Source of the DNA: Eledone cirrhosa
Lineage: Eukaryota
Direction of reading: 5' to 3'
Assembly (NCBI GenBank): GCA_964016885.1
Contig: OZ024742.1
Location: 284,022,001 to 284,086,000 of the forward strand
Length of the DNA: 64,000 bases
The number at the start of each line of letters is the position of its first letter. Positions within the stretch are counted from its first letter, which is position 1. The notes under the pieces were generated by a model. The model searched no databases. It was given only the letters and a program-made list of their open reading frames with translations, and was not told where the DNA came from. The translations under genes were made by a program, and so were the position numbers. Of the stretch, positions 1 to 64,000 are shown piece by piece.

Positions 1-800
1 TTGTTGGTCCTTGGCCCGTTAGTCGTGGGTTCACATACATATTGACTTGTATCGATCGTTTCTCTCGGTGGCCTGAAGCCATACCCTTAGTGGACATAAC
101 AGCAGAGTCCGTTACCCGAGCTTTCATTTCCAATTGGATTTCTCGCTTTGGTGTTCCTACTAAAATAACCACGGATCGTGGACGCCAATTTGAAGCTTCC
201 TTATTTCGTGAAATATCACGACTCTTGGGTGCTCATCACATTCATACGACCAGCTATCATCCAGCCTCCAATGGAATAGTCGAGAGGTTTCATAGACAGT
301 TGAAAGCTGCACTTCGCGCTACGTTGGACCGAATTTTTGCCAATCGTGCATCTTGGTTGTCGTTCTGCCATTAAGACAGATTTAGGTTTTTCTTCTGCTG
401 AACTTCTTTATTGTACCACGTTGTCTCTTCCTGGACAAATGTTAGCACCAGTGGATTCATCACATCTTGACCTAGCATCATATGTCACCAGGATTCGTTC
501 GTATTTCTCGGATCTTCCACCAATGAACCCTCGTGACCAATCTATTTCTTCTGCTGTCCCATGGGACATCTCTACGTGGACACACATTTTCATACGGAAT
601 GATTCCGTCAAGGGACCTTTTCGTGTGCTTTCGCACACACCAAAACACTTTACAGTGGCTGTCAATGGTCGAAAAGAGGTAATATCCGTTGACAGAGCAA
701 AGAAGGCTTTCTCTGAAAGTTTCACATCATTTCCTGACATACCTCGCACATACACTCCTACACCAACACCTTCACCTCCACCGCAAACACCACATACCAC
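1..800 (+). mobile_element. Ty3/Gypsy LTR retrotransposon, 3' part of pol (integrase core and C-terminal region), frameshifted
   Basis: ORF 42-374 has rve integrase motifs ([41 protein letters not shown]). It continues in another frame (ORF 337-) with a GPF motif (KGPFRVL...VISVDRAK). Confidence 0.9.
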
Positions 801-1108
801 ACAACCATGTCACACGAAGTGGCAGGACAGTAATATAGCCACGGAAACTCTCAAAAACAATATTCGTCTAACCCCTAGTAGCATTAACTATTTGACTTTG
901 AACAATTTTGAACTTATTTTGAACACTATTTTCCTTGCTCCCTTGTACTGTTTTGAATTGTATTGTTCCAGTTACATTTTTCTGCATGTTTATTTTCATA
1001 CTTTGCTTCTGTTACAAACCATTGTAATTTATGTACCTTTTGTTTTGCTTGCTCCTTATTCTACGGCTCCTGGCTACAATGACCTTACGGTTATTATCAA
1101 CTATCGTC

Positions 1109-1354
1109 TGGAGGGGAGCCTTGTAGCGACTAACGCCACCTTGCCCGGGGAGAAAAAACTAATTGGAGTTACTTCCCGTTGAATTCTAGAAGATTCCTTG
1201 AACTTCCAGTCTAGGGATTATAAAGGAGGGAGAAAAGAGACATCTTAGCTTATTTGGTGACCGGCTCTCGGACAGTTCACTCACGAGCGAGTTTGTTAAC
1301 ATTATTATATCTGTATCGAATTTAATTAGTGGTTGGCCTGCAGTGGCGTTTACC
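1109..1354 (+). mobile_element. Polypurine tract and probable 3' LTR of the Gypsy element
   Basis: Purine tract GGAGGGGAG at ~1109-1118 is followed by TGTAGCG at 1122. There is a TATAAA at ~1218 and a CA end at ~1354 with a partial inverted match (TAACGCCAC/GTGGCGTT). The 3' boundary is approximate. Confidence 0.6.
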
Positions 1355-1384
1355 AAAGTAAATAACCCTGTGACCAATTCACTA

Positions 1385-1655
1385 AAAGAAGAATGACACT
1401 GGCAGTTTTTCACTGCTCTGGAGTAGCACCGTTGTTCAGACAGAATTGAAAGAAGAGTGATAGCTGGTGCAGAAGAAGATACTCACCACGTTTGAGAAGC
1501 AGGTACGTAACACCATCAAGACCAGGAGAGGTATGGTTGCGTTTATTTTTAAGGTGACGTCGCAGTATTGTAGGTGTAAATTCCATAGTTGTAATAGAAT
1601 CCGATGTTAGAGGTGGTGGAGATGGTACACTTTGGTCTTCAAAAGTCAAAAACAT
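1385..1655 (-). mobile_element. Non-LTR retrotransposon fragment (CR1/L2/Jockey-like, pre-RT region)
   Basis: ORF 1410-1655 contains TSPGLDGVTYLLLK...LSLFFQFCLNNGATPEQ, the SPGxDG motif that precedes RT domain 1. Confidence 0.65.
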
Positions 1656-1699
1656 AGACTTAGTATGTTTTTAAAAGTTGGTAGAAGTGATTCTGTAGA

Positions 1700-1875
1700 G
1701 GCCACGCTAAAGGCCGGTAGAGCCTGTAGCAGTGGAGACTTCCGGCGTTCTTGGCCCCCGAACCACATCTTTACTCACTGCTATCGGAGCGGAGTTGGCT
1801 ACCCACAGGTGAGAGCCCCACGATGTGGAATGGCTGTTCCAGCGCGTCTCCCTCGCCGTCCTCCGGGACTTTGTA
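1700..1875 (+). mobile_element. CRE-clade-like non-LTR element, restriction-like endonuclease C-terminal fragment (copy 1)
   Basis: Translates to VEPVAVETSGVLGPRTTSLLTAIG...EWLFQRVSLAVLRG (with a stop and a frameshift). Similar to 4519-4752. Confidence 0.65.
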
Positions 1876-2414
1876 TGCTCCATCCTATCCGCCGGGACCA
1901 AGAAGCGGAGGGTAAGTTAGTTGGAAGTGGAGGATACTCGTTCGGACATCACACATTTCCTCTTCTCATCCCACTTTCACTACTACTAAGTGTTAAACAG
2001 CTTGTCAATGGCTCTCAGTGTCAGAAAAAGACAATGAGTTTGTGTGTTCTCTTAAATAGCCAAAACATGGCTCACAATCTACATGCTTAATTGACTAAAA
2101 TTTCTGACTCGCTAAAATATTACACGTAACATTGATTGGGAAAATGTTTCGTGTATTCTGTTTAACTAAGCCCTCTGAATGGCAAAGTAACACGTGGCAA
2201 TACAGTGAAACTAAACTGTTGTTGACATAATTTCGCTACAAATTGACTTGAGGATGCGTAACAAAGGTGTGGGCAAAGGCATAAAGAAAATTGCTGAACT
2301 TACATATATAAAATACATACTACAAACAATTGCGCACATATTACGTAAAATACTTTCTACATGATAAAAAAAACACAAAACTAAACAAAATACAACACAT
2401 ACCCAAGGGCGCGC

Positions 2415-2875
2415 TTTCTAACATTGGTACAAAGCTAACAATTTAGGGGAGAGTCGATTATATCAACTCCAGTACTTAACTGGTACATTATTTTATTGAC
2501 CCTGGAAGGATGAAAGGCAAAGTTGACCTCGGCAGGATCTGAACTCAAAATATAAAGAACCGTAACTAAATGTTTGCAAAGCATTTTATCTGACGCCGTA
2601 CCGACACTGCAAATGCACCGCCTAACGCTAAAGAATAATAATTGTTTCTACTTCAGGCACAAGGCCAGCAATTTTAGGGGGGAGGAACGTCAATTAAATT
2701 GACCCCAGTGCATTACTGGTGCTTTAGTATATTGACCCTGTCAGGATGAAAGACAAAGCTAACCTCGACGGGATTTGAACTTAAATAGTAAAGGGGCGTA
2801 ACACTATGCCATAAAGCATATTGTCTGACGCTCTACCGATACTGCCAATGCACCGCCTTACACTGAAAAATAATA
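2415..2875 (-). mobile_element. Two adjacent tRNA-derived SINE copies
   Basis: Each has a B-box (reverse complement of GGATTTGAACT) and a shared core (GGATGAAAGGCAAAGTTGACCTCGGC). The core recurs at ~7870-8030, 20930-21060, 39535-39720 and 56310-56490. Confidence 0.75.
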
Positions 2876-3289
2876 ATAATATCAAAAACAGTGTAACTAA
2901 ATAGAGCCATAGTGTTACGCCTCTTTACGATTTGAGTTCAAATCCCGCCGAGGTTAGCTTTAAGAAAAATTAACTGAGACTACTAAAGTCGCATAATTTA
3001 TTATAAATAAACCTACATGGAAGAAAGCATAACCTTTTATTCCTCAGTGCTATATTTGGCTTTGGATTATATCTGAAATTCTTTCGATGTCCAGGACATA
3101 AGTCGTATCTTTTATTTTAATACATTACATATTTAGTATAATAAAAGAGTCGCATATTCCCAGTCCCTGGTCTAACCACTTTGCTAATTGCTTAGTAGAA
3201 AAACGATTGAGTGAGTTAGATGGAACAGAATAAAACAAAAAGAAGTGATAAATACCAGACAATTGTGACATGTATGATTTCCACTTCAG

Positions 3290-3412
3290 AATCTCATCAA
3301 CAGAGCTGTAACATCAGTATATAGTATTGTTGAGGAAATATCTATTCTGAGAACTGACCACTTCAAACGACCTACTGTTCTACTTATTAAAATTGGATAT
3401 CTTCAACGTGAA
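3290..3412 (+). CDS. Gene A candidate exon (NLINRAV...GYLQRE)
   Basis: ttcag acceptor, gtaagt donor, 123 bp, only phase 0 is open. Confidence 0.55.
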
Positions 3413-6400
3413 GTAAGTATAAATGTTCTATTTTCTATCCATAGCATATGGGAGGTGCTAGAAAACAGATAGATAGATAGATAGATAGATAGATAGCTCT
3501 GGTCATCCCTCCCTGCTCTCTGGTCACTTGTTACAGTAAACTGTCAGTGATTAGAGCTTACATAATGAATTTATTATTTTGTTTAGTTTGAAGATTCTTC
3601 TCATTTTATTAGTTACTTAATTGCATGTGAAACCTTGTTTAACCTCTAATCATTGATCCGAATCGACAAGATGTCAGACCTCATTCGCTTACCGAATTTT
3701 CATTGGTCTTACAATTACTGATACTATCTACCGGTCATAATTCCTGGCAGAAGGAGCAACATGAAATAAAGCGACTTGTTTAAGGACACAACGCATCACT
3801 CGGTCCAGGAATCAAACTCACAATCTCATGTTTGTGAATCTAACTCTCTAACCACTAATCAAGCATTGTCATTGTTGTTGTTTAGCCCCAGGTCAGCTCT
3901 GATTGAGCAGACCTATGATCCACAGCATTCAAACCATGACCATCCTGTGTTTTTTGATATCGTAGACTACTTTATTTGATGTACCAATTTTTAAAACAGT
4001 GGGGCATGCTTTGGGGAAAATTTGGATGTGATTTCTAGCAGGTTGAGCGACCATATTGGTTTGTCTCATATCAAGATGTGAATTCATTAATTCTATAACA
4101 CTCTTTCATCCCATTTGGTCTGACAGTGAGGCTCCACATCTTATTTGTTTTAATGGAGCAAGGGCAACTCCTTAATAGAAAAAAATCTTCAAGAATATCA
4201 AGTCTTTGTGAATATCAATAAAGAGAAAAAAAAGGAAATGAGCTGAGCATCAGGTCGAAGAAAGAAACTATGCTTCCATTGGTCTTTCCATTGTCGATAC
4301 TATCTGCTGGCCACAACACCTGCCAGAAAGATGCAAGATTTGTATTCAGAACGCTCAAAAGCATGAATGGCAAATTTGGCCTCTGTAAGTGAACCTGAAC
4401 AAATACCGAGGCATTTAATTGTCAGTTCACAGTAGCATGACAATCTTCCCATTCCGCAATAGTAGGGCCCCTTTTCTGAGATGCTACATGTTGTGACACC
4501 TTCTCCAGCAGCAATCTGGTGCATTCGGCTACCAGCCCAGGCGTCGCTGCTCGTCAGGTCAAAGAGGGTAAACTCTCGAAGTATCGGTCGCTCTCCGATA
4601 GATTTGTAGTTGAACTTGTGACAGTGGAGACTTCCAGCGTTCTTGGCCCCAGAACGATATCCATACTCATTACTATAGGGGCGCAGTTGGTTACGCGTGA
4701 GAGTGAGCCCCGTGAGTTGAAGTGGCTGTGCCAGTATCTCTCCCTCAACATCTTCACTGGAACCATGAGGTGAACCAACACTTAATCAGTGAATAACAAA
4801 CATTGGATGTTTGTTTTTGTCATAAATATATGTTGACTATGTGAAGGTGCATGGTTTTGTGGTTATGGTATTCGGCTCATGATCGTAAGATTGTGAGTTC
4901 GATTCCCTGCAGCTCGATGTGTCCTTCAGCAAGACACTTTATTTCACGTTGCTCCAGTCCACTCAGCTGGCAAAAATTAGTTGTACTTGTAATTCGAAGG
5001 GCCAGCCTTGTCACATTCTGTGTCACGCTAAATCCCCCTGAGAACTACGTTAAAGGTATGCATGTCTGTGAAATGCTCAGCCACTTGTACATTAATTTCA
5101 TAAGCAGGCTGTTCAGTTGATTGTGTCAACAGAAATACTCGTCGTCGTAACCGATGGAGTACCACTACAGTGTTGACTATCTAACTGACTGAAGCATAGT
5201 TATATATTGTATGTGTTGGACCTTCTGTTGATTCCGACGAGTTTTCCAGTTGTTCGAACAACAGATCAGCCTGCTTATGAAATTAACCTGCAAGTGGCTG
5301 AGCATTATGACAAGGGTGTCCCGTTGAATTACTGGTGCAATTCATTTTTTGACAGCTGAGTGGACTGGTGTAACATGAAATAAAGTCAGTTGTTCAAATA
5401 CACAACGCTCCGCCAGGAATCGAACTCACGACCTTGCAATTATAAGCCTGAACATGCTAACCACCAAGCCACACACCTTCACCTAATTATATTGAGTGTC
5501 TTCTTTTTAGGTTAACTTTTACTGCAACCAATTAAAGACAGTCTTCGCTTTTGATCGCTTCTCCTTTCCACTGCCATATTTACAAGTCGGAGGTGATAAG
5601 AAGTTCCTAGCTAGCAACAGGATAGGACTCCCTGTTTTGTTGTCACTGGATTTAAAAGATTACGAAAGGTCAGTAAGTCAGGTTAATATATTCTTTCATA
5701 TCACTGGACATGATAGAATTTAGAGAATACATATTGCTAGTGGCAGTACCTGGGTATTTGTGTGTCCCCTTTCCTCAGTTATACACCCATTTTTCGAAAT
5801 AAAATAATTTGAACTTAAGAAAATAACTAAACCTGCATTTTCTACTTCACAGTTCACACACACCCATGCCAAATTATGTTGCAGGTCATAATACCATGTG
5901 ACCCTCTCCAGCACTTTAGATATTTCCACAACACTGCTATGTGGCAATGTTTAGTGATGTATTTATCAATTGCAGGAAATGATTACAAAGGGGATAAAGA
6001 TACCATAACTCCTTGTGGTGTCATAGAGGCACTGTCATACGGCATGTCTAGGGCACTTTTAAACCTGGTGGAGCCCAACCCTCTCCAGGTCTGAACACAG
6101 ACGATTTTTTTCTGTGTTGGTGGAAGCTGTGGCAGAGGATGGGGAGGGTGTGGAGGAGGAGGAGGATGTGAACTTAAACATTTCTAAGCATCTCTTAGAT
6201 ACTAAACCCATCAGTCTGTCCACATCCTAGTTTGTAGATTATGATGTATTTAATATTGTGGGCTATGGTACAGACCTGCCAACAGGGCCTCCAAGAGAAA
6301 TTTTGGAAAGTGGTACAAGACCCCTTTTGGGCACGAAGCAGGCAAAGATTTTTCTCAAAATGGATGTTGCATGGTTGCTGTGGGGGCCTTCTTAGTTCTT

Positions 6401-9400
6401 AGTACTTGGGCCCCGGAACAAAGTACCGACTGGACCCCCCCCCCCTCTGCCTGCCAACCTCTAAAAACCCAAATGCAGAGTACCATGAAAAAAGTGCCCA
6501 AATGAGACAAAATGGGGAGGTTTTACATAATGACAGCTATACCCATTTTCATAAGAGAAGACATCTCTCTCACCCAACCCAAACTGGGTGGGAGTTCTCC
6601 TCGTTGGATAGGGAGAGTTCACAGGTCTGTATAGTGTATTAAATATCTTCTAGTGTGGACTGTCACTGATGCTTTTAATATCTTCTAGCTTGTCGGTTAT
6701 GACTGATGACTTAAAATTGAATACTTCCTTGTAAGGAATTTTATTGGGGAAAGGGGGTAATTTTGATCTCCTCATTTAGTGGTGTCGATCTATTTCACAG
6801 GAAGCGTCTGTTGAAAAATTACCTGGTCCTCTCTATCCGACCTGATATGTGTCCTTCTCATATAGAATGGGAATACAACGGATTATCATATTGCTCCTGG
6901 GATAAAGAAAGCAGTGATTATAACAAACTTTTCTATGGTGAAGTTTCAGATATAAAGGTAACGTTTTATTGGTTTTTGTTTGAATAAAATCATATTTCTT
7001 TCCATTGTTCCAGATTAACAAAGATAGATAGACAGACAGACAGGCAGACAAACAGATAGATAGATAGATGGATGGATGGATAACGATATTCGTAGCATTT
7101 GCAAAGGTTACTGGCTGGTTTCATGAAGAATCAGATTTTAATGGAATTTACATACTCTTTGCGTCTGATGCTGCATTTCGTCAGACCTTAATATATTTAC
7201 AAATGACTGATCAATATTTTACGAGAAATCTCGAAAGTCATACAGTATCTGTGAGCAGAGATAGAAAGAAGGAAATAAACAAACCGGGGTTGATAATTCT
7301 TGTTTTAGTTACTTGTGATAGACAGAGCAGTTGTGTGTTGGGTGGATGTTTGGATAGTGAATTGTATATTTTGAAGATGATGTATAAAGTTGAAAAATAT
7401 CGTTCCTAAAGTTGAAGATGCTTAAAAGTGGTATCAACCACACAGGATCTGCCCGATGGGGTAGGTGGAAGATCAGCGACTGGTATTTCCTAGAGACGAG
7501 CATAGCTGTATGGATTCAAGAGATGCAGGTTTTCCCCTACTGAAAAGATCTTAATTCTCCAAGAACTGAACTCCTATAATGAACATCTCCATTCCAAGAC
7601 ATATTTACATCTTATTCTCATTCTAGAAAATATCTACTTGCTTCTTAGAAGTATCATTCTCTACATTGCCATCCACCCCAGCCAGCAAACTCAATGGTAT
7701 TGAAAACTTCTTTTAAGCCTATTCAACCTTATAGGATAGGATAAAGATCCCATATCTCCTTGTGGAGTCGTAGAGGTACTGTCAAACGGCGTGTCTAGGG
7801 CACTTTTAAACCTGGCGGAGCCCAACCCACTCCAGGTCTGAACACAACTGATTTTTTCTATAGAGGAAGAATTGACCCCAGTATTGGACTGGTACTTTTT
7901 TTATCGACCTCGAAACGATGAAAGGCAAAGTTGACCCTGGCAGGATTTGAACTCAGAGCGCTCAATGAGGTGGGATGAATACCATAAAGCATTCTATCCA
8001 ATGTTTTAATGACTCACCCGATTCGCCGCCTATATAACCTTATATAGTCCTTTAAAAACTATGGCCACAAACCTTATTTTATCGCTAATCTTTGACAAAG
8101 GTAAATCTTTAAATTATTTCTAATTACAAGTGCTGCTAATCCATAATCTCTGTCTAATCACTTACCCTTGATAATCCCATACTCTTTCCTTCTCTCTCTG
8201 TCTTTCCTCCTTTCTCTCCTCATACCATCTCTCTCCTCCCTTATCTCTCATTTCTTTCTCCTTTCTCTCTGTCTTTCCTCCCTCCTCTCTCATTCTCATT
8301 CTCTTCCAACTCTGTGTCTTTCATCAGTTAATCATGATTAACTCTCTCTCAGTTAATCATATCTAAAACATACCATTCCAAACGTCTTAGTCTTTTCTAA
8401 TTCTATCTTATCTCTAATCTTCTCAAATCCCCCATTAAATTCACCAAAGTCTACCGCAGAAGAACTTGCAAAAGAAACCAATCTTTCAGCAGAATTTTCT
8501 TTCTTGGAGTACGACTCAAAAGGTAGGTCACTAGATGGTGCCTTACTCACTCTTGGATACAGCATCTTCTTACTTAGAATTTGGAAGGTGGGGGCTGCTT
8601 AAGGTCATCATTATAATCCTCATCATCATCATCATCATCATCACTACCCCTCATTAACACTATTACTCCTCACCACCACCACCACACAATCCCACAACAA
8701 ACTGGATCCAATTCATTCTGTAAAGTGATAATTTTAGACCCACAATAAAATTCTGTAAAATGGTAGTGCTGGTGCCACAATAAAATTCACCCACTACACT
8801 CTGTAAAGTGGTAGTACTGATGTTACATAAAAATGTACCCTGTACACTCTGTAAAGTAGTAGCACTGGTGTCAATAAAATGCACTACTACCCTCTTTATA
8901 GTGGGAGAGCTGGTTCCACAATAAAATGCGCCCCTCTACAATGATAAAATGCACATAATATTCTCTACAAAGTGGTTGGTGATAGGAAGGGCATCCAGCT
9001 GGAGAAACCATACCAAAAATGAAACATGAGCAAGACGTGGCTCTTCAACCCATTTGTCTTGGATTGTGCCAACCCATCTGACCCATGCCATCATGAAAGG
9101 AGGGCATTAGATGATGATGGTGATGAGAAGGAGGATGAATCCCATTTTCCTGAATCTCCTTATGAATTAAAGACCCTATATTACTAATGTAGAAAAAAAT
9201 CAATATTTCTCTTCCCTTCTACAGGAGCAGTGATTACAGAATTGGCAACAATCTATCAAAACAGTACATTTATTGCAATGGTTCCAGACATTCCTACGGC
9301 AGATGACATTTACCAAAATTCTGAGAGTAAATTCCTCAATAATCTGGCAATCACAGTTAATCGATTTGACCATGTTTATATCCGGAAACTTTTGAAAAGT

Positions 9401-11321
9401 CCAGAGTTCCTTCGATTCCAGTATATTGGTAAGTGCATTAGATTTTGTTTAGAGGTGAAGCTTATGATTTTTTGGGGAAAGCCAGTGCAATACAAGTTTG
9501 AAATACAAGAGTGTAAAGTAGAATAGAGTAAAGTAAGAAAAACTAAATAAAACAGCAGTTTAAACTTTTACCTTATATTTCAATATATTTTGAAGTTAGT
9601 ACCTCTTTTACAAAAGAAAAAAGTGGAGTGTGGTTTTGATGACAAATAGTGCTCCACTGTGAAGAAATTGGGCCAGCATATTTGGTAACATGTGCAGACT
9701 GGTATAATCATAATAACCAATCTTACGAAAATGTATCTAGTATAGTTTGAAAACAAACAAATGGGTTTGAATGGGATGGTTTGAGACAATGCTTTACAAC
9801 CATAAGTCCTTCTTGATCCCAACTCTTTTAGTCACCTTTTATAACATGCAGGGATACAGTGTACCTATTCTAAAAGCAAGGTACACACAGAAATATATAT
9901 TTTAATTTTATTTCTCTTCTGGTTGCAGGTTATGAATCTTTCTTGAAACTGGTTGAATCAAACTCCAGGCAACAACTGAACTCTATGTTAGGCATTCTGT
10001 TATCCCTCAGTATTTCCACATTCATTCTCCAGCCATCAGCAAAGGTAACATTCTAGTCACATTGATGCCACCTGTCCTCTGATACATCATCTTTCTAAAT
10101 TCATTACATTAAACCAGAGGTTCTCAAACTTTAGGGCCACCGCCCCCTCACAGCCACGTTATACCCTCAGCACCACCGCCACCCCATGCCCCATCCCAAT
10201 TTTCTGAGAGATCTGCCTACATGCAAATTGTAAATAATATATAATAAATAAAATCGTTAATTTACATACAGTGAAATTCCGTTATAACAAAATTCAAGGG
10301 TTAAAAAAAAATTAATAACGAGATCGAGCTAACACATCGAGCATGTGGCCAGGGATTGAAAAGATTTTATACTGAAAAATTTGTTATAATGGAATTCAAT
10401 ATAATGGAATTTTTGCTGTATAATAAATAATATATACCAGGGGTGTGCAACTGGCAGCAACTCAGGGTTACCAAAGAAGACTCTACAAATTTATGGTAGC
10501 CATGTGGCATGTAAGAAATTATTACTTAATCTGTAAAAGATAGACAATATTTACAACCCTTCCTTGTAGTTGTTTCACTATGCAAAGGTATGGAGACAAA
10601 TCAATCTAGTGAGAATAGCTATAATATGACTTTATATAGTACAAAGCAGCAACATATGTTTGAAAATTGATTGAGACCCAGTTTGAAATGGATTTTTGTA
10701 AATCTAGTATTATTTAGAGACAAACACACACACACATACATATCATATATATGTGTGTGTGTGTATATAGATATACTAGCTGCAGTACCCGGTAATACCC
10801 GGGAAAGGTGGGGTTATTCGCAGTTCCCAGAGTGCACCTGAAAATGTTAGCAACCCTGGGTGCCCATACTCGATTTTCAATAGTAACCTTTGCTAGGTGT
10901 GTTTATGGCAGATCAATTTTTTGTGGGGAACTATCAATAGCTGTTTAAGTCATAAATCCTTCTTCCATCCAGCTTTCTTCATTCAGAATGAATAAGCTGG
11001 GGAAGTTTGAGCTCGAAGAGTATCAAACTTATTCAACAAACTTATTGCCTTAGCGCTCAAGAACAAACACAAAACAATTGAGGAAGTCATTGCGATTATT
11101 GAAGAAATTATAACCGAGTGAACATATTCAGGTACTGTTCAAGCACCCTGTATATCATCGTTTATAAAGCCCTTCGAATGACTGAAGCAATTCAAAAGAA
11201 CCATCCTGTTTTCCCCCTATAGTAGACATAACCCAAGAAAACACACTATAATAAGTCTCTACGACTCCACAAGGAGTTATGGGATCTTTATCCTTTATTT
11301 TATATATATAAATATAAATAT

Positions 11322-11364
<43 letters not shown>

Positions 11365-14300
11365 CAAGTCGGTCTGTGTGTGTCTGTGTACAAATACTAG
11401 GCTCCTTTTAACTTTTGAAGTACTAGGCCGATTTGGCACGTGCTATTGAGGCGACCTCTCATTGGCTAGCTGACATGCACTCAGAAATTGGTAGCTAAGC
11501 CATAAACGACCTTGAACAATTCAGGCTGTCATTCATTTCCTGAGCAACATCTGCTAGTATATATATATCAAGGCAACAGATTGATTTGTGATAAAAGTCC
11601 TAACCCTTTGCATTCTGAGTTCAAACCTGCTGAAATCAACTTTGCTTTTTATCTTCTTGTGGTGAATAAAAAAAGTACCAGTTCAATCCCCCCCCTCTCT
11701 CTCTCTCTCTCTCTTTATATATATATATGTATATATGTATATATAGAGAGTGAGAGACTGAGATAGATAGATAGATAAGTGAGTGAGTGTGTGTATATGT
11801 ATGTGTATCACTAACATACATGCACAGACACATATATACACACATGGAAACTCTTCCAAACATTTGCATTACAAATCTATGTATGTTTTAAATGTTTAGA
11901 TCCTTTCCTTGGCAATGGTGACATTTTACCCAGAATTCCGGTGGAATCTCTATCCAACAGGCCAACAGGAATTAAATCAGGTATTTTCATTTAGTTTTCA
12001 ATCTTAGTGGAAGATCTCACAGTTGTTATTACATTAATCCTTTAGCATTTACATTACTCTATATTTACTATTATATTTTCATGATAAAGGTTTTACCTCA
12101 CATAATTATCTCACATAATATCAAATCTATGAGATTTTGATGTTATTTATTTTGAAATCAATACCTTAACATCAGTATGTATTCAGTTATGGCCAGTTTG
12201 AACATAAAGAGGTGAGAGAATTCTGGCCGGAAACTGCCAGTTTAAATGCTAAAGGGTTAAGGGTGCAGGCAGGGTGTGGTTAAAATGTTCATGTTGCAAC
12301 AATGATACCAGATTCAATTTCATGTACAAGCATTTTCTACCATAGCTTTGGGTTGGCCACTGCCTTGTGAGTGGAATAATAGAAATTGTGTAGATGTCAT
12401 AAATGCCAAGTCCTTTTCCTTTTATAGGTCCTTGCTGCCCTACAATTTTGTTGGCATCTACTAATATTGCTTTCCTATAGATTTCTTTCAGATCAGACAG
12501 TCATCCATTAAATGTTTTCAAGATAACCGAGAGAAAAATACTCTTCAAAGTAAGTTATCATCGTTATCACCACCAGCACCATCATCATCATCAACATTTT
12601 TATGTCTGTCTTTTTCCATATTGTAAGTATTCAGACCAAATCTCCACTTTTAGGATGCCTTTCCCACTCCAGTGTTAGAGGCCCTGAAAATTGTCATTGG
12701 CACTGCCTTCCCTCCTTTGCTAAACATTGTAAATGGTAAGATGTGATTTGAAGGAGATATAGGTATCTAGGACTACATTAGTTAATGTATCCTTTCAAGA
12801 GTTACGGCCCTTTATGTTCAGAGTTCAAATCCCGCCGAGGTTAACTATCTTTCATCCTTACCAGTAATACACTAGGATAATTGCTGGCCTTGTGCCAAAA
12901 GTAGAAACAATTATTTACCTTGAAAGAAGGTGATCTCCGACTTGCACTTGATGTCGAGTGCTACATGGCTGGAATGAAAATCAGTGCTGCAAAAACTGAG
13001 ACACTTGTCATCTCAAGGAAGCTGTGCAGTGCACTCTACATGTGAATGTAGTTCCACTGAAGCAGGTGGAGAAGTTTAAGTATCTCAGGGCCATGTTCAT
13101 GAGTGATGGAAGGCAGGAGGCTAAATTAAGTGCAAGAATTGCAGGAGTTGGTGCAGAAATACGCCAGCTTCAGCATTCAGTAATCAGAAGGGAGGTAAGC
13201 GTAAAATCCAAAGTCGATATCTTCAATTCGATATTCGTGCCAAGTATGAAAAATAGATAATAAACAGTGATGATGAAACAGTATTGGAATCCTTCATTCA
13301 GTTTATTGTATTTATTGCACAAACCTATAAAATAAACATTTATGTTTCAGAATAGCCGAACTGATGAATATATTCAAGTAATGACTGCTGTAAAAGGTCC
13401 TTTCTATACAGAAACTGGAGATCTTTACCCTTGGAATCTTGTTCGTATCGATGTGAAGAGCCTCATACGTCAGGTATGAATAACTTACAAAGTAAAATCA
13501 AGGAAACAGTTTAACCCTTCTGTGATAATCCAAAGTAAATGTTGCACCTCTTCCTACCTGTACTCATGTGAGGTGGGGGGTTGAGCCTTGGGGTACTATC
13601 CCCTTCTCTCATTCAACCTCTTGCAACCCCTCTGCTCACAGGTCCTATAAATATTTTTCATTTGTGAAGTTTTTAATCTTAGCTCTCACTAATAATTACA
13701 AATCTTTCAGAAAAATCTCATGTTTTTTTTCCTTCTTTATCTTCATCATATCATTGTTACATTTCAAAGGTGGATCACCACTTTGAATCCTTTCGTGATG
13801 GCCATTCCAGGAAGTACAGTCTTCATTGTAACTCTACCAAGACTCGCCATTATGATGTATATCTTAAACGTAAAACTGATGGTTTCATCATACCCTATGG
13901 GGATGTTCATAGTAAGTACATGCAAATTCCTTATGAATTTCAAACAGATTTTAAATGTCAGTGTATGAGCTTAAACCCATTTTCATAACTTTAAATTAAT
14001 AAGCAATAATTATCTCCCTGGATAGCATGCCATTCTTTATTTTATATATTTTTTATTTTGCAGCTGTAACTTTAATCACACTTCTTAGGTCAGGACTTTT
14101 ACCAGAAATCCGTCACCGGCTATATAAGAACTTTCTCCAGCTTCCACTTTATGAAGATATGGCACCGTGGAACATAGGTACAACAATCACTTCTCTCTCA
14201 TCACACTTGACAGCAAATTGATGTTTCATTAGTCTAACTGCTTTGATACCAAACTGCCTGAAATCACCCCTGTTTGTATGACACTAAAATGTTTATATTT

Positions 14301-15383
14301 ATCTAAAAACCTCACGTCAAAATTTTATGGAAGCACCTTTCTTAAACTATGTTCCAAATACCAACTTAATAATGAAAATGCTAGTTATTTTACCAAGCCT
14401 ATTCAAATTCTTCAATGGGTAGTGTATTTTATTAGAAATATGGTAAGAAAAGAGTTAAATATATAATTGCTTTAGATAAATGTTAGTCAGCTATAATATG
14501 GTCTATGCTGTATTGTTTGTTAGCTGGTCTCTACCATAGTCTGCTCTTTTCTGTAGTTTAGACTGTACCATAAGCTGGTCTTTGTGTTGCTACTGTGACC
14601 TGGCTGGTGTCTATTTTATTATGGTCTGTACATGATACAACAGTAGAGAATGTACAACAGTACAGGCTGTTGTGCAGTACAGACAAGCTAGACTAGGGGT
14701 GAGGACCCAGATGAGCCTAAAGTTCTTGTGCTCTTATTCTATTGTGTTATTTGTATAAATATCATCTGCATGTACAGGATATATCTATGACATATACATA
14801 AATTATATGTATATTTATGAAATACTTAAAGAGAAAATTGAAATAGAAACTACATTTTACATCTGGCTTGGGTCTATTACCAGCTTTGGTGCCTTCATTT
14901 TACATCTAATCTGACTCCATTACCATCTTTGTATGGGCCTGAGTACAGAGAACAATATAGTAGAAACAATTGTAGAAATAATAGTATAGTATAGTCAATA
15001 CTAAGATATGAATAATACCACAGTACAGATCATGCATATAACTCCCTTCTTTCCTTTTAGTATTTTCAGCTGGCCATCTTGAGTACATTGACTACGATAC
15101 ACGGAACAAAACATACACCTCCCTTGTACCTCTCCTCTATCAGGTAATACTGTTGTGTGTCATCATCATCATCATCATCATTGTTTAACATCAATTTTCC
15201 ATATTTGCATGGGTTAGACAGCTGGCTCATATGGATCTGAATTTTGGTTTGGTTTTTAAGGATGAATGTCCTTCCTATTACTAAACACATTACACTGTGG
15301 ACTAGGTGCTTTTATTTGTGTGTGTATCCTGGGTTCAATTGAGGGAAACCACAGTAAGGTACTCAATACATAGCAGAGTATAA

Positions 15384-15441
<58 letters not shown>

Positions 15442-16256
15442 TGGGTGTTCTGAAAGTACAGTAACCAGGGTAAGAACGGGATGGAAGAAGTTCAGGGAGC
15501 TAATACCACTGCTAGCTGCAAAAGGCAGACTGTATGATGCGTGCATACAAACAGCAATGTTACATGGTAGTGAGACCTGGGCACTGTGTGTAAAAGACCG
15601 GCATAGATTAGAAAGAAACGAAGCTTGTATGCTCCGATGGATGTGTAAAGTAATATACATGAACAGCAAAGCATAAACGAATTGAGAGAGACTGAGCATA
15701 AGAGGAATCAAATTCTGTGTGCAGGAGAGGAGGATGCGTTGGTATGGACATGTGATGCGTATGAAGGATGACAGCTGCATAAAAAGGTGCAGAGCACTAA
15801 AAGTTGATGGGAGCCATGGAGTGGGGGAGACCCAAGAAGACCTGGGATGAGGTGATAAAAGCGGACCTTGCCCAGTTGCACCTCTCAACAGCAATGACAC
15901 AGGACCGTGACCTCTGGCGTCACGCAGTAATGCAGAAGACCCGACTTCCCACAGGAACAAGCCGAAGCTGAAGCATATCCCCTCCCACTGCAAAGTGATC
16001 GTGGAGGTGTCACAACAAAAAAGCACCCAGCCCACACTGTAAAGTGGTCGTGTAGGTGCCACGGAAAAAAAGCGCCCAGTACTCACTGTAAATGAGGTTG
16101 GTGTTAGGAAGGGCATCCAGCTGTAGAAATCAAGCCAGAATCAGTTCCCGTATGAGCAAGACAAGGTCACCCGACCTAACATTGCCCACAACAGGACAAA
16201 CCGTCTAACCCATGGTAGAACGGAAGAACGGACATAAAACGGTGATGATGATGATG

Positions 16257-16310
<54 letters not shown>

Positions 16311-19300
16311 ATAATAATAAATGTGAAGACTAAAATCCAAAGAGGGCTCGATAAGGATAAATATATATATCAAATATATAAGAACCCTAGAGGAAATATT
16401 TATTAAAATAACAGATTAAAGTTTAAGCAAAGAATCGCTGCTTTCAGAAGATCCTGTTATTTTAATAGAGAGAGAGAGAGAGAGAGATAGAGGGATGTTT
16501 GTGTGTGTCTATGAGCATGTTTGAGTGCATAAAAGTAAACTTGTGAATACATCTAGGAGTTTGTGTTTGCAAACCAGAGAATAAGTACTCGATACTTGTA
16601 GTAGTGTTTATACATTAGTTTAACAATTGAACAAATAAACGCATACAAGCAAGATAGTGAATCATCTTACGTGATGTGATGGAATAACTCTGCTGAGTTT
16701 GGTTTCCATTGGCAGTAGTGGTAGTTTTTTGTTGGTTCTCCTTAGAATTTAATTGTTTTACTTGATTTGAACTGGGACAAAGTAAAAGCTTTTCAGTGAA
16801 GGCAGAAAGAAACCAGTTTGGATTTCTTGTTGAAGAATACCATAGGCTACATTATAATGTATAATTTCTCAGACAGAATCTTCAATTACAATTTCTAATG
16901 GAGAATGTAGAGACAGTTGACTCCAGGTTATATTATATCAGTTATGTCTTATTTCTTTGAAAATCCATATGAAACAGGATAGAGATGTTGAATTTTCCTT
17001 TACTAGGGTGAATATGTCTATAATGTATTTTGAATTAATTTATAATAAACCCAGGTAGAGTTAATGTAGCTCTGTATACTAGGATCTTGGAAAGGCACCC
17101 TCCCACAGTTGAGGTCAGCAATTGCAAGTGGGTCGTTGGGGGTGTAGGCAGTGCATATATGTGTTTTCAGTTGTGGAATGCAATAGTGGTGAGGATGTTT
17201 TCCAGACAAGAATAGCTAGCCTTAACAGTGTGTGCATTGAAAAATATTGTAGTCGGGTAGTACTACTTAATAAGAGATTAAAACAAAATCCTAGTGATAT
17301 TGGTGGTAACTTTTTAGTTATTAGTTAGATTAAACCATGTTACTTATCTGTCATGGATATAATCAGAGAAATTCTCTATTGCAGCTCCTTACTTTGTTGA
17401 TGAATTATAAAAGGACTGTCACAGATTTCGGCCAATGTAAAGGTAGCAGCAAGTAAGTAGACTTCACATGAAACAACGAGGGAGTCTCTCTATACAGTCT
17501 TCCTTGTCTGCTAAAATAGTAGCCAAATCTCCCTCATATCACATTTTACCATCTTAAAAGAATGAAAGATACATTAAATAATGCATGCCTCAATACACTA
17601 TCCAAAAAAATTGGAGACAAAGATCCTGGTTGAAACATTGGTCTGCTCAGCCAGGACCGACTTGGGACTAAACAACATCTACAACACTTTCATATGAAAC
17701 ATGCTGTGAAATATATAATGTATAAATGTATATGTAGTAGTACAAGTTGAATATATATATACCTATTTTTGTGTATCAGAGCAGCTTATTACACTGGTTT
17801 ATCTAACAAATCACATGGGTATCATCATCATCCTCATCATTTCATTTTACGTCCGCTTTTCCCTGCTTGCAAGGGTGGGACGGGAACTGATTCTGGCTTG
17901 ATTTCTACAGCTGGATGCCCTTCCTAACACCAACCTCATTTACAGTGAGTGCTGGGTGCTTTTTTGCCGTGGCACCTCCACGTCCACTTTGCAGTGGAAT
18001 GATAGGGACCCCAGTCCCTATCATCTCATTTCTACAGCTGAGGAAACTGGAGCAATGTGAAATAAAGTGTCTTGCTCAAGGAAACAACACACCACCCGGT
18101 ATGCGTATATATACCCATGTCTGTGAACCAAAGTAGTATATTACACTAGCTTATATAAATGGCATGTGTATAAATATATACCCATGTTTGTATATCAGCA
18201 ATATATTATACTTGTTTATAAAATAAATGACATATATATGAATATACATCCATCTTTGTATAAGCCAGTGTTTGCATAATAAATGACATGTGTCATCATC
18301 CAGTTTTTGATTATGCAGGACACAATTAATCCCTAAATAGAGGTGGGTCCTGCCTGACAGCGCTCCTTAACACCCCGCCCCATGTTTTTCTGTCTGCTAG
18401 TCTCACTTGGGCCAGGCCAAATGAGACCAGCAGAGCCAAGCCAAGCTTCATCCCGACAGACAAGTCCTACACTCATGCTTGTATACCAAAGTGATATAAT
18501 TCAAGGAATAAATGTCCAGTGCTCTAACAACTCAACCAAATTGATTGCCTTTAACTTTGAAAAGCATCAATATTTTTGTGGAATGAGATGGCAAGATTAT
18601 ATATAAATAGGAGCTTCCCTTAGAAGTCAATTTGGGTTTTTTTTTTTTTTCAGTGGTTGGGTAGTGGCCTGGTTGCCAGATTTGGGGAATCTAACCTTTG
18701 CAGGGTTATAAAAAGCTTTGTAACAAACAGTGGCTGGTCACTTCTACTCAACATTTTGCCTATTCCAGGACCCAGTTTGGATTTGGTTTAATATCTGATT
18801 GTATTGCAAGTAACTTCTCAGGACCCTGTTTGGTAAGTTTTATTACTTAATCCTTTCATTCATTACCTTGTAATATATATATAGAGAGATTTCAGTGACA
18901 CAGTAAAAAGCACCCAATCTACACTGTAAAGTGGTCATGGAGGTATCACGATAAAAAGTACAGTAAATGAGGTTGGTGTTAGGAAGAGCATCCAGCTGTG
19001 GAAACCAAGCCAAAATTAGGTCTGTGTGAGCAAGAAATGGTCACCTGGCCTAACATTGCCTACAACAAAACAATTCGCCCAACCCATGGCAGCGTAGAAA
19101 AATGGACATAGAACGATGATGATGATTTCAGATGTATTGTGGATGTTTAACAGTTTTTATACCAACATACTGGGCTCCAGATTCAGGCTGTTGAGTCTAG
19201 CATTACTAATTCTCTTGGCAACCACTGTACCGGGTTGTCTCTCTCAGTGATATTAATTTCTTGCCTTTCCTGTAACAGAGGCCTAGGCAAGAGAAACCCA

Positions 19301-19798
19301 TCAATAAATACACAACTGTCTGATAATCCTGTAAACACACAGACGAAATTCCACAGTAATAGGACACTGTATAGCTTTCTTTCTTTTTGTTATGTATAGA
19401 ATTGATTTCTACAGGACTTGAAATATTTCATTCATTTGATCATGAGTCATTTCTATATGAAATAGATACCTTATTTAACTGTAGTTCTTTTGTTCCTCTT
19501 CAGAAAACCATTCTAAAATTATAAATATGCCTGGTGTGTATCTGTGTATCACTGAGGAAGAATATACACCTTGTCACAGTACAGTTTCTTATAAATTACA
19601 ATGTCATTTGATGTTTCAATTTGGATGTTACTGGAAAAACGTGTCATAAAATATTTTACTTTAAATTTTCTGTCTTTTGTAATTTCAAGAACTCTCAGAA
19701 ACCAGTTCCATGTGCTGACTTCACGTGCAGATCAACCTACATAGAATGTCTAAGGGCATTAGAGAACTCTACTGAGAAGAGAAATACTCACAAACTGA
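3290..19798 (+). CDS. Gene A (spliced, ~15 coding exons; 5' start and last exon unresolved): uncharacterised protein with a protein-kinase-like core and Cys-rich C-terminus
   Basis: Exons 3290-3412, 5885-~5958 (weak), 6801-6957, 7107-7341, 9225-9428, 9929-10044, 11900-11980, 12481-12549, 13351-13473, 13770-13911, 14064-14177, 15061-15143, 17385-17452, 18769-18832 and 19690-19798 all have AG/GT boundaries with compatible phases. They join into one open frame of ~585 aa containing LPLYEDMAPWNIVFSAGHLEYIDYDT and PVPCADFTCRSTYIECL. Confidence 0.8.
4519..4752 (+). mobile_element. CRE-clade-like non-LTR element, restriction-like endonuclease C-terminal fragment (copy 2)
   Basis: AARQVKEGKLSKYRSLSDRFVVELVTVETSSVLGP...WLCQYLSLNIFTG matches the KxxKY...AVETxG...QRxSLAI pattern of the RLE domain. 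Confidence 0.7.
4843..5170 (+). mobile_element. tRNA-derived SINE (second family)
   Basis: tRNA-like head with an A-box (TGGTTTTGTGG) and a B-box (GAGTTCGATTCC), followed by a body. A reverse-oriented relative lies at ~5240-5480 and another at ~58640-58790. Confidence 0.7.
5885..5958 (+). CDS. Gene A candidate exon (VIIPCDPLQHFRYFHNTAM...)
   Basis: tgcag acceptor; supplies the needed phase 0 to phase 2 link. The donor is weak and ambiguous (5940, 5943 or 5958). Confidence 0.35.
5991..6115 (+). repeat. Unclassified dispersed repeat
   Basis: GGATAAAGAT(A/C)CCATA...CTCCTTGTGG...AAACCTGG recurs at 7738-7862 (+), ~11255-11292 (-) and ~63095-63180 (+). Confidence 0.7.
6801..6957 (+). CDS. Gene A exon (KRLLKNYLVL...GEVSDIK)
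   Basis: ttcacag acceptor, AAG|gtaacg donor, open frame. Confidence 0.65.
7107..7341 (+). CDS. Gene A exon (VTGWFHEE...DRQSSCVL)
   Basis: Lies within ORF 7068-7409. aag acceptor and G|gtggat donor; phase links to the 9225 exon. Confidence 0.6.
9225..9428 (+). CDS. Gene A exon (GAVITELAT...SPEFLRFQYI)
   Basis: Strong polypyrimidine tract plus acag acceptor, G|gtaagt donor, ORF 9230-9526. Confidence 0.85.
9929..10044 (+). CDS. Gene A exon (GYESFLKL...ILQPSAK)
   Basis: ttgcag acceptor, AAG|gtaaca donor, phase 1 to 0. Confidence 0.8.
10269..10418. mobile_element. Tc1/mariner (Tigger-like) MITE
   Basis: TA|CAGTGAAATTCCGTTATA...TATAATGGAATTTTTGCTG|TA: imperfect TIRs with TA flanks. Confidence 0.65.
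10776..10810 (-). mobile_element. Helitron 3' terminus
   Basis: Minus strand reads CCCGGGTATTACCGGG (hairpin), TACTGCAG, then CTAG|T, the canonical Helitron 3' end. Confidence 0.6.
11340..11558 (+). mobile_element. Possible short non-autonomous Helitron
   Basis: Starts TATATATATAAAAGCAAGTC...(TG)n and ends ...GCAACATCTGCTAG|T. The terminal hairpin is degenerate. Confidence 0.4.
11900..11980 (+). CDS. Gene A exon (ILSLAMVTFYP...QELNQ)
   Basis: tttag acceptor, CAG|gtattt donor, 81 bp. Confidence 0.75.
12034..12260. mobile_element. piggyBac-type MITE (copy 1)
   Basis: TTAA|TCCTTTAGCATTTA...TAAATGCTAAAGGG|TTAA. Confidence 0.75.
12481..12549 (+). CDS. Gene A exon (ISFRSDSHP...KILFK)
   Basis: cctatag acceptor, gtaagt donor, 69 bp. 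Confidence 0.7.
12920..13250 (+). mobile_element. RTE LINE RT-thumb fragment
   Basis: GMKISAAKTETLV...LKQVEKFKYL...SVKSKVDIFNSIFVPS. Confidence 0.75.
13351..13473 (+). CDS. Gene A exon (NSRTDEY...LVRIDVKSLIRQ)
   Basis: tttcag acceptor, CAG|gtatga donor, 123 bp. Confidence 0.8.
13770..13911 (+). CDS. Gene A exon (VDHHFESFRDGHSRKY...IPYGDVH)
   Basis: aag acceptor, gtaagt donor, ORF 13770-13988. Confidence 0.8.
14064..14177 (+). CDS. Gene A exon carrying the catalytic-loop-like motif (TVTLITLLR...LPLYEDMAPWNI)
   Basis: ttttgcag acceptor, G|gtacaa donor, phase 1 to 1. Confidence 0.85.
15061..15143 (+). CDS. Gene A exon carrying the metal-binding-like motif (VFSAGHLEYIDYDT...LLYQ)
   Basis: ccttttag acceptor, CAG|gtaata donor, phase 1 to 0. 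Confidence 0.85.
15440..16256 (+). mobile_element. 5'-truncated RTE LINE (3' end) in a (TA)n tract
   Basis: Degenerate [21 protein letters not shown]...MLHGSETW...RWYGHV; (GAT)n tail; similar to 43500-44500. Confidence 0.85.
17385..17452 (+). CDS. Gene A exon (LLTLLMNYKRTVTDFGQCKGSS)
   Basis: ttgcag acceptor, gtaagt donor, phase 0 to 2. Confidence 0.8.
18769..18832 (+). CDS. Gene A exon (KTQFGFGLISDCIASNFSGPCL)
   Basis: ttccag acceptor, gtaagt donor, phase 2 to 0. Confidence 0.8.
19690..19798 (+). CDS. Gene A exon (NSQKPVPCADFTCRSTYIECLRAL...)
   Basis: Acceptor at 19689 (aag) or 19698 (cag). Ends at a gtaagc donor at 19799 or reads through to TAA at 19822-19824. Confidence 0.75.
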
Positions 19799-19830
19799 GT
19801 AAGCTCTTCATTTTCATCTTTTAATTTATT

Positions 19831-20059
19831 TTAACCCTTTAGCATTTAAACCAGCCTATAAAGCCAGAATTCTCTCACCTCTTTCTGTTCAAACCAGCTG
19901 TAACTAACTGCTCATGCTGACGTTAGGATATTGTTCTCAAAATAAAAAAACATCAAAATCTCGTAGATTCAATATTATGTGAAATAATTATGTAAGCTAA
20001 AGCCTTTACCACAAAAATACAATAGGATATATAGAGTAATGTAAATGCTAAAGGGGTAA
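19831..20059. mobile_element. piggyBac-type MITE (copy 2)
   Basis: TTAA|CCCTTTAGCATTTA...TAAATGCTAAAGGG; body is the reverse complement of copy 1. Confidence 0.75.
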
Positions 20060-22670
20060 GATATTATATTTCATCATCATTTCATGCTTGTCCTTCCATC
20101 TAGCAAAGGTTGTATGGGTTGTCACAGAACAATTCAGTACTCAAGCAAAGCCACTGAGAGCCTGCATCTCACTTACATACGTTCCCACGCTTTCTCAAGT
20201 GCATTTTTTCCATATTTGCATTGCAGTATGTAGGAGATGGGGCATGAAGATCTGTTATTTCTATATATATGTTTACAGCTGGCTAACCAGCTTAGCTACT
20301 GGACAGTCCAAATTCTACAGCCTCACTTATATTCATATGCATACATATGAACGACTCGAGTTGCCTTGTTAACCTGGGCTGTCAACCAGATAATTCAGTG
20401 CCCTAAACACATTTGTCAACACCTGCCATTGCGCAATGGATTGGTTCAATTTCTGGAAAGGCTCCCAATGCAGCAACACCCCAGGCCAAAATCGTTGCAA
20501 ACCTTTTTTTTATAGTAGTCTCCCTTTAACAAATTCTTTCAACAAAAATTTAAATTTTTGTAAAATAGATTTTATTTCAATATATTCAAAATAAAATTTA
20601 TAGTATTGTATGTTTAAACGAAATAGAATTATCTAAAAAATATACAATCACAGTTGATGTAGAAAAAAATATTTTGAATACTAAGAAAGGTGAACATCGA
20701 TTTTTTAATACAAACAAAAGGCAATTTTATTGTTAAAATCTGTCAGCTTTTTGTAGTGGATGTACTCGATTGAATCAAACCCAGAATATTACTGGTACTT
20801 ATTCTATTGGCCCCCTACTGTAATAAAAGATAATGTAAACCCTATTGGGATTTAACCTCGAAAATCTGTAAATAGGGGTGATACTAAAAAGTTAGTTCAT
20901 CATACTACCATATGTTCCAAATATTGATTTTTAATTTAGGCACAAGGCCAGCAATTTGGGTGAGAGGAGGAAAGTCGATTAAATTGACTGGTATTTTATT
21001 ATATTGCCCTCAGAAGGAGGAAAGGCAAAGCTGACCTCAGTGGGATTTGAACTCAGAATATAAAGTTATCAACCCCAGTACTTAACTGGGACTTTATTGT
21101 CGATGCTTACTGGTCTGAATAATATTATTATTATTGGGGCAATAGATTGGCGAATATAAATGTTAGATAAACTGCTGTGAGGCATTTAGTTATGCCCCTT
21201 CAAATTCTAATTTCAAATCCATCCCAGGGCCAATAAAATAAAGTACCACTCAGGTACTAGAGTCAATTTAATTGACTTTCCTCTCCCCTAAATTGCTGGC
21301 CTTATGCCTATATTAGAAATCATTATAATTATTGGGGCAGTGAATAATTCTTTGTTAGTGTCAGATAAAATGATTTGTAGCATTTAGTTATTGCCTTTTA
21401 GATTGAGTTCAAATCTGGCAGAAACCAAGTTTCTAATTGGTACTATATTTTATCAATTCCCAAAGAAAGAAAACAAGGATGACTTCAGCAGGATTTGAAC
21501 TCAGAGCATAAACAGACATGAATAAATATGAAAGGGATTTTGTCTGATGCTGCCATCCAATAATACTGTATGACTCTTTTTTATCTAGTATGAATCATTA
21601 CTATGCTCCACCCCATATCCCATTTTGTTTTTTCTGTTGTATTGCGCCAGCAAAATAGATGAAGGCAAACTAGACCACAAATGTATAAAAAAAAATATAA
21701 AATAAACATTGAGTCTGAAGGAAAAAAATTATTTTACAAAATAGCAACCTTGATCTTAGTCACTGTCCTTCCTTTGAATGAATCCAGCAGTTGTTGGGAC
21801 AAGTGAAGGTACTAATGCTACAGCCATTTCTGCATGTGTATTTGTTTTATTTCTATTTTATTTTCCCTAGTTAATTGGATGAAATAGTTATTTTATTATA
21901 TGATGGTATTGTATTGTTGTTGCTTAAACCATTTGATACCAAACTGCTTGAAACTGACCCTGTTTGGTTTAAAGTGTCTATATTTATCTAAAAATCTCAT
22001 AATTTCATGAAAGAACCTTTTAAGTTCCACTCCAAACACCAGCTTAATAATGAGTTAGTTATATTACTAAATCTCTCCTAATTCTTGACTATTTTTAGAA
22101 TTATATGGCATAGTTAGTGTATTTCATTAGAAATATAATAATGAAAGGGTTAATGTCCAGGTCAGCCCTAACCACGCAAACCTATGATCAAAGTCTCATT
22201 TTCAGGAATAGTATATCTAGGCTCACTGTAAATGAGGTTGGTGTTAGGAGGGGCATCCAGCTGTAGAAATCAAGCCAGAATCAGTTCCTGTATGAGCAAG
22301 GCATGGTCAGCCGACTGGACACTGCCCACTACAGGACAACCTGCCTAACCCATGCTAGCGTGGAAGAACGGTGATGATGAGGACTACATTGTTCAATGTA
22401 CTCTTCATGTTTTTAATGTGATAAATGTATGATTAGAGGGAGAGTTTGTAGTAGTGTGTCAGAGTGCTTGGGAGTAATTTAACATTAAACTGCTCTTCAC
22501 ATATCCAAGTGGTATTTAAGTATTGTTGTTTTTGTTGTTGTGTAGGAGACCTATGGATGTGGTCTGTGTATAACTTGTGGTAATGTTTTGTATAAAGATA
22601 TACAACATTCAAGAACACACATAGCAGAGATAGTAAAGAATGTAACACAACAAGATATAAGCATTATTAG

Positions 22671-23004
22671 ATCCTTGGGCCACCAATCTCTTCACAAACA
22701 ACAAGGAATATAAAACGTATTTCCAATCACATTAAAACAGCATAATTCACAATAAAGATGTATATGAATCCATATTCAAAGCATACTTTTAGTCTCATTG
22801 TGAGTATTTTAAGCATCAATGTAACAACAATCCACTGCTCTTATCCCAATGCTAAAGTAGCTTAAAATATTCATAGTTAGACTAAAAGTATGTGAACATA
22901 TTGTACATGGATTCATATATGTCTTTATTCTGAATTACAGTGTTAGTGTGATTGCTAATGTTTTATATTCCTTGTAGTTTGTGGACAAATTGTGGCCCAA
23001 GGAT
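22671..23004. repeat. Diverged inverted repeat (old MITE or foldback)
   Basis: 22671-22795 (ATCCTTGGGCCAC...CATACTTTTAGTCT) pairs with 22879-23004 (AGACTAAAAGTATG...GTGGCCCAAGGAT), with many mismatches. Confidence 0.65.
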
Positions 23005-23876
23005 AAAACCATGTTTATACCTTGTCTGTTGTGGAATGTTGTGAATGTGTGATATGTAATTCCTAATTTGTTTATTATGTGTGTGTGGTATGTTTGTTGT
23101 TGAGTGTGCTGGTTAGTTGTATTATATGTTGTCTTGTGTTGTTGGTAAGAAGTAGGTGTCTTGGAGACAGATTTCTATGTGGTTGATGAAGTTTAGGATA
23201 GTTGTGCACCTGAGAAGGATGTGAGTGTGATATCATCTGCATTGCGACACGCAATAATTCAAAAGACTCGACTTCCTACGGACATAGGCCAAAGTTAAGC
23301 ATATATACAGTATGCCCCAACCCACCCACCCCCATGAGGATAGGCCAAAGTAAATCATCCAGTGTAGCCCCCAGTCCACACTATAAAGTGGTCATTTAGG
23401 TGTCACAACAAAAAGCACCCAGCCCAAACTGTAAAGTAGTCATGTAGGTGTCATGTCAAAAAGCACCCAGTCCACACTGTAAAGTGATCGTGTAGGTGTC
23501 ATGTCAAAACGCACCCAGTCCACACTGTAAAGTGGTCAGGTAGGCATCACGACAAAAGGCACTCAGTACTCATTGTAAATGAGGTTGGCGTTAGGAAGGG
23601 CATCCAGCCATAGAAATCAAGCAAGAATTAGTTCTGTATGAGCAAAATATGGTCACTTGACCTAGCACTGCCCACAATAAAACAACTTGTCTAACCCATG
23701 CTAGCGTGGAATGGATGTAAAACAGTGAAGTTTTGTGAGGTGCAGGAAGAACGGGATTGAAAAAAGTAGGTAGAAGAATAAACCCTGTGACATTGTTTTC
23801 AATTAGCAATGAATTCTAGAGATATAGAATTTGAGTCATTCATTCAGTGCCAGTTTTACACATTAATTTTGTTTGT

Positions 23877-24047
23877 TTAACCCATTAGCATTTAAATTGG
23901 CCATAACCAGCCACTCATACTGACGTAAAGGTACTGTTCTCAAAATAAATAACATCAAAATCTCATAGATTCGATATGTAAGATAAAGCCTTTACCACAA
24001 AAATACAATAGTATATATATAGAGTAATGTAAATGCTAAAGGGTTAA
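23877..24047. mobile_element. piggyBac-type MITE (copy 3)
   Basis: TTAA|CCCATTAGCATTTA...TAAATGCTAAAGGG|TTAA. Confidence 0.75.
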
Positions 24048-26666
24048 TTATTTAATTGAAATACTGTTCATTTAAATATACTGTTATTTAAAATTTCTTT
24101 CTATTTCTAGCATTTTAAATCTGATATAAAATGATTACAAGAATGAGAAGACAATTTTCCTTAAGAAATCAATAAAAATAAAACATTGGATATCAAATCA
24201 AAAATGATTGAAGAGTTGTACAGCTAAAGTAAAACAGAGAAATCATTTGATAAAAGAGAGCAATGGAAATATTGTTACATTGTTACATGTTTTCACAATA
24301 ATTAATCTACAGCTTTGATCTACATGTTTCTCTATTGTAATAAAGGATTTAGTGAGTCTATCATCATCATCATCATCACCGTTTTACGTCCGTTCTTCCA
24401 CGCTAGCATGGGTTAGACGGGTTGTCCTGTTGTGGGCAGTGTCTGGTCGGCTGACCATGCCTTGCTCATACAGGAACTGATCTGGCTTGATTTCTACAGC
24501 TGGATGCCCTTCCTAACACCAACCTCATTTACAGTGAGTGCTGGGTGCTTTTTCGTGGCGCCTACACGTCCACTTTACAGTGGGCTGGGTGCTTTTTTGC
24601 CGTGGCACCTCCACGACCACCTTGCGGTGGGGGGAGTGGGGGCATATTGTTTATATGCTTCAGCATATATATCAAGTAACAGTGTTCCACAGACACGTGT
24701 ACTCCTAATGTAATTCTCAGGAAAATTCAGTGTGACACAATGTATGATAAGAGCGAAACTATTTCAAAGCAGTTTCTGTCAACCCAATTCCATTGACAAG
24801 GCTTGAGGGTCAACACTAGAAAATATATATAGTAAGACACTAGCTCAAGATCAGGAAGTTAGATTGAATCCAGAATCTTATGACAGAAATTATCAACTTA
24901 ATTAAATTGATCTACTCTTGTAATTCATTCATCTCACAAATATAGAACTCTTTTTACAGATCTACATATGGATAACTGTGTATACATGTGTCTATATTAA
25001 TATATATATATATAATTTATATACACCTGACAAAGGACTGCAAGTGTTGGTGTTATGCTATGCTGGTGAAGACCCAACCAATAGCATACAATGAGACCTG
25101 ACTTATCTCTGTGAACCCCCTTTCACCAGCACTCTCTAGCATTTTTCCACCATCACTATTATCTCGATCCCTACACCTCTCCTTCCCAGCACTGGCAGGG
25201 TGCCATCCCCACCCTGCGCTAGACACTCCACCACCACATCCTCTACTCCCCAATATGCTATCAAAAGACACTTTCCCCTTCCCCACTCACACCACACTTA
25301 TTTCCCTTCTATTGCTCCTACCCCCGCCCCCACAGAGCAGAAAGGGTTATTCTGTTGGGATAAGGACCAGAGAGGAAGGGCACTCCACTATAGAAACTAT
25401 GCTTTAAAAGGGTTGAGAGTACTGTTCAGTTGCGTCACAGCACGACTTCTCTAATGTTGGTGATCTGCACGATAACTGCACCCAGTATACACTGTAATGT
25501 GGTTGGTGATAGGAAGGGCATCCAGCCATAGAAAGCTTGCCAAAGAAAGAGTTAAGAAGACCATTCAGTTGTGTCGAACATGACAACCTTTCTTGTGCAT
25601 TCAGTAGAATGAGACGATACAGACACCCTAGTTCCTCTGCCTTTCTCTTACATTTACATTGCACATCCAACGAAGCATCACTGCTTCATTTCTCTCCAGT
25701 TTATGCATGTCTTCTGTAGTCACTGCCCATGCAGCATCACACTTCACACACAGGCATCAGACAGTCGTCCTTTTGTACATAGGGAGGAACTTTTAATTGT
25801 CAACAGTGGGAGTAGCTCTCTAAACTTCTTCCATCCTATCCTAACTATTATATATATATATAGGCACATACATATCATCGTCATTTAATGTCTGCTTTAC
25901 CTAAGTTTACATATCTTTAAATAATATTTATACTGTATTTTCTTTTAAGTATGGAGTACTGTGTTGAATAATAGTCTTACTAGTCTCAATTAGTAACATC
26001 TTATTCATCTATCGTAGGCCCCCTTCGGTCACAAAGGACCATGGTTTTGTACCCAGAAAATTCCTCTCCAAGACACAAGCCTGGGTAAGGTGTGTTTGTG
26101 GAAGACCAGCAGTCGCTAATGCATGCCAGTCTCCCCTCTCCACACGACATGTTGTCCAAGGGAAAAGCAATGGCTGATACAGCTTCGCACCAGAGACATT
26201 GCAGCTCATTTCTACAGCTGAATGAACTGGATCAATGTGAATGCACATGGTTTTGTAGTTAGAGCATTGAGCTCACAATTGTATGGTTGTGAGTTTGAAT
26301 CCCAGACCGGGTGGTGTGTAGTGTTCTTGAACAAAACACTTTACTCATATTGGAGAGATAGAGAGAAGAGATGAAATAAATGAGCAAAAATAAAATAATA
26401 TATAAATACAACAAAAACATCAATATATATGGTGATTACCTTCATTGTTGAAGGCTAAAATATACAAGTCTATAAAGAAAGTGTTATAAAACTAGGTATG
26501 CACACTTCTTATATAAATACAGTTTTAAACAGCCTAGATTGTATTTCAGTAAAAGTATTATTTAAATGTTGATAGAACCTAACAAGTAGGGTTGTTTTTT
26601 TCTGTTACACATAGAAAGACCACACTACTGTGTAGTGAGCAGTGCTGCTATTTCAAATTCTTCCAT

Positions 26667-26746
26667 CTAATATTCTGGACTTTGTGGTTTAGGTTGACCA
26701 AGTAAGTAGGCATCAAAGGGCAAGGCTTTGCCAGAACTGATGGAAT
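26667..26746 (-). CDS. MCPH1: MCPH1 last coding exon ([26 protein letters not shown])
   Basis: Strong polypyrimidine tract plus ccag acceptor, phase 1, DSI...YLL as at the end of BRCT3, TAG at 26669-26667. Confidence 0.85.
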
Positions 26747-29700
26747 CTGGAAACAGGAAAATAGAAAAAAAAAGAGGCACAATAATACTATTTATATACA
26801 TACAAGCATTTTAAGGCCATATTGTTGCTATGGCTCACACGTGTGTAGGTTTAGACAGCCACATATGAGATTGTGTCTCATAGGATATTTAAAAAATAGC
26901 AACTCCAATCCTATCGTACTCAACATGGGCTCCTTTTTGAGGCAATGTTTTCTGGCGCCAACATTTCACTTCTTATGACATGCGGAGATATGGCATATCT
27001 ATTTTAAAACAGATACATATAGAAGTTTCTGAACGGCTGCTGGAGCCCTTAAATTCTAGCATGCCATAACACCATGTAACAAAAAATTTTTTTTATCTGT
27101 TCCTGGCTTGTAATCACTTTTTTTGTGTTGCTTAGGTCCCAAATAAATAAAAAAAAGTGCTATTAAACAATTAAAAGTTTGGGTTTGTAAAAATTCTAAG
27201 CTATTCACTAGAATTATTTGTATGCTGGATTTTACGTTGTATGTAAGTTTAATTTGCTTATGTTAAATGATTTTTTTAGATATGTTTCAGGTTAAATTAA
27301 AATTATAAAATAAAAAGTAATACCTAAAGAAAATTATAAAAGTGCAATAAAGTATAAAATTGTTAAAAAGTGGATTAAAGAGATTTTTTGATTTGGATTT
27401 TCGCACCCTCTGGGCCCCTCACTACTGTTGTGAGCACTGAAAGAAGACGCTGGAAGGGTGGCTGCGAGGTGAGAAAAGGTCCCTGAAATTTTCCAACCCA
27501 CGGGTCTGGTTAGAGCCAACAGACCACGCCACAAACTGCTTTTTTTGCATGGTGGATGTTAGCAAGCGGCGGAAAGGAAAGAATGCTGCTGATGTAGATT
27601 ATCCAGATCTTCCATCATCAATTGCTCCAATTCCTCACTGCTCCAAATATCCCGTGCCAATGCCACCTGCTCCAGATGAAGTCCAAGACAAGTATTCTGA
27701 TGAAGAGGAGGAGATGGATGCTGAGGACTTGGATTACCTGCCTGAGGTACCAGAAAAGGTTCCTCACTTCCCAAACCAAAAAGAAGTCAATGACTTGGTC
27801 AGGGATATGGGTCTGAGCAAGTCCAATGCAGAGCTATTCGTCTCCAGAATGAAGTAGTGGAACTTGGTCAATGAGGAAGTGCAGGTGACAAGTCAGAGAA
27901 GTCGTCACAAACCTTTCTTAGGCTTTTACACTCTTAGGGATGGCTTCTGCCATGACATGCCAGGACTGTTTGACGTTATTGGGGTGCTGTTTGTGCCCAA
28001 GGAGTGGCGGCAATTTATATACAGCTCCACCACAAGTTTGAAGGCTGTCCTCCTCCACAATGGAAACAACTTCCCGACACTGTCCCTAACTCATTCAGTC
28101 TGCCTGAAGGAAGATTACTACAGTGTGAAAGTCCTCTTGGAAGCTCTGCAATACAACCAGTACAATTGGGAAATCATTGGAGACTTCAAGATGGTGGTTT
28201 TCCTGCTTGGACTCCAAGGAGGCTTTATTAAATTCCAATGCTTCCTCTGCCTTTGGGACAGCAGAGCCACCTCTGACCACTACAAAAGAAAGAACTGGGA
28301 GCAGCGAACAGAATTTGTAGTTGGGACCCGGAACGTCATGTGGGAGCCACTGGTTGATCCCAGGATTGTGCTCATGCCACCACTGCACATTAAGTTGGGG
28401 TTGATGAAGCAGTTTGTGAAGGCTCTCAACCAAGAATCAGCCGCTTTTAAGTACCTTCTTAAGTTCTTCCCCAAGTTATCTGAGGCCAAAATCAAAGGTG
28501 GAATTTTTGTTGGACTTCAGATAAAGAAGGTGTTGGAGTCTACCGAGTTCTCCAATAAGCTCAATACGATTGAGAGAACAGCATGGAACTGTTTCAAGGC
28601 AGTTGTTAAGGGCTTCCTGGGCAACTACAGAGCTGAAAACTACCAGCAACTGGAGCAGGATCTGATAAAGGCTTTTGGCACCATGGTATGCAGGATGTCG
28701 CTTAAACTCCATATGCTGGACGCTCACCTAGAAAAATTCAAGGACAATATGGGCACCTACTCAGAAGAACAAGGTGAACGATTCCACCAAGATGTGAAAG
28801 AGATAGAGCGGAGGTTCCATGGCCACTACAATAAAAAAAATAGGGACTATATCTGGGGGCTAGTGCGGGAATGTGACCTGGACTACAACCGCAAATCCAG
28901 GAAATCCAGTCATTTCTGACGTGTATAAGTTGCTTTATAAGTGTTATTTGTTTTTACTTGTTTGCTTTTGATAAGCTTGTGTAATAAAATAAATATATAC
29001 TCTGTTGATTTAATTATATGAACTGATAAATTTTTTTTAAATGTGTTTTTTCTTGAAAAATATGAAAATTTCGAAATATCAAACCCAAACTTCTGATTAA
29101 ATAATAGTGTTTTTTTTATAATAATGGGATATAACAAACCAGGAAATGACACTTAGAACCGGGGAACAAACAATGTTACACGGTGAATCAGGCAACTGCC
29201 AGTCACACAACTGCCACAATTAGACAACCTTAGCCGGTCCCAAGTCTGGTTGAGAAAGGAGGAGGGTTGGGGCGTGGGGTTAGCAGCCCTACCCCCATAA
29301 AAACTTTTCACCGCTACAGAAACGACAAGAAAAAACCATTTTGATACCCAGCGGCGGAAAAGAGAAGACATCATCCCTGGATGCATCTATGATGGGGCCA
29401 AGTCAAAGCCGAAAGGAGGCCCGACTGCGGATAAGTCCTATCTTCAACGGCAAATCAAACACAAGAGTAGGCACCTGATGGAGAAGGTGAGAGAATATCT
29501 CCTTGACATCATGGCCATCAGCGAGACGAGGTGGACAGGACGGAGATGACTCGACAACGGAGGCATGACTATTCTCTACTCCGTTGGGATGGAGGCCAGT
29601 GAGTGAACGAATTATTACTGCCAGATTGAACACAAGGTTAGCCAAGGTGACCATATTGCAAGTCTACACCCCGACTGAAGCTGCCTTAGATGGAAGACCA

Positions 29701-32700
29701 CAAAAAACATGGCGGAGCACATTCAGGGAGGACCTGCGGGAGATGGGAATTACCTGGAGAGGTGCTACAAGGGCCGCCAGTGACAGGATCAAGTGGAGGA
29801 AGCTCGTCGCCCAATGTTCCACAAGGGACTGGAGGAACTAAGACTAAGAATGGTCAAGCAACTGCCATAGTACAGCCCAATCAGAATTTGGTGTCATCTG
29901 CTTACATGTACCATGTGCTACTATCACTTTGGGATTTGGTTTTTATATTACAACAAACAGACCAAACCATTTCAATATAACAGAAAACAGAATCAGCCAA
30001 CTTCAATGGTACAAAGAAGAAGAAAAAGAAGGGATTGAAATAAAATATATAAAACTTACCAAATATCCAGAGTGGAACAACACTAATCATAGATGGATGA
30101 TATTCCTCCCCAATGTAGATACTAGCATTACATATTGAATTCTTCACCTGTGTAATACAGCAAACAGAAAGGCTGTTCATTTTAACATTTTATATGTATT
30201 ATACACACGTTACATGTATTATACACACATGCTACATGTATTATACACACATGCTACATGTATTATACACACAAGCTACATGTATTATACACACAAGCTA
30301 CATGTATTATACACACATACTATATATATTATACACACAAGCTACATGTATTATACACACATCCTATATTATACACACATGCTACATGTATTATACACAC
30401 ATCCTATATTATACACACATGCTACATGTATTATACACACATGCTACATGTATTATACACACATGCTATATATATTATACGCACAAGCTACATATATTAT
30501 ACACACATGCTACATGTATTATACACACATGCTACATGTATTAGACACACAAGCTACATATATTATACACACGTGCTACATGTATTATACACACAGGCTA
30601 CATGTATTATACACACATCCTATATATATTATACACACAGGCAACACATTATATACACAAGCTACATATATTATACACACAGGCAACATGTATTATATAC
30701 ACATGGACTATACAAACATGCTACATGTTTTATACACATGGGTGACATACATACAGGCTACATATCATCACTTTTATGTTCATTTATCTATGCTCACATG
30801 TGTCCTATCTTCTCTCCTACTCACTAGCACTCTAGTTTTGGTTAAGTTTACACTCAGCCCTTTTGATTCCAAATTCTGTTTCCATAGTCAGTACTTATTC
30901 CCTAGTTCTTAGCAATAAGGACCAGGTCATATGCATAGAGAAGTTCCCGTGGACAGCCAGTCTTTAAGTCTCTGTTGTGGCCTGGAGAACTATGATGAAC
31001 AGCAGTGGGCTGAGAACCAATCCCTGATGAAATCCTACTTGCATCTTGAATTCCTCACTAAACCCACTTCCTACTCTCACATTAATGAACAGCTCCTCTG
31101 TACATGGCTTGTACTGCTCTCACAAGCCATCCTTCTACACCTAATTTTCTTAAGGACCACCAGATAACAGAATGTCAAAGGCTTTTTCTAGATCAACAAA
31201 AGCTAGATATAGCAGCTTATTCTTGGCGAGGAACTTCTCTTGTAGTTAGCTCACTAAGAGAGCATAAAACCAAATTGCATTTTGTCTAATTTGACTCTTT
31301 CCTTAATTAGCTGTGCTAGAACTCCTGTCACTTTTATACCTTGGTCCATCAGTATTATTATTCTGTTGTTGCTCTTTTCTAGAGCAACACCTTTACCCTT
31401 GTAGCAATTTATTATTGTACTGCTGCACCAGTCATTGGGTATGACTCTACGGGTTACTAGTTCAGTTCCTACTTCTGCTGCTTTTAGCATCTCAGCAACT
31501 ATCTCTGATAGTCCGACTGCTTTACTATTCTTCATCTTGATTGTTTCTTTGACCCTATAACTGTCAATTTCAATAGTTGGTCGCTCTGTTGGGTGTAGTC
31601 TCTCTTCATCTTATTTATTCTTTACATTCATCAGCCCCTCACAGTAACATTTCCGGGCCTCTTTCTTTTGAGCATCAGTGGTACTAAGTGCACTAGTTTT
31701 ATTTCTAACACTCTTTTCCCCAACAACATCCCAATTCACACAGATACACTGCTTTACATATTGTTATAACTGAGGCCTAACTATTGTTGAAATATATCCT
31801 TTTCCCATTTGAATAAAATGATAATTCTGGGAAGTTCTAAAGTTGTTTGCTAAACAGATATTACTCTGTTTGTTGACACACATTACCTGATTTGAAAACC
31901 AGAATAAATGATTTGAGAAAAATAAAACAATACAAATTAGAGAAGTCTGCTCTTATCTGTTAGAACACGAAAAGTGTGAAACAACAGAATGTTCACTTTT
32001 CGTGTTCTAACATATATGCCTAGCTTCTTTAAAAATTTTTCGGGGATAGCCGTGGTGGTGGTGATCGTATGTCATTGGCTAATTTTCAACCAATTAGAGT
32101 ACCTCTCTCTATATCTCTTCCACTGTTACTTACGCCTGTTTCTCTCTATCTGTTCCGTCTCTGTATATATCTCTTACTCTTTCGCTTTGCACTCCTCCCC
32201 TTCAATACCATCTCTCCCTCTCTCTATATATTTGTTACTCTATCGCTGCACGCTCCTCTCCTTCAATATATCAATTACACACGCTTTACACTCCTTTATC
32301 CCCAGTGCCCCTATATATACACCCCCCCCCTCTCCCGCATCTATATTTTAACGTACCGTTGCACCGTGAATATATGTGTCTATATATATATATATACATA
32401 TATATTGTATATACACATTCATGTATGTGTATACACACTCATGTATGTATATACACTGGTTTTATGTGTGTATTGTAAATTTGTACTGTTAAAACACGAA
32501 ACTAACATTCGATTGACACTTTGATTACCTGTACAGGCAATAGTTATTAGAATGCTGTTGAAGTGTGTATATATTTTTGGGGGACATCCTGTATATACAC
32601 ACATTATATATAATACAATAAACAGATAAATACACACATATATATATGAGCTTATTTAATTATAAATATTGTGAATTTTTAACTCAGTTCAATTATATAT

Positions 32701-33325
32701 ATAAATGGCTTCTACAGGACTAGAACTGTTTCATTCGAAAGAAATCATCATAATATTGAGAGGGGGGACTAGATAAAATATTTCAAATCAAATGTGTATA
32801 AGTTATAAGTTAAAATGTATAAATAGAGACGATAGTGGAGGTATATCTGTTTAGTGGAACAGTAGACGATAGAATTAAATACAGACGATAATCTCCCTTT
32901 AATGAAACAGCAGACGATAGAATTAAGGCAATTTAAATTTTAAGCATTTGCATTTTTGCCTTTCATCGTTACGGGGTCGATAAAATAAAGTACCAGTAAT
33001 ACACTGTCACTAGACGACTTTCAAATTGAATTGTTGGTTCCATTTCTTTAGTATTTTCAATTGTAGTTATCTACTTAAAAAGCGTTACACGGTTAGAGAC
33101 ATAATTCGTAAGTTATATCTTCCCTATTAAACCATTGCATTATTTCGCCTACAATAGAACAAAAATGAAATGTTCTTTAAAGAAACAGGAATATAACTTT
33201 ATAAAAAAAAAAGTTGCATCCGCTTCTTTTATCATTGATAATTTTTTCGTTTTAATATTAATTGTTTTTTGTAGTTGTTTATATTAAAAATCTTACTGTA
33301 ATATTTACTTAAACGAAGGACTAGA

Positions 33326-33383
<58 letters not shown>

Positions 33384-35588
33384 AACGAAGAATGATAAAA
33401 TTTCAAGCAAAGAGTTTAATTAGGTATATTTTGTAATATTATTAACTAATTATTATAATTAACGCGCATATTTTGCTATCCTCAAACACGTTTACACATG
33501 GCATGAAATATAACTAATCCGAGATGGCTAGGTTTCATCTTCTAACTGGATATACGAAATCCATTATGTCTTGACAACAACATGAGGTAACATTATGTTA
33601 TTCACAGACACACTTTGTACACTGTTCCATATCAGAATGTATTTCCTTCGTCACATTCACAAACAGTATTGAAAATATGTTCTTCGGCAAATAAAAATGT
33701 TTTGTTCATAATATTTCAACTAGCGATTGCTCTACTCCACGCACGACCACCATAAATTAATGACCAGCTCAACACAAGTATTGGTAGAGCGTCAGACACC
33801 ATGCTTTGCAGTATTGTTATGGTCCTTTGCATTCTAAGTTCAAATCCTGCCGAGGTTAACTTCGACTTTCATACTTACTAATTCGATAAAATAAAGTACC
33901 AGTAATGGACTGCCGTAATGGATTTGTGCCGAAAAATAGAAACACTATTAATGTGCAATAAGAGCAAAATATAACGACATTGCTCAATTATTTTATCTAA
34001 TGTTGTAATAACACAAGGAAATGTTGTTTGTGTATTTTTTTTTATATTTGCTCATAGGCTTTTACAATTTCGCTCAGCCAACAACTATTAAAAAGTGAGT
34101 TGCTTAAGATAACAATTTAATCACAAATTGTTGCTATCTTTTAATACACTCCAACAAGTCATCAAATTATGTACAATAAAAACAAATCTTATTAATTTGC
34201 TCAGGGAATATAAAGAAAATGTATATACACTGATAATTGCAATTGTATGTAAATATTTTGTTTTTGTATTATGTATAATATATTGCTTTAATATTGATTG
34301 TTTTTTGTAGTTGTTTATATTAAAAGTCTGAAAATATTTTTATACATCTTACACTAATATTTATAAGATAATTTATAATAACAATTACATAATCTAATTA
34401 CATTACAACGATAATTTATTATTAATATATATCCTGTTTAACTAGAGTTATTACAAGCGTTGCCTTAAAAAAATATTAAACTAGACATGAAAAATGCGCA
34501 AGCTCAAAAGTGCCACAGAATGTTATAATAAACCTTCAAAAGTGTGGGACTAGAGTTGTTGCTAAAAAATATTGTAATCATTATATATTGTACATTCTGT
34601 GGCATCCTTTATAAAAATAGCTTAAACCAACGAAGCCTTTATTTTTACGCTATTTCACTTAGTTAATTCTTAGAGTGTAACATATAAAAATAAATACATC
34701 TATGTTTAATGTAATAACAGCTATAAATAATTACGTAATATTATTATCATATACTCATAGTAACAAAATAATTGTGTTGAAACTTAATATGATGCTTATA
34801 TGAACGATCAAATCTATAATGATAATTTCTTAAATATACTAATAGTAAAATAATTTAGTTATCTATTGTTACATTTTCATAGAACTATAATATTAACAAT
34901 CGTATTGCATTATCAAATTTTTATCACTACAAACTTTCATATTGGAATTACCTTAAGCCACTTATTATTACTTCGCTTTCGTACTTTTACAGCTGTAGAT
35001 ATTGCGCTGTATCTTATATCTAATATCAATATCTCGTGGTAATTTGCATGAAGTGTAAAATAGGTTTATTAATAACTTTAATATGAAATGTATTATACAG
35101 GGCTGCGGAGTCGGCCAAAAATTGACTGACTCCAACTCAGGATCCGATACTCCATTATTTCCTAAATTTCAGCTCCGCAGCTCTGTTATTATATTAATTA
35201 ATTTATTTTATAGTTGTAAATCATATTTTTATATGTTACACTCTAAGAATTAACTAAGTGAAATAGCGTAAAAATAAAGGCTTCGTTGGTTTAAGCTATT
35301 TTTATAAAGGATGCCACAGAATGTACGATATATAATGATTACAATATTTTTTAGCAACAACTCTAGTCCCACACTTTTGAAGGTTTATTATAACATTCTG
35401 TGGTACTTTTGAGCTTGCGCATTTTTCATGTCTAGTACAAAATGATTGCTTGACATTCTTTAACACCATGAGAAACTGAGTACTGTAGTAAAATATGTGT
35501 ATGAGGTCAAGAATTTGAAAGTATGCGATTATGTGGACTTCGTAAAAGATAAGTGTTTATATTTATGTCTCCAAATTTTTCAGTTGTA

Positions 35589-35634
<46 letters not shown>

Positions 35635-36201
35635 CAACTGAAAAATTATATATATATATGTATGAGATTTGTATATATATATATATATGTATGAGATTTG
35701 TATATATATATATATATGTATGAGATTTGTATATATATATATATATATATATGTACGAGATTTGTATATATATATATGTATGAGATTTGTATATATATAT
35801 ATGTATGAGATTTGTATATATATATATATATATGTATGAGATTTGTATATATATATATATGTATGAGATTTGTATATATATATATATATGAGATTTGTAT
35901 ATATATATATATATGAGATTTGTATATATATATATATATGTATGAGATTTGTATATATATATATGTATGAGATTTGTATATATATATATATGTATGAGAT
36001 TTGTATATATATATATGTATGAGATTTGTATATATATATATGTATGAGATTTGTATATATATATATATATGAGATTTGTATATATATATATGTATGAGAT
36101 TTATATATATATATGTATATATGAGATTTGTATATATATATATGTATGAGATTTATATATATATATGTATGAGATTTATATATATATATGTATGAGATTT
36201 G

Positions 36202-36235
<34 letters not shown>

Positions 36236-36528
36236 ATTTTTCAGTTGTATATATATATATATATATATATATATACAACTGAAAAATTATATATATATAT
36301 ATATATATATGTATGAGATTTGTATGTATATATATATGTATGAGATTTGTATGTATATATATATATGTACGAGATTTGTATATATATATATATGTATGAG
36401 ATTTGTATATATATATATATATGTGAGATTTGTATATATATATATGAGATTTGTATATATATATATGTGAGATTTGTATATATATATATATGTATGAGAT
36501 TTGTATATATATATATATGTATGAGATT

Positions 36529-36581
<53 letters not shown>

Positions 36582-37196
36582 ATGAGATTTGTATGTGATA
36601 TAAACTGTGTTGAATGTGTTTGCATATAAATTTGTATGTGTACGCCATTTTATCCGTTAATTCAGCATGTGCTAAACGCTGTGATTCTCTATATGTTGAA
36701 AGTCTGCAATTGATATATGGACTTCATATAAGATAAGTGTTTATATTTATGTCTCCAAACTTTTTCCGTTGTATATCATCATCATCATCGTTTAACGTCT
36801 ATCTTCCACGCTAGAATGTGTTTAGGCGGGAATTGCCTCCACTTGAGGCAAGATTGGTCGGGTGACCATGTCTCGATCGTATAGGACTGTCTGGCGGGTT
36901 TTCTACGGCTAGATGCCCTTCCTAACATCAACCACGTTTACAGTGAGGACTGGGAAGTTTTTACCGTGTTACCTACGTGGCTACATTACAGCTTGAACTG
37001 TGTGTTTTTTTGTCGTGACACCTACACGACCTCATTTATTTTGGACTGGATGTTGTGGGACCAACATAACTTTACAGAGAAAGGGTGGTGTTGGTGAGAG
37101 TGGAGGATGGAGTAGGAGTAGTGGGATGGGGTGTATATTTGGTTAAGAGGTGCCTACTGACTGTAGGTTTCGCTTTGTACATAGGCAAGGCGGGTC

Positions 37197-37247
<51 letters not shown>

Positions 37248-40200
37248 AACGAGTAGGACCCCGACAGCTGAGCTCAAGCCGTTTCGACGGCTAATTCTGG
37301 ACTCATTCTGCGTTCAGAATTAGCCGTCGGGGTCCTACTCGTTCCTATTACCCACTCTACTACCCTAAGTATTGAGTACTTTGGTGCGTTATGGTCGATC
37401 TGGTTCCTTACCACATTTCCTTCGTTTTATATATATATATATATGTATATATATAAATATATTTATGAGATTTGTATATATATATATATATATATGTATG
37501 AGATTTGTATGTGTGTTGGTACCACAACATCCAGTCCGAAACAAATGAGGTCGTGTAGGTAACACGGTAAAAACCTCCCAGTCCACACTGTAAACGTGGT
37601 TGGTGTTAGGAAGGGCATCCAGCCGTAGAAAACCCGCCAGACGTGTAAGTGTCACGACAAAAAAAAAACACAGTCCACGCTGTAATGTGGCCGTGTAGGT
37701 AACACGGTAAAAACCTCCCAGTCCACACTGTAAACGTGGTTGGTGTTAGGAAGGGCATCCAGCCGTAGAAAACCCGCCAGACGTGTAAGTGTCACGACAA
37801 AAAAAAAACACAGTCCACGCTGTAATGTGGCCGTGTAGGTAACACGGTAAAAACCTCCCAGTCCACACTGTAAACGTGGTTGGTGTTAGGAAGGGCATCC
37901 AGCCGTAGAAAACCCGCCAGACGTGTAAGTGTCACGACAAAAAAAAAACACAGTCCACGCTGTAATGTGGCCGTGTAGGTAACACGGTAAAAACCTCCCA
38001 GTCCACACTGTAAACGTGGTTGGTGTTAGGAAGGGCATCCAGCCGTAGTAAACCCGCCAGACGTGTAAGTGTCACGACAAAAAAAAAACACAGTCCACGC
38101 TGTAATGTGGCCGTGTAGGTAACACGGTAAAAACCTCCCAGTCCACACTGTAAATGTGGTTGGTGTTAGGAAGGGCATCCAGCCGTAGAAAACCCGCCAG
38201 ACGTGTAAGTGTCACGACAAAAAAAAAACACAGTCCACGCTGTAATGTGGCCGTGTAGGTAACACGGTAAAAACCTCCCAGTCCACACTGTAAACGTGGT
38301 TGGTGTTAGGAAGGGCATCCAGCCGTAGAAAACCCGCCAGACGTGTAAGTGTCACGACAAAAAAAAAACACAGTCCACGCTGTAATGTGGCCGTGTAGGT
38401 AACACGGTAAAAACCTCCCAGTCCACACTGTAAACGTGGTTGGTGTTAGGAAGGGCATCCAGCCGTAGAAAACCCGCCAGACAGTCCTATACGAGCAGGA
38501 CAACCAATCTTGCCTCAAGTGGGAAAACTCCCGTCCAAACCCATGCAAGCGTGGAAGATGGACGTTAAACGATGATGATGATGATGATATATATATATAT
38601 ATACATACACATGTATGAGATTTGTATGTGATATAAACTGTGTTGAATGTGTTTGCATATAAATTTGTATGTGTACGCCATTTTATCCGTTAATTCAGCA
38701 TGTGCTAAACGCTGTGATTCTCTATATGTTGAAAGTCTGCGATTGATATATGGACTTCATATAAGATAAGTGTTTATATTTATGTCTCCAAACTTTTTCG
38801 GTTGTGTATATAAATATATATATAAATATCAAAAGGAAAATCCGAAAGCAAGGTAAAATTTCCAATCATTTTAATCACGACACGTTTCAATAAGAGATAG
38901 ATCGATCGTGAAGCCATAATCGATCATGGCTTCACGATCAATCTATCTCTTATTGAAACATGTGTCGTGATTAAAATGATTGGAAATTTTACCTTGCTTT
39001 CGGATTTTCATTTTGATACCAATACTCCGTTTTACATCATCTAGCTGTTCCCTTGAATGGAATTGGAGATATACAAAAGCGTGGAGAGCTTAATATTGCT
39101 AACAAAAATTTATTGGACCGTTTTACACAACCAATAATACACCTTACTATATATATATATATATTAGGCACCTCTTAACCAAATATACACCCTAATCCAC
39201 TACCCCTACCCTATCCTCCAACAACATCCAGTCCAAATAAATGAGATAATGAGATCGAGATCGTGTAGGTGTCACGAGAAAAAACACACAGTCCATGCTG
39301 TAATGTGGCCGTGTAGGTAACACGGTAAAATAGTTCCTAGTTCCACACTGTCAATGTGGTTGGTGTTAGGAAGGGCATCCAGCTGTAAAAAACCTGCCGG
39401 ATAGTCCTATATGAGCGAGACATGGTCACCCGACCAACCTTGCCTCAAGTGGGACAACTCCCGTCTAACCCATGCTAGCGTGGAAAATGAATGTTAAATG
39501 ATGATGATGATGATATATATTTATATATATAATTATTTCTACTATTGGCACAAGGCCAGCAATTACCCAGTACATTACTGGTACTTTATTTTATCGACCC
39601 CGTAAGGATGAAAGGCAAAGTCAACCTCGGCGGGATTTGAACTCAGATCGCAAAGGGACGTAACTATGCTGGAAAGCATGGCGTCCGACCCTCTACCGAT
39701 ACTGCCAATCCACCGCCTTTATAATGAGAGGTATGCACATATATACATACATACACATGTATATATACACATATATCTGTGTCTATTATTTCTTCTTACT
39801 TTATAATTTGTTACATAGCTCTGATATCGAGTCAATTTAATTATTCCGATTATCTTGTCTCTCATAATCATAGAGCAACACTGGTTAAGGTCGACAACAC
39901 ACAATCTCACATACTTGTGAAAAATGTATATGTGTATATATACATGTGTATGCATGCACATACATGTGCGTACCTCTCATTATTGTCTCAAACTCCCTCA
40001 CGGTAGAGTAACCACGGAAGTATAGAAACTGCTTTTAAGCAAACACTATAAACACTTTCAGTCAACCTTACCACCCATCTGTAGACTCGGTATCATATCA
40101 ATATCTCCCTCCGCCTTCTAAGATACTTTTCACTGCTACAAGGAATTTAGTCCTCTTTCTTGACCGGTGTATCACGTGATAATATCTCTCTCCGCCTTTT

Positions 40201-40471
40201 TGACATTTTCTCGCTTGCTACGGACGTGTCTGGAAACGCTCTTTCCCTGGGGTGTTCCCTTGAAAAGCTGGCTTACCTCACAACAATGTTGCATCTCTAT
40301 GATATAAGATTGTTACACACTGACCAGCGAAACTGTACAGTCGGGACATTGAAGAAAATATAGGTATATATCTGTGTCTATTATTTCTTCTTACTTTATA
40401 ATTTATATATATATATGTATGTATGTATGAGATTTGTATATGTATATATGTATGAGTATTGTATATATATT

Positions 40472-40516
<45 letters not shown>

Positions 40517-43500
40517 TGTAATGTAACGTACAAATATTTCTTCACTCTTCTCACCATTTTAATTCCCTAGTCCATTCATCAATCTGTATCATTTCTCCCC
40601 GAATCCAATCTTTGCTTTTCTATTCGATAATTCTAGCGTATTTTTCAAAACAAATCTTGTATTATTGTTTTATGCTTGTTAAATTATGCCCAAAATACGG
40701 GGATCTTATTTAAACCTTAACCTTCTCGCTAACTACCCAATATCCCTCCCATTCGCCCCACGCACCACCATTATTACGTGGGCCAATCATAAGTCAGCGG
40801 CCTATGCTATCGCTTACCTGGTTGCCTTTCGATATGATGGATGGACTACGGAATTCTGGAGAGTTTGAAAAGAAAAAAAAATCTGGACATTCAGTGACAA
40901 TGCCAAAGATAAAGACAAATTCACCTCATGGACGAGAATGCAAGGACTCCTCCTCTTTGTTTCGGCTGCGGATGGCTAACATAACCCCCCCACCCCCCAC
41001 CCCCTACGCCCCACCAAACGCAATCCAAAACTTCAGAGTTGGTACCATGAATGTAGGCACCTTAAAGGGTCGCTCTAACGAGGTTGTAGAAATGCTTGAA
41101 CGTAAGGAGGTCGATGTTTGTTGTATTCAAGAGACCAGGTGGAGGGGTGGGTCTGCTAGATTCATCGTGGGTAAAGAACGATGCTATAAGCTTTTCTGGG
41201 TGGAGTAGGAATCATAGTAGCAGAAAAGTGGGCAGATAAGATAATAGACGTAAACAGAGTGAACGACAGAATAATTAAAATAAGACTTGTCCTCAATAGA
41301 ACTACTGTGACAGTAATATCTGCGTACGCACCCAAATCCAGACTGCCCGGTACTATAAAAGACAGATTCTATGAGACACTGATGCTCACTACCTCCCAAA
41401 TAACCGACAGTGACTATATAATTATTGCTGGCGACCTAAATGGTCACGTTGGACAACATTGTGACGGCTATGACGGAATCCATGGAGGCTATGAGTTTGG
41501 TACTAGAAATGAGGAAGGCTCCAGAATCCTGGAATTCTGTGACACAAATAACCTAACTTCAAAAACTTCAAAAACTAACTTCAAAAAACGAGACAATCAC
41601 TTGATCACTTATAGATCAGGGGAATACGCCAGTCAGATAGATTATATCCTTACCAGAAGACGTGATAGAGTGTCTGTTGTAAACACTAAATCCCTCCCCC
41701 ATGAAGAATGCACCTCCCAACATAGACTCACAGTCAGTGACCTCATAGTCAGGACAAGACGTACTCGACAACAGAGGAGGACTATCCTCAGGAGAAAAAT
41801 ATGGAAGCTAAAGGACCCCACAGCCAGTAATAAATTTAAAAGCATATTACTTAATGCTTTTGACAGTAAGGAAGAGCAATTAGAGTCGTACAATATAGAG
41901 GAACAGTGGGAATTCCTGAAAACTAACCTGCTGAAGGCGACATGAACCTGTGGCTGGAGCAGGCCGATAGGCAGGAGGAGAGTAACTTGGTGGTGGAACA
42001 GTAAGGTGAAGAGGTCAATCAAGGCCAAAGAGCAGGCTTGGAAAGCATGGCGGGATGGGGGAAGTAGTGAAGACTATCAAGTGGCCAGGAGGGAAGCTAG
42101 GAGACAAGTGTACTTTGCAAGAAGGGAAGCAGAGGAAAGAAAGTTCAAGCATGTTCTACAACGTGAGGACCAAAAACGTGAGGTGGTCAGGATTGCTAGG
42201 CAATGTGTCAAGGAAAACAATGATATTGTCAGGGAAAAGTGTGTCCTTAATGATGATGGTGTACTTGCCATCACTGATGCTGATAAGAAGGTAGCTTGGA
42301 AGTGTCACTACGAAAGGCTACTAAATGAGAATAATTGGGAGAAAGACAGTCTCCCCCACATCGACCCAATAGAGGGAACAGCAGTGCAAGTTGAAGGTAG
42401 TATAATAAGTAAGGCGATCAAAGACATGAAGACGAGTAAGGCGGCCGGGCCTTCGGAAATAGTTGCCGAAATGCTGAAAGCATCTGGAACGGTGGGACAC
42501 ACTAAGGTCACTCAGATAGTAAACCAAGTCATACAGAATGGGGTCGTTCCGAAGGACTGGCGCAGCAGCATCATCATTAACTGCTACAAGGGTAAAGGTG
42601 ATGCCCTAGATAGGGGAAACTATAGAGGCATTAAATTAATTGACCAGGTCATGAAGGTCACAGAAAAAGTAATAGCGCAACTAATCAGAGAGCGAATTGA
42701 TCTAGACGAAATGCAGTTAGGGTTAGTGTCAGGTAAAAGTACAACAGACGCTCTTTTCATGTACGACAACTAGAGAAGTACCTAGCTAAAAGTAAACCCC
42801 TATACTTAGCTTTTGTTGACTTGGAGAAAGCCTTTGACAGAGTGCCCCGCTCGATTATCTGGTTGGCCCTTAGAAAACTAGGTGTTGATGAATGGCTTGT
42901 GAGAGCTATACAAGCCATGTATAAAGAAACAGTCAGCAAGGTTAGAATTAACAACGAATATAGTGAAGAATATGGCGTAAAGGTTGGTGTTCATCAGGGC
43001 TCCGTCCTTAGCCCACTACTATTTATTATTGCCCTTCAGGCTATAACAGAGGAGTTCAAGACCGGCTGCCCATGGGAACTCCTATACGCAGATGATCTAA
43101 CACTCATAGCTGAATCAATGGCTGAACTACAGAAGAAATTCCAAACATGGAAGCTTGGCCTAGAATCAAAAGGCCTTAAAGTTAACTTGTCTAAGACTAA
43201 AGTTCTAGTTTGTAGGAAGGAAAATAGGGCACTGGTCCCATCTGGGAAATGGCCATGCTCAGTGTGTAGGAAAGGAGTAGGTAGAAACTCCATTTTATGT
43301 CCCAAATGCAAAGTATGGGTACATAAAAGATGTAGTGGGATCATAGGTAAGCTAACTAAGAATATAGATTTTATATGTGGCCGGTGCTCTGGTGCAATAA
43401 GTAGCAGCAAGTGCCCACAGAATACTAACTCATTCCATTGCACAGATGGTTCTATAGAAATAGTGGACAGCTTCCGTTACCTGGGTGACAAAATCAGCAG

Positions 43501-44497
43501 TGGGGGAGGGTGCTCTGAAAGTACAGAGAGCTTATACCACGATTGGCCGCTAAAGGGTTCTCTCTAAAAATGAAAGCAGATTGTATGATGCCTGCATACT
43601 GAACAGCAATGTTACATGGCAGTGAGACCTGGGCATTGTGTTCAGAGGATATACGCAGACTGGAGAGAAACGAAGCTTGCATGCTCCGCTGGATGTGTAA
43701 TAGTAATATACGTGAACGGCAAAGCATAAACGAACTAAGGGATCAGATGTTGTTTACTCGAGAGAAGACTACGTTGGTACGGTTACGTGATGCGCATGAA
43801 AGACGACAGCTGTATAAAAAGGTGCAAGGCGATAAAAATAGATGGTAGCCACGGAGTAGGCAGACCCAGAAAAACCTGGGACGACTTGATAAATTCCGAC
43901 CTCACACACTTACACCTCTCCAAGACAATGTCACTGGACCGAGATCTTTGGCGCAATACAGTTATACAGAAGACCCGCCTTGCCTAAGTACAAAGCGAAA
44001 CCTAGTCAGTAGGCACCTCTAACAAAATACACCCCTGTCCCACTACCGCCACTCCATCCACACCACCCCCTTAAATGTGAAGTTATGTTGGTACCACAAC
44101 ATCCAGCCCGAAACAAATGAGGTCGTGTAGGTGTCACAACAAAAAAACACACAGCCCACGCTGTAATGTGGTTGGTGTAGGTAACACGGTAAAAACCTCC
44201 TAGTACACACTGTAAACCTGGTTGGTGTTGGGAAGGGCACCCAGCCGTAGAAAACCCGCCAGACGTGTAGGTGTCATGACAATAAAACACACAGTCCACG
44301 CTGTAATGTGGCCGTGTAGGTAACACGGTAAAAACCTCCCAATCCACACTGTAAATATGGTTGGTGTTAGGAAGGGCATCCAGGACTAGAAAACCCGCCA
44401 GACAGTCCTGAGCAAGACAACCAATCTTGCCTCAAGTGGGACAATTCCCGTCCAGACCCATGCTAGCGTGGAAAATGGACGTTAAACGATGATGATG

Positions 44498-44528
<31 letters not shown>

Positions 44529-47500
44529 CCATCATCGTTTAACGTCCATATTCCACGCTTGCATGGGTTTGGACGGGAGTTTTCCCACTTGAGGCAAGAG
44601 TGGTTGTCTTGCTCGCATAGGACTGTCTGGCGGGTTTTCTACGGCTGGATGCCCTTCCTAACACCAACCACATTTACAGTGTGGAACTGGGAGGTTTTTA
44701 CCGTGTTACCTACACGGCCACATTACAGCGTGGACTGTGTTTTTTTGTCGTGACACCTACACGACCTCATTTGTTTCGGGCTGGATGTTGTGGTACCAAC
44801 ATAACTTTACATTGAAAGGAGTGGTGTGGATGGGGTGGGGTAGTGCGAAGGGGGTGTATTTTGTTAGAGGTGCCTACTGACTGTAGTAGGTTTCACTTTG
44901 CACTTAGGTAAGGCGGGTCTTCTCTATTACTGTGTAGCGCCAAAGATCTCGGTCCAGTGACATTGTCTTGGAGAGGTGTAAGTGTGTGAGGTCGGAATTT
45001 ATCAAGTCGTCCCAGGTTTTTCTGGGTCTGCCTACTCCGTGGCTACCGTCTATTTTTATTGCCCTGCACTTTTTTATACAGCTGTCGTCTTTTATACGCA
45101 GTACGTGATCATACCAACGTAGTCTTCTCTCGAGTAAACAACATCTGATCCCTCTTATTCCTAATTTCTCCCTTAGTTCGTTTATGCTTTGCTGTTCACG
45201 TATATTACTATTACACATCCAGCGGAGCACGCAAGCTTCGTTTCTCTCCAGTCTGCGTATATCCTCTGCACACAATTCCCAGGTCTCACTGCCATGTGAT
45301 ATTGCTGTTCGTATGCAGGCATCATACAGCCTGCCTTTCATTTTTAGAGAGAACCCTTTAGCGGCCAATAGTGGTATAAGCTCTCTGAACTTTTTCCATC
45401 CCGTTCTGACTCTAGCTACTGTACTTTCAGAGCACCCTCCCCCACTGCTGATTTTGTCACCCAGGTAACGGAAGCTGTCCACTATTTCTATAGAACCATC
45501 TATGCAATGGAATGAGCTAGTATTCTGTGGGCACTTGCTGCTACTTATTGCACCAGAGCACCAGCCACATATAAAATCTATATTCTTAGTTAGCTTACCT
45601 GTGATCCCACTACATCTTTTATGCACCCATATTTTGCATTTGGGACATAAAATGGAGTTTCTGCCTACTCCTTTCCTACACACTGAGCATGGCCATTTCC
45701 CAGATGGGACCGGTGCCCTATTTTCCTTCCTACAAACTAGAACTTTAGTCTTAGACAAGTTAACTTTAAGGCCTTTTGATTCTAGGCCATGTTTGGAATT
45801 TCTTCTCTAGTTCCGCCATTGATTCAGCTATGAGCATTAGATCATCTGCATATAGGAGTTCCCATGGGCAGCCGGTCTTGAACTCCTCCGTTATAGCCTG
45901 AAGGGCAATAATAAATAGTAGGGGGCTACATATATATATATGTATGAGATTTGTATGTGATATAAACTGTGTTGAATGTGTTTGCATATAAATTTGTATG
46001 TATACACCATTTTCGTTCTCACATACCTAACACCCGCCCAACCTCCACCACATTCGGTATACATGCCTGACAGTGCATGCTAACCACTCCCTCGTGAATA
46101 TATCATAGAACAGACAAGGGGCGGACAGAGGCTCCATAAGCCGTAGTGTAGGCAACCCATCTAGGAGAGCTACCACACCGAATAAATTGGTGCGGGGTAG
46201 AGAAGTCCCCTAAGTCCATTAAGACAACTTCCCTAGTGCTGGTGGCACAAATAAAAGCACCCAGTCCATGCTGTAAAATGGAGGGGTGGATAGGGCCCCT
46301 GAGTCCAGTAAGACAACCTCTCTAGTCCTGGTGGCACGAATAAAAGCACCCAGTCCATGCTATAAAGTGGTGCTGGTGTTAGGAAGGGCATCCAACCAGT
46401 ATATATTAATACCAAAAACTATGAGCACAACAAATGAGAATTGCAACAACTGCATAACAGCAATAACACTAACCATGTTAGGGCTGCGCACAGTAGTGGG
46501 GTGGCTGATGCGGCCATGTGAGAGAACCTCCCGACCGTCATCAAGCAATCGCACAACAGGAAAAAGAACAAGAATATGAAGATGTCGCATCTCAGAGTTG
46601 CCACACTAACAGGTAGATCTGGTGAGATAATAGAGATGCTGGAGAGAAGGCATGTGGATGTGTGCTGCTGCAAGAGGTGAGATGGAAAGGTGCCTCTGCA
46701 AGACTAATCGCAGGTAAACATGTTAGTGGGTAATGATGGGTAAGGTGAGGTAGGCATTTTACTGGTTGAGAGATGGATCGATAAGACAATAGAGGTAGTT
46801 AGAGTTAGTAATAGAATAATTAAGCTTAGATTAGTTGTAGGCAAGAGACTACTGACAATCATCTCTGACTATGATCCCCAGGCAGGCCTAGGTAAAGAAG
46901 AGAAAGACTGCTTTTACAAGCAACTTTTACAAATAGCCACAATGACAGAGGACGGAGACATCATTATGCTAGCAGGGGACTTCAATGGTCCTGTTGGACA
47001 GCTCCAGGATGGATACACTGGGGTACATGGTGGGCACAGTTACGGCCCAAGAAATGAAGAAGATGTGAGGCTTCTTGAAATTTGTGATGCAAGTGCACTA
47101 ACCATTTGCAACATTAACTTCCAGAAATCTGCCAACCACCTAATAACCTACAAATCAGGCGAGCACATAAGCCAGATCGACTTCTTGTTAGTTAGGCAGC
47201 GAGACAGACAGATGGTGTCAAATACTAAAGCATACCCCGGGGAAGATTGTACCCCACAGCATAGGTTAGCCATTAGTGACATCTCAGTAAGAAAGAGACA
47301 GAATGAGACATACAGGAAGGTGTGGAAAAGAAAGGTTTGGAAGCTAAAAGACCTTTCACTAAAATATAAATTTAGGAAAGCCCTTCAAGATGTGTATGAC
47401 GAAAAAGAAGACGATTTAGAGTCAAATGTCATAGATGATAACTGGAATTTCTTACGTGACAACTTACTGCAGGCTACTGAAGAAACTTGTGGCTGGAGCA

Positions 47501-50500
47501 GAGCTCCAACCAGGCAGAGCGTGACCTGGTGGTGGAACAGCACGGTAGATAGGGCCATTAGAGACAAAAGACTAGCATGGAATGCTTGGAAAAATGGTGG
47601 GAGTAGAGAAGGATACACAGCCGCTAAGAGAGAAGCTAGACGTCAGGTGTACTTAGCACTGAGAGTAGGAGGTTTGCCAATTTTCTGCGACGGGAATATC
47701 GGAGACGTGCAGTGTTCCGGCATTGCAAGGCAGGATGTTGTTGGAGATAAGTGTGTCTGGAATGATGCCGGTGTACTTAGTGTCACGAATGATAAAAAAA
47801 AAAGGAGGCCTGGAAATGTCATTATGTGAAACCGATGACTGTGGAGAACGAATGGGAGAGAGAAATTACCCCCAGTAGATCTGACAGAGGGACTAGCTAT
47901 TGAGATTGACGAATATAGGGTCCAAGAGGCAATTAAGGAAATGAAAAATGGTAAGGCCGCTGGACCGTCGGGGATAGTTGCTGAGATGCTGAGGGCATCA
48001 GGGAATGTAGGCACTAAACTGGTTGCACGCATCATCAATCAGGCTATATATGGTGGTGTCACACCCAAAGACTGGTGCAGCAGTATTCTCATAAATTGTT
48101 ACAATGGTAAAGGGGATGCTCTGGAGACGAGCAATTATAGGGGCATAAAACTGATGGATCAGGTTATGAAAGTGGCAGAAAGGATATTAGCGCAACTAAT
48201 TAGAGAAAGGGTCAAACTAGATGAGATGCAGTTTGGTTTTGTGCCTGGGAAAGTACAACAGATGTCCTCTTCTTAGTGAGACAACTACAAGAGAGGTTCA
48301 TAGAGAAGAATAAGCCACTATAGCTTTTGTTGACCTAGAGAAGGCCTTTGATAGGGTACCCTGATCTGTCATCTGGTGGTCCCTAAAGAAACTAGGTGTT
48401 GAGGAATGGCTTGTGAGGACAGTGCAAGCTTTGTACAGAGGTGCTGTCAGTAAAGTCAGGGTAGGAATGGAGTTTAATGAGGAATTCCAGATACAAGTAG
48501 GAATACATCAGGGTTCGGTCCTCAGCCCGCTTTTGTTCATTATAGTCCTCCAAGCCCATGGGAACTTCTCTATGCTGACGATCTGGTTCTTATAGCAGAA
48601 TCAGTAGAGGAGCTAGAGAATAAATTCTGGTTATGGAAACAGCAGTTGGAATTAAGAGGACTGAGAGTGAACCCAGCTAAGACAAAAGTGTTGATGAGTA
48701 GAAAGAGGACAAAACTCTGATTCCGTCAGGGAAATGGCCATGTTCGATATGCAGAAAAGGAACTGGCATAAATTCTATAAAATGTACACAATGCAGATCC
48801 TGGGTACACAAGAGATGTAGTGGGATAGCAGGCAAACTAACAGGTAGGGAAAAATACGTATGCAGTAGATGTACAGGGAATTTTGACAGTAGAAGTCGCA
48901 TTGAGAGACACATTTTTCAAATGCAGGTAGGTTCTATAGAAGTGGCTGTTAGCTTCCAGTACCTAGGTGATCAGATTAGCATGGGGGGGGGGGGGGGGGC
49001 ATAGTATCTGGAGCTGCTTCCTCTGCTGACAAAGAAGGGTTTCTCCCTGTGTATGAAAGGCCGGTTATATAATATCTGTGTGAGGTGTGCGATGCTGCAT
49101 GGTAGTGAGAAATGGGCAGCAACTGCAGAGGATATGCGACAACTGGAGAGAAATGAAGCAAGCATGCTCCGTTGGATGTGCAATGTCAATGTGCGTGAGC
49201 AAGAAGCTGTGTTTAAGAGGGATAAGTTGTAGTGTGTGGGAGAGAAGATTGTGATGGTATGGACATGTGACACGCATGGAGGATGACCACTGGGTAAAGA
49301 AGTGCCAAGAAATGCCAGTAGAAGGAAGATGCAATAGAGGAAGAACACGAAAAACATCGGCAGAGGTGGTAAGAGCAGACCTCAGATGGCTGAAGCTCAC
49401 GGAGATGATGAGGGACTGTGACAAGTGGAGAGATGCTGTGCTGAATAGGACCCGTCCCACCCTTGCAAGCAGAGAAAAGTGGATGTATGATGATGATGAT
49501 GATGAACATGATACAAGTTTACAAAATAAATACATAAATATGGTTGTACTCCGAGATCATTTTGTACACAAGGATGCAATATATTCACTTGTTTTTAAGT
49601 TTCAGAAACATAGGTCATATTATACTAAAGCCATATACACAAAGAAATATGCTAATAAGAGCTTTAGATTCATAATTGTAAATGTATCACCATTGTTCAA
49701 CTGCAGTATTAGACAGCCACAATCCTTCTCCACCTATTCCAGCATTCATAATCAGTTGTGGAGGAGAGAGATTAAGGAATGCATGGAATAAATAATGAAG
49801 ACTGATCTATGAAGACTGAACACCTTATAAAGCAGATGACAGAAGAGCGTGAAGATTAGTGACATGCTATGCAGGAAAACATCTACCTACTGGTACAAGC
49901 ATAGTGATGTGGTCATTAAATAAAGGTGAGAGAGATGGAAGCTGGACATATTGGGCCACTTGCCCACTCTTTGTTTGACATTTTTCCTTTATCACTTGTA
50001 TCCAAATTTGAAGACATACCTAATCCTAAATCTGCCCTTTTAGATAAATATTACATTTCTATTGTTACTCACCTTCCCACCACAATGCTGCAACAATTCT
50101 ACCAGGTCCTTTTTTGGTGGGGCCTTGACAGTAGAGACATAGATATTTCCACACTGACCAAACAACTTAGGGCTAGAGTTGAGCTGCTTCTGTTCACGAT
50201 ATATCTGCAGATAATATAGAAAGAAATACTAGATGTAATATAAACCACAATACACATGCATACACACTACATTCATAATTGTTACAATGTTACAAATATA
50301 TATATTAGTGTTACCAACACTATAGAAGTTATTGTGCTTTTGACACACTGAAGAGTCCTCTCTTAGTAGCTTCAGATTACCTGTGCCACAGGATAGCTTT
50401 CAACCATCTCAAAATTCTTCTCGTCCAACCAACAGCCAGCTGTCATCGATGCTGAGACCTGTAATGACAAAGAGAGAAATATTAGCAAACACACTTTGTA

Positions 50501-53500
50501 TGCAATAGATGTACAGGGATAATCAATACAGGAAAGATCAATAGAAATGGTTGATAGCTTCTGCTATCTAGGTGATCTTATTAGCAGTGGAGAAGGGTGC
50601 TTAGAGAGCATAGAAGCTAGAATAAGGACAGGATGGAAGAAATTTAGGGAGCTACTCCTCCTACTGACAACAAGTTTCTCCCTACAAACAAAAGGCTAAC
50701 TGTATGATGCTTGTGTGTGAAGTGCGATATTGCATAGTAGTGAAACTAAGGCAGTGAATGCAGAAGGCTGGACAGAGAGAGGAAGCAAGCATGCTTTGAT
50801 GGATGGGTAATGTTAATATGCTTGAAAGACAAGGCATGGATGAACCGAGAGAAAAACTGGGTATAAGAAAAATCAGAGAAAACTTTGAGGTATGGACATA
50901 TGATGTGCATGGAGGATGATTGCTAGGTAAAAAGGTATGTGTGTGTACAAGACTGTCAAATACCAAAATCTGAAAGTAGATACATTGAGAACAAACCTGA
51001 AGTTATCCACGAAATTAGATCATTGAATGTCCTAACCCATAAACTCAGAAAAACAAAGCCAGCAGGCATGTTCACCAATAATTCAAACACCTTAGCTCTT
51101 AACGATCAAGCTACAAAGTCAGTTACATGATAAAAAGCCAATGTCACATAGGTTCAATATTACATGCTTCCAATGAAATAAAAAATAAGTGCTACCCTAA
51201 TACAAATTATCCACCAACTTGAATAAATGCAGCAACAGACAAATCCACAAATGGACCTATTATGCCACTGGCCTGTCAACGGGGATTCCTGTCCACATGG
51301 TATCAAGATATAACATGCATATATGTAAATAAGACTGCCAAACATGTAAATCTGAATGTAGATATCTTGAACAGACCAGAAGTTATTCACAAAATAAGAC
51401 CATCAAATGTCCTAACTCATAAACAATAAACACAGAAAAACAAAGCCAACTATAGGATAAATACCTATACTAGATCTAAGACACCATCCATATTTCCTAT
51501 CTCAGCTGTTATGCTTGAGAATGGGTCGCAGGTGGTGGATAGCGATACGGCCACCAAATATGATGTTTAAGCAGGCTCCTGCCAGACAAACAGTGGTAAA
51601 CTACTAGGGAAGATGGAGGAATGAGTGGTACTGTTAGCTCCCAAGAAAAATTTCACAACCCAATGATGTAGCTACAATGAGGTGAGTAAAGGCTGCCTCT
51701 AAAAAAGATTAGTCTTTGTAGATCGGAGAAAAGTACCAAATTGTTGACCGGCGTAAATGAGACCACCAAAATACAATATGGCCAGAAACAGTAAAACTAT
51801 CCAAACTACATAATCCTTCAAGCAGGATAACAAGGGATGTGTTCAAACCTTAGGTAGGAGGGCCCGTTTGAAAAATATATTACATTCACCATCCAACACT
51901 GCAAGAACTGGCAATGGGCCTGCAACCTGTCCTGGGAGGTGTGGGATGAAAGCACAAAGGTTATGTATTCTGAGACTTCAGAGAAGTTCCGGAAGGGAGT
52001 AAATCTTGACAATTGGTAACTGGAATGTTACAACCCTTACAGGTAAGAAGCAGGAATTAGTGGAGGAGGCCAAATGCTACCGGCTAGATATAGTCGGGGT
52101 TTCCTCTACAAAGTTACGTAGCTCTGGTAAGGATGGAGGGTTGAAACTCCATTATTCAGGTGTGACGTCAGAAAAGATTACACAAGCAGGAGTGGCGATA
52201 CTCACAAACCCCTGGCTGTCAGAATGTGTTACGGACTAGATCCCATTAAGAGGGAGGATTTTCCTCTTGAAACTTAGGCTGAAAGAAAGATGTCTGTAGG
52301 TGGTGCAAGTTTACATGCAAAACAGAGAGCCCAAATACAGATCCTTCCTTGATGAAGTCACTACAGCATTAGATGTAGTTATGACCGAGTCATATATCAT
52401 AATGGGAGACTTCCTCACCTAGAAAGAAGTGATTGAAAGGAACAGCGATCCCCATCTAAACACAAATGGAGAGGCCTTATTAGACTTTTGTTTTAGTAAT
52501 GGGCTCTCTATTATGAACACTTTCCAGCAGAAAGACATCAATAAATACACATAGTAAAAGGGGAATTGGGACAGAGATCAATAATTGATTTTGTTATTGT
52601 TTCTGATCTCTTCAATTCTGTGCTGGATGTTCATGTTAAGAGTAGGGCTGAGCTGTCAACTGATTACCATCTAGTTATCTGCAACCTGAGACTACCTAAA
52701 GCCAAGATAGCCCACAAAATAAAGTGGGAAGAGCTGGCAGATAAGGAAGTCAGGAACAGGTTTGCAGATACTATTGCATCCAAATTCAGAGAGCTCCATG
52801 AGCAAATTGAGGACGTTGAAAGAGAGTGGAAACTGTTCAGCTCTGCAGTTTTTGCTTCAGTTGTTAAATGCTGTGGGCGAAAGCAGTTTGGTATGGTGCT
52901 GAGTGACAGGAGGACTGCTTGGTTTAATGAAGTTGTCAAAGATACCATACGAGCAAAGAAGGAGATTTACAATGCTTCATTTGGAAATAAGTCTTCTTGT
53001 TTTTGTGGTACAAGTAGGTGCAAAGAGTAGCAGCAGAGACAGGAAAGGTGTCCAAAGTTAAGACATGGGAGCACTTTAGGGTTTAACTAGAATCCAACTT
53101 CAGATCAGCAAATAAGTGTTCTGGCAAACCATCTGCCAACTTCATAATAATTAGACCTCCTCCACACCTGCTATCAGAAACTTGTCTGGGGCTCTCTTCC
53201 CATCAGAGAGGTGCATCCTCGCAAGATGGAAAGAATACTTTGCAAATTTCCTAAACCTAGACACAACAGCATCTTCTGATGTACACAAGGTGCACCAGAG
53301 AGCAATGACTAAACTCTCACAAGCAATTAAAGAGCTCAAATATGGCAAAGCCACTGGGGAGGATGAAATTTGGCCCAAGATATTAAAAATCTTAAATAGA
53401 GATGGTATTCTCTGGCTGACTTGTGTGTGCACATACTTGGCATCGTTTCTATGGCTGGATGCCATATCTGGAACATGAGTAAGGTGAGGTCTCTCCAACC

Positions 53501-56500
53501 TATCCAAACCATGCCACTATAGAAGGCAGATGTATGATGATGATGATATACATACACACAAATATATTTATGCAATGTGTCACTCTTTCTCTCACACACA
53601 ACACAATTCTAAAAAATACAAATACACAAAAAAGTAAAGTCTAACAAGTAAAAGCTAGAATGAAACAATAAGATTATTGATAGAGAATGAAAAGCTAACT
53701 TACCCATTCTTTACTGACAAGCCAACAGCCCTGAGATAGAGCAAGCAAGACATTGAGTGTACGTCTAGGCATACCACAAATCACATGTGTTGTCGTAATC
53801 TTCACACAATCACTGATTACACATTCACCCAAAGTTTTAGCAACAGATTTCACCAATTCTTGATCTCTAGAAATATACCAAATCACAGACATCTGAGTTT
53901 TCAAACAGAAACAACAGGTAAATATTTTTACAAATATGAAGATTTATAATTATTGTTAGTGTTTAAGCCTTAAACTGTTGATTCCCACGTATATTTTACA
54001 CAGCTATAGTTGCTGTGCCGGGTTTCTTATCAGTAAAATGACTATTTTTTTAAACAAACATTTATTAACAACACATATCTGAATGATTGACAAACGTCAC
54101 ATCAATAAGCTAGTAATCCCATCTAGCTTTGATGTTATGAACTGTTGGAAAAGCGTTCATAACTTTCAAGTTATGAACTGTCGGAAAAGAGTTCAAACAT
54201 GTTGGTTAAGGAACACTAGGATTACATTCACTCCAGTACTTGACTTGTACTTATTTTATGAACACCAAAAGAACGAACGTCAAAATTGACTTCAGCCGGA
54301 TTTGAACTTTGTGGTAAATTGGCAGATTCATTTGAGTTTCTGACAAAATGCTTTGTGGCATTTGTTACAGCTATCTACGTTTTGAGTTGAAACCCCACAA
54401 AGGCCAACTTTACCCTTCATTCTTCCAAGGTCAATAAAATAAAGTACCCATCAAATACTGGTGTCGATTTAATCAACATTCCCTCCTCACAAATTCCTGA
54501 CCATGTGCCAAAATTAATAACAAGGAGCTGGAACTGATACCAGACATTTTGTCTGATACGCTAAGAATTATGCCACTATCATTAAAATATCCAAGGAACC
54601 TCCTATGAGATCCAACCTCATAGAAGGCAAGTTAAAGCTATATAGGTCTAAACTAACAACAAATAGAGTGTTGACAGGACTGGGGATTCTATCATTAAAA
54701 TACCCAAGAAACCTTGTAGGAGACCAGCTAAAGCTATATCTGTGTAAGCTGTAACAACAACTGAATAGCAATAGAGAATATCTAAATACTTACAAGGTAG
54801 ACATACTGGTCATCACCAAATATATTTTGATAGGCTGTAGGTGCCGTGAAACTGGAGACATATTACTTGAACTGCTTCGTTTCCTCCGCTTGAATCTGGG
54901 TGTAACAGTTTGGTCATCTGAGGTGAAAGTTTGTGACAGACTCAAGAAAGAGGAAGATGTCTGTTGTGATCTTACAACTTGTTTCTCTTTCTCAACTTCC
55001 TTCGGTTTCTGTCTCATCTCCCAAGCTTTACTCATTTGAGAGTTGTCAACACTTGCTCTGCTGTGACAAGTCAACAGGTCAGGCTGGCTGCTTGAGTTCA
55101 GTGACTCTGAGTCACCATTTACCAACACTTCCTCCTGTTTTACAGTGAAACTAGTTATGTTAGTACCAGCTCCATCGGTTATATGGCATGGAATGTTAGC
55201 GCTTGATAAACTGGTCAGTACAGGTGTGTCATGGTCTTCCTCGCAAATACCAAGGACATGCATTGTCTCTCTTTTAGCAAATTTCTGTTTATAAATCTTT
55301 GTTGGGTGTGTGTACTCAGCGAAACGTAAGTCACAGTGACTCAATATTAATGGACTAGTTGGATTCTTAACAGGACTTTTACTGAAAATATTACCATTCT
55401 TGAAGACTGCATGTCCCACATCAACAATGCCACACTCCTCAGGAACATCACTAACATCTGTACAGAAATTTTTTGCAGATTTAACATCCACTGTTGAAGA
55501 AATAATTGACTTGTTTATTGACAACTTCATTGGTGATGGTGAATCCAGACAAGATTTTTCATTGTTCATATTTTGATCTTGTTGCAGCAGTTTATTCACT
55601 GCTGCTTTAGGGGAGATCTGTTTCATGTCATTGAAAATCTCATGTTGACTTGTTGGAGAAATTAGATTAGGCATCTCGGTGGTGATACTAGAAACTTGGT
55701 TATTAATAGAGTTTGAAGCCGGGCAGTCCTGCTGATTGGATGCATCAAAACTAAATGGTTTACTACTCTCGATCTTCTGAATTTCCTTTTCTTCAGAAGG
55801 GCTGCTGTTCTCTACATCAGAACCATCACCTACAAAGAATAAAAGACATTTTTTTGTATTTTTTTTGTATTGACTTCAAGAGGATTTGAAACAGAGTAGA
55901 GAGTTGGAACAAATACCATAAAGGATTTAATATGATGCTCTACTGACTCTGCCAGTTCTCCTACTTTGAAGGAAGAGCAGAGCTAATTTTAAGGGACAAT
56001 GTTTTACTTACTGAAGAGTAGTTTCTGGAAGGAACGATTTGAAACAGGTGTGTTATCTGAAAGAAATCATAATGTCAAAACTTTTGAGTTACAACACAGT
56101 CAACACAAAGGATTGGCTGAAGACATACACACATATATATATATACATTTGTGTGTGTGTGTGTGTATATATGTCATCATCATGGTTTTTACATGTTTTT
56201 CTGTGATGGCATGGGAAGGATGGACAAGATATCTTTTTAGGCAAAATTCTAGGAAAGCATGGAATAAGTTGATGTAAAGATGATGATAATGATGAAGAAT
56301 ATATATAATAATTGTTTCTACTTTAGGCACAAGGCCAGCAATTACCCAGTGCATTACTGGTACTTTATTTTATCAACCCCGTAAGGGTGAAAAGTAAAGT
56401 CAACCTCGGCGGGATTTGAACTCAGATCGTAAAGGGATGTAACTATGCTGGAAAGCATGGCGTTCGACCCTCTACCGATACTGCCAATCCATAATAATAA

Positions 56501-59500
56501 TAATAAGTGGAAACAAAATATCATTTTAGCATCTTGTACATATTTTATTCACACTCCATTGAGTGTTTAAACTGGTGAGCCATCAGTAACTGAATGTTAC
56601 ACACCAAGCAACTATATCATCATCACCGTTTTACGTCCATTCTTCCACGCTAGCATGGGTTAGATGGGTTGTCCTGTTGTGGGCAATAGCCGGTCGGCGG
56701 ACCATGTCTTGCGCATACAGGAACTGATTTTGGCTTGATTTCTACAGTTGGATGCCCTTCCTAACACCAACCTCATTTACAGTGAGTGCTGGGTGCTTTT
56801 TTTTCCGTGGCGCCTACACGTCCACTTTACAGTGTGGGCTGGGTGCTTTTTTGCCATGGCACCTCCACGACCACTTTGTAGTGGGAGGGGATGGGGGCAT
56901 ATTGTCTATATGCCTCAGCTTCGGCTTGTACCCGTGGGGGGGTCTTCTGTATTACTGCGTGACGCCAGGTGTAATTGGGTAAGGTCGGCTTTTATCACCT
57001 CATCCCAGGTCTTCTTGGGTCTCCCCACTCCGCAACTTCCATCGACTTCTAGTGCTTCCTGCACACAGCATTTGATTCCTCTTATGCTCAGTCTCTCTCT
57101 CAATTCGTTTATGCTTTGCCATTCGCGTATATTACTACTATTACACATCCATCGGAGCATGCAGGCTTCGTTTCTTTCTAATCTACGCAAGTCTTCTACA
57201 AACAGCACCCAGGTCTCACTACCATGTAACATTGCTGTTCGTATACACGCATCATACAGTCTGCTCTCCATTTTGAGGGAAAAGCCTTTTGCAGCTAGCA
57301 GTGGCTCCCTGAACTTCTATCTCGCTCTTACCCTAGTTATTGTACTTTCCGAACAACCACCTCCGCTACTAATTCGGTCACCTAGGTAGCAGAAGCTGTC
57401 TACTGTTTTTACAGAGCCCTCCCAGAGTTTGGTGGTGCTTGTTTCCTGTGGCTGTTTGCTGCTTGCTGTCCCAGGACAGCTGCTACATGTGAAGCCTACG
57501 TTCTTAGTTAAGCTTCCTGAGATCCCACTACATCTCTTGTGTACCCATTGTTTGCATTTGGGGCAGAGGATGGAGTTCCTACCTACACCTTTCCTACATA
57601 CTGAGCAAGGCCATTTCCCTGGGGGGATCTGGGTTCTGTTTTCTTGTCTACTTACAAGGACCTTAGTCTTTGTCAGGTTGACTTTGAGACCCTTTCTTTC
57701 TAGTCCCTGCTTCCATGTTTGGAATTTCTTCTCTAGTTCTACCATAGATTCTGCTATAAGTGCGAGGTCATCTACATACAGGAGTTCCCATGGGCATCCG
57801 GTCTTAAACTCCTCCGTTATTGCCTGCAAAACTATGATGAACAGGGGAGGGCTAAGAACAGATCCCTGGTGGACACCGACCTGTATGCTAAATTCCTCAC
57901 TATAGTCATTGCTAATCCTAACTTTGCTGACTGCTCCCCTATACATGGCTTGTACAGCTTTCACAAGCCATTCATCTACTCCTAGTTTTCTAAGAGCACA
58001 CCAGATTATAGCATGGGGGAACTCTGTCAAAAGCTTTCTCCAGAACAACGAATGCCAGGTAGAGCCACTTACTTTTAGCTAGGTACTTTTCCTGTAGCTG
58101 CCTCACAAGGAAGAGGGCATCAGTGGTGCCTTTTCCTGGCACAAACCCAAATTGCATCTCATCTAGTTTCACCCAGTCCCTAATCAACTGTACTATAACT
58201 CTTTCTCTTACTTTCATGACCTGGTCCATCAGCTTTATACCTCTATAGTTTCCTCTATCTAGTGCATCACCTTTACCCTTGTAGCAGTTGACAATGATGC
58301 TGCTGCACCAATCCTTTGGTATGACACCTTCTAGTATTACCTGGTTAACAATACATGTGGTTATGGTGTGACCTACCGACCCAGATGCCTTCAGCATCTC
58401 GGCAGCTATATCCGATGGACCGGTAAAAAAAAAAATCAGCACCAAAGAACAGGGTAAAAAAAGGGTAAAGACCCCTTAGGTCACAAATGACTATGGATTT
58501 TGCACCTAAAAAGTTTCCTTTCCAAGGCACAAGTCCAGGCAAGGTTGTTTGTGGAAGACAAGCGGCCACCCATGCATACCAGTTTCCCCTTTCCATGCCA
58601 CGGTGTTGTCCAAAGGAGAGACAAAGTCCAATACAGCTTGATACCAGTGATGTCACAATTCATTTCTACAGTTGAGTGAACTGGAGCAACGTGATATAAA
58701 GTGTTTTGCTCAAGAACACACACAAAGCCCAGTCCTGCAATCAAACTCACAACCTCACCCAACCCTACAACCACTAAGCCATGAGCCTTCAATAATAGTA
58801 TATTAGGATAACAATTAAAGAGAATGAATATAAATGCCTTAACGTTTCAGGTCCTGGTCCTTCATTGAAAAAGAAAACACAGAAAGAGGATTTTTTTTTA
58901 GAGAAAGATAGATGGAAAAAAAAAGAGAAAGAAAAAGATGTGTGGTTATATGACAAGCTGTAAACAATCGAACTAAAACCCCATTGTGTCATACATATAA
59001 AAATATAAAATATAATATATACATTAGCTATATGTGTACATGTATATCCAGAAAGCTATGAAGAAGAAAAGATACATACCATAGCCTCTGCTGTATTCAA
59101 GGAGTTTCTCCTTCATACTGGGGGGTGTAGTTAAACGGGGTACATGGCATGTGAACTGAAAAAAAAAAAAAGTATTGCTTTCAAGTTAATGACCATCGTT
59201 TTTCCTCAGTTTATCATGGTGACATAATCATGTCTTACTCATACGTTCTATTTCTTCTGAATTTAAATTCTACTATGGAAGAAAAAGGATTATAATTAAA
59301 TGCCTCTTACTCTGCTGAATCTGCCATTTCACTGCTTCAGCAAGGGTGAGAAAAGTTACCAAACAACATGGTTATAGTTGGAGAGTTTTAAGGCCTCTGT
59401 ATGTTTGTGTAACCATGGATCTGCACTTGTAAAGTTCCTTTGCAAGGTGCAGGTTTAAGCAAGGTTTCTTTTTGTGGAAGACTGGCAGTCACCCATGGAT

Positions 59501-62500
59501 ACAAGCTTCCCTCCTTCATTCCACTGATGTTCTTCCACAGGAAAAGCAAGTAGCAATACAACTTGGCACCAATGATTTCCCAAAGAAACTCAGAACACAA
59601 AAAACTGAAAAAAATATAAGGCATCCCATATGACACTATCAATTCCACAAACTGAACTGGTGTTTTCTCAACCCTGAAAGAATGAAAGATAAAGTTGACT
59701 GTGACAGGATTTGAATTACTCTTGTGTCCTTTTAACTCTTTAGAAAGTAGTCCAACCCATTGTCTTTAAAAAAAAAACTGTTTAAAAAAATGCAGGTGTG
59801 AAATAAAAAGAAATGGTCAAAGGTATTTATGCTTACATCAGAGACAGGCGTGTAGAAAACATCAATGGGACTAGAATTTTGTTGGTCAGACGTTTGGTGT
59901 AAATGTTTCTTCCTTCGACGACGACAACGCTGGGAGCTGTCTTCAAAATCCTCATTCAAATTCTTTGGTTGCATTGATCGAAATCTCTGCAATATATACA
60001 TATATATATATGTATGTATGTGTATGTATGTATGTATCTCATGGTTGGATCGTTGGCGACTAAACTGGCAACCCCACCAAGGTTTCTTGGTGAGGAGGGT
60101 GACTTTGGACATCCTGCAGGACTAAAAACAAAACCTGTCAAAGGGCAAAGGAGCTCTTAAGAGTCAATGGCCATCCAAAATCACCGGGAGAGATGACCCC
60201 TTAGCCTTTGTTAAGGCAGAATTCTAGAAGGAAAACTCTGATATAACACCTGCAACCCTGATGGTATCCAATGATGTTGACTTGTTCTTCTTTTTGGTAA
60301 ATATCATCTTGGTTAAGAGAGTGGGACTGGCTTTGTGCAGTGCCTTTGCTCACTATAAAAGCTTCACGGCACAGGCATTGCTTTACATCTGGAGATCTCT
60401 CTGCACTTGTCATCACATGGTACCATGGGCCCAGCACTATTTGTCAATAATTGTCACAAGTGTAGTGTTTGTACCAGAGTTTTCAAGTCGTTGGCTGGAC
60501 TAAAAAGTCACACTCGTTCAGCCCATCGGTAGGGGTTCTCCTACATGGATGTAAAACTAGTGGCCGTACTCGAAAACGAGTTGGCAGCCACCATGTATGT
60601 ATGTATGTATGTGTGTGTGCGTGTGTGTGCACACCTCTCTTCCAATTTCTGACATGCAGTGTTAATTGAAATGAAAACAAGAGTTCATCATTATCATTTA
60701 ACATCAATTTTCCATATTTGCATGGGTTAGACAAGTTGTCAGGTTATGATACTTGACCAGTTAGATGATCACATCTTACTCATAAGTTCCATTTAGGGCT
60801 TAGTTTCTACATTTGGATCCACATCATAAGACTAACCACATTATAGCACATATTTTATCATAGCACAAACAGCGACTTTTCAGAGTGGACTGGGTGTGTT
60901 TTATTGAGGCACCAACACGACCACTTTACAGAATGAACTGGGTATGTTTTATTGAGGCACCAACATGACCACTTTACAGAGTGGACTGGTTGTATTTTAT
61001 TGAGTCACCATCACGATCACTTTACAGAGTGGACTGGGTGTATTTTGTGGCAGCCAAAATATGCAAAGTTAGTTTACCTGGGCTTGTTTCTTGGGAAATA
61101 TACTAATGACCTCTGCTTCAGTGACACTACGAGGAGTATTAACAGTAAAGGCTCCTTCATCTACATGTTGTAGACTTCTTTTGCAGCTGACACAAAGAAA
61201 CAATATGTGAACATGTGAAAGCAAGTCAAACATTTACAAGCTGAATTTTATAAAGGTTTTCCAATATACTAATATAGACAACTGCACTGTACATATCCCC
61301 ACATAAAAATTCATCATGCATACTTATAATCATGCAAACATCAGTAAAGTATCATAGACATGTACATCCATGTATACACATATACACACTTAACATATAC
61401 ACAAGTAATCCCACCAACAACAGTAAACAAACACACATACATACAGCTGCACTATACATATGTACTCACATAAATACACATCATATACACAAGAACAAAT
61501 AGTGATGGATCCTCCATTAGTTTTAATAATGAAAACTCAGTAGCACAATAAACAGAATATCTGACTTATGAATGAATGTGTAAGTGGTATCCCACAGACA
61601 CATGTACCTATAACATTATTCTTATGCACAATCAGCATGACACACTATGACAAGACTGGACCATTGAATTACAGGTACAATCCACCTAAAGGACTTTGTT
61701 TCCATGTACTCAATTTCACTCACAAGGCCCACGTCAACCCAAAGCTATGGTAAAGACTCTTGCCCAAGATGCTATGCAATAGGATTGAACCCAGAACTTC
61801 ATGATTGAGAGACAAAATTCTGAACCACTCAGTCGTGTCTGTATCCACTTGTTCAATCAATGAAGCAACCTGCTCATAAAATTACTGTGTAAATGTACCC
61901 TTAACATAATTCTCAACCATTTAAACCGGTCAGAATTCTCTCACCTCTTTCTGTTCAAACTAGCCATAACTAACCACTCATACTGATGTTAAGGTATTAT
62001 TCTCAAAATAAATAATATCAAAATCTCATCAATTCGATATTATGTGAGATATGTGAGATAAAGCCTTTACCACAAAATACAATAGTATATCATCATTATC
62101 ATCATCACCGTTTTACGTCCGTTCTTCCACGCTAGCATGGGTTAGGCGGGTTGTCCTGTTGTGGGCAGTGCCAAGTCGGGTGACCTTGTCTTGCTCATAC
62201 AGAAACTGATTTGGCTTGATTTCTACAGCTGGATGCCCTTCCTAACACCAACCTCATTTACAGTGGGGGCTGGGGGCTTTTTTGTCGTGACACCTCCACG
62301 ACCACTTTGCAGTGGGAGGGGATGGGGCATATTGTCTATATGCTTCAGCATCGGCTTGTTCCCGTGTGAAGTCGGATCTTCTGTATTAGAATAATGTAAA
62401 TGCTAAAGGGTTAACATAATTCTCAAGGAGATTCATTGTGACAAAGCTGGCCCTTTAAAATACAGGGACACTCCTTCCAACAGGCTTCCAAAAAGTTTCT

Positions 62501-63015
62501 ACCTCCCTAATTTCACTCACAAAACATGGTTCAACCTAAAACTATTGCAGAAACACTTTGATTGAATGCAATGCAAAATTCTGAACCACTCAGTCATACC
62601 TGCGCACATTCGATGGACCTCTATCAGTTTCGATGACAGAACAGTCTGCTCATGAAGTTGATGTGTAAGTTGTTAGCATGTGTATCCTTAACATAATTCT
62701 TTGGGTGATTCAGTGTGACAGAGCGTGACATGACTGGCCCTATAAATTACAGGTACAGTCCATCCACTCAGTCATGCCTGTATCCACTCACCTATCTCAG
62801 AGTAACTCACCTGTCCACCCACAAAACAGACACCAGAGGAATACCAAGCTTCTTGGCACGATTCCATGTCCGTTTGGTTCCATCTTTGAATACAACATGG
62901 GTGACATTTGTATTCAGTTTGAATGAGATGTGAGCACCAAGCTTCTCTAATTCTACAGCAATCCCTTGGCTGCGATTCTCACATTTGGACCTCACCTCCA
63001 CATAAGCCACCACTT
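26667..63015 (-). CDS. MCPH1: Microcephalin (BRIT1), spliced; 10 coding exons found, first exon not located
   Basis: Exons 63015-62811, 61186-61078, 59986-59837, 59155-59080, 55829-54794, 53866-53704, 50458-50381, 50204-50073, 30147-30060 and 26746-26667 are GT-AG with consistent phases (~705 aa). N-BRCT VVAYVEV...VTHVVFKDG...LVSVLWV, then RSMQPK, a Ser-rich middle, and tandem C-terminal BRCTs ([25 protein letters not shown]; [10 protein letters not shown]...WIFDSI). Confidence 0.93.
27070..29185 (+). mobile_element. Chapaev3-type (CMC superfamily) DNA transposon with both TIRs
   Basis: Termini CACCATGTAACA (27070) and TGTTACACGGTG (29185) match 11/12 as an inverted repeat, with CAC...GTG ends. 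TAA precedes the left end; the right flank AAT is not an exact TSD. Confidence 0.8.
27411..28919 (+). pseudogene. Chapaev3-like transposase, disrupted
   Basis: One frame reads WAPHYCCEH*...[17 protein letters not shown]...SRMK*WNL...[17 protein letters not shown]...[12 protein letters not shown]...[11 protein letters not shown]. In-frame stops at 27438 and 27855; the N-terminus is missing. Confidence 0.85.
29190..29848 (+). mobile_element. Internally deleted (bipartite) RTE-derived element
   Basis: RTE-like 5' UTR and EN fragment ([14 protein letters not shown]...ILQVYTPT) are fused directly to the ORF C-terminus (GRPQKTWR...[15 protein letters not shown]) and a CTAAGA-repeat tail. Confidence 0.7.
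30060..30147 (-). CDS. MCPH1: MCPH1 exon, second half of BRCT3
   Basis: [29 protein letters not shown]; acacag acceptor, G|gtaagt donor. Confidence 0.88.
30194..30760. repeat. ~20-22 bp minisatellite (ACATGTATTATACACACATGCT)
   Basis: About 25 diverging tandem copies; these explain the repetitive ORFs 30194-30912. Confidence 0.95.
31000..31750 (-). mobile_element. Decayed RTE LINE fragment
   Basis: ORF 31254-31535 ([15 protein letters not shown]...[17 protein letters not shown]) is the same family as 42400-42750. Confidence 0.8.
34480..35436. repeat. Near-perfect 213-bp inverted repeat with ~530-bp spacer
   Basis: 34480-34692 is the reverse complement of 35224-35436 with only about 2 mismatches seen. 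Confidence 0.92.
35098..35185. mobile_element. 88-bp hAT-like MITE
   Basis: TIR CAGGGCTGCGGAG...CTCCGCAGCTCTG; 8-bp flanks GTATTATA and TTATTATA (7/8 match). Confidence 0.7.
35650..36595. repeat. Compound minisatellite GTATGAGATTT(G)(TA)n
   Basis: More than 30 tandem units with variable TA length. Confidence 0.95.
36776..37200 (-). mobile_element. RTE LINE 3' end (3' UTR and tail)
   Basis: Reverse-complement match to 43970-44500 including the (CAT)n tail. Confidence 0.8.
37243..37348. repeat. Nested GC-rich palindrome
   Basis: Outer arms ATAGGAACGAGTAGGACCCCGAC / GTCGGGGTCCTACTCGTTCCTAT, with an inner CGACGGCTAATTCTG / CAGAATTAGCCGTCG pair. Confidence 0.85.
37553..38482 (+). repeat. 140-bp tandem repeat (~6.6 copies) within an RTE 3' UTR
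   Basis: AACACGGTAA recurs at 37561, 37701, 37841, 37981, 38121, 38261 and 38401. Units are near-identical, and the RTE tail follows to ~38588. Confidence 0.95.
38827..39018. repeat. ~190-bp near-perfect palindrome
   Basis: Arms of ~90 bp (TATCAAAAGGAAAATCCGAAAGC...GAAGCCAT / ATGGCTTC...CGGATTTTCATTTTGATA), loop of <=8 nt, few mismatches. Confidence 0.92.
40515..44498 (+). mobile_element. Near full-length RTE-clade LINE (APE endonuclease, RT with PHD insertion), inactivated by stops and frameshifts
   Basis: EN: [36 protein letters not shown]: [31 protein letters not shown], CxxC...CxxCxxWVHxxC...CxxC, FRYLG. (GAT)n tail. 5' boundary approximate. Confidence 0.92.
44526..45927 (-). mobile_element. 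5'-truncated RTE copy, tail-to-tail with the 40515-44498 copy
   Basis: ORF 44904-45758 is highly similar to the + copy (PHD, thumb, C-terminus). Truncated at SPLLFII (~45927). Confidence 0.92.
46010..49503 (+). mobile_element. Second near full-length, decayed RTE LINE (related subfamily, also with PHD)
   Basis: EN ([15 protein letters not shown]), RT ([17 protein letters not shown]), KWPCSICRK...[12 protein letters not shown], (GAT)n tail; many frameshifts. Confidence 0.88.
50073..50204 (-). CDS. MCPH1: MCPH1 exon, first half of BRCT3
   Basis: IYREQK...[11 protein letters not shown]...[16 protein letters not shown]; 132 bp, gtgagt donor. Confidence 0.9.
50381..50458 (-). CDS. MCPH1: MCPH1 exon ([26 protein letters not shown])
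   Basis: 78 bp; G.W..E..FE motif at the end of BRCT2. Confidence 0.9.
50495..50960 (+). mobile_element. Decayed RTE 3' fragment
   Basis: [16 protein letters not shown]...[13 protein letters not shown] in degenerate frames. Confidence 0.75.
51520..53440 (+). mobile_element. Decayed RTE LINE of a different family (EN to pre-RT)
   Basis: [35 protein letters not shown]; [10 protein letters not shown]; [10 protein letters not shown]; [14 protein letters not shown]. Confidence 0.82.
53704..53866 (-). CDS. MCPH1: MCPH1 exon, BRCT2
   Basis: [13 protein letters not shown]...[30 protein letters not shown], 163 bp. Confidence 0.93.
54794..55829 (-). CDS. MCPH1: MCPH1 large central exon (Ser-rich linker to the start of BRCT2)
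   Basis: 1036-bp open exon containing ORF 54790-55674 and ending YLVMTSMST; phase 1 to 2. Confidence 0.88.
56617..58423 (-). mobile_element. 5'-truncated RTE LINE (RT, PHD, 3' UTR)
   Basis: ORFs 57990-58445, 57317-58048 and 56915-57271; (CAT)n tail at ~56617. Confidence 0.9.
59080..59155 (-). CDS. MCPH1: MCPH1 exon ([25 protein letters not shown])
   Basis: poly-T plus cag acceptor, G|gtatgt donor, phase 0 to 1. Confidence 0.8.
59837..59986 (-). CDS. MCPH1: MCPH1 exon (RFRSMQPK...PVSD)
   Basis: Conserved MQPK motif, basic NLS-like RRRRKK, 150 bp. Confidence 0.88.
60036..60612 (+). mobile_element. Short RTE-derived non-autonomous element in a (TATG)n tract
   Basis: A 5'-UTR-like segment is joined to a C-terminal C2H2-like remnant ([19 protein letters not shown], ~60460-60516); (TATG)n lies on both sides. 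Confidence 0.55.
61078..61186 (-). CDS. MCPH1: MCPH1 exon ([14 protein letters not shown]...KKQAQ)
   Basis: End of BRCT1 (C...HVDE..F); phase 2 to 0. Confidence 0.88.
61915..62414. mobile_element. piggyBac-type MITE (copy 4), interrupted by an RTE 3' end at ~62090-62390
   Basis: Same body as copy 2 with the right TIR plus TTAA intact. The inserted segment matches the 3' end of the 56617-58423 RTE. Confidence 0.7.
62811..63015 (-). CDS. MCPH1: MCPH1 exon, BRCT1
   Basis: [16 protein letters not shown]...LVSVLWVD; tttatag acceptor, gtgagt donor. Confidence 0.93.
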
Positions 63016-64000
63016 CTATAAAAAAGAACAGCAGAAAAATGGTAAAAATAATGTGTGTGTGTGTGTACATGTACCACATATACTGCCATTCATAGACACC
63101 TAACTCTTGATGAAGCCATAGGAGCACTGTCTTGACATTTTAAACCTGGTTGAGGCCACCCTTCCCGAGGTCTGCAGATTTCTTCCAAAAAGAGAGAAAT
63201 CGAGAAAAAAAATCATCACCACTGTTTACCACCTAGTTTTCATGCTTGCAGGCGTTAGACAGCTGTTTCATGTTGAGGCCAGACTGGTCAAGCGACTAGG
63301 TCCTGCTCATATGCTTTTTTGGCTTGGTTTCTAAGGTTGGATGCCCTTCCTAAGACCAACCACTTTGTAACATATACTGTGAGCATGGTTTCTATGACTT
63401 GATACTCTTCCTAACACCAACCACCTTACAGAGTGTACTGGGAGCATTTTATTGTGACTCTGACACTGCCACATTACAGGGTGGAGTGGGTGCTTTTGTA
63501 GTGGCACCAGCACTATTTCATAACAGCACTATGTTACTCAGTCAACATGGTCGTGCTGGGAGAGAGGATACCAGCCTTGCATTGCTGGAGGAGGAGGGTC
63601 ATGGTGGTGCCCAGTTTCCCTTGGTGACCTAAAAGCAGGCATGTGGTTAGAGGGGGGTGTCTGACAAGCTTTCTTAGATTGGAAAAATGTTGGGGGTATA
63701 AAAGTTTAGCAGGGAAGTTGAATCACTCAGGTTTTCTCCTAGATTTCCTTGCTAACATGGGTTGGGTGAAGAAATCAGTAGTATATTGGCAAATAAGGAC
63801 CTGAGATTTGTTCCATCTCTCTGCTTCTTTGGGTTTAGGTTGGAGAAGGGAATCAGGAGCATGCTGGCAGGGATTTCAGGAGTATACTGGTGGGCAGAGA
63901 TGTAGGAAAGCTAGTTCTACCTATGACAGAATATTGCCAGTTTTCTCGGTCCTGAGTGATCTCCTTTGCGAGGTTCAGCTGCATGAGATAGCCCTCATCA

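What the first reader, a model, noticed from the sequence alone, without database searches (positions are those of the whole stretch)
3290..19798. Uncharacterised spliced gene with a WbdD-like methyltransferase plus kinase layout: candidate glycan-modifying enzyme
Seen: the joined exons give YEDMAPWNIVFSAGHLEYIDYD, a D-x-x-P-W-N catalytic loop followed ~11 residues later by an IDYD metal-binding motif, then a Cys-rich tail (at least six Cys). Established: this spacing is typical of atypical PKL-fold kinases (APH, RIO, Kdo kinase). From memory, the bacterial O-antigen terminator WbdD joins an N-terminal SAM methyltransferase to a kinase with a DxxPWN loop. Inference: the alternating beta/alpha region upstream (IILVLVTCD...LGAVITELATIYQNSTFIAM...NNLAITV) could be a Rossmann MTase-like fold, though it lacks a clear GxGxG. 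The cysteines suggest a lumenal or secreted protein. It may be an undescribed animal glycan kinase or methylphosphate-capping enzyme; methylated glycans are known in molluscs.
Basis: partly seen in the sequence, partly recalled or inferred. Interest (0 to 1): 0.75.

Follow-up and report, generated by a model that had tools for sequence, protein, structure and literature searches.

The report
Orphan methyltransferase-fold, kinase-motif gene in octopod
The window holds the last 15 exons of an intact single-copy octopod gene from a large, unnamed eukaryotic protein family. Its repeated unit has a methyltransferase fold followed by a small domain that is predicted to be a WbdD-like kinase core, likely working on glycans in the secretory pathway.

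Summary
The motif is real. Exons 14064-14177 and 15061-15143 join through GT-AG to give YEDMAPWNIVFSAGHLEYIDYD, followed by six conserved cysteines.

- The 'IILVLVTCD' frame (7068-7409) is not an exon.
- Five exons between 9428 and 14064 were skipped.
- At least six more exons lie up to 53 kb before the window.

The window encodes the C-terminal 569 residues. All 15 exons have AG/GT borders and the frame is open. This part is 81% identical to an uncharacterised Octopus bimaculoides protein of about 1,100 aa.

The family is large and has no Pfam domain and no paper in my searches. It has 736 cluster representatives at E<=1e-3, from molluscs, an annelid, a brachiopod, echinoderms, a hemichordate, a choanoflagellate, Thecamonas and chrysophytes.

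WbdD is the top Foldseek match to one module, but a rigid-body aligner overlaid only the methyltransferase part. The kinase fold is therefore inferred, not shown.

The SAM-binding motif is intact in protist members and decayed in the octopod. The WbdD-like layout is partly supported. A glycan-kinase role is the best guess, at about 0.5.

The parts
3290..3412 (+). First exon inside the window (NLINRAVTSV...LQRE). It encodes the last strands of the methyltransferase-like fold of module 1.
   Evidence: tblastn with P0001-P0003; AG/GT borders and open frame; strands 421-452 of the Argonauta model.
5511..5668 (+). Exon (VNFYCNQLKTV...LDLKDYE). Module 1 counterpart of the HHHF/DGH region, with those residues lost.
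   Evidence: module-to-module hhalign.
6801..6957 (+). Exon (KRLLKNYLVLSIRPDMCPSHIEW...SDIK). Decayed copy of the LPLYEDMAPWNI loop in module 1, plus a linker.
   Evidence: Internal tblastn match to the catalytic-loop exon; hhalign probability 99.9%, E 1e-35.
7068..7409 (+). It is not part of the gene.
   Evidence: No match to any of the three octopod homologues used as tblastn queries. Neighbouring exons join in frame without it. No Pfam hit.
8450..8522 (+). Exon (STAEELAKETNLSAEFSFLEYDSK). Start of module 2: helix plus strand beta-1 with the decayed SAM motif I (E-Y-D-S-K-G).
   Evidence: motif I columns.
9225..9428 (+). Exon (AVITELATIYQNSTFIAMVPD...RFQYI). Helix A, strands beta-2 and beta-3 and the conserved SPEFLRFQ stretch of the module 2 methyltransferase-like fold.
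   Evidence: methyltransferase fold of the homologues' models.
9929..10044 (+). Middle of the methyltransferase-like fold.
11900..11980 (+).
12481..12549 (+). It is also missing from the O. vulgaris gene model P0002.
13351..13473 (+). Strands beta-6 and beta-7 of the methyltransferase-like fold, with the nearly invariant R and D of LVRID.
   Evidence: Methyltransferase alignments end at the matching Lingula residues, about 255-260.
13770..13911 (+). It carries the invariant HH, DGH, R and Y residues and forms the small N-terminal part of the kinase-like domain.
14064..14177 (+). Exon (VTLITLLRSGLLPEIRHRLYKNFLQLPLYEDMAPWNI). Helix followed by the D-x-x-P-W-N loop.
   Evidence: Single copy in the genome.
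15061..15143 (+). Exon (FSAGHLEYIDYDTRNKTYTSLVPLLYQ). Two short strands, then the invariant Y-I-D-Y-D.
17385..17452 (+). Exon (LLTLLMNYKRTVTDFGQCKGSS). Long helix and the first conserved Cys.
18769..18832 (+). Exon (TQFGFGLISDCIASNFSGPCL). Second and third conserved Cys.
19690..19824 (+). Last exon (NSQKPVPCADFTCRSTYIECLRALENS...). Conserved Cys four to six, the terminal helix and the stop codon at 19822-19824. A GT after 19797 could be an alternative donor.

Best explanation
The window carries the C-terminal 15 exons of an intact, single-copy octopod gene whose protein is built of two tandem copies of a module with a class I methyltransferase fold. The roughly 200 residues after the fold in the last copy are predicted to form a small WbdD-like kinase core, which would likely phosphorylate glycans or another secretory-pathway substrate.

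Shown:
- The exon structure and the orthologues.
- A family of at least 736 cluster representatives across eukaryotes with no Pfam domain.
- The internal duplication of the module.
- The methyltransferase fold.
- The invariant residues HH, DGH, D-x-x-x-W-N and D-x-D, all kept in the window.
- Loss of the SAM-binding glycine loop in spiralian animals but not in protists.

Inferred:
- D447, N452 and D464 of the window's 569-residue product act as catalytic base and Mg-ATP ligands, as D351, N356 and D369 do in WbdD.
- The octopod methyltransferase-like domains no longer bind SAM and serve as scaffold or substrate-binding parts.
- The protein works in the lumen of the secretory pathway.
- The acceptor is a sugar.
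For: Gene and family:
- 15 exons, all AG/GT, give an open 569-aa frame that is 81%, 77% and 65% identical to O. bimaculoides, O. vulgaris and Argonauta proteins.
- At least six further exons lie upstream. The gene is single copy.
- A profile search of 1.84 billion representatives gave 736 hits at E<=1e-3 and 269 at E<=1e-30.
- Named members are molluscs, Owenia, Lingula, sea urchins, a brittle star, Glandiceps, Salpingoeca, Thecamonas and chrysophytes. All are 'uncharacterized'.

Structure:
- Module 1 against module 2 by hhalign: probability 99.9%, E 1e-35.
- Models are confident: pLDDT 79 for Argonauta (over 90 across most of residues 240-960) and 83.5 for Lingula.
- Foldseek places WbdD at ranks 1-3 (E 2.7e-7 to 4.6e-7) with 405-434 columns, against 218-297 columns for listed single-domain methyltransferase chains.

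Residues:
- Invariant in 77 of 77: H776, H777, H785, Y789, D852, M853, A854, W856, N857, Y867, D869, D871.
- The window keeps 50 of the 51 positions that are at least 90% conserved.
- The order helix, D-x-x-x-x-N loop, two short strands, D-x-D, long helix is that of a kinase catalytic core; this comparison rests on my own knowledge of the fold.
- The WbdD residues come from passages of PMC3482155.

Other:
- The ten best named language-model neighbours of Lingula residues 225-462 all belong to the kinase clan (APH, RIO1, WaaY, YrbL, Kdo/WaaP), at scores 0.90-0.92.
- N-terminal hydrophobic segment in 32 of 63 full-length members. A possible signal peptide, MSYLLLCFMFLTI, lies in this genome's first exon.
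Against: - WbdD's Foldseek E-value is barely better than that of plain methyltransferases (2.7e-7 against 5.1e-7).
- A family profile found no kinase and no WbdD in the PDB at E<=10.
- None of 33 C-terminal fragments hit a kinase Pfam model at E<=10.
- hhalign against an E. coli WaaP profile gave probability 0.3%. That profile was shallow, built from sequences about 75-95% identical to the query.
- No Lys or Glu is at least 90% conserved between the methyltransferase fold and the loop, apart from E851 beside the Asp. The conserved residues there are His, Arg and Asp.
- Only about 77 residues separate the end of the methyltransferase fold from the catalytic Asp, against about 140 in WbdD.
- The language-model scores share few features (119-137 of 256). 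By the tool's own figures, a third of shuffled proteins also give ten hits of one clan.
- Cephalopod gene models show no N-terminal anchor.
Confidence: 0.5

Rival explanations
1. One reading: a bifunctional WbdD-type enzyme that phosphorylates a glycan and then methylates the phosphate (or a sugar hydroxyl), with both halves active in the octopod.
For: - WbdD is the top Foldseek match, with both domains in the same order.
- The methyltransferase fold is clear.
- Protist members keep E/D-x-G-x-G-x-G and the acidic beta-2 residue. One of them gives a weak CbiT methyltransferase match, E 8.4e-6 but below the curated cut-off.
- Passages of PMC7614267 say that glycan methyltransferases of C. elegans remain unidentified.
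Against: - In the window motif I reads F-S-F-L-E-Y-D-S-K-G and the beta-2 end reads A-M-V-P-D. All nine molluscs with this region aligned, plus the annelid and the brachiopod, lack both glycines and the aligned beta-2 acid.
- Module 1 is decayed as well.
- No methyltransferase Pfam or NCBIfam model passes its cut-off in any member tested.
Confidence: 0.1
2. The C-terminal 200 residues are not a kinase. They form a family-specific metal-binding catalytic domain (HH, DGH, D, N, D-x-D as ligands) with some other chemistry, for example a hydrolase, a phosphodiester transferase or a glycosyltransferase-like D-x-D site. The resemblance to the kinase loop would be convergent.
For: - No sequence-level link to any kinase family.
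- No conserved Lys/Glu pair, and three invariant His close together.
- The stretch before the loop is short.
- Rigid-body structural comparison never reached this domain.
Against: - The spacing D-4-N-11-D, with the Trp before the Asn, equals that reported for WbdD.
- The secondary-structure order around it fits the kinase core.
- The Foldseek alignment to WbdD runs through the domain.
- The ten best named language-model neighbours are all small kinases.
Confidence: 0.27
3. The protein is a non-catalytic scaffold or lectin-like binding protein (a pseudoenzyme) in animals, with activity retained only in protists.
For: Module 1 and both methyltransferase motifs have decayed in the octopod. About 235 N-terminal residues are predicted disordered.
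Against: Twelve invariant polar or aromatic residues of the last module are kept across animals and protists. The window retains 50 of the 51 most conserved positions. Such conservation is typical of an active site.
Confidence: 0.08

Closest known systems
WbdD of Escherichia coli O9a (bifunctional O-antigen chain terminator; PDB 4azs, 4azt, 4ax8, 4azw, 4uw0)
   Same: - An N-terminal class I methyltransferase fold is directly followed by a domain with D-x-x-x-W-N and a downstream Mg-binding Asp.
- It is the best Foldseek match in the PDB for one module (ranks 1-3, 405-434 columns).
- WbdD's kinase acts on a sugar (passages of PMC3482155).
   Different: - No detectable sequence similarity.
- Rigid-body overlay covers the methyltransferase part only.
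- About 77 rather than about 140 residues lie before the catalytic Asp.
- No conserved Lys/Glu. Extra invariant HH and DGH motifs.
- A Cys-rich tail instead of a coiled coil.
- The module is duplicated in tandem.
- The family is eukaryotic and probably lumenal rather than bacterial and cytoplasmic.
- The SAM motif has decayed in the octopod.
Small bacterial and viral protein-kinase-like sugar or antibiotic kinases (Kdo/WaaP PF06293, WaaY PF06176, APH PF01636, RIO1 PF01163)
   Same: Similar size of the catalytic part (150-270 aa). The D...N...D triad is recalled for these families. They are the nearest named language-model neighbours.
   Different: No Pfam hit in 33 fragments. hhalign against WaaP gave probability 0.3%. 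These kinases stand alone and are not fused behind a methyltransferase fold.
Phosphoethanolamine N-methyltransferases with two tandem methyltransferase domains (for example 5wp5, 4ine, 4krg)
   Same: They are the top Foldseek matches to the whole Argonauta model (E 2.3e-8, about 550-620 columns), because they also carry two class I methyltransferase folds in a row.
   Different: They have no D-x-x-P-W-N / D-x-D domain and no Cys-rich tail. They are cytosolic and bind SAM through intact motifs.
Secretory-pathway kinases of animals (FAM20, Four-jointed, POMK, FAM69/DIPK); comparison recalled, not tested
   Same: Atypical kinase-like domains with disulfides that act in the Golgi lumen, some of them on glycans.
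   Different: None appeared among the matches shown by any structure search. None has a methyltransferase fold in front.

Membership tests
WbdD-type bifunctional methyltransferase-kinase | Class I SAM-methyltransferase fold at the N-terminus of the unit | tested here: met
WbdD-type bifunctional methyltransferase-kinase | Kinase domain directly after the methyltransferase domain, in the same order | tested here: inconclusive
   Foldseek aligns 405-434 columns of WbdD chains of 435-450 residues at ranks 1-3. However, the rmsd is about 19-21 A, the E-value is close to that of plain methyltransferases, and VIA-align 2 covers only the methyltransferase part.
WbdD-type bifunctional methyltransferase-kinase | Catalytic loop Asp, Trp-Asn and downstream Mg-binding Asp (D351, W355, N356, D369 in WbdD) | tested here: met
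   D852, W856, N857 and D869 are invariant in 77 of 77 sequences and present in the window. WbdD residue numbers come from passages of PMC3482155.
WbdD-type bifunctional methyltransferase-kinase | Functional SAM-binding motif I (glycine-rich loop) and an acidic residue at the end of beta-2 | tested here: not met
   The window reads E-Y-D-S-K-G and A-M-V-P-D. Family columns: G 26 of 66 and N 23 of 66 at position 572, G 34 of 62 at 574, E 32 of 66 at 594. Protists keep the motif and spiralian animals do not.
WbdD-type bifunctional methyltransferase-kinase | Detectable sequence homology to WbdD | tested here: not met
   The family profile against all PDB sequences at E<=10 gave 10 hits. The best was coclaurine N-methyltransferase at E 0.11. 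WbdD was not among them.
Protein kinase-like superfamily | Two-lobed kinase fold of the domain taken alone | tested here: inconclusive
   Both fold jobs went on larger models, and the methyltransferase domain filled every list. Only the secondary-structure order and the long Foldseek alignment to WbdD speak for it.
Protein kinase-like superfamily | Conserved beta-3 Lys and helix-C Glu pair | tested here: not met
   No Lys or Glu is at least 90% conserved between the end of the methyltransferase fold and the loop, except E851 next to the Asp. The conserved residues are R764, D766, H776, H777, D783, H785, R787, R807 and D810.
Protein kinase-like superfamily | Match to a kinase-clan profile | tested here: not met
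   0 of 33 C-terminal fragments at E<=10. 0 kinase-clan matches in 44 longer members. hhalign against WaaP gave probability 0.3%. The Kdo model searched over the whole genome matched two other places, not this gene.
Class I SAM-dependent methyltransferases | Seven-stranded fold with the beta-6/beta-7 hairpin | tested here: met
Class I SAM-dependent methyltransferases | Match over the curated cut-off of a methyltransferase family model | tested here: not met
   Only matches below cut-off: GidB 0.0029, NpmA 0.0048, Methyltransf_32 0.0056 and Methyltransf_4 0.0086, Methyltransf_4 3.4e-4, and CbiT 8.4e-6 at 26 bits against a cut-off of 78. All are in non-animal or unnamed members.

The most novel reading that the evidence does not exclude
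An ancient eukaryotic secretory-pathway enzyme family is the counterpart of the bacterial O-antigen terminator WbdD. Tandem methyltransferase-kinase modules put phosphate caps, and in protists methyl-phosphate caps, on glycans. Spiralian animals, including octopods, have kept only the kinase chemistry and turned the methyltransferase folds into scaffolds. That would name a first gene family for the unexplained phosphorylated and methylated glycans of marine invertebrates and protists.
Probability: 0.2. Interest if true: 0.8.

Novelty: new variant of a known kind. Interest (0 to 1): 0.6.

Why it matters
- The family is large and old. It occurs in animals, a choanoflagellate, an apusomonad and stramenopiles, yet has no Pfam model, no name and no paper in my three literature searches.
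- If the last domain is a kinase, it adds a new branch of lumenal atypical kinases. It would be the first eukaryotic protein with the WbdD order of domains.
- Enzymes that methylate or phosphorylate invertebrate glycans are largely unidentified. Passages of PMC7614267 say this for C. elegans.
- Within one family the SAM motif is intact in protists and decayed in spiralians. This gives a natural experiment on how a bifunctional enzyme loses one activity.
- For genome annotation, the public octopod models are flawed. One skips an exon, one has a wrong C-terminus, and none has the start that this genome suggests.

Tried and rejected
- Pfam on the single exon peptides gave nothing.
- The family profile against PDB sequences gave only a weak methyltransferase motif-I match, E 0.11.
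- Pfam at E<=10 on 33 C-terminal fragments gave scattered chance hits and no kinase family.
- hhalign of the kinase-like slice against a profile of 15 close WaaP sequences gave probability 0.3%. The profile was shallow, so this is a weak negative.
- VIA-align 2 second look and wide search on the 520-residue Lingula model: all 50 rows shown in each were methyltransferases over model residues about 1-260. No kinase was listed and the C-terminal domain stayed untested.
- The same happened for the whole Argonauta model, where module 1 filled the list.
- Kdo family model over the own genome: two matches on other contigs, none at this gene.
- Sequencing runs: no RNA holder listed. The three rows found are not on record as RNA (kind unknown), all from one study. 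No reads were laid, so splicing is not confirmed by reads.
- Earlier findings of this scan: nothing by place or by sequence.
- Literature searches for 'EDMAPWN', 'LOC106878138' and 'WbdD-like' each returned 0 papers.
- Considered and dropped: a cation-dependent O-methyltransferase metal site, because D/N/D lies about 80 residues after beta-7, outside the Rossmann core.
- Considered and dropped: a nucleotidyltransferase G-S...D-x-D motif, because the spacing does not fit. Both judgements rest on recalled motifs.
- The count of 10 of 66 sequences with both motif-I glycines depends on column register. I do not rely on it.

Full report
**The observation.**
Exon 14064-14177 ends ...LPLYEDMAPWNI plus one base. 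Exon 15061-15143 follows a TTTTAG acceptor. The join reads YEDMAPWNIVFSAGHLEYIDYD. Six cysteines follow, in three further exons. The motif and the Cys-rich tail are therefore real.

**The gene model.**
- A search with the 67-residue exon 9227-9427 found three octopod proteins of 962-1096 aa: O. bimaculoides XP_014782745.1, an O. vulgaris hypothetical protein, and Argonauta hians LOC115214405.
- Laying them on the window by tblastn and fixing borders at canonical sites gives 15 exons between 3290 and 19824. All have AG/GT borders.
- The open frame is 569 aa. It is 81%, 77% and 65% identical to the three octopods, 40% to Haliotis and 36% to a cuttlefish.
Five real exons between 9428 and 14064 were skipped.
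- At least six more exons lie 10.7 to 53 kb before the window. The gene therefore spans about 73 kb with at least 21 exons.
- It is single copy in this genome.
- The first upstream frame contains MSYLLLCFMFLTIKEAS, a possible signal peptide. The public cephalopod models have no N-terminal hydrophobic segment.

**The family.**
- Residues 400-1096 of the O. vulgaris protein found 20 proteins. They include Haliotis, Gigantopelta, a chiton, a cuttlefish and Aplysia.
- A profile of 13 members, scored against 1.84 billion cluster representatives, found 736 proteins at E<=1e-3, 515 at E<=1e-10 and 269 at E<=1e-30.
- Names recovered for 20 of them: Haliotis, Patella, Owenia, Lingula, Lytechinus, Diadema, Amphiura, Glandiceps, Salpingoeca infusionum, Thecamonas trahens and two chrysophytes. 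Every one is 'uncharacterized' or unnamed.
- No Pfam model passes its cut-off in any of 77 proteins scanned. Only weak methyltransferase hits below cut-off appear, in non-animal or unnamed members.
- Three literature searches returned nothing.
- Of 63 full-length members (starting with Met, at least 1,200 aa), 32 have a hydrophobic segment in the first 250 residues, mostly within the first 30.

**Architecture.**
- An alignment of 77 members has twelve invariant columns (Argonauta numbering): H776, H777, H785, Y789, D852, M853, A854, W856, N857, Y867, D869, D871. Six cysteines are at least 90% conserved.
- The window keeps 50 of the 51 positions that are at least 90% conserved.
- A profile-profile comparison shows that residues about 253-533 and 550-867 are homologous (probability 99.9%, E 1e-35). 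The protein is a tandem duplication. The first copy has lost the HHHF and D-x-x-P-W-N residues: RPDMCPSHIEW in the window aligns with YEDMAPWNIVF.

**Structure.**
- The AlphaFold model of the whole Argonauta protein has pLDDT 79 and pTM 0.75. Residues 1-235 are mostly disordered and the rest is mostly above 90.
- The model of a 520-residue Lingula protein covering one module has pLDDT 83.5.
- These alignments end near Lingula residue 257. The strands encoded by window exon 13351-13473 are therefore beta-6 and beta-7 of the methyltransferase fold.
- What remains is about 200 residues: a one-turn helix in the HHHF/DGH stretch, a hairpin and a short strand, two helices, the Y-E-D-M-A-P-W-N loop, two short strands, I-D-Y-D, a 21-residue helix, Cys-rich loops and a final long helix.

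**Is that remainder a kinase core?**

For:
- The order helix, D-x-x-x-x-N, strand, strand, D-x-D, long helix is the order of the kinase catalytic core (from my own knowledge of the fold).
- The WbdD paper reports D351 as essential, W355 stacking on Y230, and N356 and D369 binding the two Mg ions. This is the same D-3-W-N and N-to-D spacing as here (passages of PMC3482155).
- In Foldseek the three best PDB matches to the Lingula module are WbdD chains (E 2.7e-7 to 4.6e-7). Their alignments span 405-434 columns, against 218-297 for listed single-domain methyltransferase chains.
- WbdD is also at ranks 9-18 for the whole Argonauta model.
- The ten best named language-model neighbours of Lingula residues 225-462 are all small kinases: APH, RIO1, WaaY, YrbL and Kdo/WaaP. 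A first, wider query gave APH/RIO1 only at score 0.86.

Against:
- VIA-align 2 puts WbdD on the methyltransferase part only.
- WbdD's Foldseek E-value is hardly better than that of plain methyltransferases.
- No sequence method sees a kinase.
- There is no conserved Lys/Glu pair.
- The part before the loop is about 60 residues shorter than in WbdD, whose methyltransferase is residues 1-210 and kinase 211-459.
- The language-model evidence is a lead only, by the tool's own figures.

I put the kinase-like reading at roughly 0.6, and the full best explanation at 0.5.

**The methyltransferase half.**
- The family consensus at motif I is F-S-F-(V/L)-E-(Y/H)-(G/N)-S-G-x-G, with E at the end of beta-2 in 32 of 66 sequences.
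- Chrysophyte, Salpingoeca and Thecamonas members keep G-x-G-x-G and the acid.
- All nine molluscs with this region aligned, plus the annelid and the brachiopod, have lost both. Echinoderms are intermediate.
- The window reads F-S-F-L-E-Y-D-S-K-G ... A-M-V-P-D.
An active methyltransferase in the octopod is unlikely. A methyl-phosphate capping role is more plausible for protist members than for this gene.

**Most likely mechanism.**
The protein would enter the secretory pathway. The evidence is hydrophobic N-termini in half of the full-length members, a possible signal peptide in this genome's first exon, and six conserved cysteines. In the last module, the invariant Asp, Asn and Asp would bind Mg-ATP and deprotonate an acceptor hydroxyl. 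The His/Arg cluster just upstream would replace the usual Lys/Glu in holding phosphates or would bind the substrate. The two methyltransferase-like folds would act as scaffold or glycan-binding parts. The acceptor is guessed to be a sugar, by analogy with WbdD and with the LPS sugar kinases among the language-model neighbours. All of this paragraph is inference.

**Comparison and novelty.**
The closest known system is WbdD. The two share the domain order and the loop motif. They differ in sequence, in the size of the part before the loop, in the tail, in the tandem duplication, in the cellular compartment and in the state of the SAM motif. I do not file the gene as a WbdD family member, because sequence homology and an intact SAM motif were tested and not met. 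It is a new variant of a known kind: an unnamed, pan-eukaryotic family with a WbdD-like module.

**Limits.**
- Splicing rests on homology and canonical splice sites. No RNA run was available.
- The models are of Argonauta and Lingula relatives (65% and about 40% identical), not of the window's own product, because tools do not accept joined exons.
- Supplements of the WbdD paper were not read.

Noticed in passing
window 12905-13260 (+), 15374-15971 (+), 15256-16140 (-), 17891-18136 (+): The introns of the gene hold fragments that look like non-LTR retrotransposon reverse-transcriptase tails. They also hold a repeated element ([19 protein letters not shown]...) that recurs at 56739-57389. Judged by eye from the ORF lists.
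   Followed up: no
window 40714-43567 (+); similar frames at 44904-45806 (-), 46744-48276 (+), 57317-58475 (-): A non-LTR retrotransposon. Frame 41190-41945 matches Exo_endo_phos_2 (E 1.2e-6). Frame 42737-43567 matches RVT_1 (E 3.4e-23) plus a PHD finger. The other copies were judged by eye.
   Followed up: partly
window 62807-63139 (-) and 54790-55875 (-): A minus-strand exon encodes a BRCT domain (PTCB-BRCT, E 2.1e-13). A 361-aa Ser-rich open frame with no Pfam hit lies 7 kb away on the same strand. It may belong to the same neighbouring gene.
   Followed up: partly
window 27441-28919 (+): Two adjacent open frames of 138 and 353 aa, separated by one stop codon, with no Pfam hit. By eye this may be a transposase-derived gene or a decayed element.
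   Followed up: partly
window 30100-30900 and 35500-36700: Long AT-rich microsatellite-like arrays give long spurious open frames rich in Y, I and T. GC falls to 0.234 in 34001-36000.
   Followed up: no
public homologues P0001 and P0002: The O. vulgaris model lacks the exon equivalent to window 12481-12549. The O. bimaculoides model ends in a different C-terminus without the last exon, and starts with a stretch that looks transposase-derived (by eye). Both look like annotation errors.
   Followed up: partly
longer homologues P0004, P0007, P0008, P0010, P0012, P0017: Gastropod, cuttlefish and protist members carry a further N-terminal region with an 'LEIGGC'-type motif and a conserved LLP-x-E stretch. 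This may be a third module. Octopods have a long basic, disordered stretch there instead.
   Followed up: no
G000:C14:331066-331281 (-) and G000:C5:126971105-126971425 (-): The Kdo/WaaP Pfam model matches two other places of the genome just over its cut-off (E 1e-4 and 2.6e-4). They were not examined and are probably exons of ordinary protein kinases.
   Followed up: no

Follow-up and report, generated by a model that had tools for sequence, protein, structure and literature searches.

Human microcephalin (MCPH1) binds phosphorylated peptide ends through its C-terminal tandem BRCT (BRCT2-3), whose ligands reportedly include the Cdc27 tail. In the complex with gamma-H2AX, T653 and N696 bind the phosphate, and R693 and K814 bind the carboxylate (PMC8651625). 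The octopus MCPH1 encoded at the locus analyzed here shares the fold and the T653/R693/N696 pocket of the human complexes with gamma-H2AX (PDB 3SZM, 3SHV, 3U3Z) and with the Cdc27 tail (3T1N). Its last residues, S-P-E-Y-COOH, share with the gamma-H2AX ligand the pS-x-x-aromatic-COOH shape (the phosphoserine being predicted for the tail) and the +2 Glu of SQEY. The octopus protein differs from the human complexes in three respects: the ligand-like motif lies within MCPH1 itself; proline occupies the +1 position; and the K814 equivalent is leucine.

A C-terminal S-P-x-aromatic sequence with a free carboxylate is also found in Abraxas, whose pS406-P-T-F-COOH binds BRCA1 (PMC4747905), and both Abraxas and the MCPH1 tail often carry a second Ser/Thr just upstream. 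In contrast to Abraxas, the MCPH1 tail has mostly Glu at +2, which is disfavored by human BRCA1, and its carrier has a tandem BRCT of its own. The CDK-dependent BRCA1 ligands FANCJ (pS990) and CtIP (pS327) present S-P-x-F like the tail, but at internal sites, whereas the MCPH1 motif is always terminal; at -3 and -1, FANCJ carries Arg and Thr, as do most MCPH1 tails. Proteins that carry a phospho-ligand for their own reader include Src-type kinases, which are autoinhibited by their tail, and yeast Rad9, which oligomerizes through a BRCT-phosphosite contact. These involve different domains or sites, and in neither is a tandem BRCT known to bear a C-terminal mimic of a histone mark.

Gene structure and splice support

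The window is the whole 64,000-nucleotide stretch of DNA that was analyzed, and MCPH1 is its minus-strand gene. A tblastn search with Octopus bimaculoides microcephalin as the query places 11 collinear exons from 63016 to 26667. Joined by their coordinates, and exclusive of the first coding exon, these give a single open frame of 719 residues that ends in SPEY. The upstream exon chain is based on homology and splice signals. The features of an MCPH1 orthologue are present (a BRCT at the N-terminus, a long disordered middle region and a tandem BRCT at the C-terminus), and MCPH1 is the closest protein. The BRCT2 exon best matches Octopus microcephalins, at 91% identity; identity in the middle exon is 51%, which sets this octopod apart from the two named species. 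The features are as follows.

26149..26666, minus strand: 3' untranslated region, at least this span (spliced X4 contig)
26667..26746, minus strand: last coding exon, with the BRCT3 end (helix 3 and YLL), linker and stop (tblastn and spliced contig)
26670..26681, minus strand: codons of the terminal motif S-P-E-Y, with Ser at 26681-26679 (translation; conservation)
26682..26699, minus strand: six-residue linker G-Q-P-K-P-Q, with Lys at -3 (Arg in most orthologues)
30060..30147, minus strand: penultimate exon, covering the BRCT3 strands as far as the conserved Trp, with Leu (30072-30070) at the human K814 position
50073..50204, minus strand: exon with the inter-BRCT linker and BRCT3 start (tblastn)
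50381..50458, minus strand: exon with the BRCT2 end (tblastn)
53704..53866, minus strand: exon with the BRCT2 core (PF00533, 26.4 bits, above cut-off)
53766-53752, minus strand: R-R-T-L-N in the BRCT2 core (human L692, R693, T694, L695, N696)
54794..55829, minus strand: large exon with the disordered middle and a V-M-T-S end (T653 equivalent at 54810-54808)
56012..63016, minus strand: five upstream exons, whole span (tblastn)
62811-63016 and 61078-61186, minus strand: N-terminal BRCT exons
59837-59986, about 59080-59155 and 56012-56056, minus strand: exons with motifs after the N-terminal BRCT

Between 61078 and 59837 in the window, M-Q-P-K and T-P-P motifs follow the N-terminal BRCT. These are common to invertebrate MCPH1 and are possible further regulatory sites.

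The last exon (26746-26667, minus strand) is directly preceded by a polypyrimidine tract and a TTCCAG acceptor, and its frame is set by the preceding exon. In run X4, a 3115-nt contig skips 3313 bases, from 30060 to 26746, which is exactly the last MCPH1 intron; the borders of the skipped segment are CT..AC on the plus strand, equivalent to GT..AG. The contig continues 518 bases beyond the stop, to 26149. This splice support is one contig from one sample (library kind not recorded), and runs X1-X3 are unspliced across the intron. Positions 15000-30059 showed no other exon that could complete BRCT3. A preliminary description of this DNA had proposed that the last exon runs past BRCT3 and stops at SPEY, and that human MCPH1 lacks such a tail. 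The frame carried over from the previous exon and the X4 contig, which joins the last exon, bear out the first point; the second agrees with the human chain, which ends in ENYLLSQ.

The last intron contains, at 27150-29117, a high-copy element with 38-nt imperfect inverted ends, whose read depth is thousands of times the unique level. It has broken reading frames, two of which were tested and gave no Pfam match; it is likely a DNA transposon. Fragments of LINE-type reverse transcriptase occupy 42737-43564 and other intron segments (e.g. 44907-48717), and in one such fragment PF00078 is followed by a PHD-like finger. Downstream of MCPH1, 3-1179 holds an integrase core fragment of an LTR retrotransposon (PF00665).

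Conservation of the terminal motif

A first orthologue set was fetched with a profile of the N-terminal BRCT only, which cannot see the tail (of the 7 seeds, 5 were tail-bearing). It held 85 non-vertebrate entries; 20 without a recognizable BRCT3 end were dropped and 65 kept. C-terminal S-P-x-[F/Y/L]-COOH occurs in 45 of these 65 invertebrate orthologues with an intact BRCT3, the entries not being independent, and in none of the 132 vertebrate entries that have a BRCT3 end (152 were examined, with many isoforms among them). In this first set, the tail is present in: cephalopods (2/2), gastropods (11/11), bivalves (12/12) and a chiton (1/1) among molluscs; Lingula (1/1), annelids (1/2), amphioxus (3/3), anthozoans (2/2) and sponges (2/2, as SPEL) outside them; and 10 of 13 entries without a species name. 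It is absent there from nemerteans (0/1), arthropods (0/4), hemichordates (0/3) and echinoderms (0/8). Forty-eight entries have a long extension; 46 of these end in S-x-x-hydrophobic, and Pro is at +1 in 45 of the 46.

A second set came from an exhaustive search whose profile spanned the full length, tail included, and comprised 110 new proteins among the 150 matches listed. Ninety-seven of the 110 have a BRCT3 end; among the matches listed, 12 end in S-P-x-[FY] and 11 in another S-x-x-hydrophobic sequence. Twenty proteins of this set were looked up by name. MCPH1 ends in DSPEF in the unicellular holozoan Amoebidium parasiticum, in RDESPEF in Hydra and in ETSPAF in Tribolium, while the beetle Agrilus has RESQEF, a literal H2A.X-type end (one species, two of three isoforms). 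Also among the 20, eight other beetles end in S-x-x-V, three further tailed proteins have no species name, and the tail is absent in Stomoxys, Ixodes, Styela, Sanderia and one nameless entry. Nine beetle-type ends read basic-S-x-x-V-COOH, seven of them without Pro. This shifted form of the tail is found in weevils and in leaf, ladybird and pollen beetles (P0310, P0313, P0319, P0320, P0323, P0333, P0342, P0348). Two scorpion proteins (P0203, P0205) end in ERSPH/ECSPH and Lineus P0198 ends in NSKEW; these are possibly decayed tails.

Some entries carry other names: the MCPH1 of Octopus sinensis (P0002) is listed as 'breast cancer type 1 susceptibility protein homolog', and two MCPH1-like proteins, P0153 of Mactra and P0193 of Desmophyllum, are listed as BARD1. 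A gene tree of 306 columns had poor resolution and served only for placing proteins without names. In the Atlas searches, the only clusters retrieved were those of MCPH1 and SLF1.

Among the compared proteins of both sets, none extends S-P-x-[FY] beyond +3 after BRCT3. Because of this, the ratio of 45/65 to 0/132, and the ends in Amoebidium, Hydra, Tribolium and Agrilus, the alignments identify the tail as an ancient, selected motif that has been lost in vertebrates and several other lineages. The preliminary description had raised the possibility of a conserved S-x-x-[YF]-stop in invertebrates; the motif in fact extends far beyond related species, to 45 of 65 entries and to Amoebidium, Hydra and Tribolium. 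Most simply, this distribution suggests that the tail arose before animals and was lost several times, once on the vertebrate line. Some tail absences may be gene-model errors.

One could instead regard the tail as neutral read-through or an annotation artefact, as losses are numerous and many of the sequences are gene models. The spliced X4 contig argues against an artefact. Moreover, the same four-residue pattern recurs in at least nine deep lineages behind a freely variable linker, and a background S-P-x-[FY] rate of 0.0004 (11 of 28,167 windows in the disordered middles of 52 orthologues) argues against a chance tail. Conservation largely refutes this explanation, which we consider very improbable.

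Most of the 45 tails read R-E-[S/T/N]-S-P-E-F. The -3 residue is basic in 43/45 (Arg in 39/45, Lys in octopus); -2 is Glu in 28/45; and -1 is Ser/Thr in 31/45, with Ser in 23/45 giving S-S-P. Glu occupies +2 in 32/45, octopus included, with V, T, S or A in the other 13, and +3 is F in 26, Y in 16 and L in 3. The Pro/Gln linker (GQPKPQ) to which the preliminary description drew attention is present in octopus but is cephalopod-specific, and it is the shortest linker among the 45. The spacing from the conserved Trp to the tail Ser is 25-30 residues in all 45, a narrow range that hints at coupling of the tail to the domain. In the octopus tail, the Ser lies three residues ahead of the terminal aromatic, whose carboxylate is free. 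The tail does not offer an ATM/ATR S-Q site: S-P is found here and in 45/46, and S-Q only in Agrilus.

The tandem-BRCT pocket of MCPH1

Equivalents of T653, R693 and N696 are invariant in 65/65 entries, and position 692 is R/K in 65/65; in octopus, the pocket is basic at 692, where the +2 Glu would sit. The K814 equivalent is Leu in octopus and non-basic in 41/45 tailed entries, which removes one carboxylate contact; it is Gln in fishes and the coelacanth. Orthologues without a tail conserve the pocket just as well, so its conservation is not specific evidence on the tail. The proposal of the preliminary description that the tail mimics the ligand of its own BRCT stands in part: T653, R693 and N696 are kept and the +2 Glu and terminal position fit, but K814 is replaced by Leu.

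Two covariations were rejected. Covariation of K814 with the tail looked strong at first (basic in 18/20 tail-less versus 4/45 tailed entries) and was dropped because fishes are tail-less with Gln and because the tailed Amoebidium, Hydra, Agrilus and P0283 proteins are basic here; tail-less non-vertebrate-type entries of the second set are basic in 27 cases and not in 26. L695V with SPEL, in three sponge entries, was dropped as these form one clade and I/V also occurs in many tail-less entries of the second set.

A model of O. bimaculoides BRCT2-3 superimposes on human MCPH1 BRCT2-3 with Z 26.4 and an rmsd of 1.5 Å over 180 aligned residues. In an AlphaFold2 monomer, unphosphorylated, the tail block has a pLDDT of 80 and the last residue 55, values that Pro-rich ends can reach without docking. 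With a tail-rich alignment, SPEY has a mean pLDDT of 66, which Pro-rich ends can likewise score undocked. The modeled linker tracks the path of the BRCA1 C-terminal residues up to model residue 188, with no clear self-docked state.

Candidate readers of the tail

To judge by its residues, S-P-E-Y-COOH has the shape of a tandem-BRCT phospho-ligand. We place roughly even odds (about 0.5) on a proline-directed kinase turning the tail into a gamma-H2A.X decoy for the BRCT2-3 of MCPH1 itself, in trans or in cis. The consensus of DYRK kinases includes a basic -3 residue. The first step would be phosphorylation of the tail Ser by CDK1/2 or, given the basic -3, by a DYRK-type kinase. Next, the phosphate would sit on the T653/N696 equivalents and the terminal carboxylate on the R693 equivalent; the +3 aromatic would enter the pocket between the repeats, and the +2 Glu would lie near Arg at 692. 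The phospho-tail would plug BRCT2-3 of the same or a second MCPH1 molecule. The final outcome would be a cell-cycle-timed competition with gamma-H2A.X that releases MCPH1 from damaged chromatin, chains MCPH1 molecules together, or both. Binding in cis presumably needs a U-turn, which a six-residue cephalopod linker may not allow. Because this linker is the shortest of the set, the cis version is weakened, and in cephalopods trans binding seems somewhat more likely than cis.

Consistent with such a switch, human MCPH1 is phosphorylated CDK1-dependently in mitosis (PMC6338662). Human BRCT2-3 directs self-oligomerization without any tail (PMC8774270), so the tail is unnecessary for oligomerization as such. 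The motif is always terminal, which fits a reader that needs a free carboxylate, as MCPH1 does through R693 (PMC8651625). The H2A.X gene of the same genome (L041) ends in SQSQEY, in which SQEY has +2 Glu as in most tails. Taken together, the +2 Glu, strict terminal position, F/Y/L tolerance and Agrilus SQEF fit a gamma-H2A.X-type reader.

MDC1, PTIP/PAXIP1 or 53BP1 would satisfy the same motif logic; a gamma-H2A.X mimic for one of these would allow MCPH1 to recruit or sequester the reader without ATM signaling. MDC1 exons are present in the genome (L003/L069, with R-R-T-V-K-F in L069), as are exons that we take, from their motifs, to be PAXIP1-like. MDC1 prefers Tyr, whereas the tails favor Phe (26/45) over Tyr (16/45) at +3. 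Readers of this type use Arg for the terminal carboxylate (PMC8651625). However, a tethered MCPH1 pocket has a large concentration advantage over them, and they do not explain the narrow linker range, which makes this alternative rather unlikely. Among gamma-H2A.X-type readers the MCPH1 pocket is favored, by tethering, basic 692 and the 25-30 spacing.

Further observations speak against MCPH1 as its own reader: many lineages have dropped the tail yet retain the pocket; 13 of the 45 tails have V, T, S or A in place of Glu at +2; the beetle S-x-x-V ends have no aromatic anchor; and Pro at +1, found in 45/46 S-x-x-hydrophobic ends, is typical of BRCA1 ligands. The tail could instead be an Abraxas-like ligand that recruits BRCA1-BARD1 to MCPH1, forming a fourth, ancient BRCA1 complex lost in vertebrates. 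The preliminary description overlooked two points: pS-P-x-F/Y is also the canonical ligand of BRCA1, and the genome contains BRCA1. BRCA1 was not found by family and RING searches (30 of 73 RING matches inspected); its exon was one of 10 matches to a short-pattern search (L104, G000:C2:222046525). This BRCT exon keeps R1699, K1702 and F1704, and a BARD1 exon (L005) is also present. The pSPxF motif is the BRCA1 consensus and, C-terminal in Abraxas, forms a salt bridge to R1699 (PMC4747905); BRCA1 accepts Tyr at +3 (PMC12805184); and BRCA1-ligand sites are CDK targets (PMC3315748). The FANCJ peptide SRSTpSPTF has Arg at -3 (PMC6015222), as in 39/45 tails, and Lingula MCPH1 ends in RSTSPAF.

The +2 position argues the other way. 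In human BRCA1, +2 cannot be large or acidic, owing to E1698 (PMC4728184); octopus BRCA1 has Asp at 1698, and the tail has +2 Glu in octopus and in 32/45 overall, which speaks against BRCA1 as the reader. Further, BRCA1 binds internal motifs, so that it alone does not explain a tail that is never extended (Abraxas being a counter-example), and neither sponge SPEL nor the weevil and leaf-beetle S-x-x-V ends offer an aromatic anchor. On balance, BRCA1 is an unlikely reader.

Outside the BRCT family, candidate readers are Polo-box domains (S-pS-P), Pin1, receptors of C-end degrons and PDZ/TPR-type proteins that bind C-termini. In favor of such a reader, Ser at -1 in 23/45 tails gives S-S-P, nine beetle-type ends read basic-S-x-x-V-COOH, seven without Pro, and MCPH1 is a cell-cycle-degraded protein (PMC6338662). 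Against this, -1 is variable (T, P, N, A, Q, G, E, C), so that octopus and cnidarian tails depart from the Polo-box rule, and the spacing of exactly three residues from the Ser to the terminal aromatic is the two-anchor signature of a tandem BRCT. The 14-3-3, PDZ and Polo-box readings were weighed by their general consensus motifs, and we know of no non-BRCT candidate that needs a Ser at exactly this distance. A non-BRCT reader thus appears quite improbable.

Implications

The motif is real, ancient and apparently undescribed: the literature searched contains no description of a C-terminal motif in invertebrate MCPH1, though subscription papers and supplements may show the tail. MCPH1 has been studied almost only in vertebrates and flies. 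As both are without the tail, an ancestral control element would have been invisible so far.

If the tail binds the MCPH1 pocket, it would be a histone-mark mimic built into its own reader, and cell-cycle kinases would have a concrete means of silencing a reader of gamma-H2A.X. Binding to BRCA1 would instead mark an unrecorded BRCA1 complex. Tentatively, and with somewhat less confidence than in the decoy itself, MCPH1 may have carried a switchable copy of gamma-H2A.X since before animals, a pS-P-E-F/Y-COOH decoy, written by a cell-cycle kinase, that shuts or polymerizes the reader, and vertebrates may have deleted the switch. The human microcephaly protein would then be a derived, constitutively open form. 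The loss in vertebrates is a dated change to a gene of brain size. For genetics, the tail is available in Tribolium, Hydra, Nematostella and amphioxus.
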